A stretch of DNA of 64,000 bases from an uncultured Gammaproteobacteria bacterium (GTDB lineage Bacteria > Pseudomonadota > Gammaproteobacteria > JASBUN01), in NCBI GenBank assembly GCA_963849825.1, contig CAWKIK010000003.1, positions 179,700 to 243,699 of the forward strand, in the 5' to 3' direction. Below are positions 1 through 64,000 of the stretch, one piece after another. Positions within the stretch are counted from its first letter, which is position 1. Every line of letters starts with the position of its first letter. The position numbers and the translations under genes are program-made. The notes under the pieces were generated by a model. The model had not been told where the DNA came from. It saw nothing but the letters and a program-made list of their open reading frames with translations, and made no database searches.

Positions 1-2066
1 GCAGACGCGAACTCCTTTTGCGAAACCAACAACTGGACGAGATTATTGAGAATCAGATAGGAATTCGGTGCCAGAGCATGCGCCTGTTGCAGCCACATTG
101 TCGCATGCGCAACATCGCCGTGGGCGGCCAGCAGCACCCCCGCGTCGTTCCTGGCGAGCGCGTGGGTCGGATCATCGCGAATGATCCTTTCCAATGCACT
201 GACAGCCGCAGCTACATCGCCGCGGTGAATGAGTTCTTCCACTGCCCCGTATTCATTGTTGCGTTCACGCTGGTCAACGTCGCCGTCCAGAAATTCGGCT
301 GCGTCCCGCGCCGCCTCTGCGGCTATGCGTTTCTCATGGGCCGAGACAAGCGAGCCAAATAGCCGTCTACACAACTGCCATACAAGCGTCTCAGGAGCGG
401 ACTCGTCGGAGTCATGATGATGCCGCATCGAAGGGCGAACGAATGCATCAACGGCCCCCGCGGCATCGCCAAGGTCCATTGCAATTGACAACGACTCGCC
501 CACTTTCGCAACCAGGTGACGCCAGTTCCGGAGCAAGCCATCGTAGGTCACGGTAACAACCGTTTCTCCGCAAGTCGCATTCTGGACATCGCTTACGTAG
601 CGCAGCCATAGCTGACCGCACAGCCCATCGGACAGTCCGTTGCGCGCCGACAACGACCGGCACACTTCATGGGGCGCGCGCAGGATATGCACGTAGCGCG
701 GCCTAACCCCAAGCTTGTTGAACACGCACTTCCAGATCGGCAACAAACGGCATAACCGGGGATCTTTAATGGCCCAGCGGTCGCATCCTGCGAACTCCCT
801 GCGCAGCAGGTCGCAGATTCCGTCGATGATTTGCAGGACCTCGTGACTGCGCTTCCAATGCTCCGGAAGCGGAGCCGTACTGTCCCAGCTCAGCCCAAGG
901 GCGGACAACAGACGGTCATTGAAGTCGACAATCTGCTGGTTTTCCCAGAAGCCCGCCGGATTATCTGGCTGCGGACGCATCAGGTTCTTGCCGAGTGCGA
1001 CACCACACAAGTTCAGCACCCGGGTAAGCGCGGACGTACCGCTACGATGCATGCCGAGAACTACCAATGGATCGGTAAGATCTGTGGTCGGCGCGCCACC
1101 CTGCAATCCAACTTCCGCAACGACGAGTGGATGCAACTCAGCCAATTTACTCTTGAACACCCCGTGAACGTCGCTGTCCGGACAGCGGGCGATAAAAGCA
1201 CCGACTGCATCCACGGTGGCGAAGTCGGCGCGCTTCTCCATATGTTCCGTACCGAGGTAATGGATTACGCGCACATCGGCCAGTTCGTGCGAAAAACGTT
1301 CTGCGAATCCAGAACGGTTCGGAAAGTTGTAACGCATTGGCAGCGCCATGATTTCCGCATTGGCACGATACAGACCCAGCGTAAGCGCAAGTTGACACCT
1401 AAAAAACGTTGGACCTACAGCCCGGACGACGTGCGCCATGTCCTGGTATACCGATGGGCCCATTTTTTCGAACAACGCCCGCGGGCCGGCGACGACGCCG
1501 AAGTTGAAGTAGGCCGGCCCATAACGATATTCGGGGTCCGTTTCCATGACCCCCCAACCCGTGTGTTCGTAGTGGAGATTTGGAAGCGGCAGAGCCGCGT
1601 GTCGGAATACGTCGTTCCAACATTCTGCATTTGAGCGTTTGTCGCGTTCGCAAACGAACGGCGATACGTGAGTAATCAGGCCAGCAAAGACGCCTTTGCT
1701 GTAAACAGCGTCAATCAAGTCGTCCAGCGGGGCGGTCACCAGAACATCGGCATCGAGCATAATGACAACGTCGGCGTCGTACCGGTAGCACAGGCGCTCA
1801 ATCGCGGTACCGTAATAGGAGTAGGCGCGAAAACGCTCGCGATCCATCCAACGCCACTCGATCGGATATTTTCTGGACCAAGGCAACTCGGCGTACAAAT
1901 CCCTCGGTTCGCAGTCGTCCCCTACCGTCACGACTAGGCGCGCGCTTGCAGCGCCGCCGCCGAAGTTGCGAAGCGAAGCCGCCAAGTAATGCACCATGGT
2001 GTAGAAATGCTCCGTAGGGCTGATCGGAACGTGGATTTCCACTGAAGGCCCGGCGTCGTTGGTCAT
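1..2066 (-). CDS. Large multidomain protein, partial (C-terminus beyond window start). N-terminal ~330 aa nucleotide-sugar transferase-like region with a DAD/DxD motif (VIMLDADVLV), central sulfotransferase domain, C-terminal TPR-like helical repeats. Candidate flagellin glycan transferase/sulfotransferase.
   Basis: My own translation of the minus strand from ATG 2066 (SD GGAAGGA 6 nt upstream) gives an uninterrupted protein-like frame to position 1. Motifs: LVVLGMHRSGTSALTRVLN (sulfotransferase P-loop-like 5'-PSB), IKDPRLCRLLPIW and ILRAPHEVCRSL (Sulfotransfer_3/Stf0-like KDPR and RDP motifs), C-terminal TPR-like repeats. The ORF track lists only antisense shadow ORFs here (18-362, 831-1634, 1668-1937, all in one register) because the true ORF has no in-window stop. 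Confidence 0.6.
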   Translation of the reverse strand, partial: MTNDAGPSVEIHVPISPTEHFYTMVHYLAASLRNFGGGAASARLVVTVGDDCEPRDLYAELPWSRKYPIEWRWMDRERFRAYSYYGTAIERLCYRYDADVVIMLDADVLVTAPLDDLIDAVYSKGVFAGLITHVSPFVCERDKRSNAECWNDVFRHAALPLPNLHYEHTGWGVMETDPEYRYGPAYFNFGVVAGPRALFEKMGPSVYQDMAHVVRAVGPTFFRCQLALTLGLYRANAEIMALPMRYNFPNRSGFAERFSHELADVRVIHYLGTEHMEKRADFATVDAVGAFIARCPDSDVHGVFKSKLAELHPLVVAEVGLQGGAPTTDLTDPLVVLGMHRSGTSALTRVLNLCGVALGKNLMRPQPDNPAGFWENQQIVDFNDRLLSALGLSWDSTAPLPEHWKRSHEVLQIIDGICDLLRREFAGCDRWAIKDPRLCRLLPIWKCVFNKLGVRPRYVHILRAPHEVCRSLSARNGLSDGLCGQLWLRYVSDVQNATCGETVVTVTYDGLLRNWRHLVAKVGESLSIAMDLGDAAGAVDAFVRPSMRHHHDSDESAPETLVWQLCRRLFGSLVSAHEKRIAAEAARDAAEFLDGDVDQRERNNEYGAVEELIHRGDVAAAVSALERIIRDDPTHALARNDAGVLLAAHGDVAHATMWLQQAHALAPNSYLILNNLVQLLVSQKEFAS

Positions 2067-2133
2067 AATCCTTCCCGTGTGCGCAGAGATGCCGCAAAAT
2101 CGTTCACAAGAACCTGGCGGCACCCCCAGAACA

Positions 2134-2148
2134 GCAAAATTGGTGCCA
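2134..2148 (-). promoter_or_regulatory. Sigma-54 (RpoN) promoter, perfect -24/-12 match (TGGCAC-N5-TTGC) reading toward the large sulfotransferase/TPR gene
   Basis: Minus-strand sequence TGGCACCAATTTTGC; GG and GC elements 12 nt apart. Located ~55-70 nt upstream of ATG 2066. Confidence 0.55.
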
Positions 2149-2283
2149 CGGTAGATAGCGGCCGAAAAACAACAACTTAAAACCGTACCGTGCTCGTTGC
2201 GCGTCAATTTACCGGCGCGACTTCGATGGCGGCGATCGGCGGTTCAGAGCGGGGATGATTCGAGCCGCCGCTTCCGCCCCGCG

Positions 2284-2298
2284 TGGCACGGAAGTTGC
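2284..2298 (+). promoter_or_regulatory. Sigma-54 (RpoN) promoter, perfect TGGCAC-N5-TTGC, reading into the wbqC-like/methyltransferase/aminotransferase operon
   Basis: Plus-strand sequence TGGCACGGAAGTTGC at 2284-2298, ~60 nt upstream of the GTG 2355 start. Confidence 0.55.
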
Positions 2299-2354
2299 TG
2301 CGTGAGCGGAAATGGTCCCGACGACATGATCTCGTCATCAAGCGGAGGCTCGCG

Positions 2355-3023
2355 GTGACAACCATTGCGGTAATGCAGCCCTATTTCGCCCCATACGCAG
2401 GCTATTTTCGTTTATTCGCCGCCGCAGACCTGTTCGTGGTCTACGACTGCGTCCAATTTCCCCGGCGCGGCTGGGTGCACCGCAACCGGTTGGCCGACGC
2501 GCAGCACAATTTACGCTGGCTGACGTTACCCGTTGCGTCGTGCCCTCGCGAGACCGCCATCTTCGAATTGCAGTTCAGAGTCGACGCGGCGCAACGGATG
2601 CGGCACCAGGAACGCCGCTTCCCCTGCCTTTCGCGCGGCCTTCCTGCGGCATTGCAGGCTTCTTTCGCCGATCTCAGCGGCAGTCCCGTCGACTATATCT
2701 GCAGGCTGCTGCGCGTCATTTCGCGTTTGTTGGGAGTCGAGCGCCCGATCATGCGTTCCAGCGAACTGGAGTTGCATCCCGCCCTGCGCGGCGAGGAACG
2801 CGTCCTCGAAATCGTCCGCCGTCTGGGCGCCACTCGTTATATCAACGCTCCCGGGGGCCGCGCGCTGTACTCGGCGCGCGCGTTTGCGCAGTCGGGCGTG
2901 GCATTGAGTTTTCTTTCCGACTACCACGGCGCCAAGACCAGCATCCTGGAACGTCTGGCTATGGAACCCAGCGCGGCCGTGGCCCGGGAAATCCAGCACA
3001 ACCTGGAGCTATGCGCAGCGTGA
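2355..3023 (+). CDS. WbqC-like family protein (sugar-modification cluster protein of unknown biochemical function)
   Basis: MQPYFAPYAGYFRLF...VVYDCVQFPRRGWVHRNRL matches the conserved WbqC N-terminal signature. GTG 2355 has a GGAGG SD; ORF track start 2283 is probably an over-extension. Confidence 0.65.
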   Translation: MTTIAVMQPYFAPYAGYFRLFAAADLFVVYDCVQFPRRGWVHRNRLADAQHNLRWLTLPVASCPRETAIFELQFRVDAAQRMRHQERRFPCLSRGLPAALQASFADLSGSPVDYICRLLRVISRLLGVERPIMRSSELELHPALRGEERVLEIVRRLGATRYINAPGGRALYSARAFAQSGVALSFLSDYHGAKTSILERLAMEPSAAVAREIQHNLELCAA

Positions 3024-3901
3024 AGGCACAAATTCGAACTGAAGCCGAGTCCAGCCCGCAGCAGATCCGAAGAGATCACTACGAACGCAACCGCGCCTAT
3101 TACGACCGCAACGCCGGGCGTTATGAGGCAGCGTCGTGGTATTACTTCAACCGCTACAAGCGAAACGCGGTCCGCGCCGAGCTGAAAAACTGTCTCCGCC
3201 GGGTAAGTTCGCTTTCGCCTCTGCGAATTTTGGAAATCGGTCCGGGAACCGGGTACTTGCTGGACCACCTGCTCGACCAAACCACACGATCTGTGGCTTA
3301 CACGGCACTGGAACATTCAAGCGCCATGGCCGAGACCCTGCGCCAGCGGTTCTCTCACCGTTGCCGCCACTTCGAGGTAATCACGTGCAGCGCCAGCGCC
3401 GAGAATGTACGCTTCGGCGACGGACCATATGACATCATCATGGGCAGCTCGATACTGCATCACCTACCTGATTACGCAGAAGTGATTCCCACACTGGCTG
3501 ACCAACTTTCGCCCGGCGGCGTATTGTATTTCGTTCGCGAACCCATTCATCGGGATGATTGTGCGCCGGCTTCGTTCTTGGCCGACTTTCTTGAACGCCG
3601 CTACGCGGCGATCAACCGCATACTCATGCGACCGGCGATGCAACGACGTTTTTGGCCGCGCAAGGTGAAAGCCGAGGACGCCCGGGACGTCGCGGTGCAT
3701 ATGTTCGGAGACGGCGTATCGATGCGGCCATTCCAGCAGCTCGCGCGCCGACCCGAATTCACGCTTATCGGCCAACGCAAATACAACCGTCGGCTTTCCG
3801 CGGCATTGTGCTATCTCGAAAATGCGTGGCTCAAACGCTTGCGCAAGGATGTGTTCGGCAACACGCTTTATAGCGTCATCGTGCAGCGGCGGCCGTCATG
3901 A
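3010..3901 (+). CDS. Class I SAM-dependent methyltransferase
   Basis: LEIGPGTGYL glycine-rich SAM motif, DIIMGSSILHHL motif II. ATG 3010 overlaps the upstream stop by 14 nt. The ORF-track N-terminal 470 nt (2540-3009) is an alternative frame of the WbqC gene. Confidence 0.7.
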
Positions 3902-5025
3902 ACCGACCGGACCCTACCCCCGCATCCGTCTGTGCCGTGCCCCTAGGTTATGCGCGGCCGTTGCTTCCGGAACCTAGCGCATGGCTTCCATATCTGCATG
4001 CCGCGTACAGTAGCCGTCATTTCACCAACTTTGGGCCTGTGAATGCGCGCTTCGAACGTGCTTTGACGCAGCGATTCGGTCAAGGCCGCGAAGCGGTAAC
4101 GATGTCAAGCGCTACGGCAGGGCTCACCGCGGTGCTACAGGCATTGGAAATCAACGGGCCGGTAGTAGTTCCCTCTTTCACTTTCGCCGCCACAGCCCAA
4201 GCGGTGCTGGCGGCAGGATGCACCCCCGTGTTGTCCGAGTGCAGCCAGGAAACCTGGGAGCTGGATGCCGAACATCTCGGTCGTACGATCCAGCGCAACC
4301 GTGCCGCCGCAGTGATTCATGTACGTACTTTCGGTTTTGGCCACGACCTTGACCCGATTGCGGCGCTTTGCGCGTTCCACGGTGTACCGCTGATCGTGGA
4401 CGCGGCGTCCGCCCTCGGCGGACAGATCGACGGCCCGGCTCATGTGTGCGGACAGGGAACGGTGGAAGTCTGTTCGCTCCATGCGACAAAGGTATTTGCA
4501 ATCGGCGAAGGAGGAGTCGTGTTCGCGCCGCCTTCACTAGCTGCCGCCATCCGCCGGGCGAGCAACTTCGGTCTTGATCGAGGCGACGTCATAAGCGCGG
4601 GCACAAATGGTAAACTGAGCGAATTTCACGCCGCGATTGGGCTCAGTGTGCTCGACCGAATCGACCACGATGTTCGGCATCGACGTCGAATCGCTGCACG
4701 CTTCCATGCGGAGTTGCGCCGCTTGCCCGGTGTCGAACACTGCTGGCCGGCCGCGATCGCACCGTGGCAGGGATATCCGTTGCTTTGCGCGCCGAGGGTG
4801 GATGTCGCGGCACTGATCGCAGAGGCGGGCGCACGGGGCGTGGAACTGCGACGTTATTATTACATGCCCTTGCACCGCACGCGCATGTTCGCTCGGTTCG
4901 CCGATGGAGAACTGCCCGTGACGGATCGGTTGTCGTTCGGCATGGTGTGCTTGCCGGTTTATTCGGATATGACAGAAGCCGAGCAACAGCGGGTACTTGA
5001 TACGCTGTGTCCACTGCTCGGCTGA
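3898..5025 (+). CDS. DegT/DnrJ/EryC1/StrS-family PLP-dependent sugar aminotransferase
   Basis: Family-typical length and motifs (VDAASALGG, SLHATKVFAIGEGGVV with catalytic Lys). ATGA start/stop overlap with the methyltransferase gene. Confidence 0.85.
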   Translation: MNRPDPTPASVCAVPLGYARPLLPEPSAWLPYLHAAYSSRHFTNFGPVNARFERALTQRFGQGREAVTMSSATAGLTAVLQALEINGPVVVPSFTFAATAQAVLAAGCTPVLSECSQETWELDAEHLGRTIQRNRAAAVIHVRTFGFGHDLDPIAALCAFHGVPLIVDAASALGGQIDGPAHVCGQGTVEVCSLHATKVFAIGEGGVVFAPPSLAAAIRRASNFGLDRGDVISAGTNGKLSEFHAAIGLSVLDRIDHDVRHRRRIAARFHAELRRLPGVEHCWPAAIAPWQGYPLLCAPRVDVAALIAEAGARGVELRRYYYMPLHRTRMFARFADGELPVTDRLSFGMVCLPVYSDMTEAEQQRVLDTLCPLLG

Positions 5026-5036
5026 ACCGGCATTGC

Positions 5037-5732
5037 CTACACCGTGATCGCCAATTCCCGCTGCGCCCGTTGCCAATCCTCCGGAACGCCGATATCGATG
5101 AAATAGGCATCCGACCGATGCACCAAGGGATGAATACTGGTTATATTCGGAGCCACCAGATCCTGCTCGAAGGAAAATGCCTGGTCATGCCCGTAATCGT
5201 CCAGTAGCCAACGCGCCGCACAGTAGCAGCCGCCATTTATCCAACCGGGCACCCCGGCCTGCTTTTCGGCGAAACCCTGCACCACCCCGAAACGATCGAA
5301 AAGCACCTGGCCATAACGAGCGCAATCCGGCACCCGTTTCACCGCCATGGACAAGCGTGCCGCGACACTGCGGTGGGCGGTGTACATGGCATCGACGTCC
5401 ACGGGAAACAACGTGTCGCCGTTGACCACCAACGCATGGTCGTCTTCCAGTAACTGGAATGCCTGGCGAATGGCGCCTCCGGTCCCCAGTGGGTGCTCTT
5501 CGACGGAATAGCGTAGCGTGATGCCGTGGGCGCGGTTTCCGAACCGCGCACGGATCATTTCCCACTGATAGGACACGGCCAGCACCGATTCTGTCACGTC
5601 TTGACTGCCAAGCCAGGCGAGTACGTGGTCCAAAAAAGGTCGCCCCGCGACGGGAGCGAGAGGCTTGGGAACATCAGGAACCGTTTGCCGCAGCCGGGTT
5701 CCCAATCCTCCGGCCAGTATGATCGCTTGCAT
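5037..5732 (-). CDS. Sugar-1-phosphate nucleotidyltransferase, D-glycero-D-manno-heptose-1-phosphate guanylyltransferase (HddC)-like
   Basis: N-terminal MQAIILAGGLGTRL nucleotidyltransferase signature, ~230 aa. In operon with gmhA, GHMP kinase and a GDP-sugar 4,6-dehydratase. Confidence 0.8.
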   Translation of the reverse strand: MQAIILAGGLGTRLRQTVPDVPKPLAPVAGRPFLDHVLAWLGSQDVTESVLAVSYQWEMIRARFGNRAHGITLRYSVEEHPLGTGGAIRQAFQLLEDDHALVVNGDTLFPVDVDAMYTAHRSVAARLSMAVKRVPDCARYGQVLFDRFGVVQGFAEKQAGVPGWINGGCYCAARWLLDDYGHDQAFSFEQDLVAPNITSIHPLVHRSDAYFIDIGVPEDWQRAQRELAITV

Positions 5733-6330
5733 GTCTGTTCTCCTTGCCGAACATTGCCTCTTCCATCAAGCCGCACAGCACATGGCCCAGCACGATATGA
5801 CATTCCTGGATACGCGCCGTCTCCTGCGCCGGAACGCGCACGCAAAAGTCACATAGAGCCCGCATGCGGCCGCCATCGGCGCCGGTCAAGCCCACGGTGC
5901 GAATATCGCGAAATCGGGCCGCTTCCAAGGCTTCGAGAATATTGGGTGAGTTGCCCGAGGTGCTCAGTGACAGCAGCACGTCGCCCGGCCGGCCATGGGC
6001 TTCGACCTGCCGGGCGAAAACCTTTTCGTAGCCGTAATCATTACCGACCGCCGTTAGAATGGACGTATCGGTAGTCAGCGCGATGCCGGCCAGTCCCGGC
6101 CGATCGAAAGCAAAACGGCTGACCAATTCCGCCGCCAGATGTTGGGCATCGGCGGCACTGCCGCCGTTACCGGCAAACAAGATCCGATTGCCCCGGCGCA
6201 AGGCTTCGATGCATTCTTGCGCAACCCGTTTGACCAAGCCGATCAAGGCGCCGTCATCCAGCATCCGCGTTTTTACCAATATGGAATCGGCGATCTGGGC
6301 CCGAATGCTGTCTTCCATCACACGTTCCAT
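5674..6330 (-). CDS. gmhA: SIS-domain sedoheptulose-7-phosphate isomerase (GmhA)
   Basis: IEALRRGNRILFAGNGGSAADAQHLAAEL, typical GmhA SIS motif. 3' end overlaps the hddC-like start by 59 nt. Confidence 0.8.
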   Translation of the reverse strand: MERVMEDSIRAQIADSILVKTRMLDDGALIGLVKRVAQECIEALRRGNRILFAGNGGSAADAQHLAAELVSRFAFDRPGLAGIALTTDTSILTAVGNDYGYEKVFARQVEAHGRPGDVLLSLSTSGNSPNILEALEAARFRDIRTVGLTGADGGRMRALCDFCVRVPAQETARIQECHIVLGHVLCGLMEEAMFGKENRHASDHTGRRIGNPAAANGS

Positions 6331-7433
6331 CCCTGCGCCCCCCCTTTGGTGAAATGGAACCGATAGGGACTGCCGCCGAAGGGTTTTAGCGCTTCGGTGA
6401 CTTCGAGCTTCCGGGTCGGCTCGACAAACAGCATCATGAATCCGCCACCCCCAGCACCCGATAATTTCGCCGCTAGCGCGCCGGCGCCCATTGCGGTTTC
6501 GTAAATGTATTCGACCAGCGGATTGGATACCGAGCTCGACGTATGCTTCTTTGCCTGCCAGGACTCGGCCAGAATGTCCGCCATGCGCCGCACGTCGGAC
6601 TTGAGCAGCGATTCTTTCATGGCCTGGGCCGCTTCCTTGACCGAATGCATGGCGGTTAGGAAATCGCTGTTGCCGGTGGATGCAATCTTCGACTGGTCAT
6701 CGATGATTTTCGCCGATTCCCTGGATAGACCGGTGAAGAACAGCATCATGTGGCACTCGAGTTCATTGACGATTTCGTCTCGGATGCGTAGCGGATTGAC
6801 GATCACGCGGTCATCGCTGTGAAACTCGATGAAATTGAAACCTCCGAAGGTGGCGGCGTATTGATCCTGCTTGCCCCCTGCAAGAGCGCAGTCGTGACGT
6901 TCGATGCGGTAGGCGAGTTGGGCCAGATCGTACTCCCCCAGCGGCAGCTGCAGCAGCTGCTGATAGGCGCGCAATATCGCTACCACCATGGTCGAGGAGC
7001 TGCCCAGACCGCTGCCCGGAGGCGCATCGGAGTAAGTGGTCACTTGCACCGGCAACGGCTCGCCATCGTTGAACATGGCCACCACGCTATTGTAGATCGC
7101 CTTGTGCAAACGCAACTCGCCTTCCACGGCAAGCTCGGGCACAGCTTCGCTTTGCCATTGCTTGCCGAGGTCTTTGGCGTCGAATCCGACCTGGGCGTCC
7201 GCGCGCAGCTCGATGGTGCAATATGCGTGCATGGAAATGGTGGCATTGAGCACGCAGCCGCCATAGGTTTCGCTGTACGGCGACACGTCGGTGCCGCCGC
7301 CTGCGAGTCCGAGACGCAGCGGCGCCCGGGCGCGCACTTTGAGCGCCGGTTCAGCGCGCTTTCGGATTTCTACGCCCGGCATATCGGCGTCACTCGCCAA
7401 AGCGGTTTTGGGAATGCGGACGATCGATGCCAT
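6318..7433 (-). CDS. GHMP-family sugar kinase, D-glycero-D-manno-heptose-7-phosphate kinase (HddA)-like
   Basis: PPGSGLGSSSTMVVA GHMP ATP-binding motif, ~370 aa; 13-nt overlap with gmhA. Confidence 0.8.
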   Translation of the reverse strand: MASIVRIPKTALASDADMPGVEIRKRAEPALKVRARAPLRLGLAGGGTDVSPYSETYGGCVLNATISMHAYCTIELRADAQVGFDAKDLGKQWQSEAVPELAVEGELRLHKAIYNSVVAMFNDGEPLPVQVTTYSDAPPGSGLGSSSTMVVAILRAYQQLLQLPLGEYDLAQLAYRIERHDCALAGGKQDQYAATFGGFNFIEFHSDDRVIVNPLRIRDEIVNELECHMMLFFTGLSRESAKIIDDQSKIASTGNSDFLTAMHSVKEAAQAMKESLLKSDVRRMADILAESWQAKKHTSSSVSNPLVEYIYETAMGAGALAAKLSGAGGGGFMMLFVEPTRKLEVTEALKPFGGSPYRFHFTKGGAQGWNV

Positions 7434-7464
7434 GGCGTCACCTTTTCGTTAACCAGCGGCAATA

Positions 7465-8478
7465 TCACCGGGACCAGAACCGGCTGCCTCTACCGACGCG
7501 GGCGCGCCAGTAGTCGAGCAAATCATTCATGGTGGTTTCGAAGCCGATCTCCGGCTGCCAGCCGGTATGTTGCGTGAATTTGCTCGTGTCGGGCACTTGC
7601 AGATCGGCATCGATGGGCCGCAAACGTTCGGGATCGGTCTCCACCCGAATGTCCTTGCGCGTCGAGCAGCTCAGCAAATAGTCCAGCATTTCGCGCACGC
7701 TGCAGGTATAGGCCCCGCCGATGTTGTAATACTGACCGGGTGTGGGATTCACGGTCACCAGCAGGTAATACGCGCGCACAGCATCGCGCACATCGGCCCA
7801 GGTGCGCAGGGAGTCGAGATTGCCGGTCTTGACCACCGGCGGAATCAGATCCGCTTCGATCATGGCGATCTGCTTTGCGAACGTGGACTCGGCGAACACG
7901 TCGCCGCGACGCGGTCCGGTGTGGGTAAACATGCGCGTAGTCATCACCTTCATGCCATAGGCTTCGCCATAGAAGCGGCCAATCAGGTCGGTGCCGACTT
8001 TGGAAATGGCATAAGGGGACGCCGGGTGAAAGGTGACCTCCTCGTGAATAGGCAGCTTTTCGCGCGGCACCCTGCCAAACACTTCCGAAGACGCACATAC
8101 GTGCACCACCGGGTCCAGTTCGCTCAAACGAATTGCTTCCAACAGATTGGACGTGCCGGTGACATTGGTCTGTAAGGTATCCGCCGGTGAATCGAAACTG
8201 GTTTTTGGGTAACTCTGGGCGGCGAGATGAAACACATAGTCCGGCCGTGACAGTTTGAGCACATTCAACAGCGAACCGAAATCGTTCAGATCGCCATAAT
8301 GAAAAAACACACGCTCGCGGGCGTTCACCCGCTCCAGTAAATGCTCGACGTTGTCCATGGGGCTGCGCCAGCGACACATGCCGTGCACTTCCCAATCGGT
8401 GTTGACCAGCAGATAGTCGCTCAAATGCGAACCCACCATGCCCGTGACACCTGTGATCAAGGCGCGTTTAGAAGTCAT
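7465..8478 (-). CDS. GDP-sugar 4,6-dehydratase (Gmd / GDP-manno-heptose 4,6-dehydratase DmhA family)
   Basis: N-terminus MTSKRALITGVTGMVGSHLSDYLL...EVHGMCRWRS is near-identical in pattern to Gmd (ALITGVTGQDGSYL...EVHGI.RR.S). Start taken at internal ATG 8478; ORF-track start 8568 over-extends. Confidence 0.85.
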   Translation of the reverse strand: MTSKRALITGVTGMVGSHLSDYLLVNTDWEVHGMCRWRSPMDNVEHLLERVNARERVFFHYGDLNDFGSLLNVLKLSRPDYVFHLAAQSYPKTSFDSPADTLQTNVTGTSNLLEAIRLSELDPVVHVCASSEVFGRVPREKLPIHEEVTFHPASPYAISKVGTDLIGRFYGEAYGMKVMTTRMFTHTGPRRGDVFAESTFAKQIAMIEADLIPPVVKTGNLDSLRTWADVRDAVRAYYLLVTVNPTPGQYYNIGGAYTCSVREMLDYLLSCSTRKDIRVETDPERLRPIDADLQVPDTSKFTQHTGWQPEIGFETTMNDLLDYWRARVGRGSRFWSR

Positions 8479-9346
8479 GGACCTGTTGGCCTCCGTTTGC
8501 ACCGATCCCGAATTCCAGGCGCATGGCTTCTTGCAAACTGCGTGGTCGACGTCCGAGCAGCGCAGCAAGGTAGCGCGAATCCATATCGATCACTCGGGGC
8601 CGGGCTCGGTAAAAGTCTTCTCCTGGATCGCGCACCGTAAACCGCAAGGCTGGCGCACATAGAGCTTGAAAGGACTTGGCGATGTCGGCGCGCGAGTAAA
8701 GATTTTCTCCGCCGACATTGACCCAAGGCGCGTCGATCGTGAGCCAGCGTTCGAAGACCGCAAACACGGCATCGACTACGTCATCGATATGCACCACGCG
8801 TCGGTCCAGTGGAACAAACACGTCGGCCTCTTCGCCCCGCTCGGCGCATTGCGCCAAAAGGGAGGTAAAGCGATCGTCCCGAGAAAACACGTAAGACAAG
8901 CGCAATGCCTTGAACCGCTCGCGACGTTGAAACTGCGCTTCAACCTCCCGTTTCATGTGCGCGTACTCGCCCACCGGCTGCGGCGATGTCCATTCGTCGC
9001 ACACCTCCGAGCGTTCGCCGTACACCGTATCGCTAGATGCGAACAACACCCGCGCGCCGCGTGCCAACGCCCCTTCGATGAACGCCATGGTGCCGTCCAC
9101 ATTCACCGAGCGGCAGTGCTGAGGGTCTTTACGACACTGATCCGGGGCCGAAATCGCGGCCAGCAACACGACGCGGGAATCATCGTCCAGTTGTGCATAA
9201 TCGAACGCCTCAGGGCGTGCCAGATCCAAAAGCAGGTCGCCGTCCCTGGGGTGGGAAGACGTAAATCTGACGGCGATTTGCCGGTGGGCGGCCGCGGCGG
9301 CAAGCCGGCGCGCAATGCAACCGTTCTTGCCGATGATCACCAACAT
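8468..9346 (-). CDS. NAD(P)-dependent sugar-nucleotide reductase/epimerase (extended SDR; Rmd/DmhB/RmlD-like)
   Basis: N-terminal MLVIIGKNGCIARRL Rossmann motif, ~290 aa. First gene of the heptose operon directly downstream of flgL. Confidence 0.7.
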   Translation of the reverse strand: MLVIIGKNGCIARRLAAAAAHRQIAVRFTSSHPRDGDLLLDLARPEAFDYAQLDDDSRVVLLAAISAPDQCRKDPQHCRSVNVDGTMAFIEGALARGARVLFASSDTVYGERSEVCDEWTSPQPVGEYAHMKREVEAQFQRRERFKALRLSYVFSRDDRFTSLLAQCAERGEEADVFVPLDRRVVHIDDVVDAVFAVFERWLTIDAPWVNVGGENLYSRADIAKSFQALCAPALRFTVRDPGEDFYRARPRVIDMDSRYLAALLGRRPRSLQEAMRLEFGIGANGGQQVHDF

Positions 9347-9515
9347 CTCTTGGAATCACTCATATGCTTTATTTTTCCGTCACTTAAAAGCGTTCCCGAA
9401 CGGTTGCCAGCGACCCGTGGAACAGAGCAGAGCCGCGCCGCCGTCCTTACCGACATGCGAAGCAATTGGCGTGCCATGGAATACATCACCGACGGCTAGG
9501 GCACCGCCGCCGCGC

Positions 9516-10409
9516 TTAGAGAAAGTTGAACAGCGACAAACCCTGCACTTTCACGTAACTCTGTTGCGCTGCCTGCAAGCCGGTCATCTGCAGATTCAAG
9601 TCGCTGATCGCCTTTGCGTAGTCCAAGTCCTGCAGAGACGAGCGTGTCTGTTCGAACTGCAGTATCGCGGAATCGTTGACGCCGCGCTGCGTGTCGATTG
9701 CGTTGAGCCGCGAGCCTATGCGCGATTGCGCATTGACGATATTGTTCATGGCGGCATCGATATCGTTCAGGCGTGTCGCGTCCGGCGCGTTGCTATCGAG
9801 TTCGCCGGCCATGTCGTAGAGCATCTTGAACACATCGTCGGCGGTGCCCGGAATGTTCATGAATACGCCGTCGCCGGCATCGCCCACTGCCACATGGCGG
9901 GTAGGTCCGACCTGCAGGGTGCGCTGCCCCTGGTCGCCGTTGTAGGCGTAGGTCCCGGCGCCGTTATCGGTAATCGGCTGCGTGCCGGTCTTGAAACCAG
10001 AGAACAAATACTCGCCGTTGGCGTCCTTGGTATTGGCCAAGCTCACCATCGTATCGAGCACTTGGTGCACTTCGGTGGCGGCGGCTTTGCGCGAATCGGC
10101 GCTTTGCGAACCGTTGGCCGCTTGCACCATTAGCTCCCGGGCCCGCTGCAGCAAATCGACCATGCTGCCCAAAGTGCCTTCCTCCACTTGCAGGCGGCTC
10201 TCGGCAGCGTCTGCGTTGCGTTGAAATTGCTTCGTGGTATCGATGACTTTGGCCAGATCGAGCACACTTGCGGCCGCGGCCGGATCGTCCGATGGCGATT
10301 GAATTCGACGCCCCGTGGAGAGCTGCATTTGCGTGCGCGCGGTGCGACTTTGCTGTTCGATGATGGCGTTGATGGCCTGCTGTTGCACGAGATTGGTGGA
10401 CACGCGCAT
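9516..10409 (-). CDS. flgL: Flagellar hook-associated protein 3 FlgL
   Basis: MRVSTNLVQQQAINAI N-terminus and flagellin-like N/C helical termini. Position after flgK. Confidence 0.9.
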   Translation of the reverse strand: MRVSTNLVQQQAINAIIEQQSRTARTQMQLSTGRRIQSPSDDPAAAASVLDLAKVIDTTKQFQRNADAAESRLQVEEGTLGSMVDLLQRARELMVQAANGSQSADSRKAAATEVHQVLDTMVSLANTKDANGEYLFSGFKTGTQPITDNGAGTYAYNGDQGQRTLQVGPTRHVAVGDAGDGVFMNIPGTADDVFKMLYDMAGELDSNAPDATRLNDIDAAMNNIVNAQSRIGSRLNAIDTQRGVNDSAILQFEQTRSSLQDLDYAKAISDLNLQMTGLQAAQQSYVKVQGLSLFNFL

Positions 10410-10412
10410 GAC

Positions 10413-12338
10413 TTACCTCCCCACCGCAGCGAGCACGGATTGGAACAATGTGTTGGCAACGCTGATGGCCTGGGCCGATGCTTGATAGGCTTGCTGGAAT
10501 CGCACCAGATTGGCGGCCTCTTCGTCCAGATTGACGCCCGACACCGCCTCCCGCGCCGCTACCGCCTGATCCAGCAACTGCGACTGCGCTTTGCCGGCAA
10601 GCTCCGCCTGACGAGTGCGGGAACCCACATCTCCGACCATGCCGCCATAGGCGTCCACCAGGGTCGTGCGCCCGCTGTCGAGCGCGCCTTGGTCCGGCAC
10701 TCCGGCAAGCAATACCGCATTGCGGTTATCACCGACGCCGCCCGTGTTGGCCGCCACGGTGAATACATCGCCGGCAGCCGGAGTGCCTTTGAGCTGCATG
10801 GTCCAACCGTTGTACGTGATGTCGGCACCCGAGGTGTAACTCACGCCGCTCGCCAACGTGCTGCCGGTGGTCACGTCGTACACATCGAATGTGGTCGCGG
10901 GACTGTTGAATGTGATGGTGACCGTATCCTTGAGGTTCGCATTGACCGGTGACGGCGGATTCACACTGCCCGCGCTGATCGAGCCGGTACCGGTGTTGGC
11001 GCCAGCTGCGCTGGTCGCAATCGGTGCCGCGGCGGCGATATCGTTGGTGTGACTGATGGCCATGCCGATGCTTTGCGCGCCGGCGCGGGTCGGGCGCACC
11101 AGGAAACGATCGCCATCGTTCATGGTGCCTGCAACGCTGAACTGAAGACCGTCCACGGTCACTGCGCTACCGGGAAACCCGGCGGCGCCGATATCGGTAG
11201 TGCTGCCGTCGGTGAGACGGGTGAGCGTGTAATTGCTGCCGCTACGCGAAATCTGATAATTGCTGGTAGTGAGCTTGCTGATATCGGTGATTGTCGCCGA
11301 CACCGCCCCACTGCCTGTATTGTTGCTGTTGGTCAATACTTCCGGAGTTGCGATTTTGAAGAAATCGCCGCCGATGTTGCCGTTGAGATCCTGCCCGAGT
11401 TTGTGTTGATCATTGAATGTGGCACCGAGGGCGATGGCCACCCGGCCCAGATCGTTCATCGCCGGATCGAGAATGTTGTCGCGAAAATCCAGCGTACCGC
11501 CCAGTTCGCCCCCGTTGAGTTGCGAAGTAATGTTGGTGCTGTTACCGCTGGAATCGATATACGCAACCTGCTTGCGGCTCGGATCGTAGGGATCATTGAC
11601 GGCTGCCAGCTTCTGGGCCGAGCTGCCGACCACCAGGCTTTGGCCGTTGCCGATGAAGACATTCACCGAACCGTCGTCCTGCTTGACGGTCGAAAGCGAT
11701 ACCTTTTCCGCCAATTCGTTGAGCAACTGGTCGCGGCGGTCGAGCAGATCGCCCGACACTTGACCGTTCGGCCCCTTGGGTGAGTTGATGATGTCACTAT
11801 TGACGTCGGCGATCGACTGGGCCAGGGAATTGATGTCGCGCACCTGGCCGTCGATGCGGGTGTTGACGCCGTTGCGCAAATCGTCGAGGCGACTGAACAA
11901 ATCATTGAACCGCGACGTCATGGACTGGCCTTCGCTCAGCACCACTTGGCGCGCCGCGGTCGAGGTCGGGTCCGAAGCCAGGTCCTGCACGGCGTTGAAG
12001 AAATTCTGCATCACGGGGGTGATGCCGGTTTCCGGATCGGCCAGCATATTGTCGATCTGCACCGCGAGATCATAGGTAGCGTTGCTCTGGCTCGACAGCG
12101 AAGTCGTGCTGCGCACCTGCGAACCCAGGAATTCGTCGTACACGCGGCGCACGCTTTGCACATCGACACCGCTGCCGACGTAATTGCCGCCCAGATACTG
12201 CGGCGAGGCGGCACTGAGTTCCACACGCTGGCGGCTGTAGCCAGGCGTATTGACGTTGGTGATGTTGTGGCTGGTGGTATTGAGCGCGCGCTGATAGGCG
12301 AGCAGTCCCGAGACCGCCGTGCCCAGCAAGTCAGCCAT
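10413..12338 (-). CDS. flgK: Flagellar hook-associated protein 1 FlgK
   Basis: MADLLGTAVSGLLAYQRALNTTSHNITNVNTPGYSRQ. Start at ATG 12338 with GGGAGG SD; ORF-track start 12374 over-extends. Confidence 0.9.
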   Translation of the reverse strand: MADLLGTAVSGLLAYQRALNTTSHNITNVNTPGYSRQRVELSAASPQYLGGNYVGSGVDVQSVRRVYDEFLGSQVRSTTSLSSQSNATYDLAVQIDNMLADPETGITPVMQNFFNAVQDLASDPTSTAARQVVLSEGQSMTSRFNDLFSRLDDLRNGVNTRIDGQVRDINSLAQSIADVNSDIINSPKGPNGQVSGDLLDRRDQLLNELAEKVSLSTVKQDDGSVNVFIGNGQSLVVGSSAQKLAAVNDPYDPSRKQVAYIDSSGNSTNITSQLNGGELGGTLDFRDNILDPAMNDLGRVAIALGATFNDQHKLGQDLNGNIGGDFFKIATPEVLTNSNNTGSGAVSATITDISKLTTSNYQISRSGSNYTLTRLTDGSTTDIGAAGFPGSAVTVDGLQFSVAGTMNDGDRFLVRPTRAGAQSIGMAISHTNDIAAAAPIATSAAGANTGTGSISAGSVNPPSPVNANLKDTVTITFNSPATTFDVYDVTTGSTLASGVSYTSGADITYNGWTMQLKGTPAAGDVFTVAANTGGVGDNRNAVLLAGVPDQGALDSGRTTLVDAYGGMVGDVGSRTRQAELAGKAQSQLLDQAVAAREAVSGVNLDEEAANLVRFQQAYQASAQAISVANTLFQSVLAAVGR

Positions 12339-12419
12339 GGCGCACCTCCCCTGCTCCGACAGCGTCGGACGCACCAGCGCCGCGCACAGCGCGGCTCAAC
12401 CCTTTAACGGCCGACGGCA

Positions 12420-13391
12420 TCATAGATTGAGCGCTCCGAGCGCGTCCCGAAGCGTATCGCCGTCGAGAATATTTTTGATTTTGCTGGCATAACCGGGGTC
12501 CGTCGCATAGCCTGCCCGCTGCAATCCGTCGACAAAGCCATGGGCGTCGCTGGCGCCGACGGCGTTCTGGTAACGCGGGTTGGTTTTCAGAAACCGCACA
12601 TAGTCGTCGAAGCTCTCTCCCAGCGATGGATAGGCGCGGAAAGCCGCGCGTTCCTGGGCCATGACGCCGCCGCGGAACTCCAAGGTCTGTGCCGCCACCT
12701 TGTCGCCATTCCAACTGTCGTCGGCTTTGATCCCGAACAGATTGTTGGAGCTGACGCCGTCGGCGCGCGGCAGAATGTGCTGTCCCCAGCCGGTCTCCAG
12801 CGCCGCCTGGGCAACCAAAACTTCCGGCGCGATCCCCAGCGCGGCCGCGGCGGTCTTGGCGTGATCCCAGATGGCTTGTACGAACTGCAGCGGCTGGTCG
12901 AACCACCGCTTCGCGTCGGCGTCGCTTGCGCTTGCCGCGTTGGCCTTCGGGTCTGCCAGCGCCACCAGCGGTTGCGTGCTGTCGACACCCAACAGCGACT
13001 TGGCGGCCGCGTCGGTCGTACGCAGCAAGGTCGCCGCCAAACTGCCGGTGACATTCTCTTTTGCAGATGCATCGGAGTTGCCTGCGTCGGGCAGATTGCT
13101 GCCCAGTTGCCGCACCATGGCGTCGGCGATGCCAAGGCCACCCTTCTCCGCCAGACTCAGCGATATCTGGCTGTCGAACATGTCGCGGTACATGCCGCTT
13201 TGTTCACTGTCGAACAAGCCGTCGCCCATGCTCGCTTCGCGCATGCTTTTGAGCACCATTTGCATGAAGATGGCTTCGAATTGCTTGGCTACCGCCTGCA
13301 GGCTGCCTTTCGGATCCTGTTTCGCGTCACGCCGCAGCGCGGCCAGACCGTTGAAGTCGGTGTAGACAGCAGTTTGTGGGTCGTTCGCCAT
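12420..13391 (-). CDS. flgJ: Flagellar rod assembly protein / peptidoglycan hydrolase FlgJ
   Basis: N-terminal rod-binding motif AVAKQFEAIFMQMVLKSMREA plus C-terminal glucosaminidase motif AQAALETGWGQ...NNLFGIKA. The ORF-track N-terminal 105 aa is read-through of a tandem repeat and is not FlgJ. Start placed at ATG 13391 (or 13409). Confidence 0.85.
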   Translation of the reverse strand: MANDPQTAVYTDFNGLAALRRDAKQDPKGSLQAVAKQFEAIFMQMVLKSMREASMGDGLFDSEQSGMYRDMFDSQISLSLAEKGGLGIADAMVRQLGSNLPDAGNSDASAKENVTGSLAATLLRTTDAAAKSLLGVDSTQPLVALADPKANAASASDADAKRWFDQPLQFVQAIWDHAKTAAAALGIAPEVLVAQAALETGWGQHILPRADGVSSNNLFGIKADDSWNGDKVAAQTLEFRGGVMAQERAAFRAYPSLGESFDDYVRFLKTNPRYQNAVGASDAHGFVDGLQRAGYATDPGYASKIKNILDGDTLRDALGALNL

Positions 13392-13427
13392 ATCGCTTCC
13401 CGTTATCATTGCGCCTTGTCGGTGCAG

Positions 13428-13700
13428 GCCGCGTCGGGTCCGCGCTGCGCGCTTGACCCGACCTACGTGTTTGATCCGGCTTGCGTGCCGATCCTTGGCT
13501 TCGCCGCGTCGGGTCCGCGTTGCGCGCTTGACCCGACCTACGTGTTTGATCCGGCTTGCGTGCCGGTCCTTGGCTTCGCCGCGTCGGGTCCGCGCTGCGC
13601 GCTTGATCCGACCTACGCGTTTGATCCGGCTTGCGTGCCGGTCCTTGGCTTCGCCGCGTCGGGTCCGCGCGGCGCGCTTGACCCGACCTACATGTTTGAC
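13428..13700. repeat. Tandem repeat, 75-bp unit x ~3.6 copies, each unit containing an 8-bp-stem hairpin (GTCGGGTC...GACCCGAC). Lies in the flgI-flgJ intercistronic spacer.
   Basis: Units start at 13428, 13503, 13578 and 13653 with >90% identity. The unit length (25 codons) keeps an open frame, which caused the spurious FlgJ N-terminal extension. Confidence 0.9.
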
Positions 13701-13734
13701 CCGCCTCCGGGCCTGCAGGGCTGGACGCAACCGT

Positions 13735-14880
13735 TCAAATCACAATCAGTTCCGCGCGCAACGCACCCGCTTCTTTCAGTGCTTCGAGAATCGCCACCAG
13801 ATCACCGGGAGCTGCGCCGACCCGATTCACCGCGCGTACGATTTCATCCAGTTCCACACCCGGGTTGAACAGGAACATGCGTTTGGCTTCCTGAGTGATC
13901 TGGACGTCCGATTGCGGCACTACAGCGGTTTGGCCGCCGGACAACGGCGCCGGTTGGCTGACCACAGGACGCTCGGTAATGGTGACAGTGAGACTGCCGT
14001 GGCTGACTGCGGCCGGTTGCACGCGCACGTGACTGCCGATCACCACAGTACCCGTTCGCGAATTGACCACGATGCGGGCCGGCGCGTCGCCCGGTTCGAC
14101 GTCGATATTTTCGAGCAGGGAAACAAATGCCACGCGCTGGCCGGGATCGCGGGGCGCGCTCACTTGCACCGATGTCGCATCCAAGGGTCGTGCACTGCCG
14201 GCGCCGACGGTGCGATTGATTGCAGTCGAGACGCGGTTGGCAGTGGTGAAATCCGAGTCGTTGAGATTGAGAACAATGTAATCCCCGCGATCGAACGGAT
14301 TTTCCACTGCACGTTCCACGGTAGCGCCGTTCGGGATCCGCCCGGCGCTGGGAATGTTGACCGTGACTTTCGAGCCGTCATTACCTGAAGCGCCGAAGCC
14401 GCCGACGATCAGGTTGCCCTGGGCGATGGCATAGATGCGGCCGTCGGCACCTTTGAGCGGCGACATCAACAAACTGCCGCCGCGCAGGCTCTTGGCGTTG
14501 CCCAACGAGGAAACCGTGACATCGATGGTCTGGCCCTGCTTGGCGAAGGGCGGCAATTCGGCGTGGATGGCGACCGCAGCGACGTTCTTCAACTGCGGTT
14601 TGACGTTGTCTGGCACCACAATGCCGTAGCGCGCCAACATGGCCTTCAAGCTCTGCACCGTGAACGGGGTCTGGGAAGTCTGGTCGCCGGAACCGTCCAA
14701 ACCGACCACCAAACCGTATCCCACCAGTTGATTGACCCGCACGCCGGCTACCGACGCCAGGTCTTTGACCCGCTCGCCGTAGGACAAGGTGCTGTAGAAC
14801 AACGAAGCGCACATCAGCACCGCGCTTATCAACGTAGCGCTCAGCAGTAGCAGACCCCGGCCTTCGACTCGTTCAGACAT
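13735..14880 (-). CDS. flgI: Flagellar P-ring protein FlgI
   Basis: Signal peptide then [31 protein letters not shown]. Start at ATG 14880 with GAGGGGG SD; ORF-track start 15045 is an over-extension into flgH. Confidence 0.9.
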
Positions 14881-14890
14881 GGCGACCCCC

Positions 14891-15601
14891 TCAGAAAGGC
14901 CAGATGGGACTATTGAAGAAGCGCGACAACCAGCCCTGAGCACCGGAATCGGCGACCGCCCCGCGCCCGCTGTAGGTGATACGCGCATCCGCCACGCGTG
15001 TGGACAGCACCGTATTGTCGGAACTGATGTCCACCGAACGCACAATGCCGCTCACGCGCACGTATTCCTCACCCTGATTCAGCAACACCCGCTTTTGTCC
15101 CCGCACCAGCAAATTCCCGTTGGGATAGACCTCGGCCACCGTGACCGTCACCGTACCGGTCAAGCTGTTGCTCTGGCTGCTGTCGCCGCTGCCGGCGAAA
15201 TCCCGGGTCATGCCGATTTCGTTATTGAAGATTCCTTTGCCTTTCATGGTGCCGAACACCGTGGGCACGTCGGCGGCGACGCTGCTCTCCTTGCTAGTAT
15301 TGGTGGTGGCGGACTTCGATGCGTTGGTCGATTCGGTCAACACGATGGTGATCAAATCGCCGACATTGTGGGCCTTGACGTCCTCGAACAGCAGTCGCGC
15401 CGAACCTTCCTGGAAGATCGAACCGCTGGCGGCCCGTTCCTTGTCATAAGAGCGGGGAATCACCGGCGCATACTCGGCGCTGTCCTTTTCCGGCAAGGCG
15501 GAACAACCGGACAGCAGCATGAACGCCAACAGCGCCAGCGCTGTGGTCAGCAGCATGCACAAACCCCGGTTGCTCATAATCTTTGGAACCTCGCGCGTCA
15601 T
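14891..15601 (-). CDS. flgH: Flagellar L-ring lipoprotein FlgH
   Basis: Lipobox LLSGCS and a conserved FlgH body. The start may be the internal ATG at 15577. Confidence 0.88.
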
Positions 15602-15656
15602 AAATCTGACTACTATCCCGTAGCTATGCCAGAACCGTGCCAGAGACTTGAAAACA

Positions 15657-16442
15657 TTACAGAGACTGAGACGCGTACTGGAGCATATTGTCGGTGGTGG
15701 AAATGGCCTTGGAATTCATTTCATAGGCGCGCTGGGTTTCGATCATGTTCACCAGCTCCTCGACCACGTTGACGTTGGAGCTCTCGAGAAAACCTTGGGA
15801 CAGCGTGCCCAGGCCGTTCAGACCCGGCGTGCCGGCTTGCGGCGAGCCACTGGCGGCGGTTTCCTGGAACAGGTTCTGACCCTCAGGCATCAAGCCGGCG
15901 GGATTGATGAAATCGACCAGTTGGATGTTGCCTACCTGGGTCGGCGTCGCGCTGCCGGCCACCGCGACACTCACCGTGCCGTCGGAACCCACCGTAACGG
16001 ACTGGGCGTTGGCCGGGATGGATACCGAAGGCTGCAAGGCATAGCCGTTAGCGGTCACCAACTGCCCCTGATCGTCGACCTTGAACGAACCGTCGCGGGT
16101 GTACGCGACATTGCCATCGGGCTTGAGAATTTGCAGGAAACCGCGGCCCTGGATGGCCACGTCGAGGGAATTGTCGGTCTGCACCACATTGCCCTGGGAA
16201 AACATTTTCTCGGTGGCTACCGTGCGCACGCCGGTACCGAGCGCCAAACCCGAGGGCAGACGTGTGTCTTGGGACGATTGGGCACCCACCTGACGGACGT
16301 TCTGATACAGCAAGTCCTCGAACACGGCGCGGCTGCGCTTGAAGCCGGTGGTATTGACGTTGGCCAGGTTATTGGAAATCACCGCCATGCGTTGTTGTTG
16401 GGCGTCGACACCGGTCTTGGCGATCCACAGAGCTGAGTTCAT
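15657..16442 (-). CDS. flgG: Flagellar distal rod protein FlgG
   Basis: [35 protein letters not shown], 261 aa, conserved C-terminus. Confidence 0.92.
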
Positions 16443-16495
16443 GGTCGTTGTCCTTTGGTTCTGATGTTCGGTTGCGTTGTGTGCGGCGTGCGCGC

Positions 16496-17236
16496 TTAGG
16501 CGACGCGCAGAATTTCCGATGCCTTTTCGGCGTTGTCGCGATCGGTGGACATCATCTTGATCTGCATTTCGTACTGCCTGGCCATGTCGATCATGGAAAC
16601 CATCTGCTCGACCGCGTTTACGTTGCTGGACTCGAGTTCACCCGAAACCACGGTGACCTGGGCATCCGCCGGCGGCGTGCTTCCGTCGCTGGTACGCAAT
16701 AAGCCCTGGGCATCCTTTGCAAGCAGCTTCGGATCCGGGTTGACGAGTTTGATGCGGTCCACCACCGCCAGGGTCGAAGCCTGCTGTCCCACCGGGAGGA
16801 TGGAGATGGTGCCATCGGCGCCGATGTCGATTTTCTCCGCCGGGGGAATGGCGATCGGACCGCCGTTGCCAAGCACCGGCAGGCCGTTGGCCGTGGTCAG
16901 CAAACCGGCAGAATTGATTTTCAAATTGCCGGCACGGGTATAACCTTCGCCGCCATCCGGCGCTTGCACAGCAACGAAGCCGCGATCACGAATCGCGACA
17001 TCCAGTTCGCGGCCGGTAGTCACGGTCTCGCCCTCGCTTTGATCTACGCCGGTGCCTTGTGCCTGGGCGTACACCCGCGACGGCAACCCTTGGCCATACA
17101 CCGGCAATGCGCGCATCGCTGCCAGGTCGGCGCGAAAGCCGGTGGTATTGATGTTGGCAAGGTTGTTGGCGGTCATGGCCTGGGAGTCCATGGTCTGGCG
17201 GGCTCCGGACATGGCGATATAGAGCAGACGGTCCAT
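16496..17236 (-). CDS. flgF: Flagellar proximal rod protein FlgF
   Basis: [35 protein letters not shown], 246 aa. Confidence 0.9.
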
Positions 17237-17255
17237 GATGCGGCCTCGTTATCCG

Positions 17256-18512
17256 TTAACGGATGTTGATGATGGTCTGGGTAACGGTGTCGGCAGTGGT
17301 GATCACCTGGGCATTGGCCTGGAAGTTGCGCTGCGCGGTGATCATGCCTACCAATTGTTCGGTCAGATCGACGTTGGAGCCTTCCAGCGCACCTGACTGC
17401 ACCAAGCCCAAACTACCGGTGCCGGGACCGCCCACCAAGGCAGCGCCCGACTCGTAGGTTTCGGCCCATGCGGTATCGCCGATCTGACGCAGACCCTGGG
17501 GATTGGAAAAATTCGCCAATGCCACCTGCGCCAAGGTCGAGGACTGGCCGTTGGTGTAACGGGCCGTCACGATGCCGGTCTCGCCGATGTCCACACCGGA
17601 CAAGCGGCCCGTGCTGAAGCCATCCTGGTTCAGGCTGTTGACCGAGAAGTTACTACCGAACTGCGCGGTATTGCCCAAGCCCACGTCGATGGTAAAAGCC
17701 GAAGCGCCGCCCGACGCCGCGATGGTGCCGCTGGCAACGCTCGCAGTACTGGTCAGGGAGCCGGAAGCGTCGAAGTTGACCGTACGAGCTGCACCGGAGC
17801 CGGTGGCGTTCACCTGGGTACCGTCCACCGACATGTACATGTTCCACTCCGAAGTGCTGCCCGCAGGAGCGCCGCCGGACACCGATGGCTGCTTGACGAA
17901 GTACATGGTGGTCAGGCGCGGATTGCCCAGGCTGTCGTAAGCGGTGAAAGTAGTCGAGTTGTGATAGGTGCTGGGATCGGTCATGTCGAACGGCACAGCA
18001 GTCGAGTCGATCGGCGTCACGCGCGAGTCCAGATTCGCCGACACATCGACACCTGTGGTTTGATTCGGCGGCAGATCGGCGGTAGACAACTGCAGATCGC
18101 CCAGCGCGCCGGTGATGTTGCCGCTGGCGTCGGCGGCATAGCCGGTCAGGCGCTGGGCCTGGCTGTTGACGATGTAACCGTCGCGATCGACGCCGAAGGC
18201 GCCGGCGCGGCTATAAACGTTGACGCCGTTGTCGCTCAAGCGGAAGAAACCGGAACCGCTGATGGCCAGATCCAGGTTGTTGTCGGTGAAGCTGACGTTG
18301 CCCTGGTTGAATTGCTGGCTCACGGAAGACACTTTAACGCCGCTACCGATGGCATTGGCGGTGACGCCGAGATTGGTGGTGGCGTAGATATCGGCGAATT
18401 CCGCACGCGACTTCTTGAAACCGGTGGTACTCGCGTTGGCGACATTGTTGCCGATCACGCGCAGTTCCGATGACGCTGCATTCAGACCGCTCAGTGCAAT
18501 ACGAAATGGCAT
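17256..18512 (-). CDS. flgE: Flagellar hook protein FlgE
   Basis: MPFRIALSGLNAASSELRVIGNNVANASTTGFK, 418 aa, hook-type central domain. Confidence 0.92.
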   Translation of the reverse strand: MPFRIALSGLNAASSELRVIGNNVANASTTGFKKSRAEFADIYATTNLGVTANAIGSGVKVSSVSQQFNQGNVSFTDNNLDLAISGSGFFRLSDNGVNVYSRAGAFGVDRDGYIVNSQAQRLTGYAADASGNITGALGDLQLSTADLPPNQTTGVDVSANLDSRVTPIDSTAVPFDMTDPSTYHNSTTFTAYDSLGNPRLTTMYFVKQPSVSGGAPAGSTSEWNMYMSVDGTQVNATGSGAARTVNFDASGSLTSTASVASGTIAASGGASAFTIDVGLGNTAQFGSNFSVNSLNQDGFSTGRLSGVDIGETGIVTARYTNGQSSTLAQVALANFSNPQGLRQIGDTAWAETYESGAALVGGPGTGSLGLVQSGALEGSNVDLTEQLVGMITAQRNFQANAQVITTADTVTQTIINIR

Positions 18513-18536
18513 GGCTGTGTTCTCCTAAAAGGACTC

Positions 18537-19211
18537 TTAACGAATCTCGCGCAAACTCGAGAGGGCTAAAGACCCGAGGCCGGCGAGATTGACCTGAGGT
18601 TCCTGACCGACGCCGCCGAAGGTCACGCTTTCCACAGGCGCTTGCGCGAAGCGATCGAGGTCCACGTTGTCACCACCGATCACGGCTTGAGCCTGCACTT
18701 TGTAAAGACCGGGCTGCAGCGCGGAACCGTCGTCCGCGGTGCCATCCCAGCGATAATCCTTCAGTCCTTTCTCCTGGGCACCCAACGACATGTGTTTGAT
18801 CACCTGTCCGGCGCCGTCCAGGATGCTGAGGACGACATCGGACGCGTTGTCCGGCACATCCACTGCACCGGACAGACCGTTGCTGTCCAAGAGCCCGTAC
18901 TGAGTCGGCGCGAGCACGTTGCGACCCACCAGGGATGCACTCTGCAGGCTCTGGTTGGAAACCATGGAGCTGGCGAAGGTGTCGAAGGACTTCTGCAAGT
19001 CCTGAATACCCTGCACCGAACTGAACTGAGCGATCTGCGTCATGAACTCGCCGCTTTGCATGGGTTTGAAGGGATCCTGGTTGGCAAGTTGAGTGGTCAT
19101 CAGCTTCAGAAAATCCTGCTGTCCCAGTTGATCCTTGGCTTTCGCTGTCGGCGCCGCAGCCAAGCCTGCATTCAAATACGAACTATCGATTGGACTCGTC
19201 ATCACTGTCAC
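18537..19211 (-). CDS. flgD: Flagellar hook capping/assembly protein FlgD
   Basis: FlgD N-terminal pattern (LGQQDFLKLMTTQLANQDPFKPM), 224 aa, position between flgC and flgE. Confidence 0.88.
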   Translation of the reverse strand: MTVMTSPIDSSYLNAGLAAAPTAKAKDQLGQQDFLKLMTTQLANQDPFKPMQSGEFMTQIAQFSSVQGIQDLQKSFDTFASSMVSNQSLQSASLVGRNVLAPTQYGLLDSNGLSGAVDVPDNASDVVLSILDGAGQVIKHMSLGAQEKGLKDYRWDGTADDGSALQPGLYKVQAQAVIGGDNVDLDRFAQAPVESVTFGGVGQEPQVNLAGLGSLALSSLREIR

Positions 19212-19219
19212 CTTCGGGC

Positions 19220-19636
19220 TTATTCGCCCATCCTGATCGTGGCCATCATCAACTGCTTGGTGGTGTTCAGCACTTGGACGTTGTTCTGGAAACTGCGCGA
19301 GGCCGACATCATGTTGGCCATTTCTTCCACAGGATTGACGTTCGAGTGGTACACGTAGCCGTCGGCATCGGCGAGCGGATTGCCGGGTTCATGCACTTTT
19401 TCGGGCTCGCCGGTCTTCTCGACGATGCCGAGCGTGCGCACGCCGACATCCGAGCCGTCGCTGTTGCGAGCGCGATCGAGAACGGCGGCGAACACCGGTT
19501 CGCGCGCGCGGTACACATCTTTGGGATCGCCGCTCATGCTGTTGACGTTGGCCATATTGCTGGCGACGGTATTGAGGCGCACCGATTGGGCACTCATGCC
19601 CGAACCTGCGATGTTGAATACGGAAAACAGTGACAT
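19220..19636 (-). CDS. flgC: Flagellar proximal rod protein FlgC
   Basis: MSLFSVFNIAGSGMSAQSVRLNTVASNMANVNS, 138 aa. Confidence 0.92.
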   Translation of the reverse strand: MSLFSVFNIAGSGMSAQSVRLNTVASNMANVNSMSGDPKDVYRAREPVFAAVLDRARNSDGSDVGVRTLGIVEKTGEPEKVHEPGNPLADADGYVYHSNVNPVEEMANMMSASRSFQNNVQVLNTTKQLMMATIRMGE

Positions 19637-19639
19637 GGC

Positions 19640-20032
19640 TTATTGATCCTTCATTGCGTTGACCATGCCGCGAAAGCGGCCGCTGAGAAATTTCAACGTC
19701 GCCTGATAGCGCAACGCGTTTTCGGCGAATGCCGCTTGTTCGGCATCGATATCGACCGTGTTGCCGTCGAGGGAGGACTGACTCGGAACGCGATACAGCA
19801 ATTCGCCGCCGGGAAGATCAGCGCCGCGGGCTTGGATGTGATTGGGATTGGTGGCGACCAGGCGCACACTGTGACCGGCCTGCTGCAAAGCGCTGCGAAA
19901 GTCGATGTCCCGCGCCTTGTAGTCCGGGGTATCGGCATTGGCCAGATTCGAAGCCAATACACCGGCACGACGCGACTGCAGATACAATGCTTGCTCGTGG
20001 CTGCCCAGGGCCTTGTCGAAATTGATTGCCAT
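19640..20032 (-). CDS. flgB: Flagellar proximal rod protein FlgB
   Basis: MAINFDKALGSHEQALYLQSRRAGVLASNLANADTPDYKARDIDF. Start ATG 20032 with GGAG SD; ORF-track start 20044 adds 4 aa. Confidence 0.9.
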   Translation of the reverse strand: MAINFDKALGSHEQALYLQSRRAGVLASNLANADTPDYKARDIDFRSALQQAGHSVRLVATNPNHIQARGADLPGGELLYRVPSQSSLDGNTVDIDAEQAAFAENALRYQATLKFLSGRFRGMVNAMKDQ

Positions 20033-20071
20033 CTTGCGCTCCATAGCTGATTGCCATTGCGAGCGAATAAA

Positions 20072-20086
20072 GCAACTGCCGTGCCA
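20072..20086 (-). promoter_or_regulatory. Sigma-54 promoter (perfect TGGCAC-N5-TTGC) upstream of flgB
   Basis: Minus-strand TGGCACGGCAGTTGC, ~40 nt upstream of the flgB ATG. Confidence 0.6.
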
Positions 20087-20357
20087 AATCTTATTTTATC
20101 GATTTTTCAGGCGGTTGAGTGCCGTCATGAGCGGCATGCCGGCCTCGGATCGGCGAGTGTTTGCCATCCTGGCGGCAATTGCGGCAATTGCGGCAAGCCG
20201 GGCGGGGCGTGCGTGGCCGAACGCCACGGCGGGAACCTGAGCGCGGAAACGCGGCTCGCGCGAATCGACGGTATTCGTCGGAAATCGGGATTCAGCGCTG
20301 CGGGAGATCGAATAACACGACCGGCAAGGTTGCCGAGCGCGAACAAGGCCGGGGCCG

Positions 20358-21236
20358 TCAGCCTTTCAGGCGATACACAACACCACCGCCGTGACGCACC
20401 ATCTCGAATGCGTCGCTAAGACCGGTAATGGACTCGGAGCCACCGAGGAACAGGTAGCCACCAGGGTTGAGCGCGCGGCCTAACCGCTCCAGGATGTCGC
20501 GCTTGGAATCGCCTGAAAAGTAGATCAACACATTGCGGCAAAAGATCACGTCGAAGCGCCCCAGCAAGGCATAGCTTTGCAGTAGGTTCAGCTCGCGGAA
20601 CTGCACCCGCTTGCGAACCGCGGGAATGATTTCCATCATATCGCCTTCGAGTCTGAAGTAACGCTGTTTACGCTCGAGGGACAGACCCCGCGCCATGGAA
20701 AGCGAATCGTAGCGCCCTGAGCGGGCTTGATTCACGATCGCCGGAGAAATATCCGTGGCAACGATGGCGACTTCACCGCTCATTACCCCCGGATTGGACA
20801 TCTGGAACTCGTGCACGATCATGCTGATCGAATAGGGTTCCTGGCCCGAGGAACAGGCCGCGGACCATACCCGGATCGGGTTTCGCCGCAATTTGCCGAG
20901 TTCGGGGAAGATCAGCTCCTTCAACGTCGCAAACGGATGGTTGTCGCGGAACCAGGATGTTTCGTTGGTGGTCATCGCTTCGACGATACGGCTGCGCAAC
21001 GGGGTTTGCGCATCGCGCTTGATTGCGGCGACCAAGTCTGCGAACGATTTCAGATCGAACTCGTGCATGACGCGGCTGAGACGGCTGGACACGAGGTATT
21101 GCTTGTTTTCGCCCAGGACGATGCCGCACGCTTTCTCAAGAAAAGTGCGAAAATCCCGATATTCTTCCGGGCTGATCACGGTCGCGGACAAAGTCGTGTT
21201 CCGTTGCTGAAGGTTAGAAATCACGCGCATGCACAA
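20358..21236 (-). CDS. cheR: Chemotaxis protein methyltransferase CheR
   Basis: CheR N-terminal helical domain plus SAM-MTase core (IWSAACSSGQEPYSI), 292 aa. Confidence 0.88.
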   Translation of the reverse strand: MCMRVISNLQQRNTTLSATVISPEEYRDFRTFLEKACGIVLGENKQYLVSSRLSRVMHEFDLKSFADLVAAIKRDAQTPLRSRIVEAMTTNETSWFRDNHPFATLKELIFPELGKLRRNPIRVWSAACSSGQEPYSISMIVHEFQMSNPGVMSGEVAIVATDISPAIVNQARSGRYDSLSMARGLSLERKQRYFRLEGDMMEIIPAVRKRVQFRELNLLQSYALLGRFDVIFCRNVLIYFSGDSKRDILERLGRALNPGGYLFLGGSESITGLSDAFEMVRHGGGVVYRLKG

Positions 21237-21352
21237 CCGTTCACAACGGCACGCCGCGCGACAAATTCATTTAGCACGCACACGCGCGCCGCCGCAAGAA
21301 AAAGTCGGACCATGTTGCTGGGGCAGGTTGGGAAAGGCGCGTCAGCGTGTAA

Positions 21353-22306
21353 TCAGACCGCTATCGCCGCCGCGCCGCTCAATTCGTCCAACGCCGCGGT
21401 GACGCCGGTCGCCAGCTCGTCGGGATCGAACTTGGCGATGAACTTGTTAGCACCCACTTTTTCCACCATCGCATTATTGAACACACCGCTGAGCGACGTG
21501 TGTAAAAGCACGTACAACTGATTTAAGCGGGGATCCTTGCGCAATTCGGTGGTCAACGTATAGCCATCCATCTCCGGCATTTCGACGTCGGAAATCACCA
21601 TTGAAACGTTGTCGAAAATCGCCCCTTCGCTGGCCCAATTCTGGAGCATGTCCAGCGCTTCACGACCGTTGCGGGCGAGGACACAGTCGAAGCCCAATTG
21701 CTGCAGGGTGCGTTTGACCTGATTGCGCGCAACACTGGAATCGTCGACCACTAAAATGCGACGGACGTTTTCGCGGCTACCCAGGCCCGCACGCACATCT
21801 TCGGAAATGTCGCCCTGGGTACCGATCACCTCGGACAGCACTTTCTCCACGTCGATGATTTCGACCAGTTTGTTATCCACGCGGGTGACCGCCGTTAGAT
21901 AGCTGCGCATGGCGGAGCCTTTCGGCGGCGGCAGGATTTCTTCCCAATTCATATTGACGATGCGATCCACGGCCCCGACGAGGAAACCTTGGATGCGACG
22001 GTTGTACTCGGTCACGATCACGTAGCAGGTTTGCAAATCCGCGACCGGGGCCCGTCCGATCGCCATGGCCAAATCGATTACCGGAATGGTTTTACCGCGC
22101 ATGTGGGCGACGCCGCGCACCACCGGGTTGGCATTGGGCAGGCGCGTGAGCGGCGGACACTGGACGACCTCCTGCACCTTGAACACATTGATACCGAATA
22201 ACTGCGAACCGCCGACGCGAAACAAAAGCAGTTCCAGGCGATTGTGCCCCGCCAGGCGAGTCCGTTGATCGACACTGTCCAAGAGCCCTGCCATCTTCAT
22301 CTCCAA
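21353..22306 (-). CDS. cheV: Chemotaxis coupling protein CheV (CheW-like domain + receiver domain)
   Basis: N-terminal CheW-like domain and C-terminal receiver (RILVVDDSSVARNQVKRTLQQLGF...DVEMPEMDGY). Confidence 0.85.
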   Translation of the reverse strand: MEMKMAGLLDSVDQRTRLAGHNRLELLLFRVGGSQLFGINVFKVQEVVQCPPLTRLPNANPVVRGVAHMRGKTIPVIDLAMAIGRAPVADLQTCYVIVTEYNRRIQGFLVGAVDRIVNMNWEEILPPPKGSAMRSYLTAVTRVDNKLVEIIDVEKVLSEVIGTQGDISEDVRAGLGSRENVRRILVVDDSSVARNQVKRTLQQLGFDCVLARNGREALDMLQNWASEGAIFDNVSMVISDVEMPEMDGYTLTTELRKDPRLNQLYVLLHTSLSGVFNNAMVEKVGANKFIAKFDPDELATGVTAALDELSGAAAIAV

Positions 22307-22366
22307 ATGTATCGTGGCTTTGGTGGTTTATCGGCCGCGATCCGCCGAAGCTTAAGGCCGCGCTTT

Positions 22367-22382
22367 TCGGCACGGGATTTGC
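22367..22382 (+). promoter_or_regulatory. Sigma-54-type promoter (CGGCAC-N5-TTGC, one mismatch at -26) upstream of flgA
   Basis: Plus-strand TCGGCACGGGATTTGC. GG/GC spacing is correct; ~60-90 nt upstream of the flgA start. Confidence 0.4.
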
Positions 22383-22443
22383 TGGTAGAACTCCGGAGCG
22401 GGCTACGCGTCGCATCTCTGACGCTTGCCCACCGGATTGGGAA

Positions 22444-23175
22444 TTGGGTGTTATATTGTTGATCATCGAAAAAAAATGGTTGCACGCTCTATTCTTGGCG
22501 GCCGCGTTCTGCAGCTTCGGGGCGCACGGCGAACGCGCAGCGATACAGTCCACGGATAGTATCCGCGCCCGCGCCAAGGAGTTCTTGGCGGCGCGGCTCG
22601 AACCGTCGCAGCGAAACGATGCACAAATCGAGGTCGGAAGGCTCGATCCGCGTTTGCGCCTGCGGCAATGCGACGCCCCCCTGCAGGCCTTTGCCGTGGG
22701 TCATCGGCCGAGCATCGGCGCCACCAGCGTTGGCATTCGCTGTGACGACCACAAACCGTGGACGTTGTATGTCACCGCTCAAGTAGTGGTATACGGCGAC
22801 GTCGTCGTCGCAGCCCGCGCCGTCAACCGCGGCGATGAAGTACGTCCGGGCGATCTGCGCCTGCAACGCAAAGATTTATCCAAACTAGCCTACGGTTATC
22901 TGACCCAGCTGCAGTCAGCCACGGGGAAAGTCCTGAAACGGAACTACATCAGCGGCGACGTCGTACAACCCGATCAACTGCAGGCGCCGAAACTGGTCAA
23001 GCGCGGGCAGCAGGTCACCCTGCACGCTGAAACTGGGGGCATCGAAGTGCGGATGGCCGGAACGGCCTTGAGCGACGGTGCGGCCGGCGACCGGATCCGA
23101 GTCCGCAACAGCCGCTCCAATCGCATCGTCGAAGGCGAAGTCGAGGCGGAGGGCGTGGTCAAAATTCGAATTTGA
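22444..23175 (+). CDS. flgA: Flagellar P-ring formation chaperone FlgA
   Basis: Signal peptide (ALFLAAAFCSFGAHG) followed by FlgA/SAF-like body; C-terminal GDRIRVRN...VVKI motif. Start uncertain (the ORF-track start is a TTG). Confidence 0.8.
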   Translation: MGVILLIIEKKWLHALFLAAAFCSFGAHGERAAIQSTDSIRARAKEFLAARLEPSQRNDAQIEVGRLDPRLRLRQCDAPLQAFAVGHRPSIGATSVGIRCDDHKPWTLYVTAQVVVYGDVVVAARAVNRGDEVRPGDLRLQRKDLSKLAYGYLTQLQSATGKVLKRNYISGDVVQPDQLQAPKLVKRGQQVTLHAETGGIEVRMAGTALSDGAAGDRIRVRNSRSNRIVEGEVEAEGVVKIRI

Positions 23176-23250
23176 GCATCAGGCGCATCCCGCCGGGACC
23201 GCGCATGGCGACGATGTTAAACTTGGGTGAACTACTCCACATCTATACGT

Positions 23251-23278
23251 TAAAGTTCTAATGCGAGTAGCCGTTACA
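23251..23278 (+). promoter_or_regulatory. Sigma-28 (FliA) class III promoter upstream of flgM
   Basis: TAAAG-N15-CCGTTACA vs consensus TAAAG-N15-GCCGATAA; ~40 nt upstream of the flgM ATG. Confidence 0.45.
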
Positions 23279-23318
23279 GAGTGCGGAAAGGTACATTAGT
23301 TACCGAGGAGCATTTGCA

Positions 23319-23636
23319 ATGGCTATAGAAATCAATAGGTTAAACGGGCCCAGCAGTCAGGGGACGGAAACCGGACAGGTTTCGTCGGCGAGCAACAATA
23401 CTCATCATTCTCAAACCGCGTCTTCCCAGGACCCGGCGCGTGTCGATTCCGTCAACCTCACGGATACCGGCCGCCAGTTGTCCCGCTTGGAAAGCGAAAT
23501 TCGCAACGTCCCGGTCGTGGACACGAAACGAGTGGATTCGGTGCGCGAGAGCGTCAACGACGGCACCTATACCGTCGACAACCGGGCCGTGGCCCACAAA
23601 TTGATGCAATTCGAAGCCTATCTACCCAATAACTGA
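23319..23636 (+). CDS. flgM: Anti-sigma-28 factor FlgM
   Basis: 105 aa with a disordered N-terminal half; C-terminal KRVDSVRESVNDGTYTVDNRAVAHKLMQFE FlgM motif. Confidence 0.88.
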   Translation: MAIEINRLNGPSSQGTETGQVSSASNNTHHSQTASSQDPARVDSVNLTDTGRQLSRLESEIRNVPVVDTKRVDSVRESVNDGTYTVDNRAVAHKLMQFEAYLPNN

Positions 23637-23650
23637 GAACGGCTACGCTC

Positions 23651-24127
23651 ATGAGCACGCACCCGGGACCGCAGTTGGCGAAATTGATGGACCAGGAGAT
23701 CGAGACGGCACGAACGCTGCTCGACACGCTGCAGGACGAGACCCGAGCGCTCGGGCGGGACCCGGACGCACTGGAACAGGCGGCGCAACGTAAGCAAGGC
23801 TTGGTCAGTCGCATGGAAAGCCTGCACAACCAGCGCTGTGCGTTGTTGCAAAGCAGCGGCTGCCCCGCATCGCGCGGCGGCTTGGAGACATTCATCAACC
23901 GGTTCGACCACGGCGGGCGGTTACGCAACCGTTGGGCGAGTCTGCTGGAGATCACCGGACAATGTCGCGACGCCAACCTGAGCAACGGCGCGGCGGTGGA
24001 GTTGAGCAGACAACACTTGCGCCAGGCGTTGGCGGCACTCCACGGACAATCGTCGCAAACGGTCACCTACAGTGCCAGCGGTGAAAGCCAAGCCGCCGCA
24101 TTCAGCCGCGTGTTGGCAAAGGCCTGA
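23651..24127 (+). CDS. flgN: Flagellar export chaperone FlgN
   Basis: 158 aa helical protein immediately after flgM with FlgN-like N-terminus (LAKLMDQEIETARTLLDTLQDE). Confidence 0.8.
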   Translation: MSTHPGPQLAKLMDQEIETARTLLDTLQDETRALGRDPDALEQAAQRKQGLVSRMESLHNQRCALLQSSGCPASRGGLETFINRFDHGGRLRNRWASLLEITGQCRDANLSNGAAVELSRQHLRQALAALHGQSSQTVTYSASGESQAAAFSRVLAKA

Positions 24128-24235
24128 CCGGGCTACCGCGCAATCCGGGGGCACGGCCGCAACGCCGGCCAGCGCCCGACCGACTCCGGATCGACCTCCA
24201 ATCCCCTTCGGTACGGCGCCGCGCGCTGCGCCAGC

Positions 24236-25057
24236 GTGCCATATGCGCTCAACCATTTTCCTGCTGCTGCCGACAACCCCAATCAGGAGCTGACCGCGCC
24301 GGTAAGCGTAGTGGCTAGGCCGGCCACGAGCCGTTCGTCTGTGAGGAAAATTCCGTTGGCCCAAGGCGATCCCATCCGCGATCCGCAAATCATTGCCAGC
24401 CTGCTGCGCCGGATCGCGGACCAGCGCGTGCTGTTGCGCGTGACCGTGCCGGGCTTTCGCAGTAGCTACAACAGCGCCATATTGCGCATTGACCCGCAAC
24501 AGGATTTTTTGATCCTGGATGAGCTCAATCCGCGCCAGGGCCACGAACGTTTGATCGAGGTTCGACGCCTGAATGCCAGCGCCGCGGTCCAAGGTGTTGA
24601 AACCCGCTTCAGCGCTGACCTGGCGGAAATCGGCGACTCGGCCGGTATCGCCTATTATCGCCTGCCTTTCCCGAAACAAGTGCTGTATGTTCAGCGGCGC
24701 ACCAGCTTCCGGGTGAAAGTCAGCATGACCGCACCCATTGCCGCGATCTTCGAACACGGCGAGGGCCCTTCCCTGCGCGGCCGCATCCTCGATTTGTCCG
24801 AGGGCGGCATCGGCGTCGAGTTCAGCCAATTCGTCACCTTGCGCCCGGGCGAGATCGTACCCTGCCAAATGCGGCTGCCGGACGGCCGCCAAGTGGGATG
24901 CAAACTGGAAGTGCGGCATTGCAGCGCCACCCAGGATCCAGCACGTGTGCGCATCGGCGGCCGGTTCGTGGAGCTGCAGCCGCAGCGGCGCAAAGCGTTG
25001 TCGCGCCTGGTCGCCGACTTGCAAAGGGAGCTGATCCGCAAGCAGCCGCGCGGTTAG
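24236..25057 (+). CDS. flgZ: YcgR/FlgZ-type flagellar brake protein (PilZN + PilZ c-di-GMP-binding domains)
   Basis: PilZ motifs RRTSFR (RxxxR) and DLSEGGIGVEF (DxSxxG). Position directly downstream of flgMN as in Pseudomonas. The true start may lie ~35 codons downstream of the GTG given in the ORF track. Confidence 0.75.
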   Translation: MPYALNHFPAAADNPNQELTAPVSVVARPATSRSSVRKIPLAQGDPIRDPQIIASLLRRIADQRVLLRVTVPGFRSSYNSAILRIDPQQDFLILDELNPRQGHERLIEVRRLNASAAVQGVETRFSADLAEIGDSAGIAYYRLPFPKQVLYVQRRTSFRVKVSMTAPIAAIFEHGEGPSLRGRILDLSEGGIGVEFSQFVTLRPGEIVPCQMRLPDGRQVGCKLEVRHCSATQDPARVRIGGRFVELQPQRRKALSRLVADLQRELIRKQPRG

Positions 25058-25128
25058 CGACAGTAGATGGCGACGCCGGGGATCGGAGTGTTAGAATACG
25101 GCGCTGCTGACGCGTTCGGCAGACTTAC

Positions 25129-25204
<76 letters not shown>

Positions 25205-25216
25205 AATTTCCCCGCC

Positions 25217-25242
25217 GCGGGCGTCCGCGCCCGCTTTTCTTT
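25217..25242 (+). terminator. Rho-independent terminator between the two tRNAs (GCGGGCG-tccg-CGCCCGC followed by TTTTCTTT)
   Basis: 7-bp GC stem, 4-nt loop, U-rich tail. Confidence 0.55.
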
Positions 25243-25258
25243 CGAAATTGATCACCCG

Positions 25259-25335
25259 GCCCTTGTAGCTCAGCTGGATAGAGCAATCGCCTCCTAAGCG
25301 GTAGGTCGCAGGTTCGAATCCTGCCAAGGGCACCA
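25259..25335 (+). tRNA. tRNA-Arg (anticodon CCT)
   Basis: GCCCTTG-TA-GCTC-AGCTGGATA-GAGC-A-ATCGC-CTCCTAA-GCGGT-AGGTC-GCAGG-TTCGAAT-CCTGC-CAAGGGC-A-CCA. Confidence 0.9.
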
Positions 25336-25346
25336 CGTCTTGGGGC

Positions 25347-27548
25347 TCAACCGTCGCGCCGGGCCTCGATCACGTTGGGCAACTGTCCGATCTTGTCCAG
25401 CAACCGGCTCAGCTGGCGCAGATCGCTGATTTCCATCGACAAGCGCATATGCGCCAGATGCGCCTTGTCGGTGACGGTGTTGAGCGCGATGACGTTGATC
25501 TTTTCATTTGACAATACCGAGGTCACGTCGCGCAGCAGCCCCTGCCGATCATAGGCGATGATCTGCACATCAACGGTGTAGACCGACTCCGGCGTCCCAC
25601 CCCAGGACACCTCGATCAAACGTTCACGCGCCTGGTTTTGCATGCGCAGGACGTTTGGGCAGTCGCTGCGATGAATGGTGACGCCGTGGCCGCGGGTGAT
25701 GTAGCCCAGAATCGAATCCTGCGGCACGGGCTTGCAACAGCGGGCAATGTGGGTCAGCAGGTTGCCGACGCCTTCGATCTTGATATCGCCCGGCAGCCCC
25801 TCGCGCCCGCGTACCCGGGCGGGCCGCACCTTGTCCTTGGCCGGCGCCGGAGCTTGCTCCTGGGCTTCGGCGGCGATCTGATTGGATGTGATTTCACCGC
25901 GGCCGATGGCGGCGAGGAAATCATCCAGACGCTCGAAGCGGAAACGCCGCGCCAAGCGTTCGAAATTCAAATCGACCACGCCCAAGCGGTGCAACTCGCG
26001 CTCCAGGGTGGTGCGGCCCGCGGCGGTGTTCTTTTCGAGATCCTGCTGTTTGAACCAGCTGCGCGCCTTGGCGCGGGCGCGGGAACTTTTCAGATAACCC
26101 AGATGCGGGTTGAGCCAATCGCGGCTGGGAGTGCCGGTGCGGGTGGTCAGAATCTCCACCTGCTCGCCGCTTTTCAGTTCATAGGTCAGCGGCACGATGC
26201 TGCCGTTGACTTTGGCGCCCCGGCAGCGGTGACCGACATCCGTATGGATGTGGTAGGCAAAATCCAACGGCGTCGCCCCGGCGGGCAGGTCGATGACATT
26301 GCCCATGGGCGTCAGCACGTAGACGCGATCTTCGAACACTTCGCCTTTGAAGCGGTCGAGAAACTCGCCTGCACTGGCCTCCTCGTCCTTCCATTCCAGA
26401 ATCTGACGCAGCCACGCGATCTTCTGCTCGAACCCGGCATCGAAACGCGCGCCTTCCTTGTAGCGCCAATGAGCCGCGACGCCGAGTTCCGCATGTGCGT
26501 GCATTTCGTGGGTACGGATCTGCACCTCCAGGTTACGGCCTTCGGGTCCCACCACGGCCGTGTGCAGGGACTGATACTGGTTTTCCTTGGGCGTGGCGAT
26601 GTAATCGTCGAATTCCCTGGGAATGTGCTGCCACAAGGTGTGTACCACGCCGAGGGCGCCGTAGCAGTCGGCAAGGTTGTAGACAAACACGCGCACTGCG
26701 CGAACATCGAAGATGTCTTCGAAGTCGACGCCTTTGCGCTGCATTTTTTTCCAGATGCTGTAGATGTGCTTGGGTCGTCCGGTAACTTCGGCGCGAATAC
26801 CCGCTTCGGCGAGTTCCCTCTGAAGTACCGCTACCACATCGTCGATATAACGGGACCGATCGACCCGCCGTTCGTCCAATAACCGGGCGATACGCTTGTA
26901 GGACTCCGGCTCCAGGTAACGCAGCGCGAGGTCCTCCAATTCCCATTTCAACTGCCAAATGCCGAGCCGATTGGCCAGGGGGGCGAATATGTCCAGCGTC
27001 TCCCGTGCAATCCGGCGCTGGCGTTCCTCGCTCAGGTGAGACAGCGTGCGCATATTGTGCAGACGATCCGCGAGCTTGATCAGTACCACGCGTACGTCGT
27101 CGACCATTGCCAGCAGCATCTTGCGCAAACTCTCGGCGTTCGACCATTCCCTGCGCGAAGCGGTACTCTGCTCGGGATATTGTTGGATGAGCGCCATTTT
27201 GGTGACGCCGTCCACCAACCGCGCCACCGCATCCCCAAACAGGCTCTGCAATTGTTCCAGGGTTACATTGGTGTCTTCGACGACATCGTGGAGCAACGCA
27301 GCCGCAATGGTCTCGTGGTCCAGGGCGAGGTCCGCGAGGATCTCCGCGACCGAGTACACGTGCCGGACGTAAGGTTCGCCGGAGGCGCGGGTCTGCCCTT
27401 GATGAGCTTCCGACGCCACCCGGGCCGCTTCCCGGATCAAAGCGCACTCGGCCTCGGGCCGGCCCGCGCAAATGTCCCGCAGCCAGGCTTCGGTATCGAA
27501 TTGGTTGACGCCGAGCTGACCGGCGTCCTTTTCCTTCACGCGCACCAT
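25347..27548 (-). CDS. spoT: Bifunctional (p)ppGpp synthetase/hydrolase, SpoT-like (RelA/SpoT family)
   Basis: HQGQTRASGEPYVRHV and LLHDVVEDT HD-hydrolase motifs (present in SpoT, degenerate in RelA), synthetase domain, TGS and ACT C-terminus. Start taken at ATG 27548 (MVRVKE). Confidence 0.85.
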   Translation of the reverse strand: MVRVKEKDAGQLGVNQFDTEAWLRDICAGRPEAECALIREAARVASEAHQGQTRASGEPYVRHVYSVAEILADLALDHETIAAALLHDVVEDTNVTLEQLQSLFGDAVARLVDGVTKMALIQQYPEQSTASRREWSNAESLRKMLLAMVDDVRVVLIKLADRLHNMRTLSHLSEERQRRIARETLDIFAPLANRLGIWQLKWELEDLALRYLEPESYKRIARLLDERRVDRSRYIDDVVAVLQRELAEAGIRAEVTGRPKHIYSIWKKMQRKGVDFEDIFDVRAVRVFVYNLADCYGALGVVHTLWQHIPREFDDYIATPKENQYQSLHTAVVGPEGRNLEVQIRTHEMHAHAELGVAAHWRYKEGARFDAGFEQKIAWLRQILEWKDEEASAGEFLDRFKGEVFEDRVYVLTPMGNVIDLPAGATPLDFAYHIHTDVGHRCRGAKVNGSIVPLTYELKSGEQVEILTTRTGTPSRDWLNPHLGYLKSSRARAKARSWFKQQDLEKNTAAGRTTLERELHRLGVVDLNFERLARRFRFERLDDFLAAIGRGEITSNQIAAEAQEQAPAPAKDKVRPARVRGREGLPGDIKIEGVGNLLTHIARCCKPVPQDSILGYITRGHGVTIHRSDCPNVLRMQNQARERLIEVSWGGTPESVYTVDVQIIAYDRQGLLRDVTSVLSNEKINVIALNTVTDKAHLAHMRLSMEISDLRQLSRLLDKIGQLPNVIEARRDG

Positions 27549-27646
27549 GATTGAGCAACCGCTTGGACCCGGGGCGCATCGCGTAGTCCACGCGCGGCAC
27601 CCCACAAGTCATATATGGTGGAACTGCCGATGGTTTGCAAGCGGTC

Positions 27647-28720
27647 TTACGAGGCGGCGGCACCCGAGGGGCTATGTTCCCGCCAGTCCTGATAGTTTTT
27701 GTACTTCAGATAGCCCTTTTCCAGGATGTAGCGAAGTACTCCACGCAGGCGGTGGAAGTGCACCACCGATGACACGCGAATGATCTCCTTCCCGCGCATG
27801 TCGTAGAAAACCAGGGTCGGCGCATAGTAGAGACCCAGCGCTTTGGCCCATTTCCGTGCCGTAGTGTGCTCCCCACCTGGGGTTATCACCGGCGACGGTG
27901 CCAGTCGGTTGAGTTGTACCACGTCGAACTTACGCAACAGTTCGCGAGTTTGGTCGCTGTTGAACGGCCCGGCGTGCAATACATCGCAAGCATGACATTC
28001 GGGCTGCTCGAATACGACCAGCAATGGCTGCTGGGCGGCAACTTTCGAACGGTCCAAGGCATAGGGAGGCGGGGAAAAAAATGACTCGTGGTTGAGTTCA
28101 CCCTCGCCGTGCAGCGACGGTTCGCCGCGGGCGAGATAGTGAGGAAAACTCTCTTGCCGATAATGCGCGTCAGCTACGAACTCCAGGGCGGCTCGCAGGT
28201 CATACGGCGGATGGTAGCCGACCAGCCGCAACACCTGCTTGCCCTCTGGATCGAAAAACACCAGAGTCGGCGTCAGTTGGGCTTCGTATTTGGCCGCATA
28301 ATCGCGTTCCGGCAACACCTTGCCATCCAGGCCGGTGACCAAGCGACTGCCCCGGGTATCGATGGCAATGATGTCGAAATGACGCTGGGTGTAGGTTTTG
28401 ATGTCTGTCTGGCCGAAATCCCGTTCCAGCAGTGCCTTGCAATAGGGGCAGTACTCCTGGCCGAAATAAATGATGAGGCCGCGCTTGCCTTCGTCGGCGG
28501 CATCTTTGACGTCGTCGCGAATATCGAGAAAGCTCACCTTGAACCAAGCAGGGATCTTTACCGGTTTCTTCAATGGGCTGTCATCGAAACCCGGTTGCAG
28601 GATATCGTCCGCGCTGTGGCCGGGCAGGGGAAGTAACACGCCGGACAGCAGAAAAAAACCGAGAATCACCTCGAACACTTTCGACCGGCGCGGGTCCCGG
28701 CTCCTTGTTGCCTGCATCAT
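27647..28720 (-). CDS. Periplasmic thioredoxin-fold protein with two thioredoxin-like modules (CPYC and CHAC motifs)
   Basis: Signal peptide; FGQEYCPYCKAL and FEQPECHACDVL Cxx(x)C motifs. Confidence 0.7.
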   Translation of the reverse strand: MMQATRSRDPRRSKVFEVILGFFLLSGVLLPLPGHSADDILQPGFDDSPLKKPVKIPAWFKVSFLDIRDDVKDAADEGKRGLIIYFGQEYCPYCKALLERDFGQTDIKTYTQRHFDIIAIDTRGSRLVTGLDGKVLPERDYAAKYEAQLTPTLVFFDPEGKQVLRLVGYHPPYDLRAALEFVADAHYRQESFPHYLARGEPSLHGEGELNHESFFSPPPYALDRSKVAAQQPLLVVFEQPECHACDVLHAGPFNSDQTRELLRKFDVVQLNRLAPSPVITPGGEHTTARKWAKALGLYYAPTLVFYDMRGKEIIRVSSVVHFHRLRGVLRYILEKGYLKYKNYQDWREHSPSGAAAS

Positions 28721-28722
28721 GA

Positions 28723-29115
28723 TTACATCACTCGCGCGACGGGTTCATCGGTGAGCATCAGCGTTTTACGCACGATATCGAGCGCCTCATCGGCGAACGC
28801 TTCTTCGTCACGCCAGCGATCGGATATACCCAAATCCTTCTCTGCGTTGCCGGTCAACACCCGCAGCTTGTGGGAGCCCTGGTCGCGCTGCGCTCGCGAT
28901 GCGCGCTCACAGATCACGTACATCAGCGGCGCTGTGTCGCCTTCCCTTACAGCCGCAAACACATACTGGTAACGGTTCGGGTCAGTTGATTCAATCTCCG
29001 CCAATAACACGCTATTGAATTCGCCGATCACATAACGCCGCTTGGGTATAGCGGTGGTGATATTGGGTGCATTCACGATTTCGTTTACCTCCGCGCCTGC
29101 GCCGCCATCAGGCAT
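28723..29115 (-). CDS. Hypothetical protein (130 aa)
   Basis: ORF with high GC3, tightly packed between the thioredoxin-like and DUF2835 genes; no recognised motif. Confidence 0.45.
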   Translation of the reverse strand: MPDGGAGAEVNEIVNAPNITTAIPKRRYVIGEFNSVLLAEIESTDPNRYQYVFAAVREGDTAPLMYVICERASRAQRDQGSHKLRVLTGNAEKDLGISDRWRDEEAFADEALDIVRKTLMLTDEPVARVM

Positions 29116-29344
29116 CGAGGCGCCGCAAGTCTAATATTCGATTGTTGCCATCGATTCGCAGCGCAAACAACCCATGGACGCCGTCCGGCCGCACGTGTGG
29201 ACGCAAAATGCTGGCCGGAAAACGCACACGCCGGCCTTCGAGGCTAATCGCCTGTATCGAACCCGCCTGCCCGGAGTAGTACGCCAAATATTGCCGACTG
29301 GACAAGTCGAGCCGGAAGCACAGTTCAGTGTAGGACTGATTCAT
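29108..29344 (-). CDS. DUF2835-family small protein
   Basis: 78 aa: FRLDLSSRQYLAYYSGQAGSIQAISLEGRRVRFPASILRPHVRPDGVHGLFALRID matches the DUF2835 pattern (YL.YY.G.A....DGR.V.FPA..LRPFV..DG..G.F). Confidence 0.6.
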   Translation of the reverse strand: MNQSYTELCFRLDLSSRQYLAYYSGQAGSIQAISLEGRRVRFPASILRPHVRPDGVHGLFALRIDGNNRILDLRRLDA

Positions 29345-29451
29345 GCTGCTCGGAGCGCGGGACGTCGTTTATACTGCAGGCGTGCATACACCGCTTCCTA
29401 CATTACTGTTGCAGGGCGTGAGTCCGCAAGCGACCGCGCGTAGCGAACCAC

Positions 29452-29796
29452 ATGTCCGGCTCGCCTAGCGAACAACGCTGCCGAGACTTCAGTTACCGAC
29501 TGCACCCGCAATCGGATACCCGCCAGGCGACGGTAGAGTTCGAAGGTGTGTTCGAGCAGCGACCAGTGCGCTGGTTGGCGACCATCATCAGCCTCGCCGA
29601 TGAACGCACCGAGGCGGCCTCGCAGCCAGAGCGTCCGTTCATCGAAGTCAATTCCCAGGGCGCGAGTGAAGAAGGCGTCGTAATGGTAAAGGTTGGGCTG
29701 CGTGTCGCACAGATCGACCCCCCGACCATCTGCAAAACCATTATTATGTTGCGCAAATACAAACGCCTGCGGCGCGGTCGGATGGAGTTCGGGTGA
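29452..29796 (+). CDS. Hypothetical protein (114 aa), divergent from the DUF2835 gene
   Basis: High GC3 codon usage and an ATG start; no homology signal recognised. Low confidence. Confidence 0.3.
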   Translation: MSGSPSEQRCRDFSYRLHPQSDTRQATVEFEGVFEQRPVRWLATIISLADERTEAASQPERPFIEVNSQGASEEGVVMVKVGLRVAQIDPPTICKTIIMLRKYKRLRRGRMEFG

Positions 29797-29838
29797 GCAC
29801 CCGTTTGCGGTGCGAGCTCGCGTGTGCCGGGTCGAATG

Positions 29839-30429
29839 CTAGGCGGATCGCATAACGCGCTGCTCAAGACGATCCCAACTGGCCTGCAAATTGGGCGGTA
29901 CCGCAACATCGCTCGCCGCCAGTTCCTTCGCTAATTCTGCCAGCATGAATACGCCTGCAGGAAGCTGTCTCGGGAATCGGCCAGCGTCCGTAAACACCAC
30001 TACGCCCTGCACATCCGCCTCAGGCACCAAAGCGCGCACCGCCGCTTCGCGGGCTCGATTGCGATACAGCGGATTATCGAATTTATAACTACGGCCATCG
30101 ACGACCTGCGTCCAGACGTCCGTGTTTTGGCCGCCGAACAGCATGCCACGGTAGTCCTTGACGTCGACGACCAGGATACGCCTGCCACTGAGCACCAGAA
30201 AATCCGCGTGGATTCGACCCTCGACTGAATCCGGCACCAATACATCGGCCATCACCTTGGTGCCCAGAGCCCGTATCGCGCGTCGCAGCGTGCGGGCTTG
30301 CCGGGTACGCCGGTAACGCAACGCGACCGCCAACAACACGAGCACCAGCACACCGCCCCAAGCCCAGAGCCATGGCATTTCGTGCAGCGATGTGAGCAAC
30401 ATTTGCGGGGTTCGAGCAATCGATTCCAT
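29839..30429 (-). CDS. NERD (nuclease-related domain) protein, membrane-anchored
   Basis: N-terminal TM helix then GRIHADFLVLSGRRILVVDVKDYRGMLFGGQNTDVWTQ...NPLYRNRAREAAVRAL, a NERD-like pattern. The upstream part of the ORF-track ORF (to 30522) is probably not translated. Confidence 0.55.
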   Translation of the reverse strand: MESIARTPQMLLTSLHEMPWLWAWGGVLVLVLLAVALRYRRTRQARTLRRAIRALGTKVMADVLVPDSVEGRIHADFLVLSGRRILVVDVKDYRGMLFGGQNTDVWTQVVDGRSYKFDNPLYRNRAREAAVRALVPEADVQGVVVFTDAGRFPRQLPAGVFMLAELAKELAASDVAVPPNLQASWDRLEQRVMRSA

Positions 30430-30559
30430 GAACGATGATCGGCCTGGATGATGACTTGGCAGCGGGCAATCATAACGGAAGCAAACACCCCGACAAAGTG
30501 CCGGTTGAACCCCTTCCGTCAAGTGCGCATACTGGCGCGTACACCAACAATCACTGGAT

Positions 30560-32554
30560 GTGACCTCTCATATGCCTGCGGTCCTCGAGTCCCTCGAACT
30601 TTGCCGCAAGTGGATCCCTCGTCTGATCGTCTTGTGGCTGGCGCTGCCGGCGTTACCGGTCCAAGCCGACGACCAGCTGGCCGGTGCGCGCTATCAATTC
30701 ATCGCCGCGGAACAGGCACTGGATCACGGCGACCGCGCGGTCTACGAATCCTTGCTACGCTCGCTGCGAAATTATCCGCTCTACCCTTATTTGGTCTACG
30801 ACGACCTGCGCAAGCGGCTCGCCACAAACCCAGCCACCGACATCAAACGATTCCTGCACGATTATGCCGACACCCCTCTGGCCCCGCGGCTGGAGCAGGC
30901 CTGGTTGTCCTATTTGTATCAAAACGGAAAATGGCAAGCGTACGTCGATCATGCACAGGGCAGCGGCTCGCTCGACGACGACTGCATGCGCCGTCATGCA
31001 TTGCTCGAACTCCATCATCGCAAGCAAGCGTTGCAGGGCATCGAGGATCTGTGGTTGCACGGGTTTTCACTTCCCGACAGTTGCGACCATGCCCTGAACG
31101 CATGGGCCGACAGCGGTGGGATCAGTAGTGATTTGGCGTGGCAGCGAATCGGGCTGGCGATGGCCGAAGGCAACGTCGGTCTTGCGCGGTATCTGCGCCG
31201 TTACCTCCCTCAGGCACAACGACCTCTGCTGGAAACATGGTACGAGCTGTACCGTAACCCGGAGAACATCGCCGATGCTGATTTGCACGATGCCGCTGGG
31301 CGGGCGCGCGAAATCGCCTTTAACGTAACGGCCCGACTGGCACGCCAGGACCCGGACCAGGCAGCGGCGTTGTGGCCCCAGCTGGTGCAACGCTTCGCGT
31401 TCGACGCCGATCAACAACATCGCTTGCAGCGAAGGATTGCCCTTTCGTTCGCCTACGCCGGCAACGCCGCGGCTCTGGACTGGTTCGCTAGAATTCCCGC
31501 CGACAGCAGCGATCGATACGTGCGCTATTGGCGCGTACGCGCAGCCTTGGCGCAGCAGGATTGGGCCGCCGTGCTGCATTGGATCGGTCAGCTCACGCCG
31601 GCAGAGCAAATCGAGGAGCGTTGGAAGTATTGGCGAGCACGCGCCCTGGAGGCGAGCGGCAAGAAATCGGAAGCCGACCGATTGTATAAGGAGATCGCCC
31701 AGTCGCGGAGCTATGAAGGGTTTCTGGCCGCGGACCGCATGCGGATCCCCTACTCTCTCGACAATAAACCGCTGCAGTTTTCCCAGTCCGAACTGCGTCG
31801 ATTCGCGGCGCGCCCGGCGTTGCAACGTGCGCACGAGTTATTGATACTGGATCGCAAGCTGGACGCTCGGCGCGAATGGTACGCGGCGATGCAGCACTTC
31901 AACGACCGTGAATTGGAGCTTGCCGCGACCTTGGCGCACGATTGGGGCTGGCATGACCGGGCAATATTGACGGTCAGCCGCGCCGGCTACTGGGACGATC
32001 TGGACCTGCGTTTCCCGTTACCCTATTTGCAGACGGTGAAAATGCGCTCGGAGGCCGCGGGTATCAACGATGCCTGGACCTATGCCGTTATCCGCCGCGA
32101 AAGTGCGTTCAATACGGACGCTCATTCCCATCGAGGCGCCGTCGGGCTGATGCAGCTGCTGCCCAGCACGGCTCGGCACGTTGCGCGCGCCGTCAATCAT
32201 CGGCTGCATGCAGTAGCGGACTTGTATAAGGCGGATGTCAACATCCGCTACGGGACCGAGTACCTGCGCATGATCCTGCAACGGTTCGGTGATCACCCCG
32301 TCCTGGCCACCGCCGCCTACAACGCGGGGCCGTATCGCGTCGAGACCTGGCTGCCCGCCCACGACACCGTGCCCGCGGATATCTGGGTGGAAACCGTCCC
32401 GTACAACGAAACCCGCGAGTATCTGCGCAATGTCCTCGCATATACCGCGATTTACGAAAAGCGAATGGGGCGGGAAGCCACGCCGTTGACCCAACGCATG
32501 CCACCGGTAACGCCGCAGGCGCAGAATGAACGGAACGACGACGGCGCGGAATGA
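30560..32554 (+). CDS. slt: Soluble lytic murein transglycosylase (Slt70 family)
   Basis: Signal peptide, long superhelical domain, and C-terminal lysozyme-like domain with ESAFNTDAHSHRGAVGLMQLLPSTA plus AYNAGP motifs. Confidence 0.88.
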   Translation: MTSHMPAVLESLELCRKWIPRLIVLWLALPALPVQADDQLAGARYQFIAAEQALDHGDRAVYESLLRSLRNYPLYPYLVYDDLRKRLATNPATDIKRFLHDYADTPLAPRLEQAWLSYLYQNGKWQAYVDHAQGSGSLDDDCMRRHALLELHHRKQALQGIEDLWLHGFSLPDSCDHALNAWADSGGISSDLAWQRIGLAMAEGNVGLARYLRRYLPQAQRPLLETWYELYRNPENIADADLHDAAGRAREIAFNVTARLARQDPDQAAALWPQLVQRFAFDADQQHRLQRRIALSFAYAGNAAALDWFARIPADSSDRYVRYWRVRAALAQQDWAAVLHWIGQLTPAEQIEERWKYWRARALEASGKKSEADRLYKEIAQSRSYEGFLAADRMRIPYSLDNKPLQFSQSELRRFAARPALQRAHELLILDRKLDARREWYAAMQHFNDRELELAATLAHDWGWHDRAILTVSRAGYWDDLDLRFPLPYLQTVKMRSEAAGINDAWTYAVIRRESAFNTDAHSHRGAVGLMQLLPSTARHVARAVNHRLHAVADLYKADVNIRYGTEYLRMILQRFGDHPVLATAAYNAGPYRVETWLPAHDTVPADIWVETVPYNETREYLRNVLAYTAIYEKRMGREATPLTQRMPPVTPQAQNERNDDGAE

Positions 32555-33344
32555 GGGCTATCGCGGCCGTCTGTTATACCGCAGCGAGACCACAGATACG
32601 ATCGTCGAAGTCGTCGAGACGGACACCACCAGAGCGATGCACTTCGGCACGCCGGCGCGCCAGAGCTGCATGTGGCTGCACGACCCGCTGCAACTGCAAT
32701 TGCCCTACACCCGGTCCATGATGAGTTTTCTGCTGCTGCTGCCCGACGTGCCCCGAAGGGTGCTCTTACTCGGACTTGGCGGCGGCTCCATCGCCAAATT
32801 TTTATTGCACCAGTTTCCGCAATGCGAGATCCACGCCGTGGAACGCAGCAGCGAAGTAATCGCCGTCGCACGGCGCTATTTCGCGTTGCCGGAGTCCGAA
32901 CGATTACAAGTGCATGCCGTCTGCGCCGAGGATTTTGTTGCCCATGGCGCGATTGCCGGACAATACGACGCGGTACTGGTGGATACCTTCGACAGCGCCG
33001 GCGCCGCGCACTGCATGGGCCAGCAAGCCTTCATAGATCAATGCAAATCTGCGTTGAACGAGCAAGGAGCGTTGGCGATCAATCTGTGGCGGGGACGCGC
33101 CACCGGCTATCGCGACACGCTGACGGCAATGACGCGAGCGTTCGCAAAAACCCCCTTCCAACTGACGGTGCCGAAACGAGGCAACATGATTGCGCTTGCC
33201 AGCCGGAAATGGGAAAGCTGCAAGTTGGAACGACTGCACGCCCGCGCTCAGAGCTATGAACGAAGTCTGCAACTCGACTTCACAGACTATTTGCGCAACC
33301 TGCGCCGCGGCCGCAGCGGTTGGATTCGCTGGCTGCGGCGTTAA
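32526..33344 (+). CDS. Spermidine-synthase-like SAM-dependent transferase
   Basis: VLLLGLGGGSIAKFL glycine-rich motif, DAVLVDTFDS acidic motif, polyamine-aminopropyltransferase-like length. Confidence 0.6.
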   Translation: MNGTTTARNEGYRGRLLYRSETTDTIVEVVETDTTRAMHFGTPARQSCMWLHDPLQLQLPYTRSMMSFLLLLPDVPRRVLLLGLGGGSIAKFLLHQFPQCEIHAVERSSEVIAVARRYFALPESERLQVHAVCAEDFVAHGAIAGQYDAVLVDTFDSAGAAHCMGQQAFIDQCKSALNEQGALAINLWRGRATGYRDTLTAMTRAFAKTPFQLTVPKRGNMIALASRKWESCKLERLHARAQSYERSLQLDFTDYLRNLRRGRSGWIRWLRR

Positions 33345-33357
33345 CCGAAGCCTTTCG

Positions 33358-34362
33358 CTACATCCAATGCTTGCGGCGTAACAACCAAAGCTGCATCGCC
33401 GCCAAACCTCCGAGCAGGAAACACACCGCCAAAAAACCATAATGGTATTCGGCTCCCGGGATGCCGCCGACATTGATCCCCAGCAGGCCGGTCACGAAAC
33501 CCAGGGGCAAGAACAAGGCGGCAACCATCGAGAGCACGTACATCCGCCGATCCATTTGTTCGGATAAACGACTGCTGAGTTCCTCCTGGGTTACCGCGGC
33601 ACGCTCGCGCGCGGCGTCCAAATCCTCCACGTATCGGGTTACCCGGTCACCCACTTCCCGCAGCCGCATGCGGTCCTGCGCGTGCAGCCATTCCGCCTGC
33701 TCCTGTATCAGGCGCGCCATGGCCTCGCGCTGCGGCGCCAGATAGCGGCGAAGGCTGATGATTTGACGCCGCACATCGGCTAGCAGCGGCCTCAGGCGAT
33801 AACTTTCCGAGACCAGAATCTGATCTTCGAGTTCGGCCACGCGCTCGTCGATGCCGTCGATGACATCGGCCATGCGCGCCACCATCCGATCCGAGATCTG
33901 CACCAGAAACTCGCCCGCGCTGCGGGGCCCGCGGCCGGCCGCGATCGCCGCGCGCAGGTCTTCAACCGACAACAGGTGCCGATGCCGCGCCGTAACGATC
34001 CGATGACGGTTCGCCCAAATACGGATCGACACCATGTCTTCAGGCTCTGCGTTGGGATTGAGATTCACTCCGCGCAGCAGCACCAGCAGACCATCGCCCG
34101 CCGGCACGCTGCGCGGACGGGTTTCTTCCTGCAGTAGATTGTCTACCGCCACGGGATCGAGACCACTGTGTTCGCGCACCCAGCGACGGGCATTGTCACT
34201 GGTGTAGTCCAGGTGCACCCACAACACGCCCCGCTCGGGTTGCCAGGCCTCGATCTGCGGCCAGTCGCAAGCCGCGGCGCCCCCCTGGCCATCCAACAAA
34301 TAGGCAGCAATCAGTCCGTCATTGGTGAACATACGAGCCCCGTTAGTTGCCGATTTGCCCAA
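33358..34362 (-). CDS. zntB: CorA-family divalent metal transporter, ZntB-like (GIN motif variant)
   Basis: Two C-terminal TM helices with LGFVTGLLGINVGGIPG (GxN motif with Ile, as in ZntB rather than the CorA GMN). Confidence 0.7.
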   Translation of the reverse strand: MGKSATNGARMFTNDGLIAAYLLDGQGGAAACDWPQIEAWQPERGVLWVHLDYTSDNARRWVREHSGLDPVAVDNLLQEETRPRSVPAGDGLLVLLRGVNLNPNAEPEDMVSIRIWANRHRIVTARHRHLLSVEDLRAAIAAGRGPRSAGEFLVQISDRMVARMADVIDGIDERVAELEDQILVSESYRLRPLLADVRRQIISLRRYLAPQREAMARLIQEQAEWLHAQDRMRLREVGDRVTRYVEDLDAARERAAVTQEELSSRLSEQMDRRMYVLSMVAALFLPLGFVTGLLGINVGGIPGAEYHYGFLAVCFLLGGLAAMQLWLLRRKHWM

Positions 34363-34468
34363 GAAAAGATTCGCCGCACGAGTTTACACAATTTCCATGC
34401 GTATTTTTGGCCTCGGAGCCCATAGGCATTATCATGGCAATATCCAACTCATATTTTCGAGGGATTTT

Positions 34469-35497
34469 ATGTCGAGCGTTACCTCTAGAGCGCTAGCCAC
34501 GATGCTGGCTGGCGCCATGTCCTGTTCCGTGCTTGCCGACACGGTTACGCTTCGCAATGGCGATCGCATTTCCGGCAAAGTAATACGCAAAGAAGACCAG
34601 AATCTGGTGTTCAAAACGCCGTATGCCGGCGAAATCAAAATCCACTGGATCGACATCAGTGGCATTACGACCGACAAGCCGGTACAAGTCATGCTCAAGG
34701 ACGATACCGGCCTCAACGCCACTTTTCGAAACGCGGATGAGCCAGGAAAGGTAACATTGAAAGCGGGTGAGATCATCGAAACCGCGCCAATCGCTCTGGA
34801 CAAAGTTGCCTACATCAATCCGTCACCGGCGGTAAGCGGCAAGGGCGTAGAGTTCACCGGACACGTCAAACTCGGTGTGAATGCCACCTCCGGCAACAGC
34901 GAAACCAAGAATCTGTACCTGGATACCGAAATGGTGGCAAGGACCAAGGAGAATCGCTACACCGTAGGCGCCACCGCCCAACGCAGCAGCGAAGACGGCA
35001 ACAAGACCGCAGACCGATCAACGATTTACAGCAAATACGATCACTTCCTCAGCGAAAAACGCTATCTCTATACCAACGCCTCCTTCATTCGGGATCACTT
35101 CAAGGACCTCAATTTGCGCAGCGTGCTCGGCGGTGGTCTGGGACATCAGTTCGTCGAATCGAAGCGCAAGAATCTATCACTCGAGGGAGGTCTGACCTAC
35201 GTCAACGAGGATTTCACGTCGGCCGCGGATGATTCATTCATCGCGGCACGCTGGGCGCTGAATTACGACCAGTTTTTCTTCAACGACCGCCTGCAGTTTT
35301 TCCACAAGCATGAAGGCATTCAAAGCCTCGAGAATTCGGAAGATCTGATCATACGCAGCGAGACGGGGGTGCGTGTACCATTGATGCACAACCTCGACAC
35401 TTCAGTACAAGTGAACGTGGATTGGGATCGCAGCCCGCCCCCCGGCACCGAGCAGACCGATCTGACTTACCTGCTTACCGTCGGCTACAATTGGTAG
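34469..35497 (+). CDS. DUF481-family outer-membrane beta-barrel protein (YdiY-like)
   Basis: Signal peptide MSSVTSRALATMLAGAMSCSVLA (start at ATG 34469 with a GAGGGA SD; the ORF-track start 34322 over-extends), then alternating beta-strand pattern ending in aromatic ...TVGYNW. Confidence 0.65.
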   Translation: MSSVTSRALATMLAGAMSCSVLADTVTLRNGDRISGKVIRKEDQNLVFKTPYAGEIKIHWIDISGITTDKPVQVMLKDDTGLNATFRNADEPGKVTLKAGEIIETAPIALDKVAYINPSPAVSGKGVEFTGHVKLGVNATSGNSETKNLYLDTEMVARTKENRYTVGATAQRSSEDGNKTADRSTIYSKYDHFLSEKRYLYTNASFIRDHFKDLNLRSVLGGGLGHQFVESKRKNLSLEGGLTYVNEDFTSAADDSFIAARWALNYDQFFFNDRLQFFHKHEGIQSLENSEDLIIRSETGVRVPLMHNLDTSVQVNVDWDRSPPPGTEQTDLTYLLTVGYNW

Positions 35498-35621
35498 GGG
35501 ATCAAGCGCTCACGAGCGATAATATCGACCGGAATTCTGCACGGGACGGAGCACAACACCCTGTGTGCTCCGATGGGGGATGCAACTCATCCGCTGTTCA
35601 TTGCCAAAAAGCTAAGTATCC

Positions 35622-38123
35622 ATGCGCGAGCCGGCGTCTTCGCAGACCATAGAGTCTCGCTCGATGTTCCGCAGCGCGTGGCTGTGGTCGTTTATATTCC
35701 TTTTGCTATTGGTAGCCATAGCCTTGGTGGGTATGCCTTATGCACTGCGCTACGGGATCGAACAGTGGTTTTATGCGCACAACGCCACCGATGTCACCAT
35801 CGGCGAGATGGAGAGCAACCCGTTCAAAGGCACGGTCCACATCCGTCAGCTGGAGGTCGAGGGTGACGATGGCGACATCCTGAGCGCTGATGATCTTCGG
35901 CTGCGATTTCTCTGGCAAAGCCTGTGGCGCCATCGCCTGAAGTTCGACACGGTTACCCTGCACGGCGCCAACCTGCGTTTTGACAAGCCCGCGATCGCAT
36001 CGCTGCGTCGCAGCCGCGATCGAGACTGGCCAGTCGAAATCGGGAATTTGCGGCTCTCCGACGTCGAACTCCTGCTGCCCGTCGGTGCGCAGCGCATCCC
36101 ATGGCGCATTCGAGAAGGTACGCTGTCGCCCTGGTCGAGCAATGCACAAGACCGCAGCAGCGTGATGCTGGAGGGTGATTTCGCAGGCGCTCCGCTACGC
36201 CTGCACGGGACATTCAAGCTGGCGGCCGATGTTCCCGAAGGCGAAGGAGAAATCGAGCTCGACAATCTCGATTTGGCTCGCATCGCGCAGGTCGCTCCGG
36301 CGCTGCGCGAACTACACGGCCTAGCTGTTGCCAGACTGCGCTTGCGATTACTGCGCGATGTCCAAGACCACGTGCAGTTGGCCAATGAGGGCACGATACG
36401 CGTTCATGACCTGCGCGTCGCCGGCGAAGACGCAAAACTGGAGAGTGGCGAATCCGTCTGGGCCGGAGAAGGGGAACTGCAACTGACAGGTAGCGGCGCC
36501 GGTTTCCACCAGCAAGGGCAATGGAAATCGACACAACTTCAGCTGACGATTCCCGGCGGGACAGTGCGGACCGACTCGACGGAATGGCACGGCCGCTTGG
36601 ACGCCAAGGTGCATCTTGGTCGGCCGCCGACGGTCTCCGCCGACGGCGCACTGGAAATGCAGTCCGTTGCCTTGCATCGCACGCGAACGGATCTGTCGGT
36701 ACAGACCCGGCGCGTCCAATGGCAAGGCGTACTCAGTGAAGGCGCACTCGACGTTCCGGGCGGCGTTTCCGCGGCAGGGCAGCTACAGCTATTCGATCTG
36801 CATGTGCAACGTCCAAAGCGCCAAATCGCATTGCTGGACGCCACTCAAGCGTCGCTGCGCGATCTGGACATGAAAGGCACGTACAGCGTCACCGCAAGGT
36901 CGCTCGAACTGATGCATTATCGTGTCGACGTTCCGACACCCCACACCCGCGCGCCACTCGCACACGGTGAGTCTGCACTGTTCGAGCAACTCGCACTCAC
37001 CGGTCCTCAGCGCTTCTCCGCCGAGCGCCTCGAACTCGGTGATTTTCATCTTCTGCTACGCAAACAAGCCGACGGACAATGGTTGGGGGTGGGCCTGCCG
37101 GCGCAATCGAGCGCGGCGACATCCGGTTCCGATACCTATTGGCGAATCGACCGTGTCGTCGTCGAAAACGGCAACAATACCTTGCAATTCGAGGATCAGA
37201 GCGTCCAGCCTTCCTTCGCGAGGACCATAAAACTACAGCATTTCTCCCTGGCTGAACTCGACAGCGCCGAACCGCTTCGACTGAGCCCGATGGCACTGCA
37301 GGGTGCCATCGGGGATGGCACGCGCATCGTAGCAGTCGGCAAACTGCGTCCGTTCGCGGAGCACCTGAACCTCGCGCTGAAGACCAAAATCTATAGCCTG
37401 CCGCTAGCGCCCCTGAGCCCCTACAGCAGAAAGCATCTAGGAATCGAGATCAATGCCGGAAAGCTGGACGTCGAATCGACCCTTCATGTAATTGACGGGG
37501 CCCTGCGCAGCGACAACCAGCTTGTCTCGCGCGGAATGCGCATGCGGGCGTCGGGCGAACCGTCGTCCGCGGTGCGCGAACAGCTGGGCATGCCAGTGCC
37601 GGTCGCACTCGCACTGCTACGGGCCCCCGATCAGGTACAGCGAGTCGAGATGCCCTTACGCGGCGACCTCGAGGCACCGGACTTCGATCTCGGCCTAGCC
37701 TTCGAGCAAGCGCTCAGCAGCACCCTGCGTGACGCCGCGCTGAGCACCGTGCGCAATACGCTGCAGCCATTCGGCATCGCTGAAGCCGGCAATAGCGTTC
37801 TGAACGGCACAGGACTGCTCCTGGAGCCGCTTCTGTTTCGCGCTGGTTCGACGGAGCTTAATCCGGTGACCGAAACCTATCTGAGGCGTCTGGCGGCATT
37901 GTTGCAGCAGCGACCTGCGGTGCGCTTGCAAATATGCGCCATAACGACCGAAAACGACCGCGCGGCTGCGAACGCAGCATCGACCCTGACGCAGAACCGT
38001 ACTACGGCGGTGATGAACGTTTTGACCCGAAACTACGGCATCGGCCAGGAGCGTTTACAATCCTGTGCGCGCAACGCGACCACCGACACCGGGCGACCGC
38101 GCGCAGAACTGAGGCTACAGTGA
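35622..38123 (+). CDS. AsmA-like / DUF748 inner-membrane-anchored envelope protein with C-terminal OmpA-like region
   Basis: N-terminal TM anchor (probable start ATG 35664, MFRSAWLWSFIFLLLLVAIALVG), long beta-rich repetitive body typical of the AsmA/DUF748 family. Confidence 0.6.
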   Translation: MREPASSQTIESRSMFRSAWLWSFIFLLLLVAIALVGMPYALRYGIEQWFYAHNATDVTIGEMESNPFKGTVHIRQLEVEGDDGDILSADDLRLRFLWQSLWRHRLKFDTVTLHGANLRFDKPAIASLRRSRDRDWPVEIGNLRLSDVELLLPVGAQRIPWRIREGTLSPWSSNAQDRSSVMLEGDFAGAPLRLHGTFKLAADVPEGEGEIELDNLDLARIAQVAPALRELHGLAVARLRLRLLRDVQDHVQLANEGTIRVHDLRVAGEDAKLESGESVWAGEGELQLTGSGAGFHQQGQWKSTQLQLTIPGGTVRTDSTEWHGRLDAKVHLGRPPTVSADGALEMQSVALHRTRTDLSVQTRRVQWQGVLSEGALDVPGGVSAAGQLQLFDLHVQRPKRQIALLDATQASLRDLDMKGTYSVTARSLELMHYRVDVPTPHTRAPLAHGESALFEQLALTGPQRFSAERLELGDFHLLLRKQADGQWLGVGLPAQSSAATSGSDTYWRIDRVVVENGNNTLQFEDQSVQPSFARTIKLQHFSLAELDSAEPLRLSPMALQGAIGDGTRIVAVGKLRPFAEHLNLALKTKIYSLPLAPLSPYSRKHLGIEINAGKLDVESTLHVIDGALRSDNQLVSRGMRMRASGEPSSAVREQLGMPVPVALALLRAPDQVQRVEMPLRGDLEAPDFDLGLAFEQALSSTLRDAALSTVRNTLQPFGIAEAGNSVLNGTGLLLEPLLFRAGSTELNPVTETYLRRLAALLQQRPAVRLQICAITTENDRAAANAASTLTQNRTTAVMNVLTRNYGIGQERLQSCARNATTDTGRPRAELRLQ

Positions 38124-38171
38124 AGCGCGGCGGTTGGCCGACCAGAGTCAAACCCGAACGGCGGCATCGAT

Positions 38172-39629
38172 ATGAACGATAGCAATCCGAATGCAGCGGC
38201 GTTGACCGAGCTTCGGCCCCGCTCCCTGAAGTATCTTTCCAACACGCTGCAACAGTTGGTCCGCGGCCGTCTGTGGTTGCAGGTCCTGATCGGCATGTTC
38301 GCGGGGTTGGTAACCGGCTTTCTGATCGGACCTTCGGTGGATTGGGTTGCACCGGATACGGCGCGTCTGCTCAGCGACTGGCTAGCGTTGCCGGGACAAT
38401 TGTTCCTGGCGTTGATCCAGATGATCGTGATACCCCTGGTTTTTGCGTCCATCATACGCGGGCTGGCCGCAAGCGAAGACCTGGATCAGCTTCGTCGGGT
38501 CGGGTTACGCGTCGCCCTGTATTTTGTCGCGACCACTGCGATAGCGATTGTGATCGGCATCGCGTTCGCACTATGGATTCGGCCCGGACAGTTCATCGAC
38601 CCGCAGCTACTACAGATCCCGGCATCCGCACCGGTAACAGTGCCCGCCAACGCCGCACCGCCGACCCTCAACGATCTCCCCGGGCGCATCGTGACCCTGG
38701 TCCCCGAGAATCCGCTCACGTCCATGGTCGAAAGCAACATGCTGGAAGTGGTCATCTTCGCCATCATCGTCGGCATTGCACTGGTGATCATGGCCCCGAA
38801 GCAAGCCAAGCCCCTGTTGGACTTGCTCGGCTCACTGCAGGAAGTATGCATGACCGTTGTGCGCTGGGCGATGTGGCTGGCGCCCGTGGCCGTGTTCGGG
38901 CTGCTGGCTGCCCTCACCGCTCGACTCGGGCTGAACGCACTGCTCGGCATGGCGGTGTACGTCGCCACCGTGTTGCTAGCGCTGTTGAGCTTGTTCGGAC
39001 TCTATCTGGTACTGATTTATTTCGCTGCCGGCATGACGCCGAAAACATTTTTACGGGCTGTAGGCGACGTACTGCTGTTGGCGTTTTCCACTTCCAGTTC
39101 GGCCGCCGTCATGCCGCTCTCCATCAAGACGGCAGAAGAGATGCTCGGCGTCAGGCCATCTATTTCGCAATTCGTGATCCCTTTGGGCGCCACCATCAAC
39201 ATGAACGGTACAGCGCTCTATCAAGGCGTGGCGGCGATCTTCCTGGCGCAAGTGTTCGGCATCGAGGTGGGGCTCGGCGGCATGCTTTTGATTGTCATAA
39301 CATCAGTCGGGGCTTCGGTCGGTGCGCCGGCAACTCCGGGAGTCGGCATCGTGGTTCTGGCCATGATCCTGACCACCGTCGGCATACCGGCATCCGGCAT
39401 TGCGCTGATCATGGGCGTCGATCGCATCCTCGACATGAGCCGGACAGCCATCAACGTCAGCGGTGACCTGGTTGCGGCAAGATTGATGGACCGCTGGATC
39501 GGCGGCGCATCATCGCTGCAACAACAGCACGCACAGGAACGCCATGACGAGGAGGTGCGCGCGCGAACCGGCGAGGACGTTCTTACCGGCCCCGGCCAGC
39601 ACACCACGGGTCAACGTTCGATGGTGTAG
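38172..39629 (+). CDS. Dicarboxylate/amino acid:cation symporter (DAACS family; GltP/DctA-like)
   Basis: 8-10 TM topology with LIQMIVIPLVFASIIRGLA and AAVMPLS..., typical DAACS re-entrant loop motifs. Confidence 0.85.
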   Translation: MNDSNPNAAALTELRPRSLKYLSNTLQQLVRGRLWLQVLIGMFAGLVTGFLIGPSVDWVAPDTARLLSDWLALPGQLFLALIQMIVIPLVFASIIRGLAASEDLDQLRRVGLRVALYFVATTAIAIVIGIAFALWIRPGQFIDPQLLQIPASAPVTVPANAAPPTLNDLPGRIVTLVPENPLTSMVESNMLEVVIFAIIVGIALVIMAPKQAKPLLDLLGSLQEVCMTVVRWAMWLAPVAVFGLLAALTARLGLNALLGMAVYVATVLLALLSLFGLYLVLIYFAAGMTPKTFLRAVGDVLLLAFSTSSSAAVMPLSIKTAEEMLGVRPSISQFVIPLGATINMNGTALYQGVAAIFLAQVFGIEVGLGGMLLIVITSVGASVGAPATPGVGIVVLAMILTTVGIPASGIALIMGVDRILDMSRTAINVSGDLVAARLMDRWIGGASSLQQQHAQERHDEEVRARTGEDVLTGPGQHTTGQRSMV

Positions 39630-42600
39630 AGTAGGTCGGCGCCGCTGGTCGAGCCCGTTTCACCTTGCACTTTCCAGTGCTTGGTCAATTCATAGCGCAA
39701 GCGCACCACATTGCCCGGCTCGAACAGGCCGACGCCGTAACTGACATACAACTTCGGTGACAAATAGCGACCTACCGTCAACCAAGGTTTGTCGGAGTCG
39801 CCTTCCTGGCCAACGCTGACATCCTGAAATCCAAGCTGGTGACCGATTTTTTCCGCCAACGCGGCGCCTTTCGCGAGGCCGGCGCTCGTGGCCGCCGCCA
39901 TCAACGCTTTACTGTCTCCTTGACCCGCGCCGCTGAGCGGCTTACCGGTGATTAGATATGACAGGATATCGCCATCGCTCATGGTTGGATCGGAGAATAA
40001 TTCAAGTCGTGGATTCGACGCCGTACCGCTCACTTGAACGCCGACTTTGATTTCCTGAATGGTACGCGTCGCGGTGAAGCTCAATCCCGGATTCGTCACT
40101 GGATTACCCGAGTAACTCAGGCTGCCGCTGTCCACAGTCAAAGTCTTGCCATACGCGGTGTAGCTGGCGTCGTGAATGTCGAGAGTTCCGGTTGCGGTCG
40201 TGATTTTGTTGGGCACATCATCAAGGGCGAGCGTGCCGCTAATACGGCCATCAAACCCATAGCCCGTGAAGTGCACCTTGTCACCCAGCTTCAAACGAAT
40301 TTTGGCGTAAACCACCCACCCGCTCTGCTGCTTGACTTGCTCTTCGTCATTGCGGATGACCTCGACATCACTGGAAGGCTTGACTGCCGAGCGTCCATCG
40401 CTGGGCGTGAGTTCGGCTTCCGGTACGGTCAGTTCGCCGCTGACATCGATTCGCTTCGGTTGTGCTCTGATGTCGAGATTCGGAGAAATATAGGCCTTGG
40501 CCTCGGTGGTGTTCACAACCAGGAAACGATCGCCGCTGATATGCAATTGTGTGCGCCAGGGATCTGCGCTCGGCATTTTGAAATCGCCTTGGATGCGCAC
40601 GACGCCGCCACCCGAATGGGCACTGCCTTGCAATTGCAAAGTACCGCGACCGGCATCCGCGATCCGCAAATCAACGTCCTTTAATACTGTGCCGGCCTGC
40701 GGCAACTCGACTTGGCTGGCGCGCAAACGCGCCTCGCCTGAAATCTGCGGTTCGCCAACCGTTCCAGCAAGCGTCAGACTCCCCTGGAGGTTGCCGTCGA
40801 CGCCGCTGACCTGGGGCACGAAGACCTCCACGATGTCCCAGCGGGCCATCTGCAGGTTCAGGTGACCATCGACCCGGCTCGCTGTCCAGGTGCCCCCGCT
40901 CGGCATGGCAACTCGCACCTCGCCCGCCACGCGATCCTTACCGGCCAGGTCGATCTGCAGTTCTCCCACTAACTGCTGACCCTTTTGGCCGATCTTCAGC
41001 ACACCGCCGCCGAAGGATTCGTCAACCACGTGCTCGGCGTCGGCCTTGTAGCGCACAGCCCCGGAACTCAGGCGCAACTGACCGTCCACCTTCGACAGCG
41101 AACCGTTGGCGGATGCAACTGCAACATTGCCGTCGACTGTGCCGGTGATGTGAATATCCTCCGGCATCAACTGCGCCAACGCCGCCAGCGGCAACTCGTT
41201 CAGTTCGAGCTTGCCGGACCAGGGGCCGGCACTACGCCATTGGCCTGCCATACAAACTCCACCCTGCTGGCGTTGTAGGCAAACACGATCGAGTGCGGCG
41301 TGATCGGCCGCCAGGGTCAATGCTGCAGGCTGTTGCAGCTGCCAAGTGCCCAGCCTGTCGGTCGACAACCGCAGCGTGCGCAGCTCGCCGTGCCAGACCG
41401 ACTGTGACTGCACCCCCCCGGCCAGCACCAGCTTCACGGCAGCATCTGCCTGTTTGATCTGCAATTCCATTTGGTGCTGCGCCGTGGTGCCGGAACCGGT
41501 GAGCGTCAAGCGTTCGGCGTCGTTACCGGCGGCACTGAGTTGCGTCGCTTGCAAGTCGATTTTAAGCGGTTGCTGGGGCCCGATTCCGGCAGCCACGGAG
41601 CCTTTCAGGGACGCCGTACTGTAGTCCTGGTACCGCAACTGCTGGCCGTCGAGCTTGGCCTGCATGCGCGGGGCTTGGCTGGTACCCTGCACTGCGCCCG
41701 ATGCATGCAGCGAACCGGAGGCGTGCGGCAGCAAGTCCGCCAGCTGACTGGCATCGAGTTTCCAAGCCAGATCGAGCCGTTCGCCATAGTCGCCGTGAAC
41801 ATCGAGCTTGGCGTCGCCGGAACGGATCTGTAACTGCTCGACGCGCCAGCGCTGTTCAGCCAACGCCACTTTTGCCTCGGCTTCGAATCTGCGCTGGCGC
41901 AAAGTGCCCCTGACTTGCTGGAGCGTCAACTGCAGCGAAGGTCCGTCCTGGGGCGCGGCTCCCGAAACCTGCACCCTACCATCAAGCTTTCCGGGCCAAG
42001 CCGAATCGATGGTACCGGGATTGAGGTTCTGCAACTGCAGGGCAAACTGCCACCGCAACGATTCTTTCCAGGCGACGGAGCCGCTCCCGGTCATGGAACC
42101 ATCCAAAAGCTGGGCGTCGATCGACTGGAACTGCACCCGCCCGAGATTGCCATCACCTTTGATCTGCCATTGGCTTGACGGCAGCTGCGGTGCGGCCAGC
42201 TCGAGCTTGGTCTGGAAACGATAGTCGTCCAGCCCACCTTGCACGCTGAAATTACCTTGGTTGCTGGATGCCTGTGGCGTTCCCTGCAGTGGCCATTGGA
42301 ATTGCTGCCAGCTTCCGTCGATATCCAGCTGCGGCGACGTACTGTGCCATTGACCGATCTGGCCGTGCATCTGGATGCGGGCACTGCCGCCGGTCTCGCG
42401 TGCCACTATTTGCTCCAGACGCAGATCCTGACCGCCATTTCGCAGAGCACCGTTGACTTGCAGCTGCGCCGGAGCATTGGCCACGCCCGGCAGAGACAGC
42501 GCAGCATCCAGGCGCAGCAGAAAATCGTCCATTCCACCGCGCAGACGGGCGCTACCCGTGGCACTAGCAACCTGCGGGCTTTGCCGCAACGGCCACTGCA

Positions 42601-43615
42601 AATTGCGCCACTGCAACGTCAAGTCCGCTGTACGGCTGTCGTCAAGCCAATCGTTGACGCTACCTTCGAGCCGCGCATCTCGATCGCCGTCTGGCAGGTG
42701 GACCAGCACCGGGTCGAGAACCGCCTTGGTCCGGTCGCCGTGAAGGTTTGCGTGCACTTCCACTTGACCCAATCCCACCGGCTCCGATGGTGGCGCTTGA
42801 TTCCCGGCCGGCGCCTGCAATTGCCGCAGCAAGGCGTCGGCATCGAAAGGCCGCACGTCCAACTTCGCCTGCCAGCGGGTTTTGTCGAACACGTCTTCCA
42901 GTTGCGCCTGCAACTGCGCTTGCAGCGGAGCATCCAGCTGATGGTGTATCCGCAAGTCGGTGCGATCGCCTTTGATGGTGCCGGCGCCGCGCCAATGCTC
43001 TCCATCGGTCTGCAACGCCCACTTCACAGTCAGGTCCGTGCTGTAATCGTCGCCGAGTTGCGCCGTGCCCATACCGGAAAGCTGCATGCTAGGGCCTGTC
43101 ACGGCGAGATGGTCGAGGTGCAATCGATTGCCCTGAAGCGTGGCGCCCAGTTCGATGCGCTCGATCTTGAGGGGATCCTGATCGGCCTGGCTGATGCTCA
43201 GATCTTCAACCACGGCTTGGGCCAACGAAATACCCATCGGCGTGCTGAATTGCGGCGGAAATTCACCGGCTTGCTGTTGATCGCCGGGCTCGGTATGCAC
43301 GCGAACACCCTGGGCATGGAGGGACTGCACTTTGAGCAGTCCGCGCAACATGGACGACGCTTGCCAACGGGCTTGGAATTGATCGATTTGCAGGGTCAAA
43401 GTGGCGCTGTGAAAGCGCAGATTCTGCAAATGCACGCCGCGCAACAGGGAGCCATCGATCTGGCCGATCTGCAGTGTATCGCCCGTGCGGTTTTCAGCCT
43501 GGCCCAGCGCCCAGCGCAGCCCGGAACCGGTACCGGCCACGTAACCAATGCCGATCAACAGCAACAACAGCAAGGCCGCAAACAGCCATCCGAGCCCGCG
43601 CAGTACAGGCTTCAT
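39611..43615 (-). CDS. tamB: Translocation and assembly module subunit TamB (DUF490)
   Basis: 1334 aa, N-terminal signal-anchor, long beta-helical repeats, C-terminal DUF490 (…LSPKLYVSYGVGLFEPGNVVRLRYELTKHWKVQGETG). Directly downstream of tamA with a 4-nt overlap. Confidence 0.88.
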   Translation of the reverse strand: MKPVLRGLGWLFAALLLLLLIGIGYVAGTGSGLRWALGQAENRTGDTLQIGQIDGSLLRGVHLQNLRFHSATLTLQIDQFQARWQASSMLRGLLKVQSLHAQGVRVHTEPGDQQQAGEFPPQFSTPMGISLAQAVVEDLSISQADQDPLKIERIELGATLQGNRLHLDHLAVTGPSMQLSGMGTAQLGDDYSTDLTVKWALQTDGEHWRGAGTIKGDRTDLRIHHQLDAPLQAQLQAQLEDVFDKTRWQAKLDVRPFDADALLRQLQAPAGNQAPPSEPVGLGQVEVHANLHGDRTKAVLDPVLVHLPDGDRDARLEGSVNDWLDDSRTADLTLQWRNLQWPLRQSPQVASATGSARLRGGMDDFLLRLDAALSLPGVANAPAQLQVNGALRNGGQDLRLEQIVARETGGSARIQMHGQIGQWHSTSPQLDIDGSWQQFQWPLQGTPQASSNQGNFSVQGGLDDYRFQTKLELAAPQLPSSQWQIKGDGNLGRVQFQSIDAQLLDGSMTGSGSVAWKESLRWQFALQLQNLNPGTIDSAWPGKLDGRVQVSGAAPQDGPSLQLTLQQVRGTLRQRRFEAEAKVALAEQRWRVEQLQIRSGDAKLDVHGDYGERLDLAWKLDASQLADLLPHASGSLHASGAVQGTSQAPRMQAKLDGQQLRYQDYSTASLKGSVAAGIGPQQPLKIDLQATQLSAAGNDAERLTLTGSGTTAQHQMELQIKQADAAVKLVLAGGVQSQSVWHGELRTLRLSTDRLGTWQLQQPAALTLAADHAALDRVCLQRQQGGVCMAGQWRSAGPWSGKLELNELPLAALAQLMPEDIHITGTVDGNVAVASANGSLSKVDGQLRLSSGAVRYKADAEHVVDESFGGGVLKIGQKGQQLVGELQIDLAGKDRVAGEVRVAMPSGGTWTASRVDGHLNLQMARWDIVEVFVPQVSGVDGNLQGSLTLAGTVGEPQISGEARLRASQVELPQAGTVLKDVDLRIADAGRGTLQLQGSAHSGGGVVRIQGDFKMPSADPWRTQLHISGDRFLVVNTTEAKAYISPNLDIRAQPKRIDVSGELTVPEAELTPSDGRSAVKPSSDVEVIRNDEEQVKQQSGWVVYAKIRLKLGDKVHFTGYGFDGRISGTLALDDVPNKITTATGTLDIHDASYTAYGKTLTVDSGSLSYSGNPVTNPGLSFTATRTIQEIKVGVQVSGTASNPRLELFSDPTMSDGDILSYLITGKPLSGAGQGDSKALMAAATSAGLAKGAALAEKIGHQLGFQDVSVGQEGDSDKPWLTVGRYLSPKLYVSYGVGLFEPGNVVRLRYELTKHWKVQGETGSTSGADLLYTIER

Positions 43616-45372
43616 AGATCAGGTCCGATGGTCAGGTGCAAGCGGATGCCGGCGCCCGGTTCACTCAATGGCTTGGCCAGGTCGACCCGCACCCAGCCTA
43701 CAGGCGAGCGCCAGTGCACTCCGACGCCCACGCTGTGTTCCAATTCGTCGCCGAAATGATTGATGGCGTTTCCGGCATCGTAGAATACTGCAGCCGCCCA
43801 TTTTTCCTTGATGCGGTGCTCGTACTCGATACTGCCTACCAGCAGGTGGCGGCCGCCGATCACGTTTCCCGCGCTGTCCTTCGGACCAAGGGCTTGATAG
43901 GCAAAGCCGCGCACGCTCTGATCACCGCCGGCGAAGAAACGCACCGAGGGCGGTAAAAGATCGAAATCCTGGACCCAGGTCGTACCCGCCTCGGCCCGCG
44001 CAATGATGCGATCGTCACCGATGGAACGAATCCACTTCCCGTGTACGCGTGCCTGGACGAATGAAGTGTCCGACAAAATTCCTTCATAGGCGCCGCGAAG
44101 ATCCAGGCCAATCCGGGAACCGTTGCGGGTATATAACGGGTCGTTGGTCTTTACCCGCGTCCAACTGGCACCAGGCATGAGTAATGATGTATGCCCTTGC
44201 TGTGCGCCGACCGTGAAATCACTGTCGAGATAGGTCAGCGAAAACACCTGCCGCCACAGCCCGAGCTTCTGCTCCAGTCCAGCTCCCAACTCAAACGATT
44301 TACTGGTGCTGGTCTTGGTATCCTCATCAGTGTATTGGGTACGGAAGAATACTTGGTCGGTACGCGGGTCCCGCACTGGTATTTCATAGCGTGCTTCTAT
44401 CTGATTACGAATCTGGGAAACCTGCAGCTGGCTTTTGAAACGATGGCCTTTTCGATTGACATAACGACGGTCGAAACCAACGCTGCCGCGCGGACCGGTA
44501 TCAGTGCCGTAGCCCACGCCGAAGCTGTAACGGCTGCGCGGCCGCGCTTTCAGCGTCACATGTACCGGCACCGCCAGCCCGGAACTCTCGCCCGGCTGAG
44601 GACTGACTTCCACACGCTCGAAGTAATCGCTGTCGATCAGCGCACTCTGCAACTCGAGTAATTTTTGCGACAGGTAAGGCTCGCCCTCCTGAAATGAAAC
44701 GAAACGGCGCAGCAATTTCTCATCGACCACCGTCGGTTCGAACTGGATGGGACCGAAATGGTAGCGCGGACCGCTGTCGAGCTCGAGTTCGACCCGCGCC
44801 GTATAGGCTTGCATGTCGACCTCGACCTTGTGCTTGGACAACTTGGCGTCGAAGTAGCCGCGTTCTGCGGCCAGGGTCAACAATGCGGTCTTGGCCTTTT
44901 CATATTGCTGATGGAGCAGCGGCGCCCCTTTGCGGATGGGAAAATCCTGCAGTAATTTCTTGAACGCCGGGTCGTCGTGGGCATCACCCTTGATTTCAGC
45001 GTCCAACCTGCCGATTCGCACCTGCGGCCCGGGCTTGATGACATAACGCGCCAACCAGCCGTTGTCGGTCTGTTGCAGCTGATCGTTCACCTGGACCTGG
45101 TAATACCCGAACGGCTCCAGGGCCTGTTTGATCTCCTCCTTCGCTTGCCCGTGCAAACGCCGGATACGCGCGGGGGTGAGATCGGCGTCATTTTTGTGTT
45201 GCTCAAGGCTGAGCAGCTGACGCACGTTATCGAGCGCGTCGTCTTTGACGCCTTCGATTTGCACTTGCAGTGCGGTGGCCGCCCACGCCGACGGAACGAC
45301 GAGCAGCAGCAATACGCCCCAACAGCAAGCGACGCGCCAAGTGCCGGGGTCGCAGATTTTAGTTAAGCCCAT
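43612..45372 (-). CDS. tamA: Translocation and assembly module subunit TamA (Omp85 family, POTRA domains)
   Basis: 586 aa with signal peptide, three POTRA-like segments and an Omp85 barrel ending in aromatic-rich strands. Confidence 0.88.
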   Translation of the reverse strand: MGLTKICDPGTWRVACCWGVLLLLVVPSAWAATALQVQIEGVKDDALDNVRQLLSLEQHKNDADLTPARIRRLHGQAKEEIKQALEPFGYYQVQVNDQLQQTDNGWLARYVIKPGPQVRIGRLDAEIKGDAHDDPAFKKLLQDFPIRKGAPLLHQQYEKAKTALLTLAAERGYFDAKLSKHKVEVDMQAYTARVELELDSGPRYHFGPIQFEPTVVDEKLLRRFVSFQEGEPYLSQKLLELQSALIDSDYFERVEVSPQPGESSGLAVPVHVTLKARPRSRYSFGVGYGTDTGPRGSVGFDRRYVNRKGHRFKSQLQVSQIRNQIEARYEIPVRDPRTDQVFFRTQYTDEDTKTSTSKSFELGAGLEQKLGLWRQVFSLTYLDSDFTVGAQQGHTSLLMPGASWTRVKTNDPLYTRNGSRIGLDLRGAYEGILSDTSFVQARVHGKWIRSIGDDRIIARAEAGTTWVQDFDLLPPSVRFFAGGDQSVRGFAYQALGPKDSAGNVIGGRHLLVGSIEYEHRIKEKWAAAVFYDAGNAINHFGDELEHSVGVGVHWRSPVGWVRVDLAKPLSEPGAGIRLHLTIGPDL

Positions 45373-45570
45373 GATTTATATACGTGGCGATAGCTAGGAC
45401 GGGCGCGCCGAAAGCAATTTCGAGCGTGCGTCATTGCTACAGCATAAGACGCTGGAGCGGCAGTCCCAACCACAGACACGCCGGGTTCTTTGATCGACCC
45501 GCTGCTGAAGTCCGGAAAATCACCCGCCAGAACGGCAATCGCGGTTAAATTTTACGCATTGCGGGGGACG

Positions 45571-45599
45571 AAAAAATCAGCGATTTGAATTCGTCGCTG
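45571..45599 (-). terminator. Putative rho-independent terminator overlapping the 3' end of the PP2C phosphatase gene
   Basis: Minus-strand hairpin CAGCGA-(10 nt)-TCGCTG followed by ATTTTTT. Confidence 0.3.
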
Positions 45600-46389
45600 A
45601 CGGATCCTCAAGATCCAGGGTCAAGGTTGGCTCACCCGAGGCTTGCGCCGCGGCTTGGCCATGCGCCGGCGCCCCGGCAGGGGCAGGCACCAGCAATACG
45701 GTAATATTGTCGGACCCGCCGTGCTCTAGCGCCGAGTCCACCAGCGCTTGGGCCGCGGCCTGGAGATTGCCCGCGCCACGCAACAAGGTGCCGATCTCTT
45801 CTTCGGAGACTTCGCCGGTCAACCCGTCGCTGCATAATAGTATCAATTCGCCCTGGCATAGCGTCCCCGACACGGACTCCACCTCGACCCGATCCAGATC
45901 GGCCACACCCAACGCCTGAGTAATGACGTTGCGGTAGGGATGATTGACCGCTTCGGCGCTGCTGATCTGGCCTTCGTCGAGCATTTTTTGGACAAACGAG
46001 TGGTCGCGGGTCAATTGGCGCAAGCCACCGTTCTGCCACAAATAGGCCCGGCTGTCGCCCACCCAAACCACCTCGTAACGGGCGCCGCGAAGCTGCAAGG
46101 CCACCAGGGTCGAACCCATGCCCGGCTGGCCCAGACCTTCCTGCGCCGCCAGTGTCACCACATCATGGGCACGTGCCGCGGCCGCCTGGAGTCCGGCGCC
46201 AAGACTGAGCTGTTCGTGGATGAAATCCGCGGCAATGCGGCTGGCGACCTCGCCACTCTCGTGACCGCCCATACCGTCGGCGACGATCCACAGACCCAGC
46301 TGCGGGTCGGCGACGTAACTGTCTTCGTTCAGGTCGCGAACCCGGCCTTTGTGCGTGGCTTCGCCATGTCCGTCTGCCTGCTCCGTCAT
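45577..46389 (-). CDS. PP2C-family Ser/Thr protein phosphatase
   Basis: RVRDLNEDSYV...LWIVADGMGGHESGEVAS, classic PPM metal-binding motifs. 270 aa. Confidence 0.88.
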   Translation of the reverse strand: MTEQADGHGEATHKGRVRDLNEDSYVADPQLGLWIVADGMGGHESGEVASRIAADFIHEQLSLGAGLQAAAARAHDVVTLAAQEGLGQPGMGSTLVALQLRGARYEVVWVGDSRAYLWQNGGLRQLTRDHSFVQKMLDEGQISSAEAVNHPYRNVITQALGVADLDRVEVESVSGTLCQGELILLCSDGLTGEVSEEEIGTLLRGAGNLQAAAQALVDSALEHGGSDNITVLLVPAPAGAPAHGQAAAQASGEPTLTLDLEDPSATNSNR

Positions 46390-46632
46390 TCCCTACATCC
46401 AGCTCTTTGGTTCGATTCTCTCCAGTATAGCGAGGAATTGTGCGGGAAACGCCATATAACGCCGTGCAGTGACGCGCAATTCTGTGCCTTACAGAACAAG
46501 TTAGCGAACTGTTGCGGCGAAGCTTGAGGTTCGGTTTCCATAAAACGGGCGGCCTAATTATGATAGATATACAGGTCGAGACGGCGGCAGCAGGAGCCGC
46601 CGGGGCACGGTTCACGGCAGGGGCGCGATCCT

Positions 46633-47115
46633 ATGAGCAGCGAATTCCTCAAAGTACCTAAGACAATCCGGCCCGTGGTGCTGTGGGTGCACCCGGAAGG
46701 CCAGGTTCGCGGCTCCCTTTTCGTCCATACGCAGAGCCGCAGCCACGCCGGTGAGCAGGACCCGGCGGAATTGTTGAACGAAACAGCGCCGTTTCTGATC
46801 GTGCAGCGCCACGATCCCGACGAATTGCGTTTCTATCAGCGCTCCGCAATCGTCCGGGCGGAATACGATGAACCGGCGGGAGCCCCGATGGAGGAAGTCC
46901 ATCCGTTTGAGTGCCGGCTGTATCTGATGGATGGTTCGGTGATCTCCGGCCTGGTGAACGAATCGCTGGCTCCGGACCATGCGCGATTGATCGATTATCT
47001 CAACCTACCAGAAACGCGGTTTGTGCGTCTTTGGCTGGAAGACGAAAGAGTATGCTTGGTCAATAAGGCGTACATCATCCATGCCACCGATCTCGGATCC
47101 GAAGGGGTCGAGTGA
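46633..47115 (+). CDS. Hypothetical protein (160 aa), first gene of the kinase/pilT operon
   Basis: High GC3 ORF immediately upstream (36-nt gap) of the HEAT-repeat kinase; no motif recognised. Possible accessory component or substrate of the kinase module. Confidence 0.5.
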   Translation: MSSEFLKVPKTIRPVVLWVHPEGQVRGSLFVHTQSRSHAGEQDPAELLNETAPFLIVQRHDPDELRFYQRSAIVRAEYDEPAGAPMEEVHPFECRLYLMDGSVISGLVNESLAPDHARLIDYLNLPETRFVRLWLEDERVCLVNKAYIIHATDLGSEGVE

Positions 47116-47151
47116 TCCGCTGACCACAGTTGGATCGTCGAGCAGCACGCC

Positions 47152-49518
47152 ATGGGTCTACTGGACAGCTATAAAGCCAACAAGGCGATCGCGGCGATTC
47201 TCGGTTCGGCCGGCCCGAACTCACCCGAGGCGCGTCAGGCGCTGCTGAAGCTCCGCCAAGTCGGACCTTCCGTGGTACCACGCCTATTGGACGCTATGGC
47301 AGTCTCCGCCCCCAACCCGGCGATCGAAAACCTATTGATCAGTTTCGTCGACGAACGCAGCCTGCCGCATTACGTGAACGCACTGCGAAGTGACGATGCG
47401 CGCCTCGTGGACAGCGTCGTCGGCGTCCTCAGCCACGCGGAGCGTCTGAACCCGGCGGCGTTGATCCCGTTGTATGAAGACCCCGACGTTTCAAAAAAAG
47501 CGCTTACCAGCATCCTGCTGGCCCACCGCAAGCATCTGCACCCGCGCCCCGTCCTGGGACTCCTGAACACGGTGCCCGCGAATTTGCGTCCGTTCCTGTA
47601 TCAGCTGCTGGACCAGACCGTTTCGCTGCAGGACATTCCGGATGTAGCGCTCAGGGCGAAAAGCGACGACCCGGGGATTCGAGCGCGAATGGCCAAGATT
47701 CTCGGCCGCTTCAGCACCGAGGCCAGCCGCGACACCTTGTTCGAGATGCTGCAGGACCCGGCGAAGCAAGTCCGGCTGACGGCACTGGAGTCGTTGATGG
47801 AATTGCAACTGCCGGTGTCTGCGAAACCGGTCTTTGCGCTGCTGCGTGATTCCGATCTGACCGTGCAAACCAAAGCAATCGAGGCGCTGATCAAGATTCG
47901 CGACGCCAAGACCGTGCAATATTTGATCGAAAGCCTGCAGGACGAGTCCGAATATATCCGCCGCGCCGCGGTCGAAGTCCTCAACGAAGTCGGCGATCAG
48001 CGCGCGGTCAAGGATCTACTCAACGCTTTGCGGGACAAGGATTGGTGGGTGAAAGTCCGGGCCGCGGATGCATTGGGCAGCATCGGCGGCCCCAAGGTAC
48101 TGGACGCCGTATTGCAATTGATCCGCGATGAAGACGAGTTTCTGCGCCGCACAGCTGTGGAGATCCTGAATTCCTCCCGACACGAAAAGGCCTTCGATTA
48201 CCTCGTCGAAGCGCTTCAGGACGAGGATTGGTGGGTACGTGAACGGGCCGCCGACGCCTTGGCGGCATTGGGCAAGGAACGCGCCGTGCCACACCTGGAG
48301 CGCTTGCTGTCCGGCGACCCGCGCACGGCTCGGGTCGCGATCCGGGCCCTCGCGAGCCTGGGCGATCATCATGCGGTGGCGCCATTGCTGGCGGAATTGA
48401 AAAACAACGCCGACCCCGACGTGCGCAAGGAAGCAATACGCGCCCTGGGACAGCTGACCGATGCCAAACAAGCGCACACCGTGCGCGAGGCGCTGACGCA
48501 GGTCATCGATGCTTCGGACCCTCGCATCCAACAACTCGCGCACGAAACCATGGCGACCATCGCAATGCGCTTGGACGATGGCACCACCAGCAGCAGCGGC
48601 ATTACCCAGGCAACGCCGGGGGCCATGCTCGACCTTGCCTCGCGTGAGGCCAAGCGCGACCTGTACATCGATGCACCCTCGTTACGAGACGGCGATTTGC
48701 TTGCGGACCGTTACCGGGTGGTGCGCCAGGTCGGAAGCGGCGGCTTCGGGGTCGTAGTCCTGGTCGAAGACACTGTGGTCAGTGACCAGTTCATACTCAA
48801 ATTTCTGCATCCCCACGTTTATTCCGACGCCAACGTGATTCGCCGCTTCACCCAGGAACTGCGCTACGCTCGCAAAATCACACATCCCAACGTGATCCGC
48901 ATTTATGATCTGATCACCGTCGGACAATCGTATGCCATTTCCATGGAATACTTTCCGAGCCATTCCCTGGCAGACGAAATGGCGCCGAAGAAAGCGATGG
49001 ATTTGCGCCGTGGGCTGACTGTAGCGGCCGCGGTAGCCGACGGCATGGCGGCAGCGCAGCACGCGGGCGTCGTGCATCGCGATCTGAAGCCCGCCAACAT
49101 TTTGATCGACGACCGCGACCTGGTCAAAGTGGTGGACTTCGGCTTGGCCTCAGCCACCAGCCAGAATGACGCGCGTCTGACGCGCACGGGCTTGTTGGTC
49201 GGCACACCCACTTACATGGCGCCGGAACAAGCGCGCGGTCACGGCATCGACTCCCGCACCGACGTTTACAGCCTTGGCGTGATGATGTACGAAATGTTTT
49301 CCGGCCGCCCGCCGTACACCGGCGATGATCCGATGGCGATTTTGTTTCAACACGTGGAGGGCAACGCGGCCCCGCTGCAGGAACGAAATCCGGATGTTCC
49401 AGATCGGCTCGCGCGCGTGATTGCCAAAGCCATGGCTGCAGATCCCGAGCGCCGCTACCAGGACTTCGACGAACTCACGGCAGAATTGGCGATGTGCCGG
49501 CGGGAGATGCAGGTTTGA
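47152..49518 (+). CDS. Ser/Thr protein kinase with N-terminal array of HEAT (PBS-lyase-type) repeats and C-terminal Hanks-type kinase domain
   Basis: ~12-15 HEAT-like repeats (e.g. DEDWWVRERAADALAALG, DKDWWVKVRAADALGSIG). Kinase subdomains VAVK-like (FILKFL), HRDLKPANILID, DFGLA, GTPTYMAPEQ. The domain order is inverted relative to most bacterial STPKs. Confidence 0.85.
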   Translation: MGLLDSYKANKAIAAILGSAGPNSPEARQALLKLRQVGPSVVPRLLDAMAVSAPNPAIENLLISFVDERSLPHYVNALRSDDARLVDSVVGVLSHAERLNPAALIPLYEDPDVSKKALTSILLAHRKHLHPRPVLGLLNTVPANLRPFLYQLLDQTVSLQDIPDVALRAKSDDPGIRARMAKILGRFSTEASRDTLFEMLQDPAKQVRLTALESLMELQLPVSAKPVFALLRDSDLTVQTKAIEALIKIRDAKTVQYLIESLQDESEYIRRAAVEVLNEVGDQRAVKDLLNALRDKDWWVKVRAADALGSIGGPKVLDAVLQLIRDEDEFLRRTAVEILNSSRHEKAFDYLVEALQDEDWWVRERAADALAALGKERAVPHLERLLSGDPRTARVAIRALASLGDHHAVAPLLAELKNNADPDVRKEAIRALGQLTDAKQAHTVREALTQVIDASDPRIQQLAHETMATIAMRLDDGTTSSSGITQATPGAMLDLASREAKRDLYIDAPSLRDGDLLADRYRVVRQVGSGGFGVVVLVEDTVVSDQFILKFLHPHVYSDANVIRRFTQELRYARKITHPNVIRIYDLITVGQSYAISMEYFPSHSLADEMAPKKAMDLRRGLTVAAAVADGMAAAQHAGVVHRDLKPANILIDDRDLVKVVDFGLASATSQNDARLTRTGLLVGTPTYMAPEQARGHGIDSRTDVYSLGVMMYEMFSGRPPYTGDDPMAILFQHVEGNAAPLQERNPDVPDRLARVIAKAMAADPERRYQDFDELTAELAMCRREMQV

Positions 49519-50612
49519 GTCGCATCAACGCATTCTTGAAACTTGGACGCGAGCAAGGCTGCTCCGATATCCATTTCGCCGTCGGCATGCCGCCGATGCT
49601 GCGACTGATGGGCGAATTGGCGCCCATCCGCTACCGCAACTTGTCCGCCGACGAACTCGAGTCGCTGATCAAGGAGCTTCTCACGCCGGCGCTCACGCAG
49701 ATGCTGGCAGCGGGTCACGACCTGGATTTTTCCTATCAAGACGAAGAAATCGGCCGCTTCCGGGTCAACGTTTACCGCAAAGTGAGCGGCCTGGGCGCGA
49801 CATTGCGCGCCATACCGGCGACGATCCCAGGCCTGGACCAACTCGGGCTGCCGAGCGCCGTCACCAGCCGCCTGCACCAGGCGCACCAGGGTTTGATTCT
49901 GGTCACGGGGGCTACGGGCACTGGCAAATCGACAACCCTGGCATCGATGATCGACCTGCTCAACCATTTCCGCCGCCTCAACATCATCACCCTGGAAGAT
50001 CCGATCGAATTCGTGCACAAGAGCAATCTGTCCCTGGTTGTGCAACGGGAAGTGGGCACACATGTCAAAAGTTTTGCCGACGGCCTTCGCGCGGCGCTGC
50101 GCGAGGACCCGGACGTGATCCTGGTGGGGGAATTGCGGGATCCGGAAACCATTTCCATGGCCATGACAGCGGCCGAAACGGGCCACCTGGTGCTCGGTAC
50201 GCTCCACACCTCCTCCGCTGCTAAGACTTTGGACCGCATCATCGACGCCATGCCGACCGAACAGAAATCCCAGGCCGCCGTATTTCTCGGCCAACATCTG
50301 CAAATGGTCCTGAGTCAGAAACTGGTACGCACCGCGGACGGCAAAGGCCGCAAAGCCATGGTCGAACTCATGTTCAATACGCCTGCAATCGCCAACCTGA
50401 TCCACAGCGGCAAGGTGCATCAGATCCCATCGGTTATCCAAACCGGGCGTCAAGCGGGCATGCAGCTCATGGATCAGGCCTTGCTGGAGGCGTTACGCAA
50501 GCGCGAACTGGACCCGGATGACGCCTATTTGCATTCCACGGACAAGAAACAGTTTCAGCGTTTCGTCACCAACCCCGAGCTGTTGCCGCCGGTCGACCTC
50601 ACGGTCGGCTGA
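49494..50612 (+). CDS. pilT: PilT-family type IV pilus retraction ATPase (paralog 1)
   Basis: Walker A GATGTGKSTTL, ASP box, Walker B DVILVGELRD, His box, PilT-specific TLHTSSA and AIANLIHSGK motifs. Start is either ATG 49494 (25-nt overlap) or TTG 49515, forming a TTGA start/stop overlap with the kinase gene. Confidence 0.85.
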   Translation: MPAGDAGLSRINAFLKLGREQGCSDIHFAVGMPPMLRLMGELAPIRYRNLSADELESLIKELLTPALTQMLAAGHDLDFSYQDEEIGRFRVNVYRKVSGLGATLRAIPATIPGLDQLGLPSAVTSRLHQAHQGLILVTGATGTGKSTTLASMIDLLNHFRRLNIITLEDPIEFVHKSNLSLVVQREVGTHVKSFADGLRAALREDPDVILVGELRDPETISMAMTAAETGHLVLGTLHTSSAAKTLDRIIDAMPTEQKSQAAVFLGQHLQMVLSQKLVRTADGKGRKAMVELMFNTPAIANLIHSGKVHQIPSVIQTGRQAGMQLMDQALLEALRKRELDPDDAYLHSTDKKQFQRFVTNPELLPPVDLTVG

Positions 50613-50632
50613 GTCCTGACCCTGCGCCCATC

Positions 50633-51709
50633 ATGAGCCGAATCGACACTTTTCTGGAACTGGTAGTCAAGCAAGGGGGCTCGGACCTGCATTTGGTTTC
50701 CGGCAATCCGCCGCGGATGCGCTTGTTCGGCGACATCTATCCGGTTCGCTTCCGCACGCTGAGCGCCGAAGATACCAAGGACCTGCTGTACGAAATCATG
50801 CCGCCGCGGGCACGGGAACTGCTCGAAGCCGACGGCAATATCGATTTCGCGTACATGGTGCCGGACCTGGCCCGGTTCCGTGTAAACGTATTCCATCATA
50901 TCGACGGTATCGGCGCCGTTTTCCGCGTCATCCAGGGCGACGTGCGCACCCTCGAGCAACTCGGATTGCCGCCGGTGCTGGCAAACCTGGCGCGCCAACG
51001 CAAAGGGCTGCTGCTGGTGACGGGGCCTACCGGTTCCGGTAAGACGACCACCCTGGCCGCGCTCATCGATCGGATCAACCGGGAGCGCAGGGGACATATC
51101 CTGACCATCGAGGACCCGATCGAGTACGTCCACCTCAATCAGGGGTGCCTCGTAAGTCAGCGCGAAGTAGGCGCGCATACGGAAAGCTTCGCAGACGCCC
51201 TGCGCTCGGCACTGCGCGAGGATCCGGATGTCATTCTGGTGGGCGAAATGCGCGATCTCGAAACCATTCATCTGGCGGTTACCGCAGCGGAAATGGGTAT
51301 CCTGGTGTTGGGCACCCTGCACACCAACAATGCGGTGAGCACCGTCGACCGGATCATCAACGCGTTCCCGCCCGGAGAAGCGCCCTATATCCGCTCGGCG
51401 CTGTCCACGTCCCTGTGCGGGGTCGTTTCGCAACAACTCCTGCGCACCGCGGACGGCAAGTCCCGGGTGGCCGCCGTGGAAATCCTGATCAATAACGCAG
51501 CGGTGGCGAATATCATCCGCGAAGGCACGCCGGATCAGCTGGAGAACGTAATCCAAAGCGGCGCCATGCAGGGAATGCAGAGCCTCGACACGGCCCTGCG
51601 GCGCCTGCTGGACAACAAGCTGATCAACGGAATCGACGCCTTCCGACTGGCCCGGCAGAAATCCCATTTCGAGCAGTACCGTGAGCACGGCGGTGTAAAC
51701 CCCGTCTGA
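50633..51709 (+). CDS. PilT/PilU-family type IV pilus retraction ATPase (paralog 2)
   Basis: Walker A GPTGSGKTTTL, Walker B DVILVGEMRD, TLHTNNAVSTVDRI and AVANIIREG motifs. 358 aa. Confidence 0.85.
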   Translation: MSRIDTFLELVVKQGGSDLHLVSGNPPRMRLFGDIYPVRFRTLSAEDTKDLLYEIMPPRARELLEADGNIDFAYMVPDLARFRVNVFHHIDGIGAVFRVIQGDVRTLEQLGLPPVLANLARQRKGLLLVTGPTGSGKTTTLAALIDRINRERRGHILTIEDPIEYVHLNQGCLVSQREVGAHTESFADALRSALREDPDVILVGEMRDLETIHLAVTAAEMGILVLGTLHTNNAVSTVDRIINAFPPGEAPYIRSALSTSLCGVVSQQLLRTADGKSRVAAVEILINNAAVANIIREGTPDQLENVIQSGAMQGMQSLDTALRRLLDNKLINGIDAFRLARQKSHFEQYREHGGVNPV

Positions 51710-51828
51710 ACTGCCGGTGGCTGCGTCGGCCGTGACAAGACGGTCGCGGCGCAGTATAAGATACTTATTTTCGTATGGCTTTTGACGCGGACCGAACCAA
51801 ACCCGCGGCGGCGTGAACGGGGGAGGCG

Positions 51829-52500
51829 ATGGCGGCAAAATTGATCATGACGTTGGACGGCGCAATCGTGCGCGAGGTTCCGGTGGCCACAGACAGCATC
51901 AGTGTCGGGCGCAAGCACGGCAATGATGTCCAAATCAACGACATGACGGTCAGTGGCCGCCATGCCCTGGTAACCACCTTGGTCGGCAATACGTACGTCG
52001 AAGATCTGGGCAGCACCAACGGCACTCTGGTCAACGGCCGCAAGGTGCGCAAGCTGCTGCTGAATCACGGTGACGTGATTCAAGTGGGCACCCATCAATT
52101 GACCTACTTCCTCGAGGAAAAGGCGGCCTATGAACCGACCATGTTTCTGCGGGCGGAGGTAGCGGAAACCCAGGTTTTCGCCACAGACGGTGACTTCGGC
52201 GCGGATATCAAAGGGATGCCGTTGGCGGGTGTGCGCATCTTGAACGGGCCGCTGGCGAAGAAAGTGCTCGAGCTGCGCAAGCCGTTCACTACCCTGGGCT
52301 ACAAAGGCATCAAAATGGCCATGATCACCCGCAGCAACATGGGCTACGTGATCATCACGGTCAAAAGCAGCAAGGGAAAGCGCGCCAGCGACGTACCGTT
52401 GGTAAACGGCAAGCCGCTGGATCAGGACGCGCGCCAGTTACAGGAACACGATATTATCGAAGTGGCTGGCTTTCAGATGGAATTCTTCTACATCCATTGA
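51829..52500 (+). CDS. FHA-domain protein (phospho-threonine-binding) with ~100-aa C-terminal domain of unknown function
   Basis: N-terminal FHA: SISVGRKHGNDVQINDMTVSGRHALV...TNGTLVNGRKV (GR...SxxH...NGT signature). Confidence 0.8.
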   Translation: MAAKLIMTLDGAIVREVPVATDSISVGRKHGNDVQINDMTVSGRHALVTTLVGNTYVEDLGSTNGTLVNGRKVRKLLLNHGDVIQVGTHQLTYFLEEKAAYEPTMFLRAEVAETQVFATDGDFGADIKGMPLAGVRILNGPLAKKVLELRKPFTTLGYKGIKMAMITRSNMGYVIITVKSSKGKRASDVPLVNGKPLDQDARQLQEHDIIEVAGFQMEFFYIH

Positions 52501-52709
52501 TTCGCGGCATGGCCGGTGCGCGTCCGGCTCACAATCCGCGGGCGCACCATGGCCGCCAATTCGCGCCGCGCATGATCCCGGGACGAGTAAGGACCGCGCA
52601 CACCTTCGCGGCACTCCACGTACCAACCCGGCTGGCTCACGCCCGGCCCGCCGACCCAGAAAAACCGACTTCTGCGGAACGCATCGCCGCTCCAACTCTG
52701 CCTGTTCAT
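52488..52709 (-). CDS. Small conserved-looking hypothetical protein (~73 aa), not in the ORF track at this start
   Basis: ATG 52709 preceded by a GGAG SD. High GC3. Sequence MNRQSWSGDAFRRSRFFWVGGPGVSQPGWYVECREGVRGPYSSRDHARREL resembles short Pseudomonas-type proteins with an RSERFF...GWY...REG..GPF.SR.EAE pattern (DUF6316-like, from memory). 3' end overlaps the convergent FHA gene by 13 nt. Confidence 0.35.
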   Translation of the reverse strand: MNRQSWSGDAFRRSRFFWVGGPGVSQPGWYVECREGVRGPYSSRDHARRELAAMVRPRIVSRTRTGHAANQWM

Positions 52710-52812
52710 TCGCCGCTCCCGGTTACCGTTACTGAAAGATAAGCCCAGCCTAGTAAACCGCGAACGCGCCGCCAGTCGCGCCGTGCGCGCGAGCCCAGGG
52801 TATGTCGGAGTT

Positions 52813-54900
52813 TCACTGGGGCACTTGCGAGCCAAACCCGGCCTTGGACATCAACGGCGTGCGTTCGGGCAGTTCCAGGGTAGCGGCGCCCCCGGTCACG
52901 AGCCGGCGCCGCAAGGGCGAATCGGTTACCGGCCATTCGCCCTTGCTCACATTGACTGTGCCCGGTCCGGCGAAGGCCAGGTAGCCGAAGCGGCTGTAGT
53001 GCGGCAGCTTGCGGGCCAGCGCCGCGACGGCATCCGCCGAGGTGGCGTCGATCCAACCGTAGGTCGCCGAACCCGCCGCCGCGGGTGTAGCCAAGACCAC
53101 GCTGTGATCGCCATGGGTCAGAATCCGCCCGTCGATGCGCACCGTGTCGCCATCCACCTGCAACGGTAAATGACCCGCGTTTGCAAATACGCGCGAGCGC
53201 AGCCGGTTGTCGCGTCCAAGTACCCAGATCGCATCGGCGCCATCCAACGCGCCGACTCGATCATCGTCGACGACAATGCGGTCTTCGGGGCGCGCCCAAG
53301 TCTGCGCCAGGCGGCGGTAAGCCGTGCGCATCTGCGCCGATGCCGCGCTTGGAAGCACAAAGACTGATCGTGTCGCGCCCATCAGACGCCCCAGGGATGG
53401 CGGCAATTCACCTCGATCCAGCCGCCGGAATACGTCGAAGTCGGGATCAACCGCCAATTGCTGCGGTCTGCTATTGAAGCGAAGCTCGAAGGTCTGCTCG
53501 CGACGATCCATGGAAACAGTGCGCAACTGCGCCACCTGGCGTCCTTCCACTTGCACTGCGACCGGGATCTTCAAGCCGTACACGGCGCCGGATTGACGCT
53601 GTCGTAATGTCAGGCGCAGCCCATAACCGACGTCGCGGCGCCGGACCTCCACCTCTCCCAGCGCCAACGCAGGCGCGCCGCTGCGTTGCAGCCACTGCCC
53701 GAAGAAAGCGCCCAGTTTCTGGCCGCTGGTGCGCTCGAATACGGTTTCCAGAGCGTCGAAGCCGGCCCGCTGAAACCGATACTGCCGATAGAAGTCCCGC
53801 AATCCGGCGACGAATTGCGCATCGCCAAGCCGGCGCCGCAACATGTGGAACAACATCATACCTTTGCTGTAACCAATGGCCTGGCTTGCTTCACCGTGCC
53901 GGGCGCGGAATCGCCGTAGCGGAAAATCATCGTTGTCGGCGACGAAATCCGCGAATTTCTGCAACGCGGCGCGCCGTTGCGCCGCGCCGCGACCGTCCTG
54001 CTCGGCAAGCAGATAGTCGGACAGATAGGTGGTCAACGCTTCCGCCCAATTACCGGCGTCGTAATCCACCCACACGCCATTGCCCCACCAATTGTGCAAA
54101 ATTTCGTGGGGATAAGAGGTATGCACGATAAACGGCAGGCGAATTACCCGTGACCCGAGCAACGTGAACGACGGCATGCCGTAGCCGGTTTGTTGCGCAT
54201 TCTCGACCAGCGCAAATTTCGGATACGGATAGGGGCCGATCAAATCGCTGTACATGGCCACGTAACGCGCCGTGGCGTCGAGATAGCGCTGCGCCATGGC
54301 ATCGTCCGCGGTACGCAGAAACACTTCGCTGCGCCCCCACGGGTTATCACGCCGGTAGCGCACGAAAGCCGCGGCGATCAGATAAATGCCTTGTTGAGGC
54401 GTATCGGCGGTCCACGTCTCCTCGCCCGGTCGATCGCCGGCCCGTCCCTGGCTGACACAGTGCCAGCGCGCGGGAAGCCGCATATGAAGCGAGAAACGCA
54501 CTGGCATACCGGAGAAATCCGCATACCACGACGACTCTGGTCCCAATACGACGTTGTCGGCCGACAGATCGGCCCCCCGGCCCTGGGAGAGCCGACCACC
54601 ATAGGACAAAGTGAAGCTTCGCACCCCTTCCGGCAATGCCACGCGGTAGGTCCGTACGCCGCTGGCCGGATCGCTGTCAGCGGTTTCGCGCAGCTCATAT
54701 TCCGCAACCCGCGCCTGCAAGCCTGCGTCGAGCGTAAACTGCGGGCCGTTGCCGGCCGGTAGCGTCACTTGGTCCTGGACCGACAAGCTGCCCGCAGCGG
54801 GGTCGAACTCCACCGCCATAACATGGTGAACCACTTGCGCGGTGGCGACGTTTGCCAAGGCGCACAGCACGGCGAGCAAAGCAATCCGCATCGAGTCCAT
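52813..54900 (-). CDS. Secreted M1-family zinc metallopeptidase (aminopeptidase N-like)
   Basis: Signal peptide; HEILHNWWGN HExxH-x18-E zinc motif (NWAEALTTY) analogous to the M1 HEIAHQWFGN...WLNEG. Confidence 0.75.
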   Translation of the reverse strand: MDSMRIALLAVLCALANVATAQVVHHVMAVEFDPAAGSLSVQDQVTLPAGNGPQFTLDAGLQARVAEYELRETADSDPASGVRTYRVALPEGVRSFTLSYGGRLSQGRGADLSADNVVLGPESSWYADFSGMPVRFSLHMRLPARWHCVSQGRAGDRPGEETWTADTPQQGIYLIAAAFVRYRRDNPWGRSEVFLRTADDAMAQRYLDATARYVAMYSDLIGPYPYPKFALVENAQQTGYGMPSFTLLGSRVIRLPFIVHTSYPHEILHNWWGNGVWVDYDAGNWAEALTTYLSDYLLAEQDGRGAAQRRAALQKFADFVADNDDFPLRRFRARHGEASQAIGYSKGMMLFHMLRRRLGDAQFVAGLRDFYRQYRFQRAGFDALETVFERTSGQKLGAFFGQWLQRSGAPALALGEVEVRRRDVGYGLRLTLRQRQSGAVYGLKIPVAVQVEGRQVAQLRTVSMDRREQTFELRFNSRPQQLAVDPDFDVFRRLDRGELPPSLGRLMGATRSVFVLPSAASAQMRTAYRRLAQTWARPEDRIVVDDDRVGALDGADAIWVLGRDNRLRSRVFANAGHLPLQVDGDTVRIDGRILTHGDHSVVLATPAAAGSATYGWIDATSADAVAALARKLPHYSRFGYLAFAGPGTVNVSKGEWPVTDSPLRRRLVTGGAATLELPERTPLMSKAGFGSQVPQ

Positions 54901-54961
54901 ATGGGTGCGCTCCCCTGTTCAGTGTCGATTCCGCTGCCTGCTATCGACTAACCTTGAGGTC

Positions 54962-56119
54962 ATGAATCTTCCCAACCGAAGCTGTGCACGACTGGTTTTC
55001 GCCGTGTTGCTCGGTGTCAGTCGGGTCTCGACTGCTGCTCCGACAGGTGCGGAGGCGGCAGCTGCGATGGGCGCCACTCCGGCGCTGAATCTCGACGACA
55101 CTGGCTCGGTCGACAGTATCATCGATCGGTTAGCTGAAAAACGGGTCGTGTACGTGGGCGAAATCCACACTCGCTACGATCACCATCTCATCCAACTTCA
55201 CATCATCCAGGCGCTGGCCGCGCGCGGCGGACCGTTCGCGATAGGTGTCGAGTGGTTCCAGCAGCCGTTCCAGAATGTTGTCGACCAATACATTGCCGGC
55301 GATATCGGCGAGCAGGAACTGCTGAGAAAAAGCGAATACTTCAATCGCTGGAAGTATGATTTCCGTCTCTACGCTCCAATCCTGCGGTATGCCCGGGCGC
55401 ATCGAATCCCGGTAATCGCCTTGAACCTGCCCACAGAGATCACGCGCGCGGTCAGTGAACGAGGCTTGGATGCGCTGCCACCAAAGCTCCGAAAATGGCT
55501 GCCGCGCACGTTGGATCGATCCAATGCCCGCTACGAAGCGCGTCTACGGGAAATTTATGCAGCTCACCCGCAATCCGAAAGCGGCGACTTCGCGCGCTTT
55601 TATAGTGTTCAGTTACTCTGGGACGAAGGTATGGCGCAGCGGGCTGCAGAATATCTTCGCGCACACCCCGGCACCCGGATGGTGATTTTGGCCGGCAGCG
55701 GCCACCTTGCCTACGGGGACGGCATTCCCGCGCGTTTGCACCGGGAGACAGGCGCCACGTCGGCCATCATACTGAGCCAGTGGCAGGCGCAATTGAGCCC
55801 CGATGCTGCAGATTACCTGTTGCTACCGCAGCCGCAACAGTTGCCACCCGCCGGAATGCTCGGCGTGACCCTAGAAATGATGCGCGGCGGCGGCGTCCGG
55901 TTGCGCGACGTGGGCGAGGCCGGCGCCGCGGCCCGGGCTGGGGCCCGGGACGGAGACCGCTTGCTCGCCATCGATGGCGAACCGGTCGCGGATTTGGCCG
56001 ATGTTCGAACCGTCATGTGGGAAAAAATGCCGGGCGACCATGTCACCGTGACCGTGCGGCGGGCCTCGGGCGATGCCGGGCGTCGCACGCGGAAAACGCT
56101 ACACGCCACCTTGCAATAG
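54962..56119 (+). CDS. ChaN-family (Tiki/TraB superfamily, haem-binding-uptake-like) protein with C-terminal PDZ domain
   Basis: Start at ATG 54962 (signal peptide MNLPNRSCARLVFAVLLGV). VVYVGEIHTRYDHHLIQLHIIQAL ChaN motif; C-terminal PDZ-like GVTLEMMRGGGVRLRDV...GDRLLAIDGEPV. Confidence 0.65.
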   Translation: MNLPNRSCARLVFAVLLGVSRVSTAAPTGAEAAAAMGATPALNLDDTGSVDSIIDRLAEKRVVYVGEIHTRYDHHLIQLHIIQALAARGGPFAIGVEWFQQPFQNVVDQYIAGDIGEQELLRKSEYFNRWKYDFRLYAPILRYARAHRIPVIALNLPTEITRAVSERGLDALPPKLRKWLPRTLDRSNARYEARLREIYAAHPQSESGDFARFYSVQLLWDEGMAQRAAEYLRAHPGTRMVILAGSGHLAYGDGIPARLHRETGATSAIILSQWQAQLSPDAADYLLLPQPQQLPPAGMLGVTLEMMRGGGVRLRDVGEAGAAARAGARDGDRLLAIDGEPVADLADVRTVMWEKMPGDHVTVTVRRASGDAGRRTRKTLHATLQ

Positions 56120-56163
56120 ATCTCTTCTACCCACAACGAACCCCCCTGGGTTCGCTTGTCAGG

Positions 56164-56739
56164 TCAGGGTGCGACCACCGCTTGCACCAATTGTCGCGCG
56201 ACGTCGTGGTAGGTTGCCGCCAACACCGGCATCTCGCGCTCGGTACCGTAGCGCGCTTCGGCCAGTGCGACTCCATCTGGAAAGCGGGTGAATTGCAATG
56301 CGGCGCGTTTCACCTTGAAACCGGGTACGCCGCGGGCCTGGTCGACAAGGGTTTCGCCGTCGTCCAACAGCGCAACCGAACCGGTAACCAGCACCTCGGC
56401 GCCCATGGCCTTGGCCAATTCCGCGAGTTTCGCGCGGTCGCGCATTGGATCGAAAGTTTGCTGCGACAGGTCGTGCGCCTTGAGTACCGAATCGATCTTT
56501 TTGCGAGTCACCACCGCTGCGCCACGATCCAGCAATTCGAAGCTCACCCGATCGGCCATCACAGCACCGTGCGGGCCATCGAAAGGTAGTACTGCGACGC
56601 CATTCAACTCGCTGGCACGGATAGCACCGCTGCTTTCGACTTTGCCGATCATTTCCTTGACGTTGGTGCATGCGCCAATCTGCAGTGCCAACACTACTAA
56701 GCCTGAAATCAAACTCAGGTGAACATGTTTGCGCTTCAT
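56164..56739 (-). CDS. Lipoprotein with CsgG/LpoB/FlgP-like fold
   Basis: Lipobox LQIGAC; VAVLPFDGPHG...DRVSFELLDRGAAVVTRKKIDSVLKAHDLSQ...LAKAMGAEVLVTGSV pattern typical of the CsgG/LpoB-type periplasmic lipoproteins. Confidence 0.5.
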   Translation of the reverse strand: MKRKHVHLSLISGLVVLALQIGACTNVKEMIGKVESSGAIRASELNGVAVLPFDGPHGAVMADRVSFELLDRGAAVVTRKKIDSVLKAHDLSQQTFDPMRDRAKLAELAKAMGAEVLVTGSVALLDDGETLVDQARGVPGFKVKRAALQFTRFPDGVALAEARYGTEREMPVLAATYHDVARQLVQAVVAP

Positions 56740-56793
56740 GGGGTCCTTTCTCGTTGCTTTGCTTATGCGTCTGAGTCAACCAACCGGTCAATA

Positions 56794-57330
56794 TCAATTG
56801 AGTTGCACGGAGAAATTCAATGCCACAGCCGGATCATCGATCAAATCGGGAATCTTCGGCAGTACCGAAACGTTCGCCTCGAAAGGTCCCGCACCGAGGG
56901 TCAACAGCGGCAGTATCCCACCTGTCAGGTCGCGGTCGCTTTCTCCAAACTGCAATCGCCGATAAGTGACCCCCGCCACTAGGCCTGCTGCCACATAGAC
57001 CCCGCCGTTGGCACTGTGCCACCACGGCCAGCGCTTGCCGACACCGGCCAACCAGGCGTCGCCATCGTAGCTGTCGATATAGCTGGACGCGACGGCGAAC
57101 ATTCCGGCCGGCCAGCGAGCCTCCAATCCGATGCCGCCATTGGTCTCGCGCAGGTCCTGGCGCGGCGTCTCGGTGTCATAGTGAAAAGACAATCCGTTCA
57201 GCACCAACCGATAGCGGGTGTGACTGAAATCCGGCGCCGCAATGGCCGCGGCACTGAACGACGTCATCGCTGCACAAGCGGCGATGAGTGCTGCCTTGTG
57301 GACGTGAAATAGTGCTTTGTCGCGGTACAT
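56794..57330 (-). CDS. Small outer-membrane beta-barrel protein (PagL-like lipid A deacylase / OmpW-like family)
   Basis: Signal peptide, ~150-aa body with alternating hydrophobic pattern, HYD and NGG motifs, C-terminal FSVQLN. Confidence 0.45.
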   Translation of the reverse strand: MYRDKALFHVHKAALIAACAAMTSFSAAAIAAPDFSHTRYRLVLNGLSFHYDTETPRQDLRETNGGIGLEARWPAGMFAVASSYIDSYDGDAWLAGVGKRWPWWHSANGGVYVAAGLVAGVTYRRLQFGESDRDLTGGILPLLTLGAGPFEANVSVLPKIPDLIDDPAVALNFSVQLN

Positions 57331-57573
57331 TGGGCCACCCGAACACGATCAATTTGGCTGTTGAAGAGGGTAGCTCAGATCGCGCCCGTTGCATAACCTG
57401 CCCTTGCCGCTGGGGCCGAGCCTGCGGATCCGATACACTGCGTGGCCAGTGACCCCGGGGCCGACGGCCCCTAATCCGTGTAGGCCGCGCCCTTGATATC
57501 GGCCGCGTTTTGGCAGTCGTGCGCTGAAATGTGAATGAGTAATGTGCGCAGCGGCGTTCACAGCGAGGAAGCG

Positions 57574-58194
57574 ATGGCAACTGAAGAGCAATTCGTTTTG
57601 GGCGTCGATCTGGACGGTGTGGTGGCGGATTTCATCCGTGGATTGAGACCGATTGCCGCGGAATGGCTCGGCGTGCCGGAACCGAGCCTGACGCAAGAGT
57701 TGAGCTACGGATTCCGCGAATGGAATCTGTCTTCCTGCGGCGGCTATGAAGCGCTGCATCGTTTTGCCGTCAAGGAACGCGATCTGTTCCGGACTCTGCC
57801 GACCATTGACGGTGCGCCCGCCGTCTTGAGACGCCTTGCGACCCGTGACATCCGCATCCGCATCATAACCCATCGTTTGTATATCCCATGGTTCCATCGC
57901 GAGGCGGTCCAACAGACCGTGGAATGGCTCGAACAACACGGCATCCCATATTGGGATCTATGCTTCATGCGCGACAAGGCTGCCGTCGGCGCAAACCTAT
58001 ATCTCGAAGACAACCCTGCCAATATCGAGTCTTTGCGCGCCGACGGCCACCGCACCATCGTGGTACTCAATTCCACCAATCGCCATTTGGCCGGCCCGCG
58101 GGCTGAGAACTGGGAGCAGATCGAGCAATTGGTCGTGACGGATCTCGACCGATGGCGGAAGTGCAATCCGACGAAAGGAATTGCCGGCAATTGA
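57574..58194 (+). CDS. HAD-superfamily 5'(3')-deoxyribonucleotidase-like phosphatase (NT5C family)
   Basis: VLGVDLDGVVADF (DxDx[TV] HAD motif I). Start at ATG 57574 with a GAGGAAG SD. Confidence 0.65.
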   Translation: MATEEQFVLGVDLDGVVADFIRGLRPIAAEWLGVPEPSLTQELSYGFREWNLSSCGGYEALHRFAVKERDLFRTLPTIDGAPAVLRRLATRDIRIRIITHRLYIPWFHREAVQQTVEWLEQHGIPYWDLCFMRDKAAVGANLYLEDNPANIESLRADGHRTIVVLNSTNRHLAGPRAENWEQIEQLVVTDLDRWRKCNPTKGIAGN

Positions 58195-58280
58195 GCTGCG
58201 CCGCCGGTCACAGATCAGCCAGAAACTGCTGGCGGATGCTGGCCCACGTGGCATTCGGACGCCGCGCCTCCCCCGCGCGG

Positions 58281-59360
58281 CTAGAACCAACCTTTGCGTT
58301 TGAAGTACATCAACATGGCGCCGGCCACCACAATCATGAGCAGCCACACCAACGGGTAGCCATAGTACCAATGCAATTCCGGCATCGCCCACGGGCTCGC
58401 GTCGTTACGAAAGTTCATACCGTACACTCCGACCACGAACGTCAGTGGTATAAAGATCGTCGCGATCATGGTTAACACGCGCATGATGTCATTGAGCCGG
58501 TTGCTGACACTGGAAAGATAAATATCCAACATCGACGTTGTCATGTCGCGGTAGGTTTCCAGCAGGTCCATGATCTGAATCGTATGATCGTAACAATCAC
58601 GGAAATAAATCTTGCTTTCATCGCTGATCACGCCAGTGTCATCACGGATCAGCGCGTTGACCACTTCTCTTTGCGGCCAGAGCATACGCCGCAGCTGCAA
58701 TAAATTTCGCTTCAGACGCTGAAGTCGATAAAGCGTGTCTCGATCGGGATTTTCCAGCAAATCGTCTTCCAGGCTTTCGACATCGTCACCCAGTTGCTCC
58801 AAAGGCGGGAAGCTTTCATCGATCACCAAGTCCACCAACGCATATAGCAGATGGTCGATGGCCCGGCCGCGGATCTTACCGGCTTGCTCCCTGAGTCGCT
58901 TGCGCACCGGCTCGAACGGATCCTGCACGCCCTGGTGAAAGCTGATCAGGAATCGCTCGCCCATGAACAGGCTGACTTGCTCCGTACTGGCCGTGCGAGT
59001 TGCCTGATCGAATCGCGCCAGGCTCAACACCGCGAACAGGTGCTTGCCATAGGTTTCGAATTTCGGCCGCTGGCCGGTATTGGCGATGTCTTCGAGTGCC
59101 AGGGGATGCAGCTCGAATACGGCGCCCAACGCGCGCAGGGTCTCGGCGTCGGGATGTCCTTGCACGTGGATCCAGGTATTGGAATCGCGGTGTGCAAACT
59201 CTCGGCAATCCTCCACATGAAGCAACCGGCGTTCCTCGAGGTTTTCACTCCCGTAATCCAGCAGCGACAACGTCAAGGGAAGCTGCTGTTCGTGCGCAGG
59301 ACGTTCCAGAGTACCGGGCGCAGTGCCGGGAGGGTGATAACGCTTGATGAAATAGGCCAT
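58281..59360 (-). CDS. corA: Magnesium/cobalt transporter CorA
   Basis: C-terminal TM pair with the YGMNF (GMN) signature and KRKGWF end. Confidence 0.88.
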   Translation of the reverse strand: MAYFIKRYHPPGTAPGTLERPAHEQQLPLTLSLLDYGSENLEERRLLHVEDCREFAHRDSNTWIHVQGHPDAETLRALGAVFELHPLALEDIANTGQRPKFETYGKHLFAVLSLARFDQATRTASTEQVSLFMGERFLISFHQGVQDPFEPVRKRLREQAGKIRGRAIDHLLYALVDLVIDESFPPLEQLGDDVESLEDDLLENPDRDTLYRLQRLKRNLLQLRRMLWPQREVVNALIRDDTGVISDESKIYFRDCYDHTIQIMDLLETYRDMTTSMLDIYLSSVSNRLNDIMRVLTMIATIFIPLTFVVGVYGMNFRNDASPWAMPELHWYYGYPLVWLLMIVVAGAMLMYFKRKGWF

Positions 59361-59652
59361 GGCGAAATATCGTGTGGCAAGGGAAAGTCGGCTATGCCCA
59401 GCATTACATCGGGCTGGGTAATTCTGTGCCGGAAGCGGTCTGCAAGCGAGTCCACGACCGCAGGCCGCCCGCCGGCAATGGATCAGATCACATTTGGGCC
59501 GTGACCGGCGTCGACATTTTTTACATGGGTCTGCCCTATATTCGCGCAGCTGTTTGCAAGCTCATGAAAGCAATGTATAAATGCTAGTGGCACTGATATT
59601 GCTCTGACGTTAATCAGCGGCTCAAACCATTTGATTATTGGAAAGGTAATAC

Positions 59653-59958
59653 ATGAATACGGTTTTGCTGATATTGGCGGCGCTGGGACTGGCGTTTATC
59701 GTCCTGGCAATGGCCGTGTTTCTATCGGCCGCGCGGCGCAACGTATCGGACGCAGAACTGGAATTCGAACAAAGCGGACTGAACGGCGTGGCGGGCAAAA
59801 CCTTTCGCCTGCGCTCGGGTGTCGATCGCCGTCGAGCTGACCGTCGGAGCCCTGAGAATGTCGTTCGCTTTCCGCTGACCGACAGCGAAGGCCGAAAGGT
59901 AGAACACGATCGACGGCGCGGTCAGCGCCGCGGACAACAGGAACGGCGGCGGGCGTAA
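59653..59958 (+). CDS. Small membrane-anchored protein with Arg-rich C-terminal tail (101 aa), hypothetical
   Basis: Strong SD GGAAAGG 7 nt before the ATG, N-terminal TM helix (VLLILAALGLAFIVLAMAVFL), basic tail. Confidence 0.5.
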   Translation: MNTVLLILAALGLAFIVLAMAVFLSAARRNVSDAELEFEQSGLNGVAGKTFRLRSGVDRRRADRRSPENVVRFPLTDSEGRKVEHDRRRGQRRGQQERRRA

Positions 59959-60016
59959 GGCAAGACCGAGCGCCGAGCCGGAACTGATGCCGGCGCTCGA
60001 ATCGAAGTGGACTGCA

Positions 60017-60358
60017 TCAACGATTGTAATAGAGGAAGAAGAACCGATCGCGTACCTGCTTGAATTTGAGATCCTCATCCAACTTGCCGTCCTGACTGCG
60101 AACGTGGACTCGGTTCTCCTCTTCGAACACTTGGAAGCTCAGATCGGAAACGCTCCGATTGGCATAATTCCTACCTAAGGTATTGATTAGATAACGAGAC
60201 GGGAATCCAGTTGCCGCACCGCGACTGACAAGATCCAGAGCGGCTGCGTCGGCATGTATCATCGCGTGGACGAATGCCCGCGCCGCTTCGCCGAGGGTCC
60301 TGTTGCCGTCTGCGGTAAATGCGGAACCCGCGGACGCATACTCAGGCGACCAAACCAT
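60017..60358 (-). CDS. Hypothetical protein (113 aa) in a locally lower-GC segment
   Basis: ORF with moderate GC3; the C-terminal half is encoded by AT-richer DNA than the surrounding genome. No homology recognised. Confidence 0.3.
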   Translation of the reverse strand: MVWSPEYASAGSAFTADGNRTLGEAARAFVHAMIHADAAALDLVSRGAATGFPSRYLINTLGRNYANRSVSDLSFQVFEEENRVHVRSQDGKLDEDLKFKQVRDRFFFLYYNR

Positions 60359-60757
60359 TTGTCTTACCCTCCCTGTAGTTACCCCCCGTGCGGGGATAGT
60401 AAATTAAGCAGCGAAACTGCCGACTGTCAAAGAAACTTGCCCATTTGGTTGGCGACGTGCTCCAGTAGTCCGTGACCGTCGCGCCACAGTAACGCACGTG
60501 CGTGACAAGATGGTGACTGATGTTCGGTGGCAGGCTCAGGAGTTTACACGTCGGACTGCGCAAAAGAGTTCCATATTTCTCTAACTGACCGCGGATAGCG
60601 ATTTTTTATTTATGACCCGCCATGCCACCTTAGTTGCAACCGGCGCTTTTTCAATGTATTCCGTCGGTTTGCTACATGCAGTTCCGAAATAGTACCGCGT
60701 GACGCGCTGCAGCGAAGCCGCTACCATCGGTCGCGTTGCGCCGCGCAAAGCCGTTCC

Positions 60758-62608
60758 ATGCAAACAAGCCTGATTATTTCGCTAGCCGGGATCGGATTCC
60801 TCGCCATTGCCTGCCAGTGGTTCGCCTGGTGGGTGAAACTGCCGGCGATTTTATTCTTGCTGATCGCCGGCATCGTAGCCGGGCCGTTGACCGGCTGGCT
60901 GAACCCGGAAGCGCTGTTCGGCCATTTGCTGTTCCCATTCGTATCGCTCGCCGTCGCGGTAATCCTGTTCGAAGGCGCCCTGACGCTTCGTATTCATGAA
61001 ATCAAAGGCTTGGAAAGGATCGTCCGGCGCATGGTAACGACCGGCTTGGCGGCCACCTGGGCGGTCACATCGATCGCCACCCATTTGTTGCTGCATCTGC
61101 CGTGGGAATTGTCATTTCTGTTCGGCGCCGTGACGGTCGTCACCGGACCTACCGTAATCGTACCCATGCTGCGCACCGTGCGCCCCACCGCGCGCATCTC
61201 CAATATCTTGCGCTGGGAAGGCATCGTCATCGACCCGATCGGCGCGCTGCTGGCAGTGCTGGTATTCGAATTCATCGCTTCCGGCCACCGCGGAGGCGCG
61301 TTCGGCCACACCTTGCTCACGTTCGCCCAGATCCTATCCATCGGCATTGTCGTGGGTGTGGGCTGCGGCTATTTACTCGGCACCATATTGCGGCGCCACT
61401 GGCTACCGGAATACCTGCACAACGTCGGCACACTGTCCCTGGTCTTCGTCGCCTTCGCTGTCTCCGATTCCATACAACCGGAATCGGGCCTGCTCACGGT
61501 CACCGTGATGGGTGTCTGGCTGGCCAATATGCGCAATGTCTCGGTCGACAACATCCTGGATTTCAAGGAAAGTCTGAGCGTGCTGTTGATATCGGGCCTG
61601 TTCATCATTTTGGCCGCGCGACTGAATCTGGCGGACGTCCGGGAACTGGGCTGGGCCGCCGCCGGTGTCTTCCTGGCGATGCAATTCATCGCCCGGCCGC
61701 TCAAAATCCTGATTTCCACTTGGGGCTCGTCTCTTTCGTGGCGCGAACGCGCCCTACTCGCCTGGATCGCGCCGAGGGGCATCGTTGCCGCGGCCATTGC
61801 GGCACTATTCGCCATCCGGCTGGGGACTCAGGGCTACGAACAGGCGCCGCAACTGGTACCGCTGACATTCCTGGTCATCATCGGCACCGTGGTACTGCAA
61901 AGCGCAACAGCGCGACCCATTGCACGACTGCTAAAAGTCGCCGAGCCGGAACCGAAGGGTTTCCTGATCATCGGCGCCAGTCCCGTGGCGCGCGCCATTG
62001 CGATCGCACTGTGTGAAAAAGGATTCCGCACCCTGTTGGCCGATACCTATTGGGACAACATTCGCGCCGCCCGCATGGCAGGCTTGGCAACCTACTACGG
62101 CAACGCGGTCTCGGAACATGCAGACCGCAACCTGGACCTGGTCGGCATTGGCCGGGTGCTGGCGCTATCGCCGCAAAAAGAACTCAATGCGCTGGCGTGT
62201 GTGCGCTATCGCAGTGAACTGGGCAACGAAAGCGTGTTTGCGCTGCCTGCAACTGCAGAAAAGGACAAGGAGGAGGAACGAATCGGCACGCCACGCTGCG
62301 GGCGGCTTGCGTTCGGCTATGATGTCACCTACTCCAAACTCGCCAGCTTGCTGTCCCAGGGCGCCGAAATCCACGACACGCAGTTGACCGACGATTTCGG
62401 CTTCGACGACTACAACGACCAATATCAGAAAAAAGCCATCCCGCTGTTCGCCATCGACGGTCGGGGTCGGCTGAGACCATTCACGGCCGAAGACAGTCCG
62501 AAACCAAGTGCAGGGTGGACGATCGTTGCCTTGGTACAAGCCAGTGAAGCGGATGACAGCGCTCGGGAGCCTGGCCAGGATGGCGAGGAACGGCGGCCGG
62601 GACCCTAA
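60758..62608 (+). CDS. CPA1-family Na+(K+)/H+ antiporter (NhaP-type) with C-terminal RCK/TrkA-like cytoplasmic domain
   Basis: 12-13 TM helices, conserved antiporter motifs (FLFGAVTVVTGPTVIVPML, ALLAWIAPRGIVAAAIA), cytoplasmic tail with GFLIIGASPVARAIAIAL Rossmann-like motif. Confidence 0.85.
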   Translation: MQTSLIISLAGIGFLAIACQWFAWWVKLPAILFLLIAGIVAGPLTGWLNPEALFGHLLFPFVSLAVAVILFEGALTLRIHEIKGLERIVRRMVTTGLAATWAVTSIATHLLLHLPWELSFLFGAVTVVTGPTVIVPMLRTVRPTARISNILRWEGIVIDPIGALLAVLVFEFIASGHRGGAFGHTLLTFAQILSIGIVVGVGCGYLLGTILRRHWLPEYLHNVGTLSLVFVAFAVSDSIQPESGLLTVTVMGVWLANMRNVSVDNILDFKESLSVLLISGLFIILAARLNLADVRELGWAAAGVFLAMQFIARPLKILISTWGSSLSWRERALLAWIAPRGIVAAAIAALFAIRLGTQGYEQAPQLVPLTFLVIIGTVVLQSATARPIARLLKVAEPEPKGFLIIGASPVARAIAIALCEKGFRTLLADTYWDNIRAARMAGLATYYGNAVSEHADRNLDLVGIGRVLALSPQKELNALACVRYRSELGNESVFALPATAEKDKEEERIGTPRCGRLAFGYDVTYSKLASLLSQGAEIHDTQLTDDFGFDDYNDQYQKKAIPLFAIDGRGRLRPFTAEDSPKPSAGWTIVALVQASEADDSAREPGQDGEERRPGP

Positions 62609-62648
62609 GCGTAGGCACCGGGTTGAAGAACGGATGGGAAACGGCGTT

Positions 62649-62822
62649 TCAGGTAGCAGGCTGGTCCGGCGCATCGGCGAGCATATTCCGATGCAACAGT
62701 ATGGCGGTTGCCAACAAGGCTTGCTCGCATTGATCGATCCACTCTTCCGAACTGGCCAATTGCGCAGCCTGACGCTGCATGTCGGCGATTGCTCGTTCAA
62801 CGGTTTCACGCCGCACATCCAT
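62649..62822 (-). CDS. Small hypothetical protein (~57 aa)
   Basis: ATG 62822 with AGGAG SD; MDVRRETVERAIADMQRQAAQLASSEEWIDQCEQALLATAILLH... The ORF-track version (to 62984) over-extends. Confidence 0.35.
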   Translation of the reverse strand: MDVRRETVERAIADMQRQAAQLASSEEWIDQCEQALLATAILLHRNMLADAPDQPAT

Positions 62823-63058
62823 TTTCACGCTCCTAGCCAAGCCATGAGAATACGACCTTGCTGGTTTCGAGGCTTGCGATCCATTACGCCCCTCGATGCC
62901 TGATTTATACCGAGGCCGCTGCCGGCGAATTGTGAGCTCCATCACACTTCCCTGGTCGCCGAAGTCAGCGCTCAGCTGCAACAAGATCGCGCTCCGTCAA
63001 TGCGGGCCGCGGCGCAAAGCGTCAAAATCGGGCCAGTCATCACGGGGGCCGGCATAGC

Positions 63059-63420
63059 GTGCAGACCTTGGACCCATCCACGAACCGCGGCGAACTGGTG
63101 TTTGAAATGCGGGCGGTCACGAAGACGTATGTAATGGGCGAAGTTCGCGTACAGGCCTTACGGGGTGTCGACTTGGACCTGTACACCGGCGAGCTGGTGG
63201 TGTTGCTGGGACCCTCCTGGAGCGGGAAATCAACATTGCTCAACATCCTGGGGGACTGGATCGTGCGACGTCCGGCTCCCTACGCTATCGAGGCCGGCAA
63301 TTGAGCGGCGCCGACGATAAGCAACTAACGGAGTTTCGGCGCTTTCACGTGGGCTTTGTGTTTCAATTCTGCGACCTGGTTCTCCGCAGGCGGCCCGGTT
63401 GATAGCCCACCCCGCCGAAC
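63059..63420 (+). pseudogene. Decayed ABC-transporter ATP-binding protein (LolD/MacB-type), N-terminal fragment with frameshift and mutated Walker A
   Basis: [52 protein letters not shown]. Walker A reads GPSWSGKST instead of GPSGSGKST. After LNILG the canonical continuation ([39 protein letters not shown]) is in the +1 frame and then degenerates; no Q-loop, signature motif or Walker B follows. Confidence 0.65.
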
Positions 63421-63511
63421 GCATCGAGGATGACGTCCAGATCACCGCAAAACGTATCGCGCACTGAAATGCGACCCGCGCACTCCGCGCGGATCGCATT
63501 CTCTCTGGAAG

Positions 63512-63817
63512 TTAGTGTGTATTGCGATGACGGCGGCTATGCCAACCCATGGCGCCGAACCCGAGCGCCAGGAGCAAGCCGGTCCCGGGTTCCGGGACAC
63601 TCGCATCGGCCAGCGGGGCAACGGGCTGCATCCAATTGCGCGCAGTCGTTTCCAACAGTCGATCGTCCGCGCCCTCGAGATAGTTACCGCGTAACTTATG
63701 GCAATCGTTTACCGAATACGTGGGCGAAATCGCCGGACAGTCGAACGCTGTCTGCAAATTATCTGTCGGTGCTCCGCCGTACGCTGCCACGCGCGCTGCA
63801 GCCGTGTTCGCTTGCAT
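63512..63817 (-). CDS. Small ORF with PEP-CTERM-type sorting tail (possible exosortase substrate remnant)
   Basis: C-terminus VPEPGTGLLLALGFGAMGWHSRRHR = PEP motif + TM helix + Arg cluster. No recognisable N-terminal signal peptide and an in-frame stop just upstream, so possibly truncated. Confidence 0.35.
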   Translation of the reverse strand: MQANTAAARVAAYGGAPTDNLQTAFDCPAISPTYSVNDCHKLRGNYLEGADDRLLETTARNWMQPVAPLADASVPEPGTGLLLALGFGAMGWHSRRHRNTH

Positions 63818-64000
63818 ACCGGCACAACTATGACTTTCGCGATACGGTGGCTACCAGTGGGACGCTTCCTGCAATTCGCGCATCACTTCTGAAAGTGAGG
63901 CACTATCGTTCTGAAGCATGCATACCAGATTGCCGACGCTGCATACCGACATTTCTTCGCTGCGCACAATCCAGCCGCCAGGAGGGGTCCAGCCTCGCAA

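What the first reader, a model, noticed from the sequence alone, without database searches (positions are those of the whole stretch)
1..9346. Sigma-54-driven flagellin glycosylation island with a GDP-6-deoxyheptose-type pathway directly downstream of flgL
Between the window edge and flgL lie a WbqC-like protein, a SAM methyltransferase, a DegT aminotransferase, and a complete-looking nucleotide-heptose branch (GmhA isomerase, HddA-like GHMP kinase, HddC-like guanylyltransferase, Gmd/DmhA-like 4,6-dehydratase, SDR reductase). This is the enzyme set used for GDP-6-deoxy-heptose synthesis in Campylobacter capsule and Yersinia O-antigen. The position (flgL side, where flagellin glycosylation islands sit in Pseudomonas and relatives) points to flagellin glycan synthesis rather than LPS. 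Two perfect, divergent sigma-54 promoters (2134-2148 minus, 2284-2298 plus) match the same promoter type found upstream of flgB and support that reading. A deoxy-heptose, possibly aminated and methylated, on flagellin would be an unusual glycan.
Basis: partly seen in the sequence, partly recalled or inferred. Interest (0 to 1): 0.7.

Follow-up and report, generated by a model that had tools for sequence, protein, structure and literature searches.

The report
Deoxy-heptose sugar genes beside flagellar genes
Right after the flagellar gene flgL, an uncultured bacterium carries sugar-making genes, including a full cassette for a rare 6-deoxy-heptose, switched on by the same promoter type as its flagellar genes, so it probably decorates the flagellum with a sugar not yet reported there.

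Summary
All eight genes are at the stated coordinates, and both divergent sigma-54 promoters are exact (5 exact TGGCAC-N5-TTGC sites in the window, 0.21 expected).

- A third exact sigma-54 promoter (9462-9476) lies between flgL and the heptose operon. Its 18-mer is identical in a relative whose spacer has otherwise diverged.
- A gene of at least 688 aa (3-2066, minus strand) encodes a GT8-like glycosyltransferase, a sulfotransferase domain and TPR repeats.
- The pathway lacks the GmhB phosphatase, so it is not complete.

The five-gene operon (SDR, heptose 4,6-dehydratase, HddA, GmhA, HddC) has the composition and listed order of Burkholderia wcbJ-wcbK-wcbL-gmhA-wcbM, which makes GDP-6-deoxy-manno-heptose. 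The dehydratase scores 372 bits against the Campylobacter GDP-heptose 4,6-dehydratase and 159 bits against the best true GDP-mannose dehydratase.

The same cassette follows flgL in two other lineages (FlgL 81% and 68% identical). Closer relatives (96% and 90%) carry different TPR- and glycosyltransferase-rich genes at that site, as expected of a hypervariable flagellar glycosylation island. No export or polymerase genes are visible.

No flagellin gene was found in the window or in any related locus, so the target is inferred. I rate this a new variant of a known kind, of moderate interest.

The parts
3..2066 (-). 5' part (at least 688 aa) of a multidomain gene that runs off the left edge. Domains: GT8-like retaining glycosyltransferase (aa 1-325, nt 1092-2066), sulfotransferase-like (aa about 333-564, nt about 375-1070), TPR repeats (aa about 600-688+, nt 3-269). 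Candidate transferase of the island.
2134..2148 (-). Exact sigma-54 (-24/-12) promoter element TGGCACCAATTTTGC for the glycosyltransferase/sulfotransferase/TPR gene.
   Evidence: The -12 element lies 67 nt upstream of the ATG at 2066.
2203..2216 (-). FleQ-box-like sequence GCCGGTAAATTGAC midway between the two divergent promoters. Candidate shared enhancer site (inferred).
Evidence: It is the best match in the window to GTCaNTAAAtTGAC (2 mismatches) and the only TAAATTGAC in the window (0.21 expected).
2284..2298 (+). Exact sigma-54 promoter element TGGCACGGAAGTTGC for the wbqC-methyltransferase-degT operon.
   Evidence: A GGAGG Shine-Dalgarno at 2344-2348 precedes the GTG at 2355.
2355..3023 (+). 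WbqC-family protein of unknown biochemistry. Probably modifies the amino sugar made by DegT.
   Evidence: PF08889, 127 bits. In 80 metagenome loci with WbqC relatives, 19 have a DegT hit and about a dozen have it directly adjacent. No solved relative. The single-sequence model was unusable.
2996..3901 (+). Class I SAM-dependent methyltransferase. The start is approximate and overlaps the end of wbqC.
   Evidence: Methyltransf_12/23/25/11. No NCBIfam equivalog.
3898..5025 (+). DegT/DnrJ/EryC1 sugar aminotransferase, probably a C4 aminotransferase of an NDP-4-keto-6-deoxy sugar.
   Evidence: PF01041, 247 bits. Best NCBIfam hits are DesI and PseC, below cut-off. PDB: 3JU7, then DesI 2PO3, then ArnB and perosamine synthases. 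It is 47% identical to the DegT genes next to homologues of the GT8-like domain in L001 and L003.
5037..5732 (-). HddC-like D-glycero-alpha-D-manno-heptose-1-phosphate guanylyltransferase. Last gene of the cassette.
   Evidence: NF049965, 213 bits. PDB 6JQ8/5XHW, the Yersinia 6-deoxy-D-mannoheptose pathway protein.
5674..6330 (-). GmhA sedoheptulose-7-phosphate isomerase.
   Evidence: NF010546, 220 bits; TIGR00441, 202 bits.
6318..7433 (-). HddA/WcbL-like D-glycero-D-manno-heptose-7-phosphate kinase.
   Evidence: NF049969, 410 bits. PDB 3K85, WcbL 4USM/4USK and C. jejuni 4N3O, about 340-370 bits.
7465..8478 (-). GDP-D-glycero-D-manno-heptose 4,6-dehydratase (DmhA/DdahA/WcbK type).
   Evidence: PDB 7US5, 372 bits, against 159 bits for the best true GDP-mannose 4,6-dehydratase. 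Its start overlaps the SDR stop by 11 nt, as in L023.
8468..9346 (-). RmlD-like short-chain dehydrogenase. Inferred C4 ketoreductase, in the position of WcbJ.
   Evidence: RmlD_sub_bind 64 bits, Epimerase 66 bits. rmlD TIGR01214, 50 bits. Only weak solved relatives. It is always the first gene of the cassette in L023, L018-21 and Thermincola L004.
9462..9476 (-). Exact sigma-54 promoter TGGCACGCCAATTGC for the five-gene heptose operon, between the flgL stop and the SDR start.
   Evidence: The 18-mer TGGCACGCCAATTGCTTC is identical in L023, within a spacer that is otherwise poorly alignable. L018 has TGGCATGGAACCTGC 68 nt upstream of its SDR gene.
9516..10409 (-). flgL (hook-filament junction protein), the conserved right-hand border of the island.
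   Evidence: Flagellin_N. Its orthologues mark the same border in all related loci.

Best explanation
The region is the flgL-proximal part of a hypervariable flagellar glycosylation island in an uncultured gammaproteobacterium-like MAG. It has three transcription units, each behind an exact sigma-54 promoter.

**Unit 1: heptose cassette (9346 to 5037, minus strand).** This tightly overlapping five-gene operon converts sedoheptulose-7-phosphate to a GDP-6-deoxy-heptose:
1. GmhA isomerises the substrate.
2. HddA phosphorylates C1.
3. A GmhB phosphatase encoded elsewhere, presumably the one used for the LPS core, removes the 7-phosphate.
4. HddC makes GDP-D-glycero-alpha-D-manno-heptose.
5. The DmhA-type dehydratase makes GDP-6-deoxy-4-keto-D-lyxo-heptose.
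6. The RmlD-like SDR reduces C4. With no epimerase gene in the visible part, the product should have manno or talo configuration.

**Unit 2: wbqC-methyltransferase-degT (2355 to 5025, plus strand).** It makes a modified amino-deoxy sugar. The substrate is either that same 4-keto heptose or an NDP-4-keto-6-deoxyhexose made elsewhere.

**Unit 3: the large gene (2066 to beyond the left edge, minus strand).** It encodes a protein that combines a GT8-like retaining glycosyltransferase, a sulfotransferase domain with intact PAPS-binding motifs, and TPR repeats. I propose that it docks on the protein substrate, transfers a sugar, and possibly sulfates the glycan.

**Shown and inferred.** Shown: gene identities, promoter sequences, conservation of the cassette and its promoter next to flgL, and variability of the site. 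Inferred: the sigma-54 and enhancer-binding-protein dependence that would tie expression to flagellar assembly, flagellin as the acceptor, the reductase stereochemistry, the DegT substrate, and sulfation.
For: - **Enzyme identities:**
[quoted passage not shown] That unit is proposed to make GDP-6-deoxy-manno-heptose from sedoheptulose-7-phosphate (PMC4104973).
- **Conserved position:** the cassette directly follows flgL in L023 (FlgL 81% identical) and follows flgL after two extra genes in L018-L021 (68% identical). Protein identities are HddA/Gmd 89-92%, GmhA 78-84%, HddC 69-80% and SDR 68-71%.
- **Promoters:** five exact sigma-54 sites against 0.21 expected. Four lie upstream of flgB and the three island units, at 40-120 nt from the start codons. 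The heptose promoter's 18-mer is conserved in L023 within a diverged spacer.
- **Variable site:** the site carries different TPR/glycosyltransferase-rich content in relatives with FlgL 96%, 90% and 57% identical.
- **No export machinery:** no Wzx, Wzy, Wzz, ABC transporter or polyprenyl-phosphate transferase occurs in 1-9346, and no LPS or capsule genes occur elsewhere in the window.
- **Transferase:** the GT8-like fold is predicted with high confidence, and several structural neighbours glycosylate proteins (glycogenin, GlyE, UGGT, the Skp1 galactosyltransferase). TPR-glycosyltransferase proteins flank flagellin in L093.
- **Typical content of such islands:** aminotransferases and methyltransferases are the commonest accessory genes of enterobacterial flagellin glycosylation islands (PMC4875605). 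They are proven components of the Pseudomonas syringae viosamine island in the flgL-to-fliD cluster (PMC3927599).
Against: - No flagellin gene lies in the 64-kb window or within 10 kb of flgL in any relative. The flgL-island-fliC arrangement of Pseudomonas is therefore not demonstrated.
- The left flank could not be read. It might contain export or polymerase genes.
- The same cassette order, with a GmhB-like phosphatase added, sits in a Wzt ABC-transporter polysaccharide locus in a Thermincola MAG.
- The closest homologues of the GT8-like domain and of DegT lie in non-flagellar glycan loci.
- WbqC relatives are rarely next to flagellin (1 of 80 loci).
- The other two island promoters have no comparators.
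- All heptose enzymes score below the NCBIfam equivalog cut-offs.
- The SDR has no characterised close relative.
Confidence: 0.62

Rival explanations
1. The heptose cassette and its neighbours supply a surface polysaccharide (O-antigen, capsule or another secreted glycan). They merely lie next to the flagellar cluster, and the flagellum is not the target.
For: The cassette equals the Burkholderia capsule unit. It also occurs in a Wzt ABC-transporter glycan locus in Thermincola. Homologues of the GT8-like domain and of DegT lie in non-flagellar glycan loci. The island continues beyond the window edge, unseen.
Against: No export, polymerase or lipid-carrier transferase genes occur in the visible 9.3 kb, nor in the 10-17 kb read downstream of flgL in five related lineages. 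The position immediately 3' of flgL is kept across lineages. The cassette has a sigma-54 promoter of the same exact form as flgB, and that promoter is conserved. TPR-fused transferases are typical of protein glycosylation.
Confidence: 0.15
2. The island glycosylates a protein other than flagellin. Candidates are another flagellar or surface protein (hook-associated proteins, a sheath or pilin) or the targets of a general O-glycosylation system co-regulated by sigma-54.
For: No fliC is seen nearby. TPR domains indicate only protein-protein contact. Sigma-54 also drives non-flagellar genes (site at 59588).
Against: In every characterised case known to me, glycosylation genes embedded at the flgL/fliC end of a flagellar cluster modify flagellin (P. 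aeruginosa, P. syringae; PMC3927599). No oligosaccharyltransferase (PglL/PglB type) or flippase is visible.
Confidence: 0.13
3. The two sugar modules are biochemically independent. The cassette ends at GDP-6-deoxy-heptose. DegT, WbqC and the methyltransferase modify a hexose-derived NDP-4-keto-6-deoxy sugar made by enzymes encoded elsewhere, so no aminated heptose exists. This rival concerns only the reader's 'aminated and methylated heptose'.
For: WbqC, methyltransferase and DegT genes occur next to flagellin without any heptose genes in L093 and Dickeya zeae WH1. Relatives L023 and L018 have the cassette without DegT or WbqC. DegT's nearest characterised relative is the dTDP-sugar enzyme DesI, not GDP-perosamine synthase.
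Against: The only 4-keto-6-deoxy sugar that the visible island can make is the GDP-heptose intermediate. No second 4,6-dehydratase is present in 1-9346.
Confidence: 0.55

Closest known systems
Flagellin glycosylation islands of Pseudomonas aeruginosa PAK (orfA-orfN) and P. syringae (fgt1/fgt2 plus the viosamine island), within the flgL-to-fliD cluster
   Same: - It lies immediately next to flgL at the end of the flgB-L cluster.
- Its content is strain-variable.
- It includes a sugar aminotransferase and a methyltransferase.
- It has large TPR-containing transferases and no export machinery (PMC3927599).
   Different: - The sugar pathway is a GDP-heptose route, not the dTDP-rhamnose/viosamine route.
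- The transferase is a GT8-like/sulfotransferase/TPR fusion with no detected sequence similarity to Fgt or OrfN.
- The units have exact sigma-54 promoters.
- An adjoining fliC is not shown.
[quoted passage not shown] Related pathways: Yersinia pseudotuberculosis DmhA/DmhB/HddA/HddC and Campylobacter jejuni DdahA-C.
   Same: - It has the same enzyme set and the same listed order: reductase, dehydratase, kinase, isomerase, guanylyltransferase.
- The best solved relatives are WcbL, the C. jejuni heptose dehydratase 7US5 and Yersinia HddC.
   Different: - The wcbN/GmhB phosphatase is absent.
- No capsule export genes are present.
- It is placed behind flgL under a sigma-54 promoter.
- The reductase is an RmlD-like SDR that was not directly compared with WcbJ or DmhB.
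Enterobacterial flagellin glycosylation islands (De Maayer and Cowan 2016), including the Dickeya zeae WH1 fliA-fliC insert
   Same: - Aminotransferase plus methyltransferase is the dominant accessory content of these islands.
- The Dickeya insert contains WbqC, DegT and a class I methyltransferase.
   Different: - Those islands lie between fliA or fliD and fliC in peritrichous bacteria.
- The word 'heptose' does not occur in the main text of that 307-strain survey.

Membership tests
Flagellin glycosylation island (Pseudomonas type) | Embedded in the flagellar cluster, directly adjoining flgL | tested here: met
   The SDR start at 9346 is 170 nt from the flgL stop at 9516. flgK through flgB follow on the same strand.
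Flagellin glycosylation island (Pseudomonas type) | Bounded on the far side by the flagellin gene fliC | not testable with these tools
No fliC occurs in the window or in related loci.
Flagellin glycosylation island (Pseudomonas type) | Gene content varies between close relatives at a fixed site | tested here: met
   Relatives with FlgL 96% and 90% identical carry a TPR gene, a 407-aa epimerase and GT4/GT2 genes, with no heptose genes. Relatives at 81% and 68% carry the heptose cassette with different neighbours. The relative at 57% carries TPR and giant glycosyltransferases.
Flagellin glycosylation island (Pseudomonas type) | Glycosyltransferase(s) without polysaccharide export, polymerase or lipid-carrier genes | tested here: met
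   Met only for the visible part. A GT8-like domain is present. No Wzx, Wzy, ABC transporter or initiating transferase was found.
Flagellin glycosylation island (Pseudomonas type) | Flagellin carries the glycan | not testable with these tools
   Requires mass spectrometry of flagellin.
GDP-6-deoxy-heptose pathway (wcbJKL-gmhA-wcbMN / Dmh / Ddah) | GmhA isomerase, HddA/WcbL kinase and HddC/WcbM guanylyltransferase | tested here: met
   These are the best family hits, though below the NCBIfam equivalog cut-offs. PDB: 3K85, WcbL and 4N3O at about 340-370 bits; 6JQ8 at 136 bits.
GDP-6-deoxy-heptose pathway (wcbJKL-gmhA-wcbMN / Dmh / Ddah) | GmhB/WcbN heptose-1,7-bisphosphate phosphatase | tested here: not met
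   No HAD phosphatase occurs in 1-9346 or in the cassettes of L018-L023. One is present directly after hddC in Thermincola L004. It must be supplied from elsewhere.
GDP-6-deoxy-heptose pathway (wcbJKL-gmhA-wcbMN / Dmh / Ddah) | GDP-heptose 4,6-dehydratase distinct from GDP-mannose dehydratase | tested here: met
   7US5 scores 372 bits, E 2e-110, against 159 bits for the best GDP-mannose 4,6-dehydratase. The gmd TIGR01472 score of 191 is far below its cut-off of 415.
GDP-6-deoxy-heptose pathway (wcbJKL-gmhA-wcbMN / Dmh / Ddah) | C4 ketoreductase acting on the 4-keto-6-deoxy-heptose | tested here: inconclusive
   The RmlD-like SDR is in the wcbJ position and is translationally coupled to the dehydratase. 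It has no close characterised relative.
Sigma-54-dependent promoter | -24 GG and -12 GC elements with exact TGGCAC-N5-TTGC, placed 40-120 nt upstream of a start codon | tested here: met
   The three island sites, plus the flgB site, are exact.
Sigma-54-dependent promoter | Conserved in orthologous spacers | tested here: met
   Met for the 9462-9476 promoter: identical 18-mer in L023 and a degenerate site in L018. No orthologous spacers were available for the other two.
Sigma-54-dependent promoter | Dependence on RpoN and an enhancer-binding protein | not testable with these tools
   The only hint is a FleQ-box-like sequence at 2203-2216.
Glycosyltransferase family 8 (retaining GT-A) | GT-A fold closest to GT8 members, with a DxD motif | tested here: met
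Glycosyltransferase family 8 (retaining GT-A) | Sequence match to the family profile (PF01501) | tested here: not met
   No Glyco_transf_8 hit at E up to 0.1. I therefore describe it as GT8-like, not as a family member.
Sulfotransferase (Sulfotransfer_3 type) | Family profile match and PAPS-binding motifs | tested here: inconclusive
   PF13469 scores 21.7 bits, below the cut-off of 27. The domain is 43% identical to an NCBI-named sulfotransferase family protein, with the RSGTS and RxPxxxxxS motifs kept. Activity is untested.
WbqC-like family (PF08889) | Profile match above the gathering score | tested here: met
   127 bits against a cut-off of 21.3. The family has no established biochemistry.

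The most novel reading that the evidence does not exclude
This bacterium and its relatives decorate flagellin with an O-glycan that contains a 6-deoxy-heptose. The glycan may also carry a 4-amino-4,6-dideoxy-heptose that is N-modified by the WbqC protein and methylated, and it may be sulfated by the transferase's own sulfotransferase domain. It would be the first heptose-bearing, and possibly sulfated, bacterial flagellin glycan. It would be installed by a previously undescribed GT8-like/sulfotransferase/TPR enzyme whose genes belong to the sigma-54 flagellar regulon.
Probability: 0.4. Interest if true: 0.65.

Novelty: new variant of a known kind. Interest (0 to 1): 0.47.

Why it matters
Flagellin glycans shape filament assembly, immune recognition and phage attachment, and their chemistry varies widely. 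All well-studied cases use deoxyhexoses, amino-dideoxyhexoses or nonulosonic acids.

A GDP-6-deoxy-heptose cassette has so far been tied to capsules and O-antigens of Burkholderia, Yersinia and Campylobacter. Here it is kept behind flgL under a conserved flagellar-type promoter in several lineages. That would add heptoses to the sugars used on flagella. It would also show that the cassette moves as a unit between polysaccharide and protein-glycosylation loci.

The GT8-like/sulfotransferase/TPR fusion and the WbqC-DegT pairing give concrete enzymes to test. WbqC in particular has no assigned function.

The organism is known only as a metagenome-assembled genome, so testing would need heterologous expression.

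Tried and rejected
- **Reading the left flank.** This was so even though FlgL, HddC, HddA, GmhA and SDR are in the protein collection on a 923,595-bp NCBI/ENA contig.
- **Genome scan with HddA.** It returned only 11 distant loci (53-60% identity; cyanobacteria, Cytophagales, Thermincola), none flagellar. It was useful only for the Thermincola cassette.
- **WbqC function.** There is no solved relative, and the single-sequence AlphaFold model was unusable (pLDDT 33). I could not retrieve or check my recollection that WbqC is linked to an N-acylated viosamine O-antigen, so I do not use it.
- **Shared enhancer motif.** A search upstream of the sigma-54 promoters found nothing beyond noise, apart from the FleQ-like half-site and a CCGGCTTGC 9-mer. 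Matches to the FleQ box with 3 mismatches are at chance level (4 against 8.8 expected).
- **Sigma-70 promoters and terminators.** The scan gave no more sites than shuffled sequence.
- **afdb50 fold library.** It was unavailable.
- **Taxonomy.** I could not name the source organism. Its nearest named FlgL and HddC relatives (52-54% identical) are 'Gammaproteobacteria bacterium', 'Pseudomonadota bacterium' and 'Thiogranum sp.' MAGs.
- **Rejected idea.** The Gmd-like gene is not an ordinary GDP-mannose dehydratase for fucose, rhamnose or perosamine synthesis.

Full report
**1. What is in the sequence**

On the plus strand:
- a WbqC-family gene (2355/2373-3023; PF08889, 127 bits);
- a class I SAM methyltransferase (about 2996-3901);
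- a DegT/DnrJ/EryC1 aminotransferase (3898-5025).

On the minus strand, converging on these and packed with 11-59 nt overlaps:
- an RmlD-like SDR (9346-8468);
- a Gmd-like dehydratase (8478-7465);
- a GHMP kinase (7433-6318);
- a SIS isomerase (6330-5674);
- a nucleotidyltransferase (5732-5037).

flgL (10409-9516), flgK and the rest of flgJ through flgB follow on the same strand. After them come cheR, cheV, flgN, a YcgR-like PilZ gene and spoT.

**2. Promoters**

TGGCAC-N5-TTGC occurs exactly five times in the window, against 0.21 expected. None of 100 shuffles reached five. Allowing one mismatch, the count is at chance level, so only the exact sites carry weight.
Each is correctly placed upstream of a start codon: the ATG at 2066, and the GTG at 2355 preceded by a GGAGG.
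- One site is upstream of flgB (20072-20086).
- The fifth (59588) is unrelated to the island.

The 9462 site is the best supported. In the related locus L023 the flgL-SDR spacer is barely alignable, yet it keeps the identical 18-mer TGGCACGCCAATTGCTTC. In the more distant L018, a degenerate GG/GC site (TGGCATGGAACCTGC) lies 68 nt upstream of the SDR gene. The chance of such a site in that spacer is roughly 6%.

Midway between the divergent pair lies GCCGGTAAATTGAC (2203-2216). It is the best match in the window to the Pseudomonas FleQ box as I recall it, and the only TAAATTGAC in the window. This was noticed post hoc and rests on a remembered consensus, so I treat it as a lead only.

**3. The heptose cassette**

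Solved-structure searches give the following.
- The dehydratase scores 372 bits (E 2e-110) against the Campylobacter jejuni GDP-D-glycero-D-manno-heptose 4,6-dehydratase 7US5. The best true GDP-mannose 4,6-dehydratase scores 159 bits.
- The kinase scores about 340-370 bits against the heptose kinases 3K85, Burkholderia WcbL (4USM/4USK) and C. jejuni 4N3O.
- The nucleotidyltransferase best matches the Yersinia 'putative 6-deoxy-D-mannoheptose pathway protein' 6JQ8/5XHW.
- NCBIfam ranks HddC, HddA and GmhA first, all below the equivalog cut-offs. These are therefore divergent members.
- The SDR has only weak RmlD-type relatives. RmlD is itself a C4 ketoreductase of a 4-keto-6-deoxy sugar. The gene also sits where wcbJ sits in the Burkholderia unit.

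[quoted passage not shown] The window has that set in that order, minus wcbN.

The phosphatase is also missing from the related proteobacterial cassettes. A HAD phosphatase does follow hddC directly in a Thermincola MAG that has the same five-gene order. The pathway is therefore not self-contained. It presumably borrows the GmhB used for the LPS core, which is an inference.

**4. Comparative context**

The source genome is in the protein collection: FlgL, HddC, HddA, GmhA and SDR are found exactly, on a 923,595-bp contig. Its DNA could not be fetched. Relatives could be read.

| Locus | FlgL identity | Genes after flgL |
|---|---|---|
| L015, L016 | 96%, 90% | TPR protein, 407-aa epimerase, GT4/GT2 fusion, TPR protein with a sulfotransferase-like domain, large glycosyltransferase; no heptose genes |
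| L023 | 81% | flgK-flgL, then SDR-dehydratase-HddA-GmhA-HddC, then 1109-aa and 1698-aa GT/TPR/methyltransferase proteins |
| L018-L021 | 68% | TPR protein, epimerase, the same five genes, a Sulfotransfer_2 gene, a CTP-transferase/RraA-like gene, a 1056-aa protein (Capsule_synth/Sulfotransfer_3/methyltransferase), a 1696-aa glycosyltransferase |
| L105 | 57% | TPR protein and giant glycosyltransferases |

The site 3' of flgL is thus a hypervariable glycosylation island throughout this clade. The heptose cassette is a recurrent module of it.

HddA and the dehydratase are 89-92% identical between lineages whose FlgK and FlgL are only 65-82% identical. This suggests either exchange of the cassette between lineages or strong constraint on it.

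No export, polymerase or initiating-transferase gene was seen in any of these stretches. No flagellin gene was seen either, in the window or in the loci. The islands exceed the 10-17 kb that could be read.

**5. The other two units**

*The large protein.* Its first 325 residues have no Pfam match. With 13 homologues they gave a confident model (pLDDT 92.4). The nearest folds are GT8-type retaining GT-A transferases:
- LgtC (18.3);
- WbbM (18.2);
- the Skp1 galactosyltransferase;
- UGGT;
- GlyE.

D105xD107, H133 and H269 are invariant among the homologues.

Residues about 333-564 are 43% identical to a protein NCBI names 'sulfotransferase family protein', and they keep both PAPS-binding motifs. 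The Pfam score is below threshold. TPR repeats follow.

Homologues of the GT8-like domain (42-47% identical) are fused to the same sulfotransferase-like domain and sit next to a DegT that is 47% identical to the window's. Those loci are non-flagellar glycan loci. The transferase and the aminotransferase therefore seem to travel together.

*WbqC, methyltransferase and DegT.* Of 80 metagenome loci with WbqC relatives, 19 have a DegT hit, about a dozen of them directly adjacent. Only one has a flagellin gene. That locus, L093, reads:
1. flagellin
2. DegT
3. TPR/GT41
4. unknown gene
5. WbqC
6. methyltransferase
7. hexapeptide acyltransferase
8. further genes not scanned, then a second TPR/GT41 gene

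Dickeya zeae WH1 has WbqC, DegT and a methyltransferase inserted between fliA and fliC (PMC9650423). Aminotransferases and methyltransferases are the commonest accessories of enterobacterial flagellin glycosylation islands (PMC4875605). They are proven parts of the P. syringae viosamine pathway (PMC3927599).

DegT's nearest characterised relative is DesI. Perosamine synthases rank lower. Its nucleotide-sugar substrate therefore cannot be assigned. Because this trio occurs without heptose genes elsewhere, and the cassette occurs without the trio in L023 and L018, I rate an aminated heptose as the less likely option (about 0.3-0.45).

**6. Verdict**

The pathway assignment and the flagellar-island context are well supported by comparison. 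The acceptor protein, RpoN dependence, sugar stereochemistry and amination of the heptose remain inferences.

The main rival is a polysaccharide cassette that happens to be adjacent. It cannot be excluded while the left flank is unread, and the Thermincola locus shows that the cassette serves polysaccharides elsewhere.

In the held literature I found no report linking flagellin to a 6-deoxy-heptose. The 307-strain enterobacterial survey does not mention heptose in its main text.

I classify this as a new variant of a known kind (a flagellar glycosylation island) with moderate interest.

Noticed in passing
window 13428-13703: A 75-bp tandem repeat, 3.7 copies with 95% matches, lies in the flgI-flgJ spacer. 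Its reading frame gives a repeated peptide in the mechanical ORF 12420-13730. The spacer is about 120 nt in relative L016 and about 580 nt in L015.
   Followed up: partly
window 20172-20196: GCGGCAATT repeated 2.8 times, about 90-110 nt upstream of the flgB sigma-54 promoter. It may be a binding site for an enhancer-binding protein.
   Followed up: no
window 15628-15642 (-); L015 4543; L016 4989: A one-mismatch sigma-54 site, TGGCACGGTTCTGGC, upstream of flgH is identical in two relatives. This suggests an internal promoter in the flgF-L block.
   Followed up: partly
window 59588-59602 (+): The fifth exact sigma-54 site lies about 1 kb upstream of a Na+/H+ exchanger ORF (60599-62608). No gene was assigned in between.
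   Followed up: no
window 45577-52500: A cluster of a PP2C phosphatase, an 800-aa HEAT-repeat Ser/Thr kinase, two T2SSE-type secretion ATPases and an FHA-domain protein.
   Followed up: no
L004 8101-12893 (Thermincola ferriacetica MAG): The same SDR-dehydratase-HddA-GmhA-HddC order, plus a HAD phosphatase, lies inside a Wzt ABC-transporter glycan locus that also has NeuB and CTP-transferase genes. The dehydratase is 76% identical to the window's across phyla.
   Followed up: partly
L021 10714-16252; L015 17222-18763: Sulfotransferase-type genes or domains recur in the flgL-downstream islands of relatives: a Sulfotransfer_2 gene right after hddC, a 1056-aa protein with a Sulfotransfer_3 domain, and a 513-aa TPR protein 30-36% identical to the window's sulfotransferase domain.
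   Followed up: partly
window 6318-8478 versus L023 and L018: HddA and the dehydratase are 89-92% identical between lineages whose FlgK and FlgL are 65-82% identical. The cassette is more conserved than its flagellar neighbours.
   Followed up: partly

What the first reader, a model, noticed from the sequence alone, without database searches (positions are those of the whole stretch)
1..2066. Unannotated giant GT-like / sulfotransferase / TPR fusion protein hidden behind antisense shadow ORFs
The ORF track shows only three same-register plus-strand ORFs (18-362, 831-1634, 1668-1937). The minus strand translates without stops from ATG 2066 (good SD) to the window edge, giving a >688-aa protein. 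It has a DAD-motif transferase-like N-domain and a clear sulfotransferase core (HRSGTS P-loop-like PAPS 5'-phosphosulfate-binding motif, KDPR and RDP-like motifs). Its C-terminus consists of TPR repeats, which in FlmG/FgtA-type enzymes bind flagellin. A sulfotransferase fused to a TPR substrate-recognition module beside a flagellin glycosylation cluster suggests sulfated flagellin glycans. Sulfation of a flagellin glycan is rarely documented.
Basis: seen in the sequence. Interest (0 to 1): 0.7.

Follow-up and report, generated by a model that had tools for sequence, protein, structure and literature searches.

The report
Five-module flagellar-island glycosyltransferase with sulfotransferase domain
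The open frame is real and is the first half of a 1,381-residue enzyme that joins three sugar-transferring domains, a sulfate-transferring domain and a short protein-binding repeat, encoded in the variable sugar island beside the flagellar gene flgL, so it probably builds a sulfated sugar chain on the flagellar filament protein, something not yet shown in bacteria.

The parts
1..2066 (-). First 688 codons of a 1,381-codon gene (product P0258). The remaining 693 codons (end of the TPRs, GT2, GT-B) lie beyond the left edge of the window.
   Evidence: Open frame. 100% identity to residues 1-688 of P0258. Pfam on the full protein.
1107..2045 (-). Module 1, residues 8-320: GT-A fold, GT8-like glycosyltransferase domain of a family of about 200 proteins without a Pfam model. 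DxD at 1746-1754 (D105-A-D107); invariant N188, Q225, H269.
387..1070 (-). Module 2, residues 333-560: sulfotransferase-fold domain. P-loop-like HRSGTS at 1032-1049, KDPR at 756-767, R463-x-P-x5-S471 at 654-680.
3..239 (-). Module 3, residues 610-688 of about 610-713: tetratricopeptide repeats (about three in the full protein), preceded by helical linker residues 561-609 (240-386).
   Evidence: TPR_14/TPR_19/TPR_16. Designed CTPR proteins E 1.3e-7. All-helical model, pLDDT 51-62 in the TPR stretch.
2064..2076 (-). Start codon ATG (2066-2064) with GGGAAGGA (2076-2069) immediately upstream.
   Evidence: Sequence. The same start is used in the library product P0258.
2156..2180 (-). Possible sigma-28 (FliA)-type promoter TTAAGTTG-N-GCCGCTA, about 90 nt upstream of the ATG. 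Weak lead only.
   Evidence: 2 mismatches to TCAAGT-N12-GCCGATA, but 1.08 such matches are expected per window. The only match to a pattern derived from this site itself (biased).
2373..3023 (+). WbqC-like gene, first gene of the operon divergent from the big gene.
   Evidence: PF08889 E 7.7e-37. GC3 frame analysis.
3011..3901 (+). SAM-dependent methyltransferase. The true start is probably ATG 3011, not the long ORF start at 2540.
3898..5025 (+). DegT/DesI/PseC-type sugar aminotransferase. A homolog lies within a few kb of the GT8-like gene in 32 of 35 other loci.
5037..9346 (-). Sugar-nucleotide genes: HddC-like guanylyltransferase (5037-5732), GmhA-like isomerase (5674-6330), HddA-like heptose kinase (6318-7433), GDP-mannose-4,6-dehydratase-like (7465-8568), RmlD-like reductase (8468-9346). 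Together they suggest a GDP-(6-deoxy)heptose-type pathway.
   Evidence: Pfam. NCBIfam best hits, all below the equivalog cut-offs.
9516..10409 (-). flgL, last gene of the flgB-L cluster. Synteny with the sister genome ends at 9511, so the island begins here.
   Evidence: TIGR02550 318.7 bits vs cut-off 127.2. blastn synteny.

Best explanation
The ORF is the N-terminal half of a 1,381-aa cytoplasmic, five-module enzyme. The modules are a retaining-type GT-A (GT8-like) glycosyltransferase, a PAPS-type sulfotransferase, about three TPRs, a GT2 glycosyltransferase and a GT-B (GT1/GT4-type) glycosyltransferase. It is the only glycosyltransferase gene visible in a strain-variable sugar island that begins directly after flgL. 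The island also supplies activated sugars: a GDP-heptose/6-deoxyheptose-like route, plus an aminotransferase, a WbqC-like protein and a methyltransferase. Proposed mechanism: before export through the flagellar type III system, the three GT modules add up to three sugars in sequence to Ser/Thr of flagellin. The sulfotransferase module transfers sulfate from PAPS to one of these sugars. The TPR stretch acts as a docking or scaffolding element. Shown: the gene, its full length, the five folds or families, retention of the catalytic motifs, the position of the island, and recurrence of the sulfotransferase module in the same flagellar position elsewhere. Inferred: flagellin as acceptor, sulfate as the group transferred, the order of the reactions and the role of the TPRs.
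Against: No flagellin gene is in the window, and the sequence to the left of the gene could not be obtained. Most relatives are not flagellar. None of the 35 loci with the GT8-like domain has flg genes. Only 2 of 80 loci with the ST domain do. A Thermomonas ST-GT2-GT1 protein sits in a cluster with ABC-transporter genes (weak Wzt_C match) and glycosyltransferases. The Sulfotransfer_3 score of this protein is below Pfam's cut-off. The sigma-28-like site is not statistically significant. The TPR stretch is short, modelled with low confidence, and is of a kind common in generic GT2 proteins. No biochemical data exist for either the GT8-like family or the ST-GT2 family.
Confidence: 0.55

Rival explanations
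1. It is a cell-surface polysaccharide (O-antigen, capsule or EPS) synthase of the ST-GT2-GT1 type that happens to lie next to the flagellar cluster. It builds a sulfated, heptose-containing polymer on a lipid carrier, and flagellin is not its substrate.
For: Most relatives are in non-flagellar glycan clusters. Sources name them 'O-antigen biosynthesis protein' or 'GT2 family glycosyltransferase'. The GDP-heptose/6-deoxyheptose pathway genes best match capsule-type HddA/HddC.
Against: The island starts where synteny breaks, just past flgL. ST-family genes recur directly after flgL in two distant lineages and in the sister genome's post-flgL island. No transporter, polymerase or priming transferase is seen in the visible island.
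Confidence: 0.22
2. The central domain is not an active sulfotransferase. It is a P-loop kinase-like or non-catalytic nucleotide-binding module (for example phosphorylating the glycan, as in phospho-modified flagellin glycans, or regulating the GT modules).
Against: The ten best fold matches are all sulfotransferases, 4-5 Z units above the kinases. 18 of 20 family members match PF13469 and 8 of 20 match PF00685. Both PAPS-type motifs, with the spacing typical of sulfotransferases, are invariant.
Confidence: 0.12
3. The sulfotransferase module acts on protein rather than sugar: tyrosine O-sulfation of flagellin or another flagellar protein, TPST/RaxST-like, with the TPRs presenting the substrate.
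Against: The margin over carbohydrate, lipid and polyketide sulfotransferases is small (OLS-ST 15.2, Stf9 15.0, Stf1 14.0). The domain is nearly always fused to or next to glycosyltransferases and sugar-modifying genes.
Confidence: 0.05
4. The long open frame is a chance or antisense artefact, and the plus-strand ORFs are the real genes.
For: Three plus-strand ORFs share one register.
Against: P(open by chance) is about 2e-11. Homologs reach E 1e-92. Two confident AF2 domain models. Family-invariant residues are all kept.
Confidence: 0.01

Closest known systems
PA1091 (FgtA) of Pseudomonas aeruginosa PAO1, b-type flagellin glycosylation cluster
   Same: One polypeptide in the flagellin glycosylation cluster combines a GT2 glycosyltransferase with a second transferase that decorates the glycan with an anionic group. 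It is accompanied by a methyltransferase gene (PMC11833859).
   Different: The second activity there is a phosphotransferase (CD0244 homolog) that adds phospho-N,N-dimethylthreonine. Here the second module is a sulfotransferase-fold domain, and there are two further GT modules (GT8-like, GT-B) and TPRs. No sequence comparison with PA1091 could be run.
FlmG of Caulobacter crescentus and Brevundimonas (TPR + GT-B flagellin glycosyltransferase)
   Same: TPRs and a GT-B domain occur in one flagellin-modifying protein. In FlmG the TPR domain binds flagellin and the GT-B domain determines the donor (bioRxiv 10.1101/2022.03.25.485807).
   Different: FlmG has two domains, with an N-terminal TPR domain, and transfers pseudaminic or legionaminic acid. 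Here about three TPRs lie between a sulfotransferase and a GT2 domain, the island makes heptose-type rather than nonulosonic sugars, and homology to FlmG was not tested.
ST-GT2(-GT1) multi-domain 'glycosyltransferase / O-antigen biosynthesis protein' family (about 1,100 aa; e.g. P0075 of Thermomonas sp. XSG)
   Same: Residues about 330-1000 are collinear with these proteins: ST domain about 45% identical, GT2 34-48% identical. Seven of them also align across the TPR stretch.
   Different: These proteins lack the N-terminal GT8-like module. Most are in non-flagellar clusters, e.g. a cluster with ABC-transporter genes in Thermomonas. Their C-terminal GT-B parts did not align with ours by BLAST. 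The papers I searched turned up no functional study of the family.
GT8-type retaining GT-A glycosyltransferases (glycogenin, LgtC, GlyE, WbbM GT8 domain)
   Different: 13-19% identity. The Pfam GT8 model is not matched significantly (E 0.08, 12.9 bits vs 24.3; 9 of 53 members give faint hits). The family has its own invariant set: W63, G129, P136, W150, P184, Y186, N188, Q225.
Sulfotransfer_3-type sulfotransferases (human TPST1/2, mycobacterial Stf1/Stf9, olefin-synthase ST domain)
   Different: 13-18% identity. The score is below the Pfam cut-off for this protein. The family-specific invariant motifs GFWE and KDPR..R..P have no assigned role. The acceptor is unknown.

Membership tests
Glycosyltransferase family 8 (Pfam PF01501 / GT8-type GT-A) | GT-A Rossmann-like fold closest to GT8 structures | tested here: met
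Glycosyltransferase family 8 (Pfam PF01501 / GT8-type GT-A) | D-x-D metal/nucleotide-sugar motif and a downstream metal-binding His | tested here: inconclusive
   D105-A-D107 and H269 are invariant in 53 sequences. Their structural equivalence to the LgtC/glycogenin residues was not checked residue by residue.
Glycosyltransferase family 8 (Pfam PF01501 / GT8-type GT-A) | Significant match to the family profile | tested here: not met
   PF01501 E 0.08, 12.9 bits vs cut-off 24.3. Only 9 of 53 relatives match, best E 0.015. The profile finds no GT8 among PDB sequences.
PAPS-dependent sulfotransferases (Pfam PF13469 Sulfotransfer_3) | Match to the family profile above the gathering score | tested here: not met
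   21.7 bits (688-aa fragment) and 25.5 bits (core alone) vs 27, though the full profile length 1-213/216 is covered. 18 of 20 close relatives match at E<=0.01, best 1.3e-8.
PAPS-dependent sulfotransferases (Pfam PF13469 Sulfotransfer_3) | Sulfotransferase fold, distinguishable from P-loop kinases | tested here: met
PAPS-dependent sulfotransferases (Pfam PF13469 Sulfotransfer_3) | 5'-phosphosulfate-binding loop and 3'-phosphate-binding R...S motif | tested here: met
   G338-x-H-R-S-G-T-S345 and R463-x-P-x5-S471 are invariant in 41 and 20 sequences, and are kept in the flagellar-island relatives. Assigning them to the PAPS sites rests on my knowledge of TPST/SULT structures.
PAPS-dependent sulfotransferases (Pfam PF13469 Sulfotransfer_3) | PAPS-dependent sulfate transfer | not testable with these tools
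   Needs an enzyme assay or MS.
Tetratricopeptide repeats | 34-residue helix-turn-helix repeats matching TPR profiles | tested here: met
   TPR_14 26.1 vs 23.5 bits. TPR_19 646-706. Designed CTPR E 1.3e-7. Helical hairpins in the model.
FlmG-type flagellin glycosyltransferase | Two-domain architecture: N-terminal TPR domain plus C-terminal GT-B | tested here: not met
   The TPRs are internal (about 610-713), between the ST and GT2 modules. The protein has five modules.
FlmG-type flagellin glycosyltransferase | TPR domain binds flagellin | not testable with these tools
   Needs a two-hybrid or pull-down assay. No flagellin gene of this organism was available.
Flagellin glycosylation island (Pseudomonas type, next to flgL) | Sugar-biosynthesis and transferase genes inserted directly after flgL, with content that varies between related genomes | tested here: met
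   Gene order. Synteny of 88-91% ends at 9511. The sister island has different genes.
Flagellin glycosylation island (Pseudomonas type, next to flgL) | Flagellin gene at the far end of the island; flagellin is glycosylated | not testable with these tools
   The gene runs off the window. The 12 kb of sister island seen has no flagellin gene.
ST-GT2(-GT1) multi-domain glycan synthases | Collinear N-terminal sulfotransferase-like domain, GT2 domain and C-terminal GT-B domain in one protein | tested here: met
   68 of 381 fetched proteins align over both ST and GT2, 7 of them also over the TPR stretch. Pfam domains of relatives and of P0258. The GT-B parts did not align by BLAST.

The most novel reading that the evidence does not exclude
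Bacteria of several lineages decorate flagellin with a sulfated glycan. The sulfotransferase module that recurs in the flgL-adjacent island (directly after flgL in two metagenome contigs; within the island in this window and in a sister genome) would be the enzyme responsible. In this organism the acceptor could be an amino- or 6-deoxy-heptose made by the island. Because no N-acyltransferase is visible beside the DegT aminotransferase, sulfation of the amino group (a sulfamate, as in heparan N-sulfation) is not excluded. This would also give a first function to a GT8-like family that has no Pfam model and is tightly linked to DegT.
Probability: 0.3. Interest if true: 0.75.

Novelty: new variant of a known kind. 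Interest (0 to 1): 0.55.

Why it matters
Flagellin glycans shape motility, filament stability, phage and immune recognition. Their known anionic decorations are phosphate-linked groups and acidic sugars. I found no report of a sulfated bacterial flagellin glycan in the searchable library. A sulfotransferase module that recurs in the flgL-adjacent island in unrelated lineages gives a concrete, testable prediction: a 79.957-Da increment on flagellin glycopeptides. It also gives handles for testing it, namely the catalytic motifs and separable modules. In addition, the work defines a rare, uncharacterised GT-A family (about 200 proteins, almost all from uncultured soil and sediment bacteria) that is genomically coupled to a sugar aminotransferase. 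Finally, the L061 operon and this fusion form a Rosetta-stone link that ties the GT8-like, sulfotransferase and GT2 activities into one pathway.

Tried and rejected
Completing the gene from DNA failed. Exact look-ups of the neighbours DegT and HddC found nothing. The HddA look-up returned only a 2.5-kb Logan contig. P0258 itself is not on record in the encoding index. Protein-pattern scans of genome contigs and metagenome contigs found no close relative. The full protein was finally recovered from the representative library, but not its flanking DNA, so what lies to the left of the gene (fliC?) remains unknown.

The profile search of PDB sequences with the untrimmed ST alignment was swamped by the coiled-coil tails of the relatives and is uninformative. 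The trimmed profile gave only weak sulfotransferase hits. The N-domain profile found no PDB sequence relative.

The sigma-28 promoter idea does not stand on its own. The site matches a pattern that I derived from the site itself. The independent Pseudomonas-type consensus matches at background frequency. The enteric consensus instead picks out two sites near flagellar gene starts: just upstream of the cheV-like gene and just after flgA.

Literature searches for sulfated flagellin glycans and for sulfotransferases in flagellin islands found nothing relevant. The domain architecture of Burkholderia FlmQ (BCAL0111) could not be verified from the accessible paper, so it is not used as a comparison.

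The organism's taxon was not determined. The sister contigs are ENA metagenome-assembly contigs.

The idea that the TPRs are a C-terminal substrate-recognition domain was rejected once the full length was known.
Full report
OBSERVATION. Translating the minus strand from ATG 2066 to base 1 gives 688 codons without a stop. It is the only stop-free frame of the six; the others have 7-25 stops. From base composition, the chance of such an open frame is about 2e-11. GGGAAGGA lies directly upstream of the ATG. The coding status is beyond doubt. Homologs reach E 1e-92, and two parts fold into confident models. An exhaustive search of 1.84 billion representatives returned a 1,381-aa protein, P0258, that is 100% identical over residues 1-688 and uses the same start. 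So the window holds only the first half of the gene, and the gene has been called in a public collection.

ANATOMY OF THE FULL PROTEIN.

(3) Residues about 610-713. About three TPRs, modelled as helical hairpins at low confidence.

(4) Residues 739-990. GT2 (PF00535 E 7.5e-31).

(5) Residues about 1020-1381. GT-B, with Glycos_transf_1 at 1179-1343 (E 2.1e-12).

RELATIVES AND MODULE LINKAGE. Residues about 330-1000 are collinear with a large family of proteins of about 1,100 aa that carry an N-terminal sulfotransferase-like domain followed by GT2 and often GT1 domains. Sources name them only 'glycosyltransferase' or 'O-antigen biosynthesis protein'. Seven of them also align across the TPR stretch. 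About a fifth of the best GT2-domain relatives carry TPR domains.

The GT8-like module occurs alone (172 of the 381 fetched proteins). It is also fused to the sulfotransferase module in either order (11 proteins), or to methyltransferase or radical-SAM domains. None of the other 381 fetched proteins covers all five modules. In the 1.84-billion representative library, only P0258 matched the 688-aa query along its whole length.

In 30 loci found among 185,579 species genomes, all from uncultured MAGs of many phyla, and in five further loci, a DegT-type aminotransferase lies within a few kb of the GT8-like gene in 32 of 35 cases. In the closest relatives it is 44-50% identical to the window's DegT. 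A sulfotransferase-core relative is present in 20 of 35.

In metagenome locus L061, DegT, GT8-like, ST and a GT2 protein are four adjacent genes with overlapping or abutting ends, in the same order as the modules of the fusion. This is Rosetta-stone evidence that these activities belong to one pathway.

GENOMIC CONTEXT. The window carries flgA, a cheV-like gene, cheR and flgD-E-F-G-H-I-J-K-L. flgL passes its equivalog cut-off.

Between flgL (9516-10409) and our gene lie the following. Their NCBIfam hits are below the equivalog cut-offs but mutually consistent:
- an RmlD-like reductase;
- a GDP-mannose-4,6-dehydratase-like enzyme;
- HddA-, GmhA- and HddC-like genes, best matching the GDP-D-glycero-D-manno-heptose pathway;
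- on the other strand, an operon of a WbqC-like gene (2373-3023, PF08889 E 7.7e-37), a methyltransferase (3011-3901) and DegT (3898-5025).

No transporter, polymerase or lipid-carrier priming gene is visible there. GC3 of our gene (0.66) and of DegT (0.63) is lower than that of the core genes FlgK, FlgE and RelA (0.76-0.77), with HddA at 0.73.

A sister genome (967,912-bp contig) is 88-91% identical in DNA through the flg genes. The similarity stops at window position 9511, directly after flgL. At that site the sister has different genes: a 617-aa TPR protein, a dehydratase-like gene, a GT4+GT2 protein, a 513-aa protein, a GT2 protein and a large TPR protein. The 513-aa protein has an N-terminal relative of our sulfotransferase core (36% identity, with GMHRSGTS and RNPAAVAASLTRR kept) and C-terminal TPRs. 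The GT2 protein's GT2 domain is 36% identical to ours.

Among 80 metagenome loci that carry the sulfotransferase family, two (L079, L108; FlgK only 31-33% identical to ours) have flgK-flgL followed directly, on the same strand, by a sulfotransferase-family gene. L108's gene continues through a coiled coil into a segment with a weak match to our GT2 domain (E 7.6e-4). L039 has a 1,397-aa ST-GT2 protein next to an HddA homolog of 52% identity.

So the sulfotransferase module recurs in the flgL-adjacent island in distant lineages, although most family members are elsewhere. One example is a Thermomonas cluster with ABC-transporter genes (weak Wzt_C match) and glycosyltransferases.

MECHANISM (inferred). 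The protein is most likely a cytoplasmic assembly line for a flagellin O-glycan. Three glycosyltransferase modules of different classes (retaining GT-A, GT2, GT-B) would add sugars supplied by the island. The sulfotransferase module would add sulfate from PAPS. The TPRs would provide docking or scaffolding. Two precedents support this: PA1091 of P. aeruginosa, a GT2 flagellin glycosyltransferase fused to a glycan-decorating phosphotransferase (PMC11833859), and FlmG, whose TPR domain binds flagellin (bioRxiv 10.1101/2022.03.25.485807).

The weak points are these:
- No flagellin gene was seen.
- The left flank is unknown.
- Most relatives have a non-flagellar context.
- The Pfam score for the sulfotransferase is below threshold.
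- Neither family has any biochemistry.

A sigma-28-like site 90 nt upstream of the start (2156-2180) fits a late-flagellar promoter but is not statistically significant. Better matches to the enteric consensus lie just upstream of the cheV-like gene and just after flgA.

RIVALS. The rivals considered are: a surface-polysaccharide synthase that merely neighbours the flg cluster (0.22); a kinase-like or non-catalytic central domain (0.12); direct tyrosine sulfation of a protein, suggested by the TPST top hits but with a small margin over other sulfotransferases (0.05); and a spurious ORF (about 0.01).

NOVELTY AND VERDICT. The kinds of parts are all known, as is the principle of multifunctional enzymes in flagellin islands. 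Three things are new: the five-module combination (a singleton in the libraries searched), the GT8-like family that has no profile, and the recurrent sulfotransferase module in the flgL-adjacent island, which predicts sulfated flagellin glycans. My searches of the paper library found no report of such glycans in bacteria. I rate this a new variant of a known kind. Interest is 0.55. Confidence in the domain-level description is above 0.9, and confidence in the full functional reading is 0.55.

Noticed in passing
window 22328-22354 (-) and 23251-23277 (+): Two matches to the enteric sigma-28 consensus TAAAGTTT-N11-GCCGATAA (3 mismatches each; 0.14 expected). One lies just upstream of the cheV-like gene start (22306). 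The other lies just after flgA, where I would expect flgM. These are likely late-flagellar promoters.
   Followed up: partly
window 2283-3901 (+): The longest-ORF list hides the real gene structure. A WbqC-like gene (2373-3023) and a methyltransferase starting at ATG 3011 overlap by 13 nt. The 453-aa ORF from 2540 is an over-extension in the methyltransferase frame.
   Followed up: yes
L037 15952-17878 (= L038 7019-8945): In the sister genome, flgK is called as two genes (332 + 307 aa), whereas the window has one 653-aa FlgK that is 93-96% identical to both pieces. This is a frameshift, a pseudogene or an assembly error in the sister.
   Followed up: no
L061 7829-12873: Operon DegT, GT8-like (348 aa), sulfotransferase-like (347 aa) and GT2 protein (621 aa) with overlapping or abutting gene ends on a 255-kb metagenome contig. 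This is the unfused counterpart of the window's fusion protein.
   Followed up: partly
L038 10001-21854: The sister genome's island after flgL holds three TPR proteins (617, 513 and more than 580 aa of a 1,328-aa product) interleaved with GT2/GT4 proteins. The 513-aa one is a sulfotransferase-like + TPR protein for which the precomputed Pfam hits list only TPR families.
   Followed up: partly
window 1-5025 vs 10413-27605: GC3 of the big gene (0.66) and of DegT (0.63) is clearly below that of FlgK, FlgE and RelA (0.76-0.77). This is consistent with horizontal acquisition of the island.
   Followed up: no
L039 948-5701: A 1,397-aa ST-GT2 protein (the best metagenome match to our sulfotransferase core, 45% identity) is followed by an HddA-like heptose kinase 52% identical to the window's. 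The link between this family and heptose genes therefore recurs outside the window.
   Followed up: no
window 47152-49518 (+): A 788-aa protein with multiple HEAT repeats fused to a C-terminal eukaryotic-type Ser/Thr protein kinase domain. Unrelated to the finding.
   Followed up: no
window 23921-25024 (-): A 367-aa ORF between the flagellar genes and relA/spoT has no Pfam match at E<=1e-5.
   Followed up: no

What the first reader, a model, noticed from the sequence alone, without database searches (positions are those of the whole stretch)
13428..13700. Frame-preserving 75-bp tandem hairpin repeats inserted between flgI and flgJ
Four consecutive copies (the last partial) of a 75-bp unit, each carrying an 8-bp inverted repeat (GTCGGGTC...GACCCGAC) around a GC-rich loop, occupy the flgI-flgJ intercistronic spacer of the flgFGHIJKL transcript. 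The unit is exactly 25 codons and stays open in the flgJ frame. The ORF track therefore fuses it to flgJ as a 105-aa Arg/Lys-rich extension (HVGRVKRAARTRRGEAKDRHASRIK x4). The element is either REP-like with an mRNA-stability or processing role that could set FlgJ:FlgI stoichiometry, or a genuinely translated basic repeat extension of FlgJ if an upstream start is used. Copy number may vary between strains.
Basis: seen in the sequence. Interest (0 to 1): 0.5.

Follow-up and report, generated by a model that had tools for sequence, protein, structure and literature searches.

The report
REP hairpin array between flgI and flgJ
The 75-bp tandem repeat is a cluster of a common selfish bacterial DNA hairpin (a GTAG-type REP element) copied four times between two flagellar genes; it is non-coding, varies in copy number between sister species, and has led a gene caller to give FlgJ a false 113-residue extension.

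Summary
The repeat is real: window 13428-13703 holds 3.7 copies of a 75-bp unit at 95% identity. The flagellar genes lie on the minus strand. On the mRNA strand each unit is GTAG + GTCGGGTC + a 14-nt GC loop + GACCCGAC, followed by a 41-nt linker with a second small hairpin. That is the signature of a GTAG-tagged repetitive extragenic palindrome (REP).

The same REP occurs at many loci in two sister genomes (soil MAGs) and in Lysobacterales and Hyphomicrobiaceae. In two Hyphomicrobiaceae loci it lies next to a REP-associated tyrosine transposase gene (it flanks the gene on both sides in one).

The flgI-flgJ site carries a different number of REPs in each relative:
- none in two relatives (12- and 33-nt spacers);
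- one in two others;
- four in this window;
- five, plus a ladder of half-REPs, in the closest sister.

The FlgJ extension is an artefact. No homologue has it. The sisters have an in-frame stop or a 74-bp period. Codon-position GC is non-coding. Four of the six frames are open anyway, because the spacer has few T.

The most likely effect, inferred from E. coli REP arrays, is to stabilise upstream flgI mRNA and attenuate flgJKL. This was not tested.

Verdict: an ordinary new member of a known kind, with low interest.

The parts
13735..14880 (-). flgI (P-ring protein), 381 aa; stop codon TGA at 13737-13735
   Evidence: Pfam PF02119 FlgI, E=1.3e-146. Same length as the genes called in L001 and L002.
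13692..13734 (-). 5' flank of the array. It holds a decayed left arm of an inverted REP (GTTGCGTCC, about 13723-13731), a small hairpin, and GGGTCAAACAT just before the first GTAG.
   Evidence: Homologous to the intact inverted REP that follows the flgI stop in L001 (CGTTGCGTCCGGTCCTGCGGACGTTGACGCAACCTAC) and to the L002 flank. Aligned in A1.
13658..13691 (-). REP copy 1: GTAG GTCGGGTC AAGCGCGCCGCGCG GACCCGAC
   Evidence: RNA hairpin -20.9 kcal/mol.
13617..13657 (-). Linker 1 (41 nt) with a second small hairpin, GACCGGC-ACGCAA-GCCGGATC
   Evidence: Folds. Pair counts.
13583..13616 (-). REP copy 2, with one stem mismatch (GTCGGATC)
   Evidence: Hairpin -14.2 kcal/mol.
13542..13582 (-). Linker 2
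13508..13541 (-). REP copy 3
   Evidence: Hairpin -18.3 kcal/mol.
13467..13507 (-). Linker 3
13433..13466 (-). REP copy 4, the last one and the closest to flgJ
   Evidence: Hairpin -20.9 kcal/mol.
13392..13432 (-). Unique 3' flank. It holds the flgJ ribosome-binding region (GGGAAG, 13396-13401) and an alternative in-frame ATG at 13407-13409.
   Evidence: Sequence. Conserved in L001 and L002. Not sequestered by the last REP in the fold.
12420..13391 (-). flgJ proper, 323 aa (rod-binding and glucosaminidase domains)
   Evidence: Pfam PF10135 and PF01832 lie at residues 161-423 of the fused ORF. The closest homologues, P0001 and P0002, are 323 aa.
13392..13730 (-). Spurious 113-codon N-terminal 'extension' of flgJ (TTG start), present in a public gene call (P0123)

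Best explanation
The array is a head-to-tail cluster of four GTAG-tagged repetitive extragenic palindromes (REPs). It arose when a single REP sitting in the flgI-flgJ spacer was duplicated in tandem together with about 41 nt of its own flanking DNA. The likely mechanism is slipped-strand or unequal recombination; action of a REP-associated transposase is possible but not shown. The array is non-coding.

No sigma54-type or sigma70-type promoter and no intrinsic terminator was found in the spacer; sigma28-type promoters were not searched for. It is therefore transcribed as part of the flagellar rod/ring operon mRNA. There it can form four strong hairpins (-14 to -21 kcal/mol) and three weaker ones. 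The flgJ ribosome-binding site, 30-40 nt downstream of the last REP, stays free.

Shown here: identity as a REP, tandem origin, non-coding status, and copy-number variation between sister species.

Inferred by analogy with E. coli REP arrays inside operons: the hairpins block 3'-5' exonucleases and partly attenuate read-through. That would favour flgI (about 26 subunits per flagellum) over flgJ/K/L, and would replace the tight translational coupling seen in relatives with a 12-nt spacer.

My estimates are about 0.9 that it is a REP-derived non-coding tandem cluster, and about 0.45 that it measurably shifts the flgI:flgJ expression ratio. Any such effect is a by-product of selfish or neutral amplification, not a conserved design.
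For: - Anatomy: GTAG head, 8-bp stem, structured 14-nt GC loop, four copies in one orientation.
- Structure: 93% of cells are paired on the unit alignment, against 25-42% when the partners are slid. The stem pair C-G in the window is U-A in L001.
- Covariation: among 104 hits to the left-arm 18-mer that have a right arm, left Y and right R covary (40 C-G, 59 T-A, 5 other).
- Dispersal: the scan of genome contigs gave more than 116 loci. These include several loci in the sister MAGs MFD01721.bin.1.74 and MFD05684.bin.1.125 and at least 20 in one Lysobacterales MAG.
- Other head-to-tail arrays in the sister genome have periods of 73, 93 and 135 nt.
- A transposase gene lies next to the same REP (flanked on both sides in L105): L105 matches NCBIfam NF047646 at 1.2e-57 and PDB 4er8 (TnpA-REP) at 5e-38; L114 matches NF047646 at 2.5e-44.
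- Orthologous site series: 12-nt and 33-nt spacers without a REP (L119, L120); one REP (L121, L002); four (window); five plus seven half-REPs plus one inverted REP (L001).
- The linkers of the window and L001 are homologous to each other and resemble the 5' flank of the single-copy REP.
- Not coding.
- No sigma54 or sigma70 promoter and no T-tract terminator in the spacer.
[quoted passage not shown] REP325 inside the E. coli yjdMN operon lowers the downstream gene about 8-10-fold and stabilises the upstream one (bioRxiv 10.64898/2026.03.23.713779).
Against: - No other REP of this family occurs in the 64-kb window, so high copy number in this genome itself is not shown. The genome is absent from genome contigs.
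- No REP-associated transposase was found in the window or in about 60 kb of sister-genome loci.
- Head-to-tail REP pairs are reported as rare in most genomes (PMC3733652).
- The spacer RNA is G-rich (C/G 0.90) and structured, which is a poor Rho entry site.
- The regulatory effect rests wholly on analogy. Relatives work with 0 or 1 copy.
Confidence: 0.8

Rival explanations
1. The repeat is translated. FlgJ starts upstream (TTG 13730) and carries a 113-residue Arg/Lys-rich repeat extension.
For: The frame is open from 4 nt after the flgI stop to the flgJ ATG. A public gene call (P0123, 436 aa) uses this start.
Against: - None of the 120 best homologues has the extension.
- In L001 and L002 the flgJ-frame ORF starts only 6 codons above the ATG; upstream of that the frame is closed by a stop. 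The L001 period is 74.
- GC by codon position is non-coding.
- Four of six frames are open by composition alone.
- No Pfam match.
- No protein cluster in 5.8 billion sequences matches the repeat translated in any of the four open frames.
- There is no Shine-Dalgarno sequence before the TTG, whereas GGGAAG precedes the conserved ATG.
Confidence: 0.03
2. The array is a purely neutral passenger. It is a REP-derived minisatellite tolerated in the spacer, with no measurable effect on flgI or flgJ expression.
For: Presence, absence and copy number differ freely among close relatives. The flgJ ribosome-binding site is not occluded. The E. coli study stresses that REP effects depend on context and that many REPs show no half-life effect (bioRxiv 10.64898/2026.03.23.713779).
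Against: Four hairpins of -14 to -21 kcal/mol in 343 nt of untranslated intercistronic RNA are the kind of structure that stalls exonucleases and polymerase in tested cases. The whole-spacer fold has z = -3.1.
Confidence: 0.4
3. The array acts at the DNA level, as a binding platform for nucleoid or topology proteins (gyrase, IHF/HU, Pol I) or as a substrate for a REP-associated transposase, not through the mRNA.
For: These interactions are reported for E. coli REP clusters (background summarised in PMC2817692 and PMC3733652). The same REP lies next to a REP-associated transposase gene in L105 and L114.
Against: No such protein site can be tested here. The recent E. coli work found no chromosome-compaction role for REP325 (bioRxiv 10.64898/2026.03.23.713779). 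No transposase gene was found near this array.
Confidence: 0.1
4. The array is an assembly artefact: the repeat copies were created or miscounted by the assembler.
For: The window appears to come from a metagenome-assembled genome. Copy number cannot be checked without the reads.
Against: - The copies differ from one another by point substitutions, which a spurious duplication would not produce.
- An independent assembly of a sister species has a homologous array at the same site.
- The sister MAGs come from deep Nanopore long-read sequencing (PMC12313526; names). A 276-bp array lies well within single reads.
Confidence: 0.03

Closest known systems
GTAG-tagged REP families (Di Nocera, De Gregorio and Rocco 2013, PMC3733652), especially the GTAG-3/GTAG-14 architecture that includes the E. 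coli REP
   Same: - Terminal GTAG and an 8-bp GC-rich stem.
- Unpaired dinucleotide (AA), then a self-complementary GC-rich loop (GCGC-GCA-GCGC).
- Sub-families that differ by compensatory stem changes.
- Extragenic position.
- Clusters made of 'singletons reiterated in tandem along with flanking DNA'.
- From my own memory, the E. coli consensus GTAGGCCGGATAAGGCG...CGCATCCGGC has the same layout.
   Different: I could not see the paper's Figure 1 consensus sequences, so assignment to a numbered family is not made. Here all copies are head-to-tail, an arrangement the paper calls rare as dimers. High copy number in this genome itself is not shown.
E. coli BIME-2 arrays, e.g. REP325 between yjdM and yjdN (bioRxiv 10.64898/2026.03.23.713779)
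   Same: Several regularly spaced REPs sit between two co-directional genes of one operon and are transcribed with them. In that case the array acts as an upstream mRNA stabiliser and a partial terminator for the downstream gene.
   Different: BIMEs alternate REP orientation with defined linker motifs. Here the four REPs share one orientation, with a 41-nt linker that carries its own small hairpin. No expression data exist for this locus.
REPIN-RAYT systems (PMC3116915, PMC2817692)
   Same: The same REP head-and-stem sequence flanks a REP-associated tyrosine transposase gene in Hyphomicrobiaceae locus L105 and lies about 0.8 kb from one in L114. Insertion sites are polymorphic between sister species.
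   Different: A REPIN is two inverted REPs. The window array has none: only a decayed remnant of an inverted partner next to the flgI stop, which is intact in L001. No transposase gene is seen in this lineage's fetched DNA.
Stenotrophomonas maltophilia SMAG repeats (GTAG families 6-9 in PMC3733652)
   Same: GTAG-headed palindromes in a related gammaproteobacterial group, found as singletons, dimers and larger groups in intergenic spacers.
   Different: Stem and loop sequences differ, and SMAG loops are short.

Membership tests
REP (GTAG super-family) | Short (20-40 nt) imperfect palindrome able to form a stem-loop | tested here: met
   A 34-nt unit with an 8-bp stem plus a 4-bp inner stem. ΔG is -14 to -21 kcal/mol. 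97% of cells are paired in that helix.
REP (GTAG super-family) | Conserved GTAG tetranucleotide at one end | tested here: met
   All four copies, and all copies in L001 and L002, start with GTAG. L121 has CAAC in that position.
REP (GTAG super-family) | Extragenic location | tested here: met
   The array lies between the flgI stop (13735) and the flgJ ATG (13391). Sister copies lie between called genes.
REP (GTAG super-family) | Many copies dispersed through the same genome | tested here: inconclusive
   There is only this one locus in the 64-kb window, and the rest of the genome is not available. Sister MAG MFD01721.bin.1.74 has at least 5 separate 8-kb stretches with about 40 GTAG hairpins, and one Lysobacterales MAG has at least 20 loci.
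REP (GTAG super-family) | Sub-families kept palindromic by compensatory changes | tested here: met
   Left Y and right R covary: 40 C-G, 59 T-A, 5 other. Other stems include GTTGCGTC/GACGCAAC and GATGGGTC/GACCCATC.
REP (GTAG super-family) | Cognate REP-associated tyrosine transposase (RAYT) gene flanked by the REP | tested here: inconclusive
   Found for the same REP in L105 and L114 (Hyphomicrobiaceae): NF047646 at 1e-57 and 2.5e-44, and PDB 4er8 at 5e-38. None in the window or in the sister-MAG loci. The whole genome is not searchable.
BIME (E. coli type) | Regularly spaced REPs in alternating orientation | tested here: not met
   Spacing is regular (75 nt), but all four REPs are on the same strand. 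A mixed-orientation cluster exists only in L001 at 2362-2943.
REPIN | Two REPs in inverted orientation forming one long hairpin | tested here: not met
   There is no inverted partner in the window, only a decayed left arm at about 13723-13731. The partner is intact in L001.
Coding tandem repeat (FlgJ N-terminal domain) | Conserved in homologues, coding-type codon composition, frame kept in relatives | tested here: not met
Intrinsic (Rho-independent) terminator | GC hairpin followed by a U tract | tested here: not met
   No terminator-like site on the minus strand in 13000-14200. Each REP is followed by GCGGCGAAGCC.
Known structured RNA family (Rfam) | Match to a covariance model | tested here: not met
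   Nothing at the gathering threshold. At E≤10 there is only one chance hit, to a snoRNA model.
CRISPR array | Repeats separated by unique spacers | tested here: not met
   The 41-nt linkers are near-identical to one another.

The most novel reading that the evidence does not exclude
The copy number of the REP unit at this one site (0, 1, 4, 5 and more across sister species) acts as an evolvable 'dial'. It would set how much flgJ/K/L message survives relative to flgF-I, so that selfish REP amplification is repeatedly co-opted to retune flagellar subunit stoichiometry. The head-to-tail arrays and the 19-nt half-REP ladder in L001 could be footprints of transposase-catalysed re-insertion next to an existing GTAG.
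Probability: 0.15. Interest if true: 0.4.

Novelty: new member of a known kind. Interest (0 to 1): 0.17.

Why it matters
The main value is for annotation. The array has already produced a wrong 436-aa FlgJ in public protein collections, because GC-rich, T-poor REP arrays are open in most reading frames.

It also offers a clean natural series at one orthologous operon spacer in sister species: 0, 1, 4 and 5 REP units. That series could be used to test how REP copy number affects expression within an operon, a question still debated for E. coli.

It does not point to a new kind of element or mechanism.

Tried and rejected
- A strict 34-nt pattern in genome contigs found nothing. The window's genome is not among the species representatives.
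- Exact look-ups of the window's FlgJ (323 aa), of the fused ORF and of P0123 found no contig on record, so the rest of this genome could not be reached.
- A protein search with the repeat translated in its four open frames, meant to catch spurious ORFs over other arrays, gave no hit at E≤0.001.
- Rfam gave nothing, at gathering or at permissive thresholds.
- The linker motif CGGCACGCAAGCCGG looked a little like a sigma54 -24 element. It lacks the -12 GC at the right spacing, and the consensus scan finds no site in the spacer. No sigma70 promoter was found either.
- A literature search for the REP sequence itself returned only chance primer matches.
- CRISPR, attC site, terminator and riboswitch readings were rejected on anatomy.
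- tblastn for a REP-associated transposase, first with an E. coli YafM sequence recalled from memory and then with the validated L105 protein, found none in the window or in the sister-MAG loci.

Full report
**Observation.** Tandem Repeats Finder reports one outstanding array in the 64-kb window: 13428-13703, period 75, 3.7 copies, 95% matches, no indels. The repeat finder confirms 75-nt spacing and an 8-bp inverted repeat GTCGGGTC/GACCCGAC with a 14-nt loop in each unit. The 34-nt core occurs four times with at most 1 mismatch, against 0 expected in shuffles.

The genes are on the minus strand. flgI is 13735-14880 (Pfam FlgI, 1.3e-146). flgJ is 12420-13391 (rod-binding and glucosaminidase domains). 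The spacer between them, 13392-13734, is 343 nt.

**Anatomy on the mRNA strand.** Each unit reads GTAG-GTCGGGTC-AA-GCGC-GCA-GCGC-G-GACCCGAC, 34 nt in all. It is followed by a 41-nt linker, GCGGCGAAGCCAAGGACCGGCACGCAAGCCGGATCAAACAC, which folds into a second, weaker hairpin. The four main hairpins have ΔG of -20.9, -14.2, -18.3 and -20.9 kcal/mol. The whole spacer folds with z = -3.1 against shuffles.

There is no T-tract after any hairpin and no terminator-like site on this strand. There is no sigma70-like promoter and no sigma54 consensus in the spacer. The operon's sigma54-type promoter lies upstream of flgB, at 20072-20086(-). The spacer is therefore most simply read-through RNA of the flagellar rod/ring operon. 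Rfam has no match.

**Not a FlgJ extension.** The ORF 12420-13730 (436 aa) does run through the repeat, and this call exists in public collections as P0123. Five lines of evidence argue against translation.
- All 120 best FlgJ homologues are 285-359 aa and cover only the C-terminal 69-76% of the fused ORF. The closest two (92% and 90% identity) are 323 aa.
- In both sister loci the flgJ-frame ORF begins only six codons upstream of the ATG. The L001 repeat has a 74-nt period, which cannot keep a frame.
- GC at codon positions 1/2/3 is 0.74/0.61/0.69 in the extension, against about 0.60-0.65/0.43-0.52/0.73-0.78 in flgE, F, G, I, J and K.
- The mRNA strand of the spacer has only 25 T in 343 nt, so four of six frames are stop-free throughout. 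The only stops in the repeat units themselves (a few more lie in the unique flanks) come from the TAG of GTAG on the mRNA strand, and on the opposite strand from the TGA in the complement of the stem-loop junction GGGTCAAG. Being open in the flgJ frame therefore needs no selection.
- The extension matches no Pfam family. Its four open-frame translations match no protein cluster.

**Relatives at the same site.** Two sister contigs carry the same flagellar cluster at about 88-91% nucleotide identity. They belong to the MAGs 'uncultured Gammaproteobacteria bacterium' MFD01721.bin.1.74 (L001) and MFD05684.bin.1.125 (L002). These isolate names are those of the Microflora Danica long-read (Nanopore) soil and sediment survey (PMC12313526).

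| Locus | FlgJ identity | flgI-flgJ spacer | REP content |
|---|---|---|---|
| L119 | 68% | 12 nt | none |
| L120 | 68% | 33 nt | none |
| L121 | 71% | 70 nt | one hairpin GTTGGGTC...GACCCAAC, no GTAG head |
| L002 | 90% | 121 nt | one REP |
| window | - | 343 nt | four REPs |
| L001 | 92% | 580 nt | one inverted REP just after the flgI stop, seven copies of a 19-nt REP 5' half, and five 73-75-nt units |

In the L001 units the stem is GTTGGGTC/GACCCAAC, a compensatory C-G to T-A change relative to the window.

An alignment of the units (A1) shows that the linkers of the window and L001 are homologous to each other. It also shows that they resemble the 5' flank of the single-copy REP in L002 and in the window. 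The unit is therefore 'REP plus a piece of its own flank', duplicated in tandem. On that alignment 93% of cells pair in the two-hairpin structure, against 25-42% when the partners are slid. The rows are related tandem copies, so this supports the structure without proving selection for it.

- It found further loci in both sister MAGs.
- It found at least 20 loci in one Lysobacterales MAG.
- It found many loci in Hyphomicrobiaceae, Devosia and Nevskia.
- Of 136 distinct hits, 104 have the right arm GACCCNAC within 45 nt. The variable left-arm base covaries with its partner: 40 C-G, 59 T-A, 5 other (Fisher p about 1e-23, not corrected for relatedness).
- Most of the 32 hits without a right arm look like chance matches inside genes.

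In about 45 kb of sister-genome sequence, which was selected for carrying the motif, there are about 40 GTAG hairpins of several stem sub-families. They include further head-to-tail arrays:
- a 93-nt period at L029 2174-2560;
- a 73-nt period at L029 6120-6500;
- a 135-nt mixed-orientation cluster in the L001 cheR-flgB spacer, absent from the window and L002.

In Hyphomicrobiaceae locus L105, REPs with the same head and stem flank a 181-aa gene on both sides. That gene matches NCBIfam NF047646 'REP-associated tyrosine transposase' (1.2e-57, 193.9 bits against a cut-off of 80) and the E. coli TnpA-REP structure 4er8 (5e-38). L114 has a second such gene. I found these genes using an E. coli YafM sequence recalled from memory as a probe. 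The family assignments come from the tools.

**Comparison with the literature.** The survey of GTAG-tagged REPs describes these features (PMC3733652):
- a terminal GTAG and 6-9-bp stems;
- sub-families with complementary stem changes;
- for GTAG-3/GTAG-14, unpaired di- or trinucleotides followed by self-complementary GC-rich loops;
[quoted passage not shown] The orientation here is therefore the less common one, though it recurs in this lineage.

For function, the closest tested case is REP325, in the spacer between yjdM and yjdN in E. coli. Deleting it raised the downstream gene about 8-10-fold and lowered the upstream transcript about 3-fold at the native locus, with partial Rho dependence. 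The authors stress that such effects depend on context (bioRxiv 10.64898/2026.03.23.713779).

**Mechanism proposed.**

Shown:
- a REP landed in, or was inherited at, the flgI-flgJ spacer of this clade;
- it was amplified in tandem with its flank, to different extents in each species;
- it is not translated.

Inferred:
- on the operon mRNA, the four GC hairpins act as barriers to 3'-5' decay, and possibly as partial attenuators;
- this would favour flgF-I over flgJKL;
- flgJ then starts from its own unobstructed ribosome-binding site instead of being coupled to flgI, as it is in L119.

The direction of the effect would fit the known subunit numbers. From general knowledge of the flagellum, the P ring has about 26 FlgI, and only a few FlgJ are needed.

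Against a designed role: relatives have 0 or 1 copy, and the spacer RNA is G-rich and structured, a poor Rho-loading site. I put about 0.9 on the identity and about 0.45 on a measurable expression effect.

**Limits.**
- The window's own genome could not be searched beyond these 64 kb.
- Within the window this is the only REP locus.
- No REP-associated transposase gene was seen in this lineage's fetched DNA.
- Copy number cannot be verified without reads. However, the sequence differences between copies and the independent homologous array in L001 argue against an artefact.

**Verdict.** The 'translated extension' half is an annotation artefact. This is a new member of a well-described kind of element and of low interest. 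It is useful mainly as an annotation warning and as a natural copy-number series for testing REP effects inside an operon.

Noticed in passing
L001 2362-2365, compared with window about 20360-20365 (minus strand) and L002 about 3262-3267: In the sister genome a REP is inserted exactly at the end of cheR, and the TAG of its GTAG head serves as the cheR stop codon (...CTG AAA GCG TAG, against ...CTG AAA GGC TGA in the window and L002). It opens a cluster of about 600 nt of mixed-orientation REPs (135-nt period) that the window and L002 lack.
   Followed up: partly
L001 9479-9618: Seven tandem copies of a 19-nt unit made only of a REP 5' half (AAGCCAC-GTAGGYYGGGTC), with no right arms, lie just upstream of the five full units. 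This may be a slippage product or a transposase-cleavage footprint. It remains unexplained.
   Followed up: no
window 20072-20086 (-) and 20172-20196: A sigma54-type promoter (TGGCACGGCAGTTGC) lies upstream of flgB and is conserved in L001 and L002. About 100 nt further upstream, a 9-nt repeat GCGGCAATT x2.8 forms part of a conserved palindrome (TTGCCGCAATTGCCGCC-AGG-GCGGCAA). The window has one more 9-nt unit than its sisters. This is a candidate enhancer-binding-protein site.
   Followed up: partly
window 2540-9476: Downstream of flgL the window is not syntenic with L001 or L002. A sigma54-like promoter (9462-9476, minus strand) precedes sugar-nucleotide genes: an RmlD/epimerase-like gene, a GDP-mannose-dehydratase-like gene, a GHMP kinase, an SIS isomerase and a nucleotidyltransferase. 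Further on, on the opposite strand, lie a DegT aminotransferase gene and a methyltransferase gene. Together these look like a variable flagellin-glycosylation or heptose-derivative island.
   Followed up: partly
window 12420-13730 (-); protein P0123: Public collections (NCBI/ENA) hold this flgJ as a 436-aa protein that starts in the REP array. This is a mis-called start. It is hidden inside a 90% cluster whose representative is a normal 323-aa FlgJ.
   Followed up: yes
window 25129-25204 and 25259-25335 (+): Two adjacent tRNA genes, tRNA-Ala(CGC) and tRNA-Arg(CCT), lie near the flagellar cluster.
   Followed up: no
L029 2174-2560 and L073 3320-3440, 4340-4500: A REP sub-family in the sister genome carries an insertion of about 17 nt in its loop (GCGTTTATGCCCCCCGGGTAC) and is itself amplified in a 93-nt head-to-tail array. 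REP loops in this lineage can evidently accept extra sequence.
   Followed up: no
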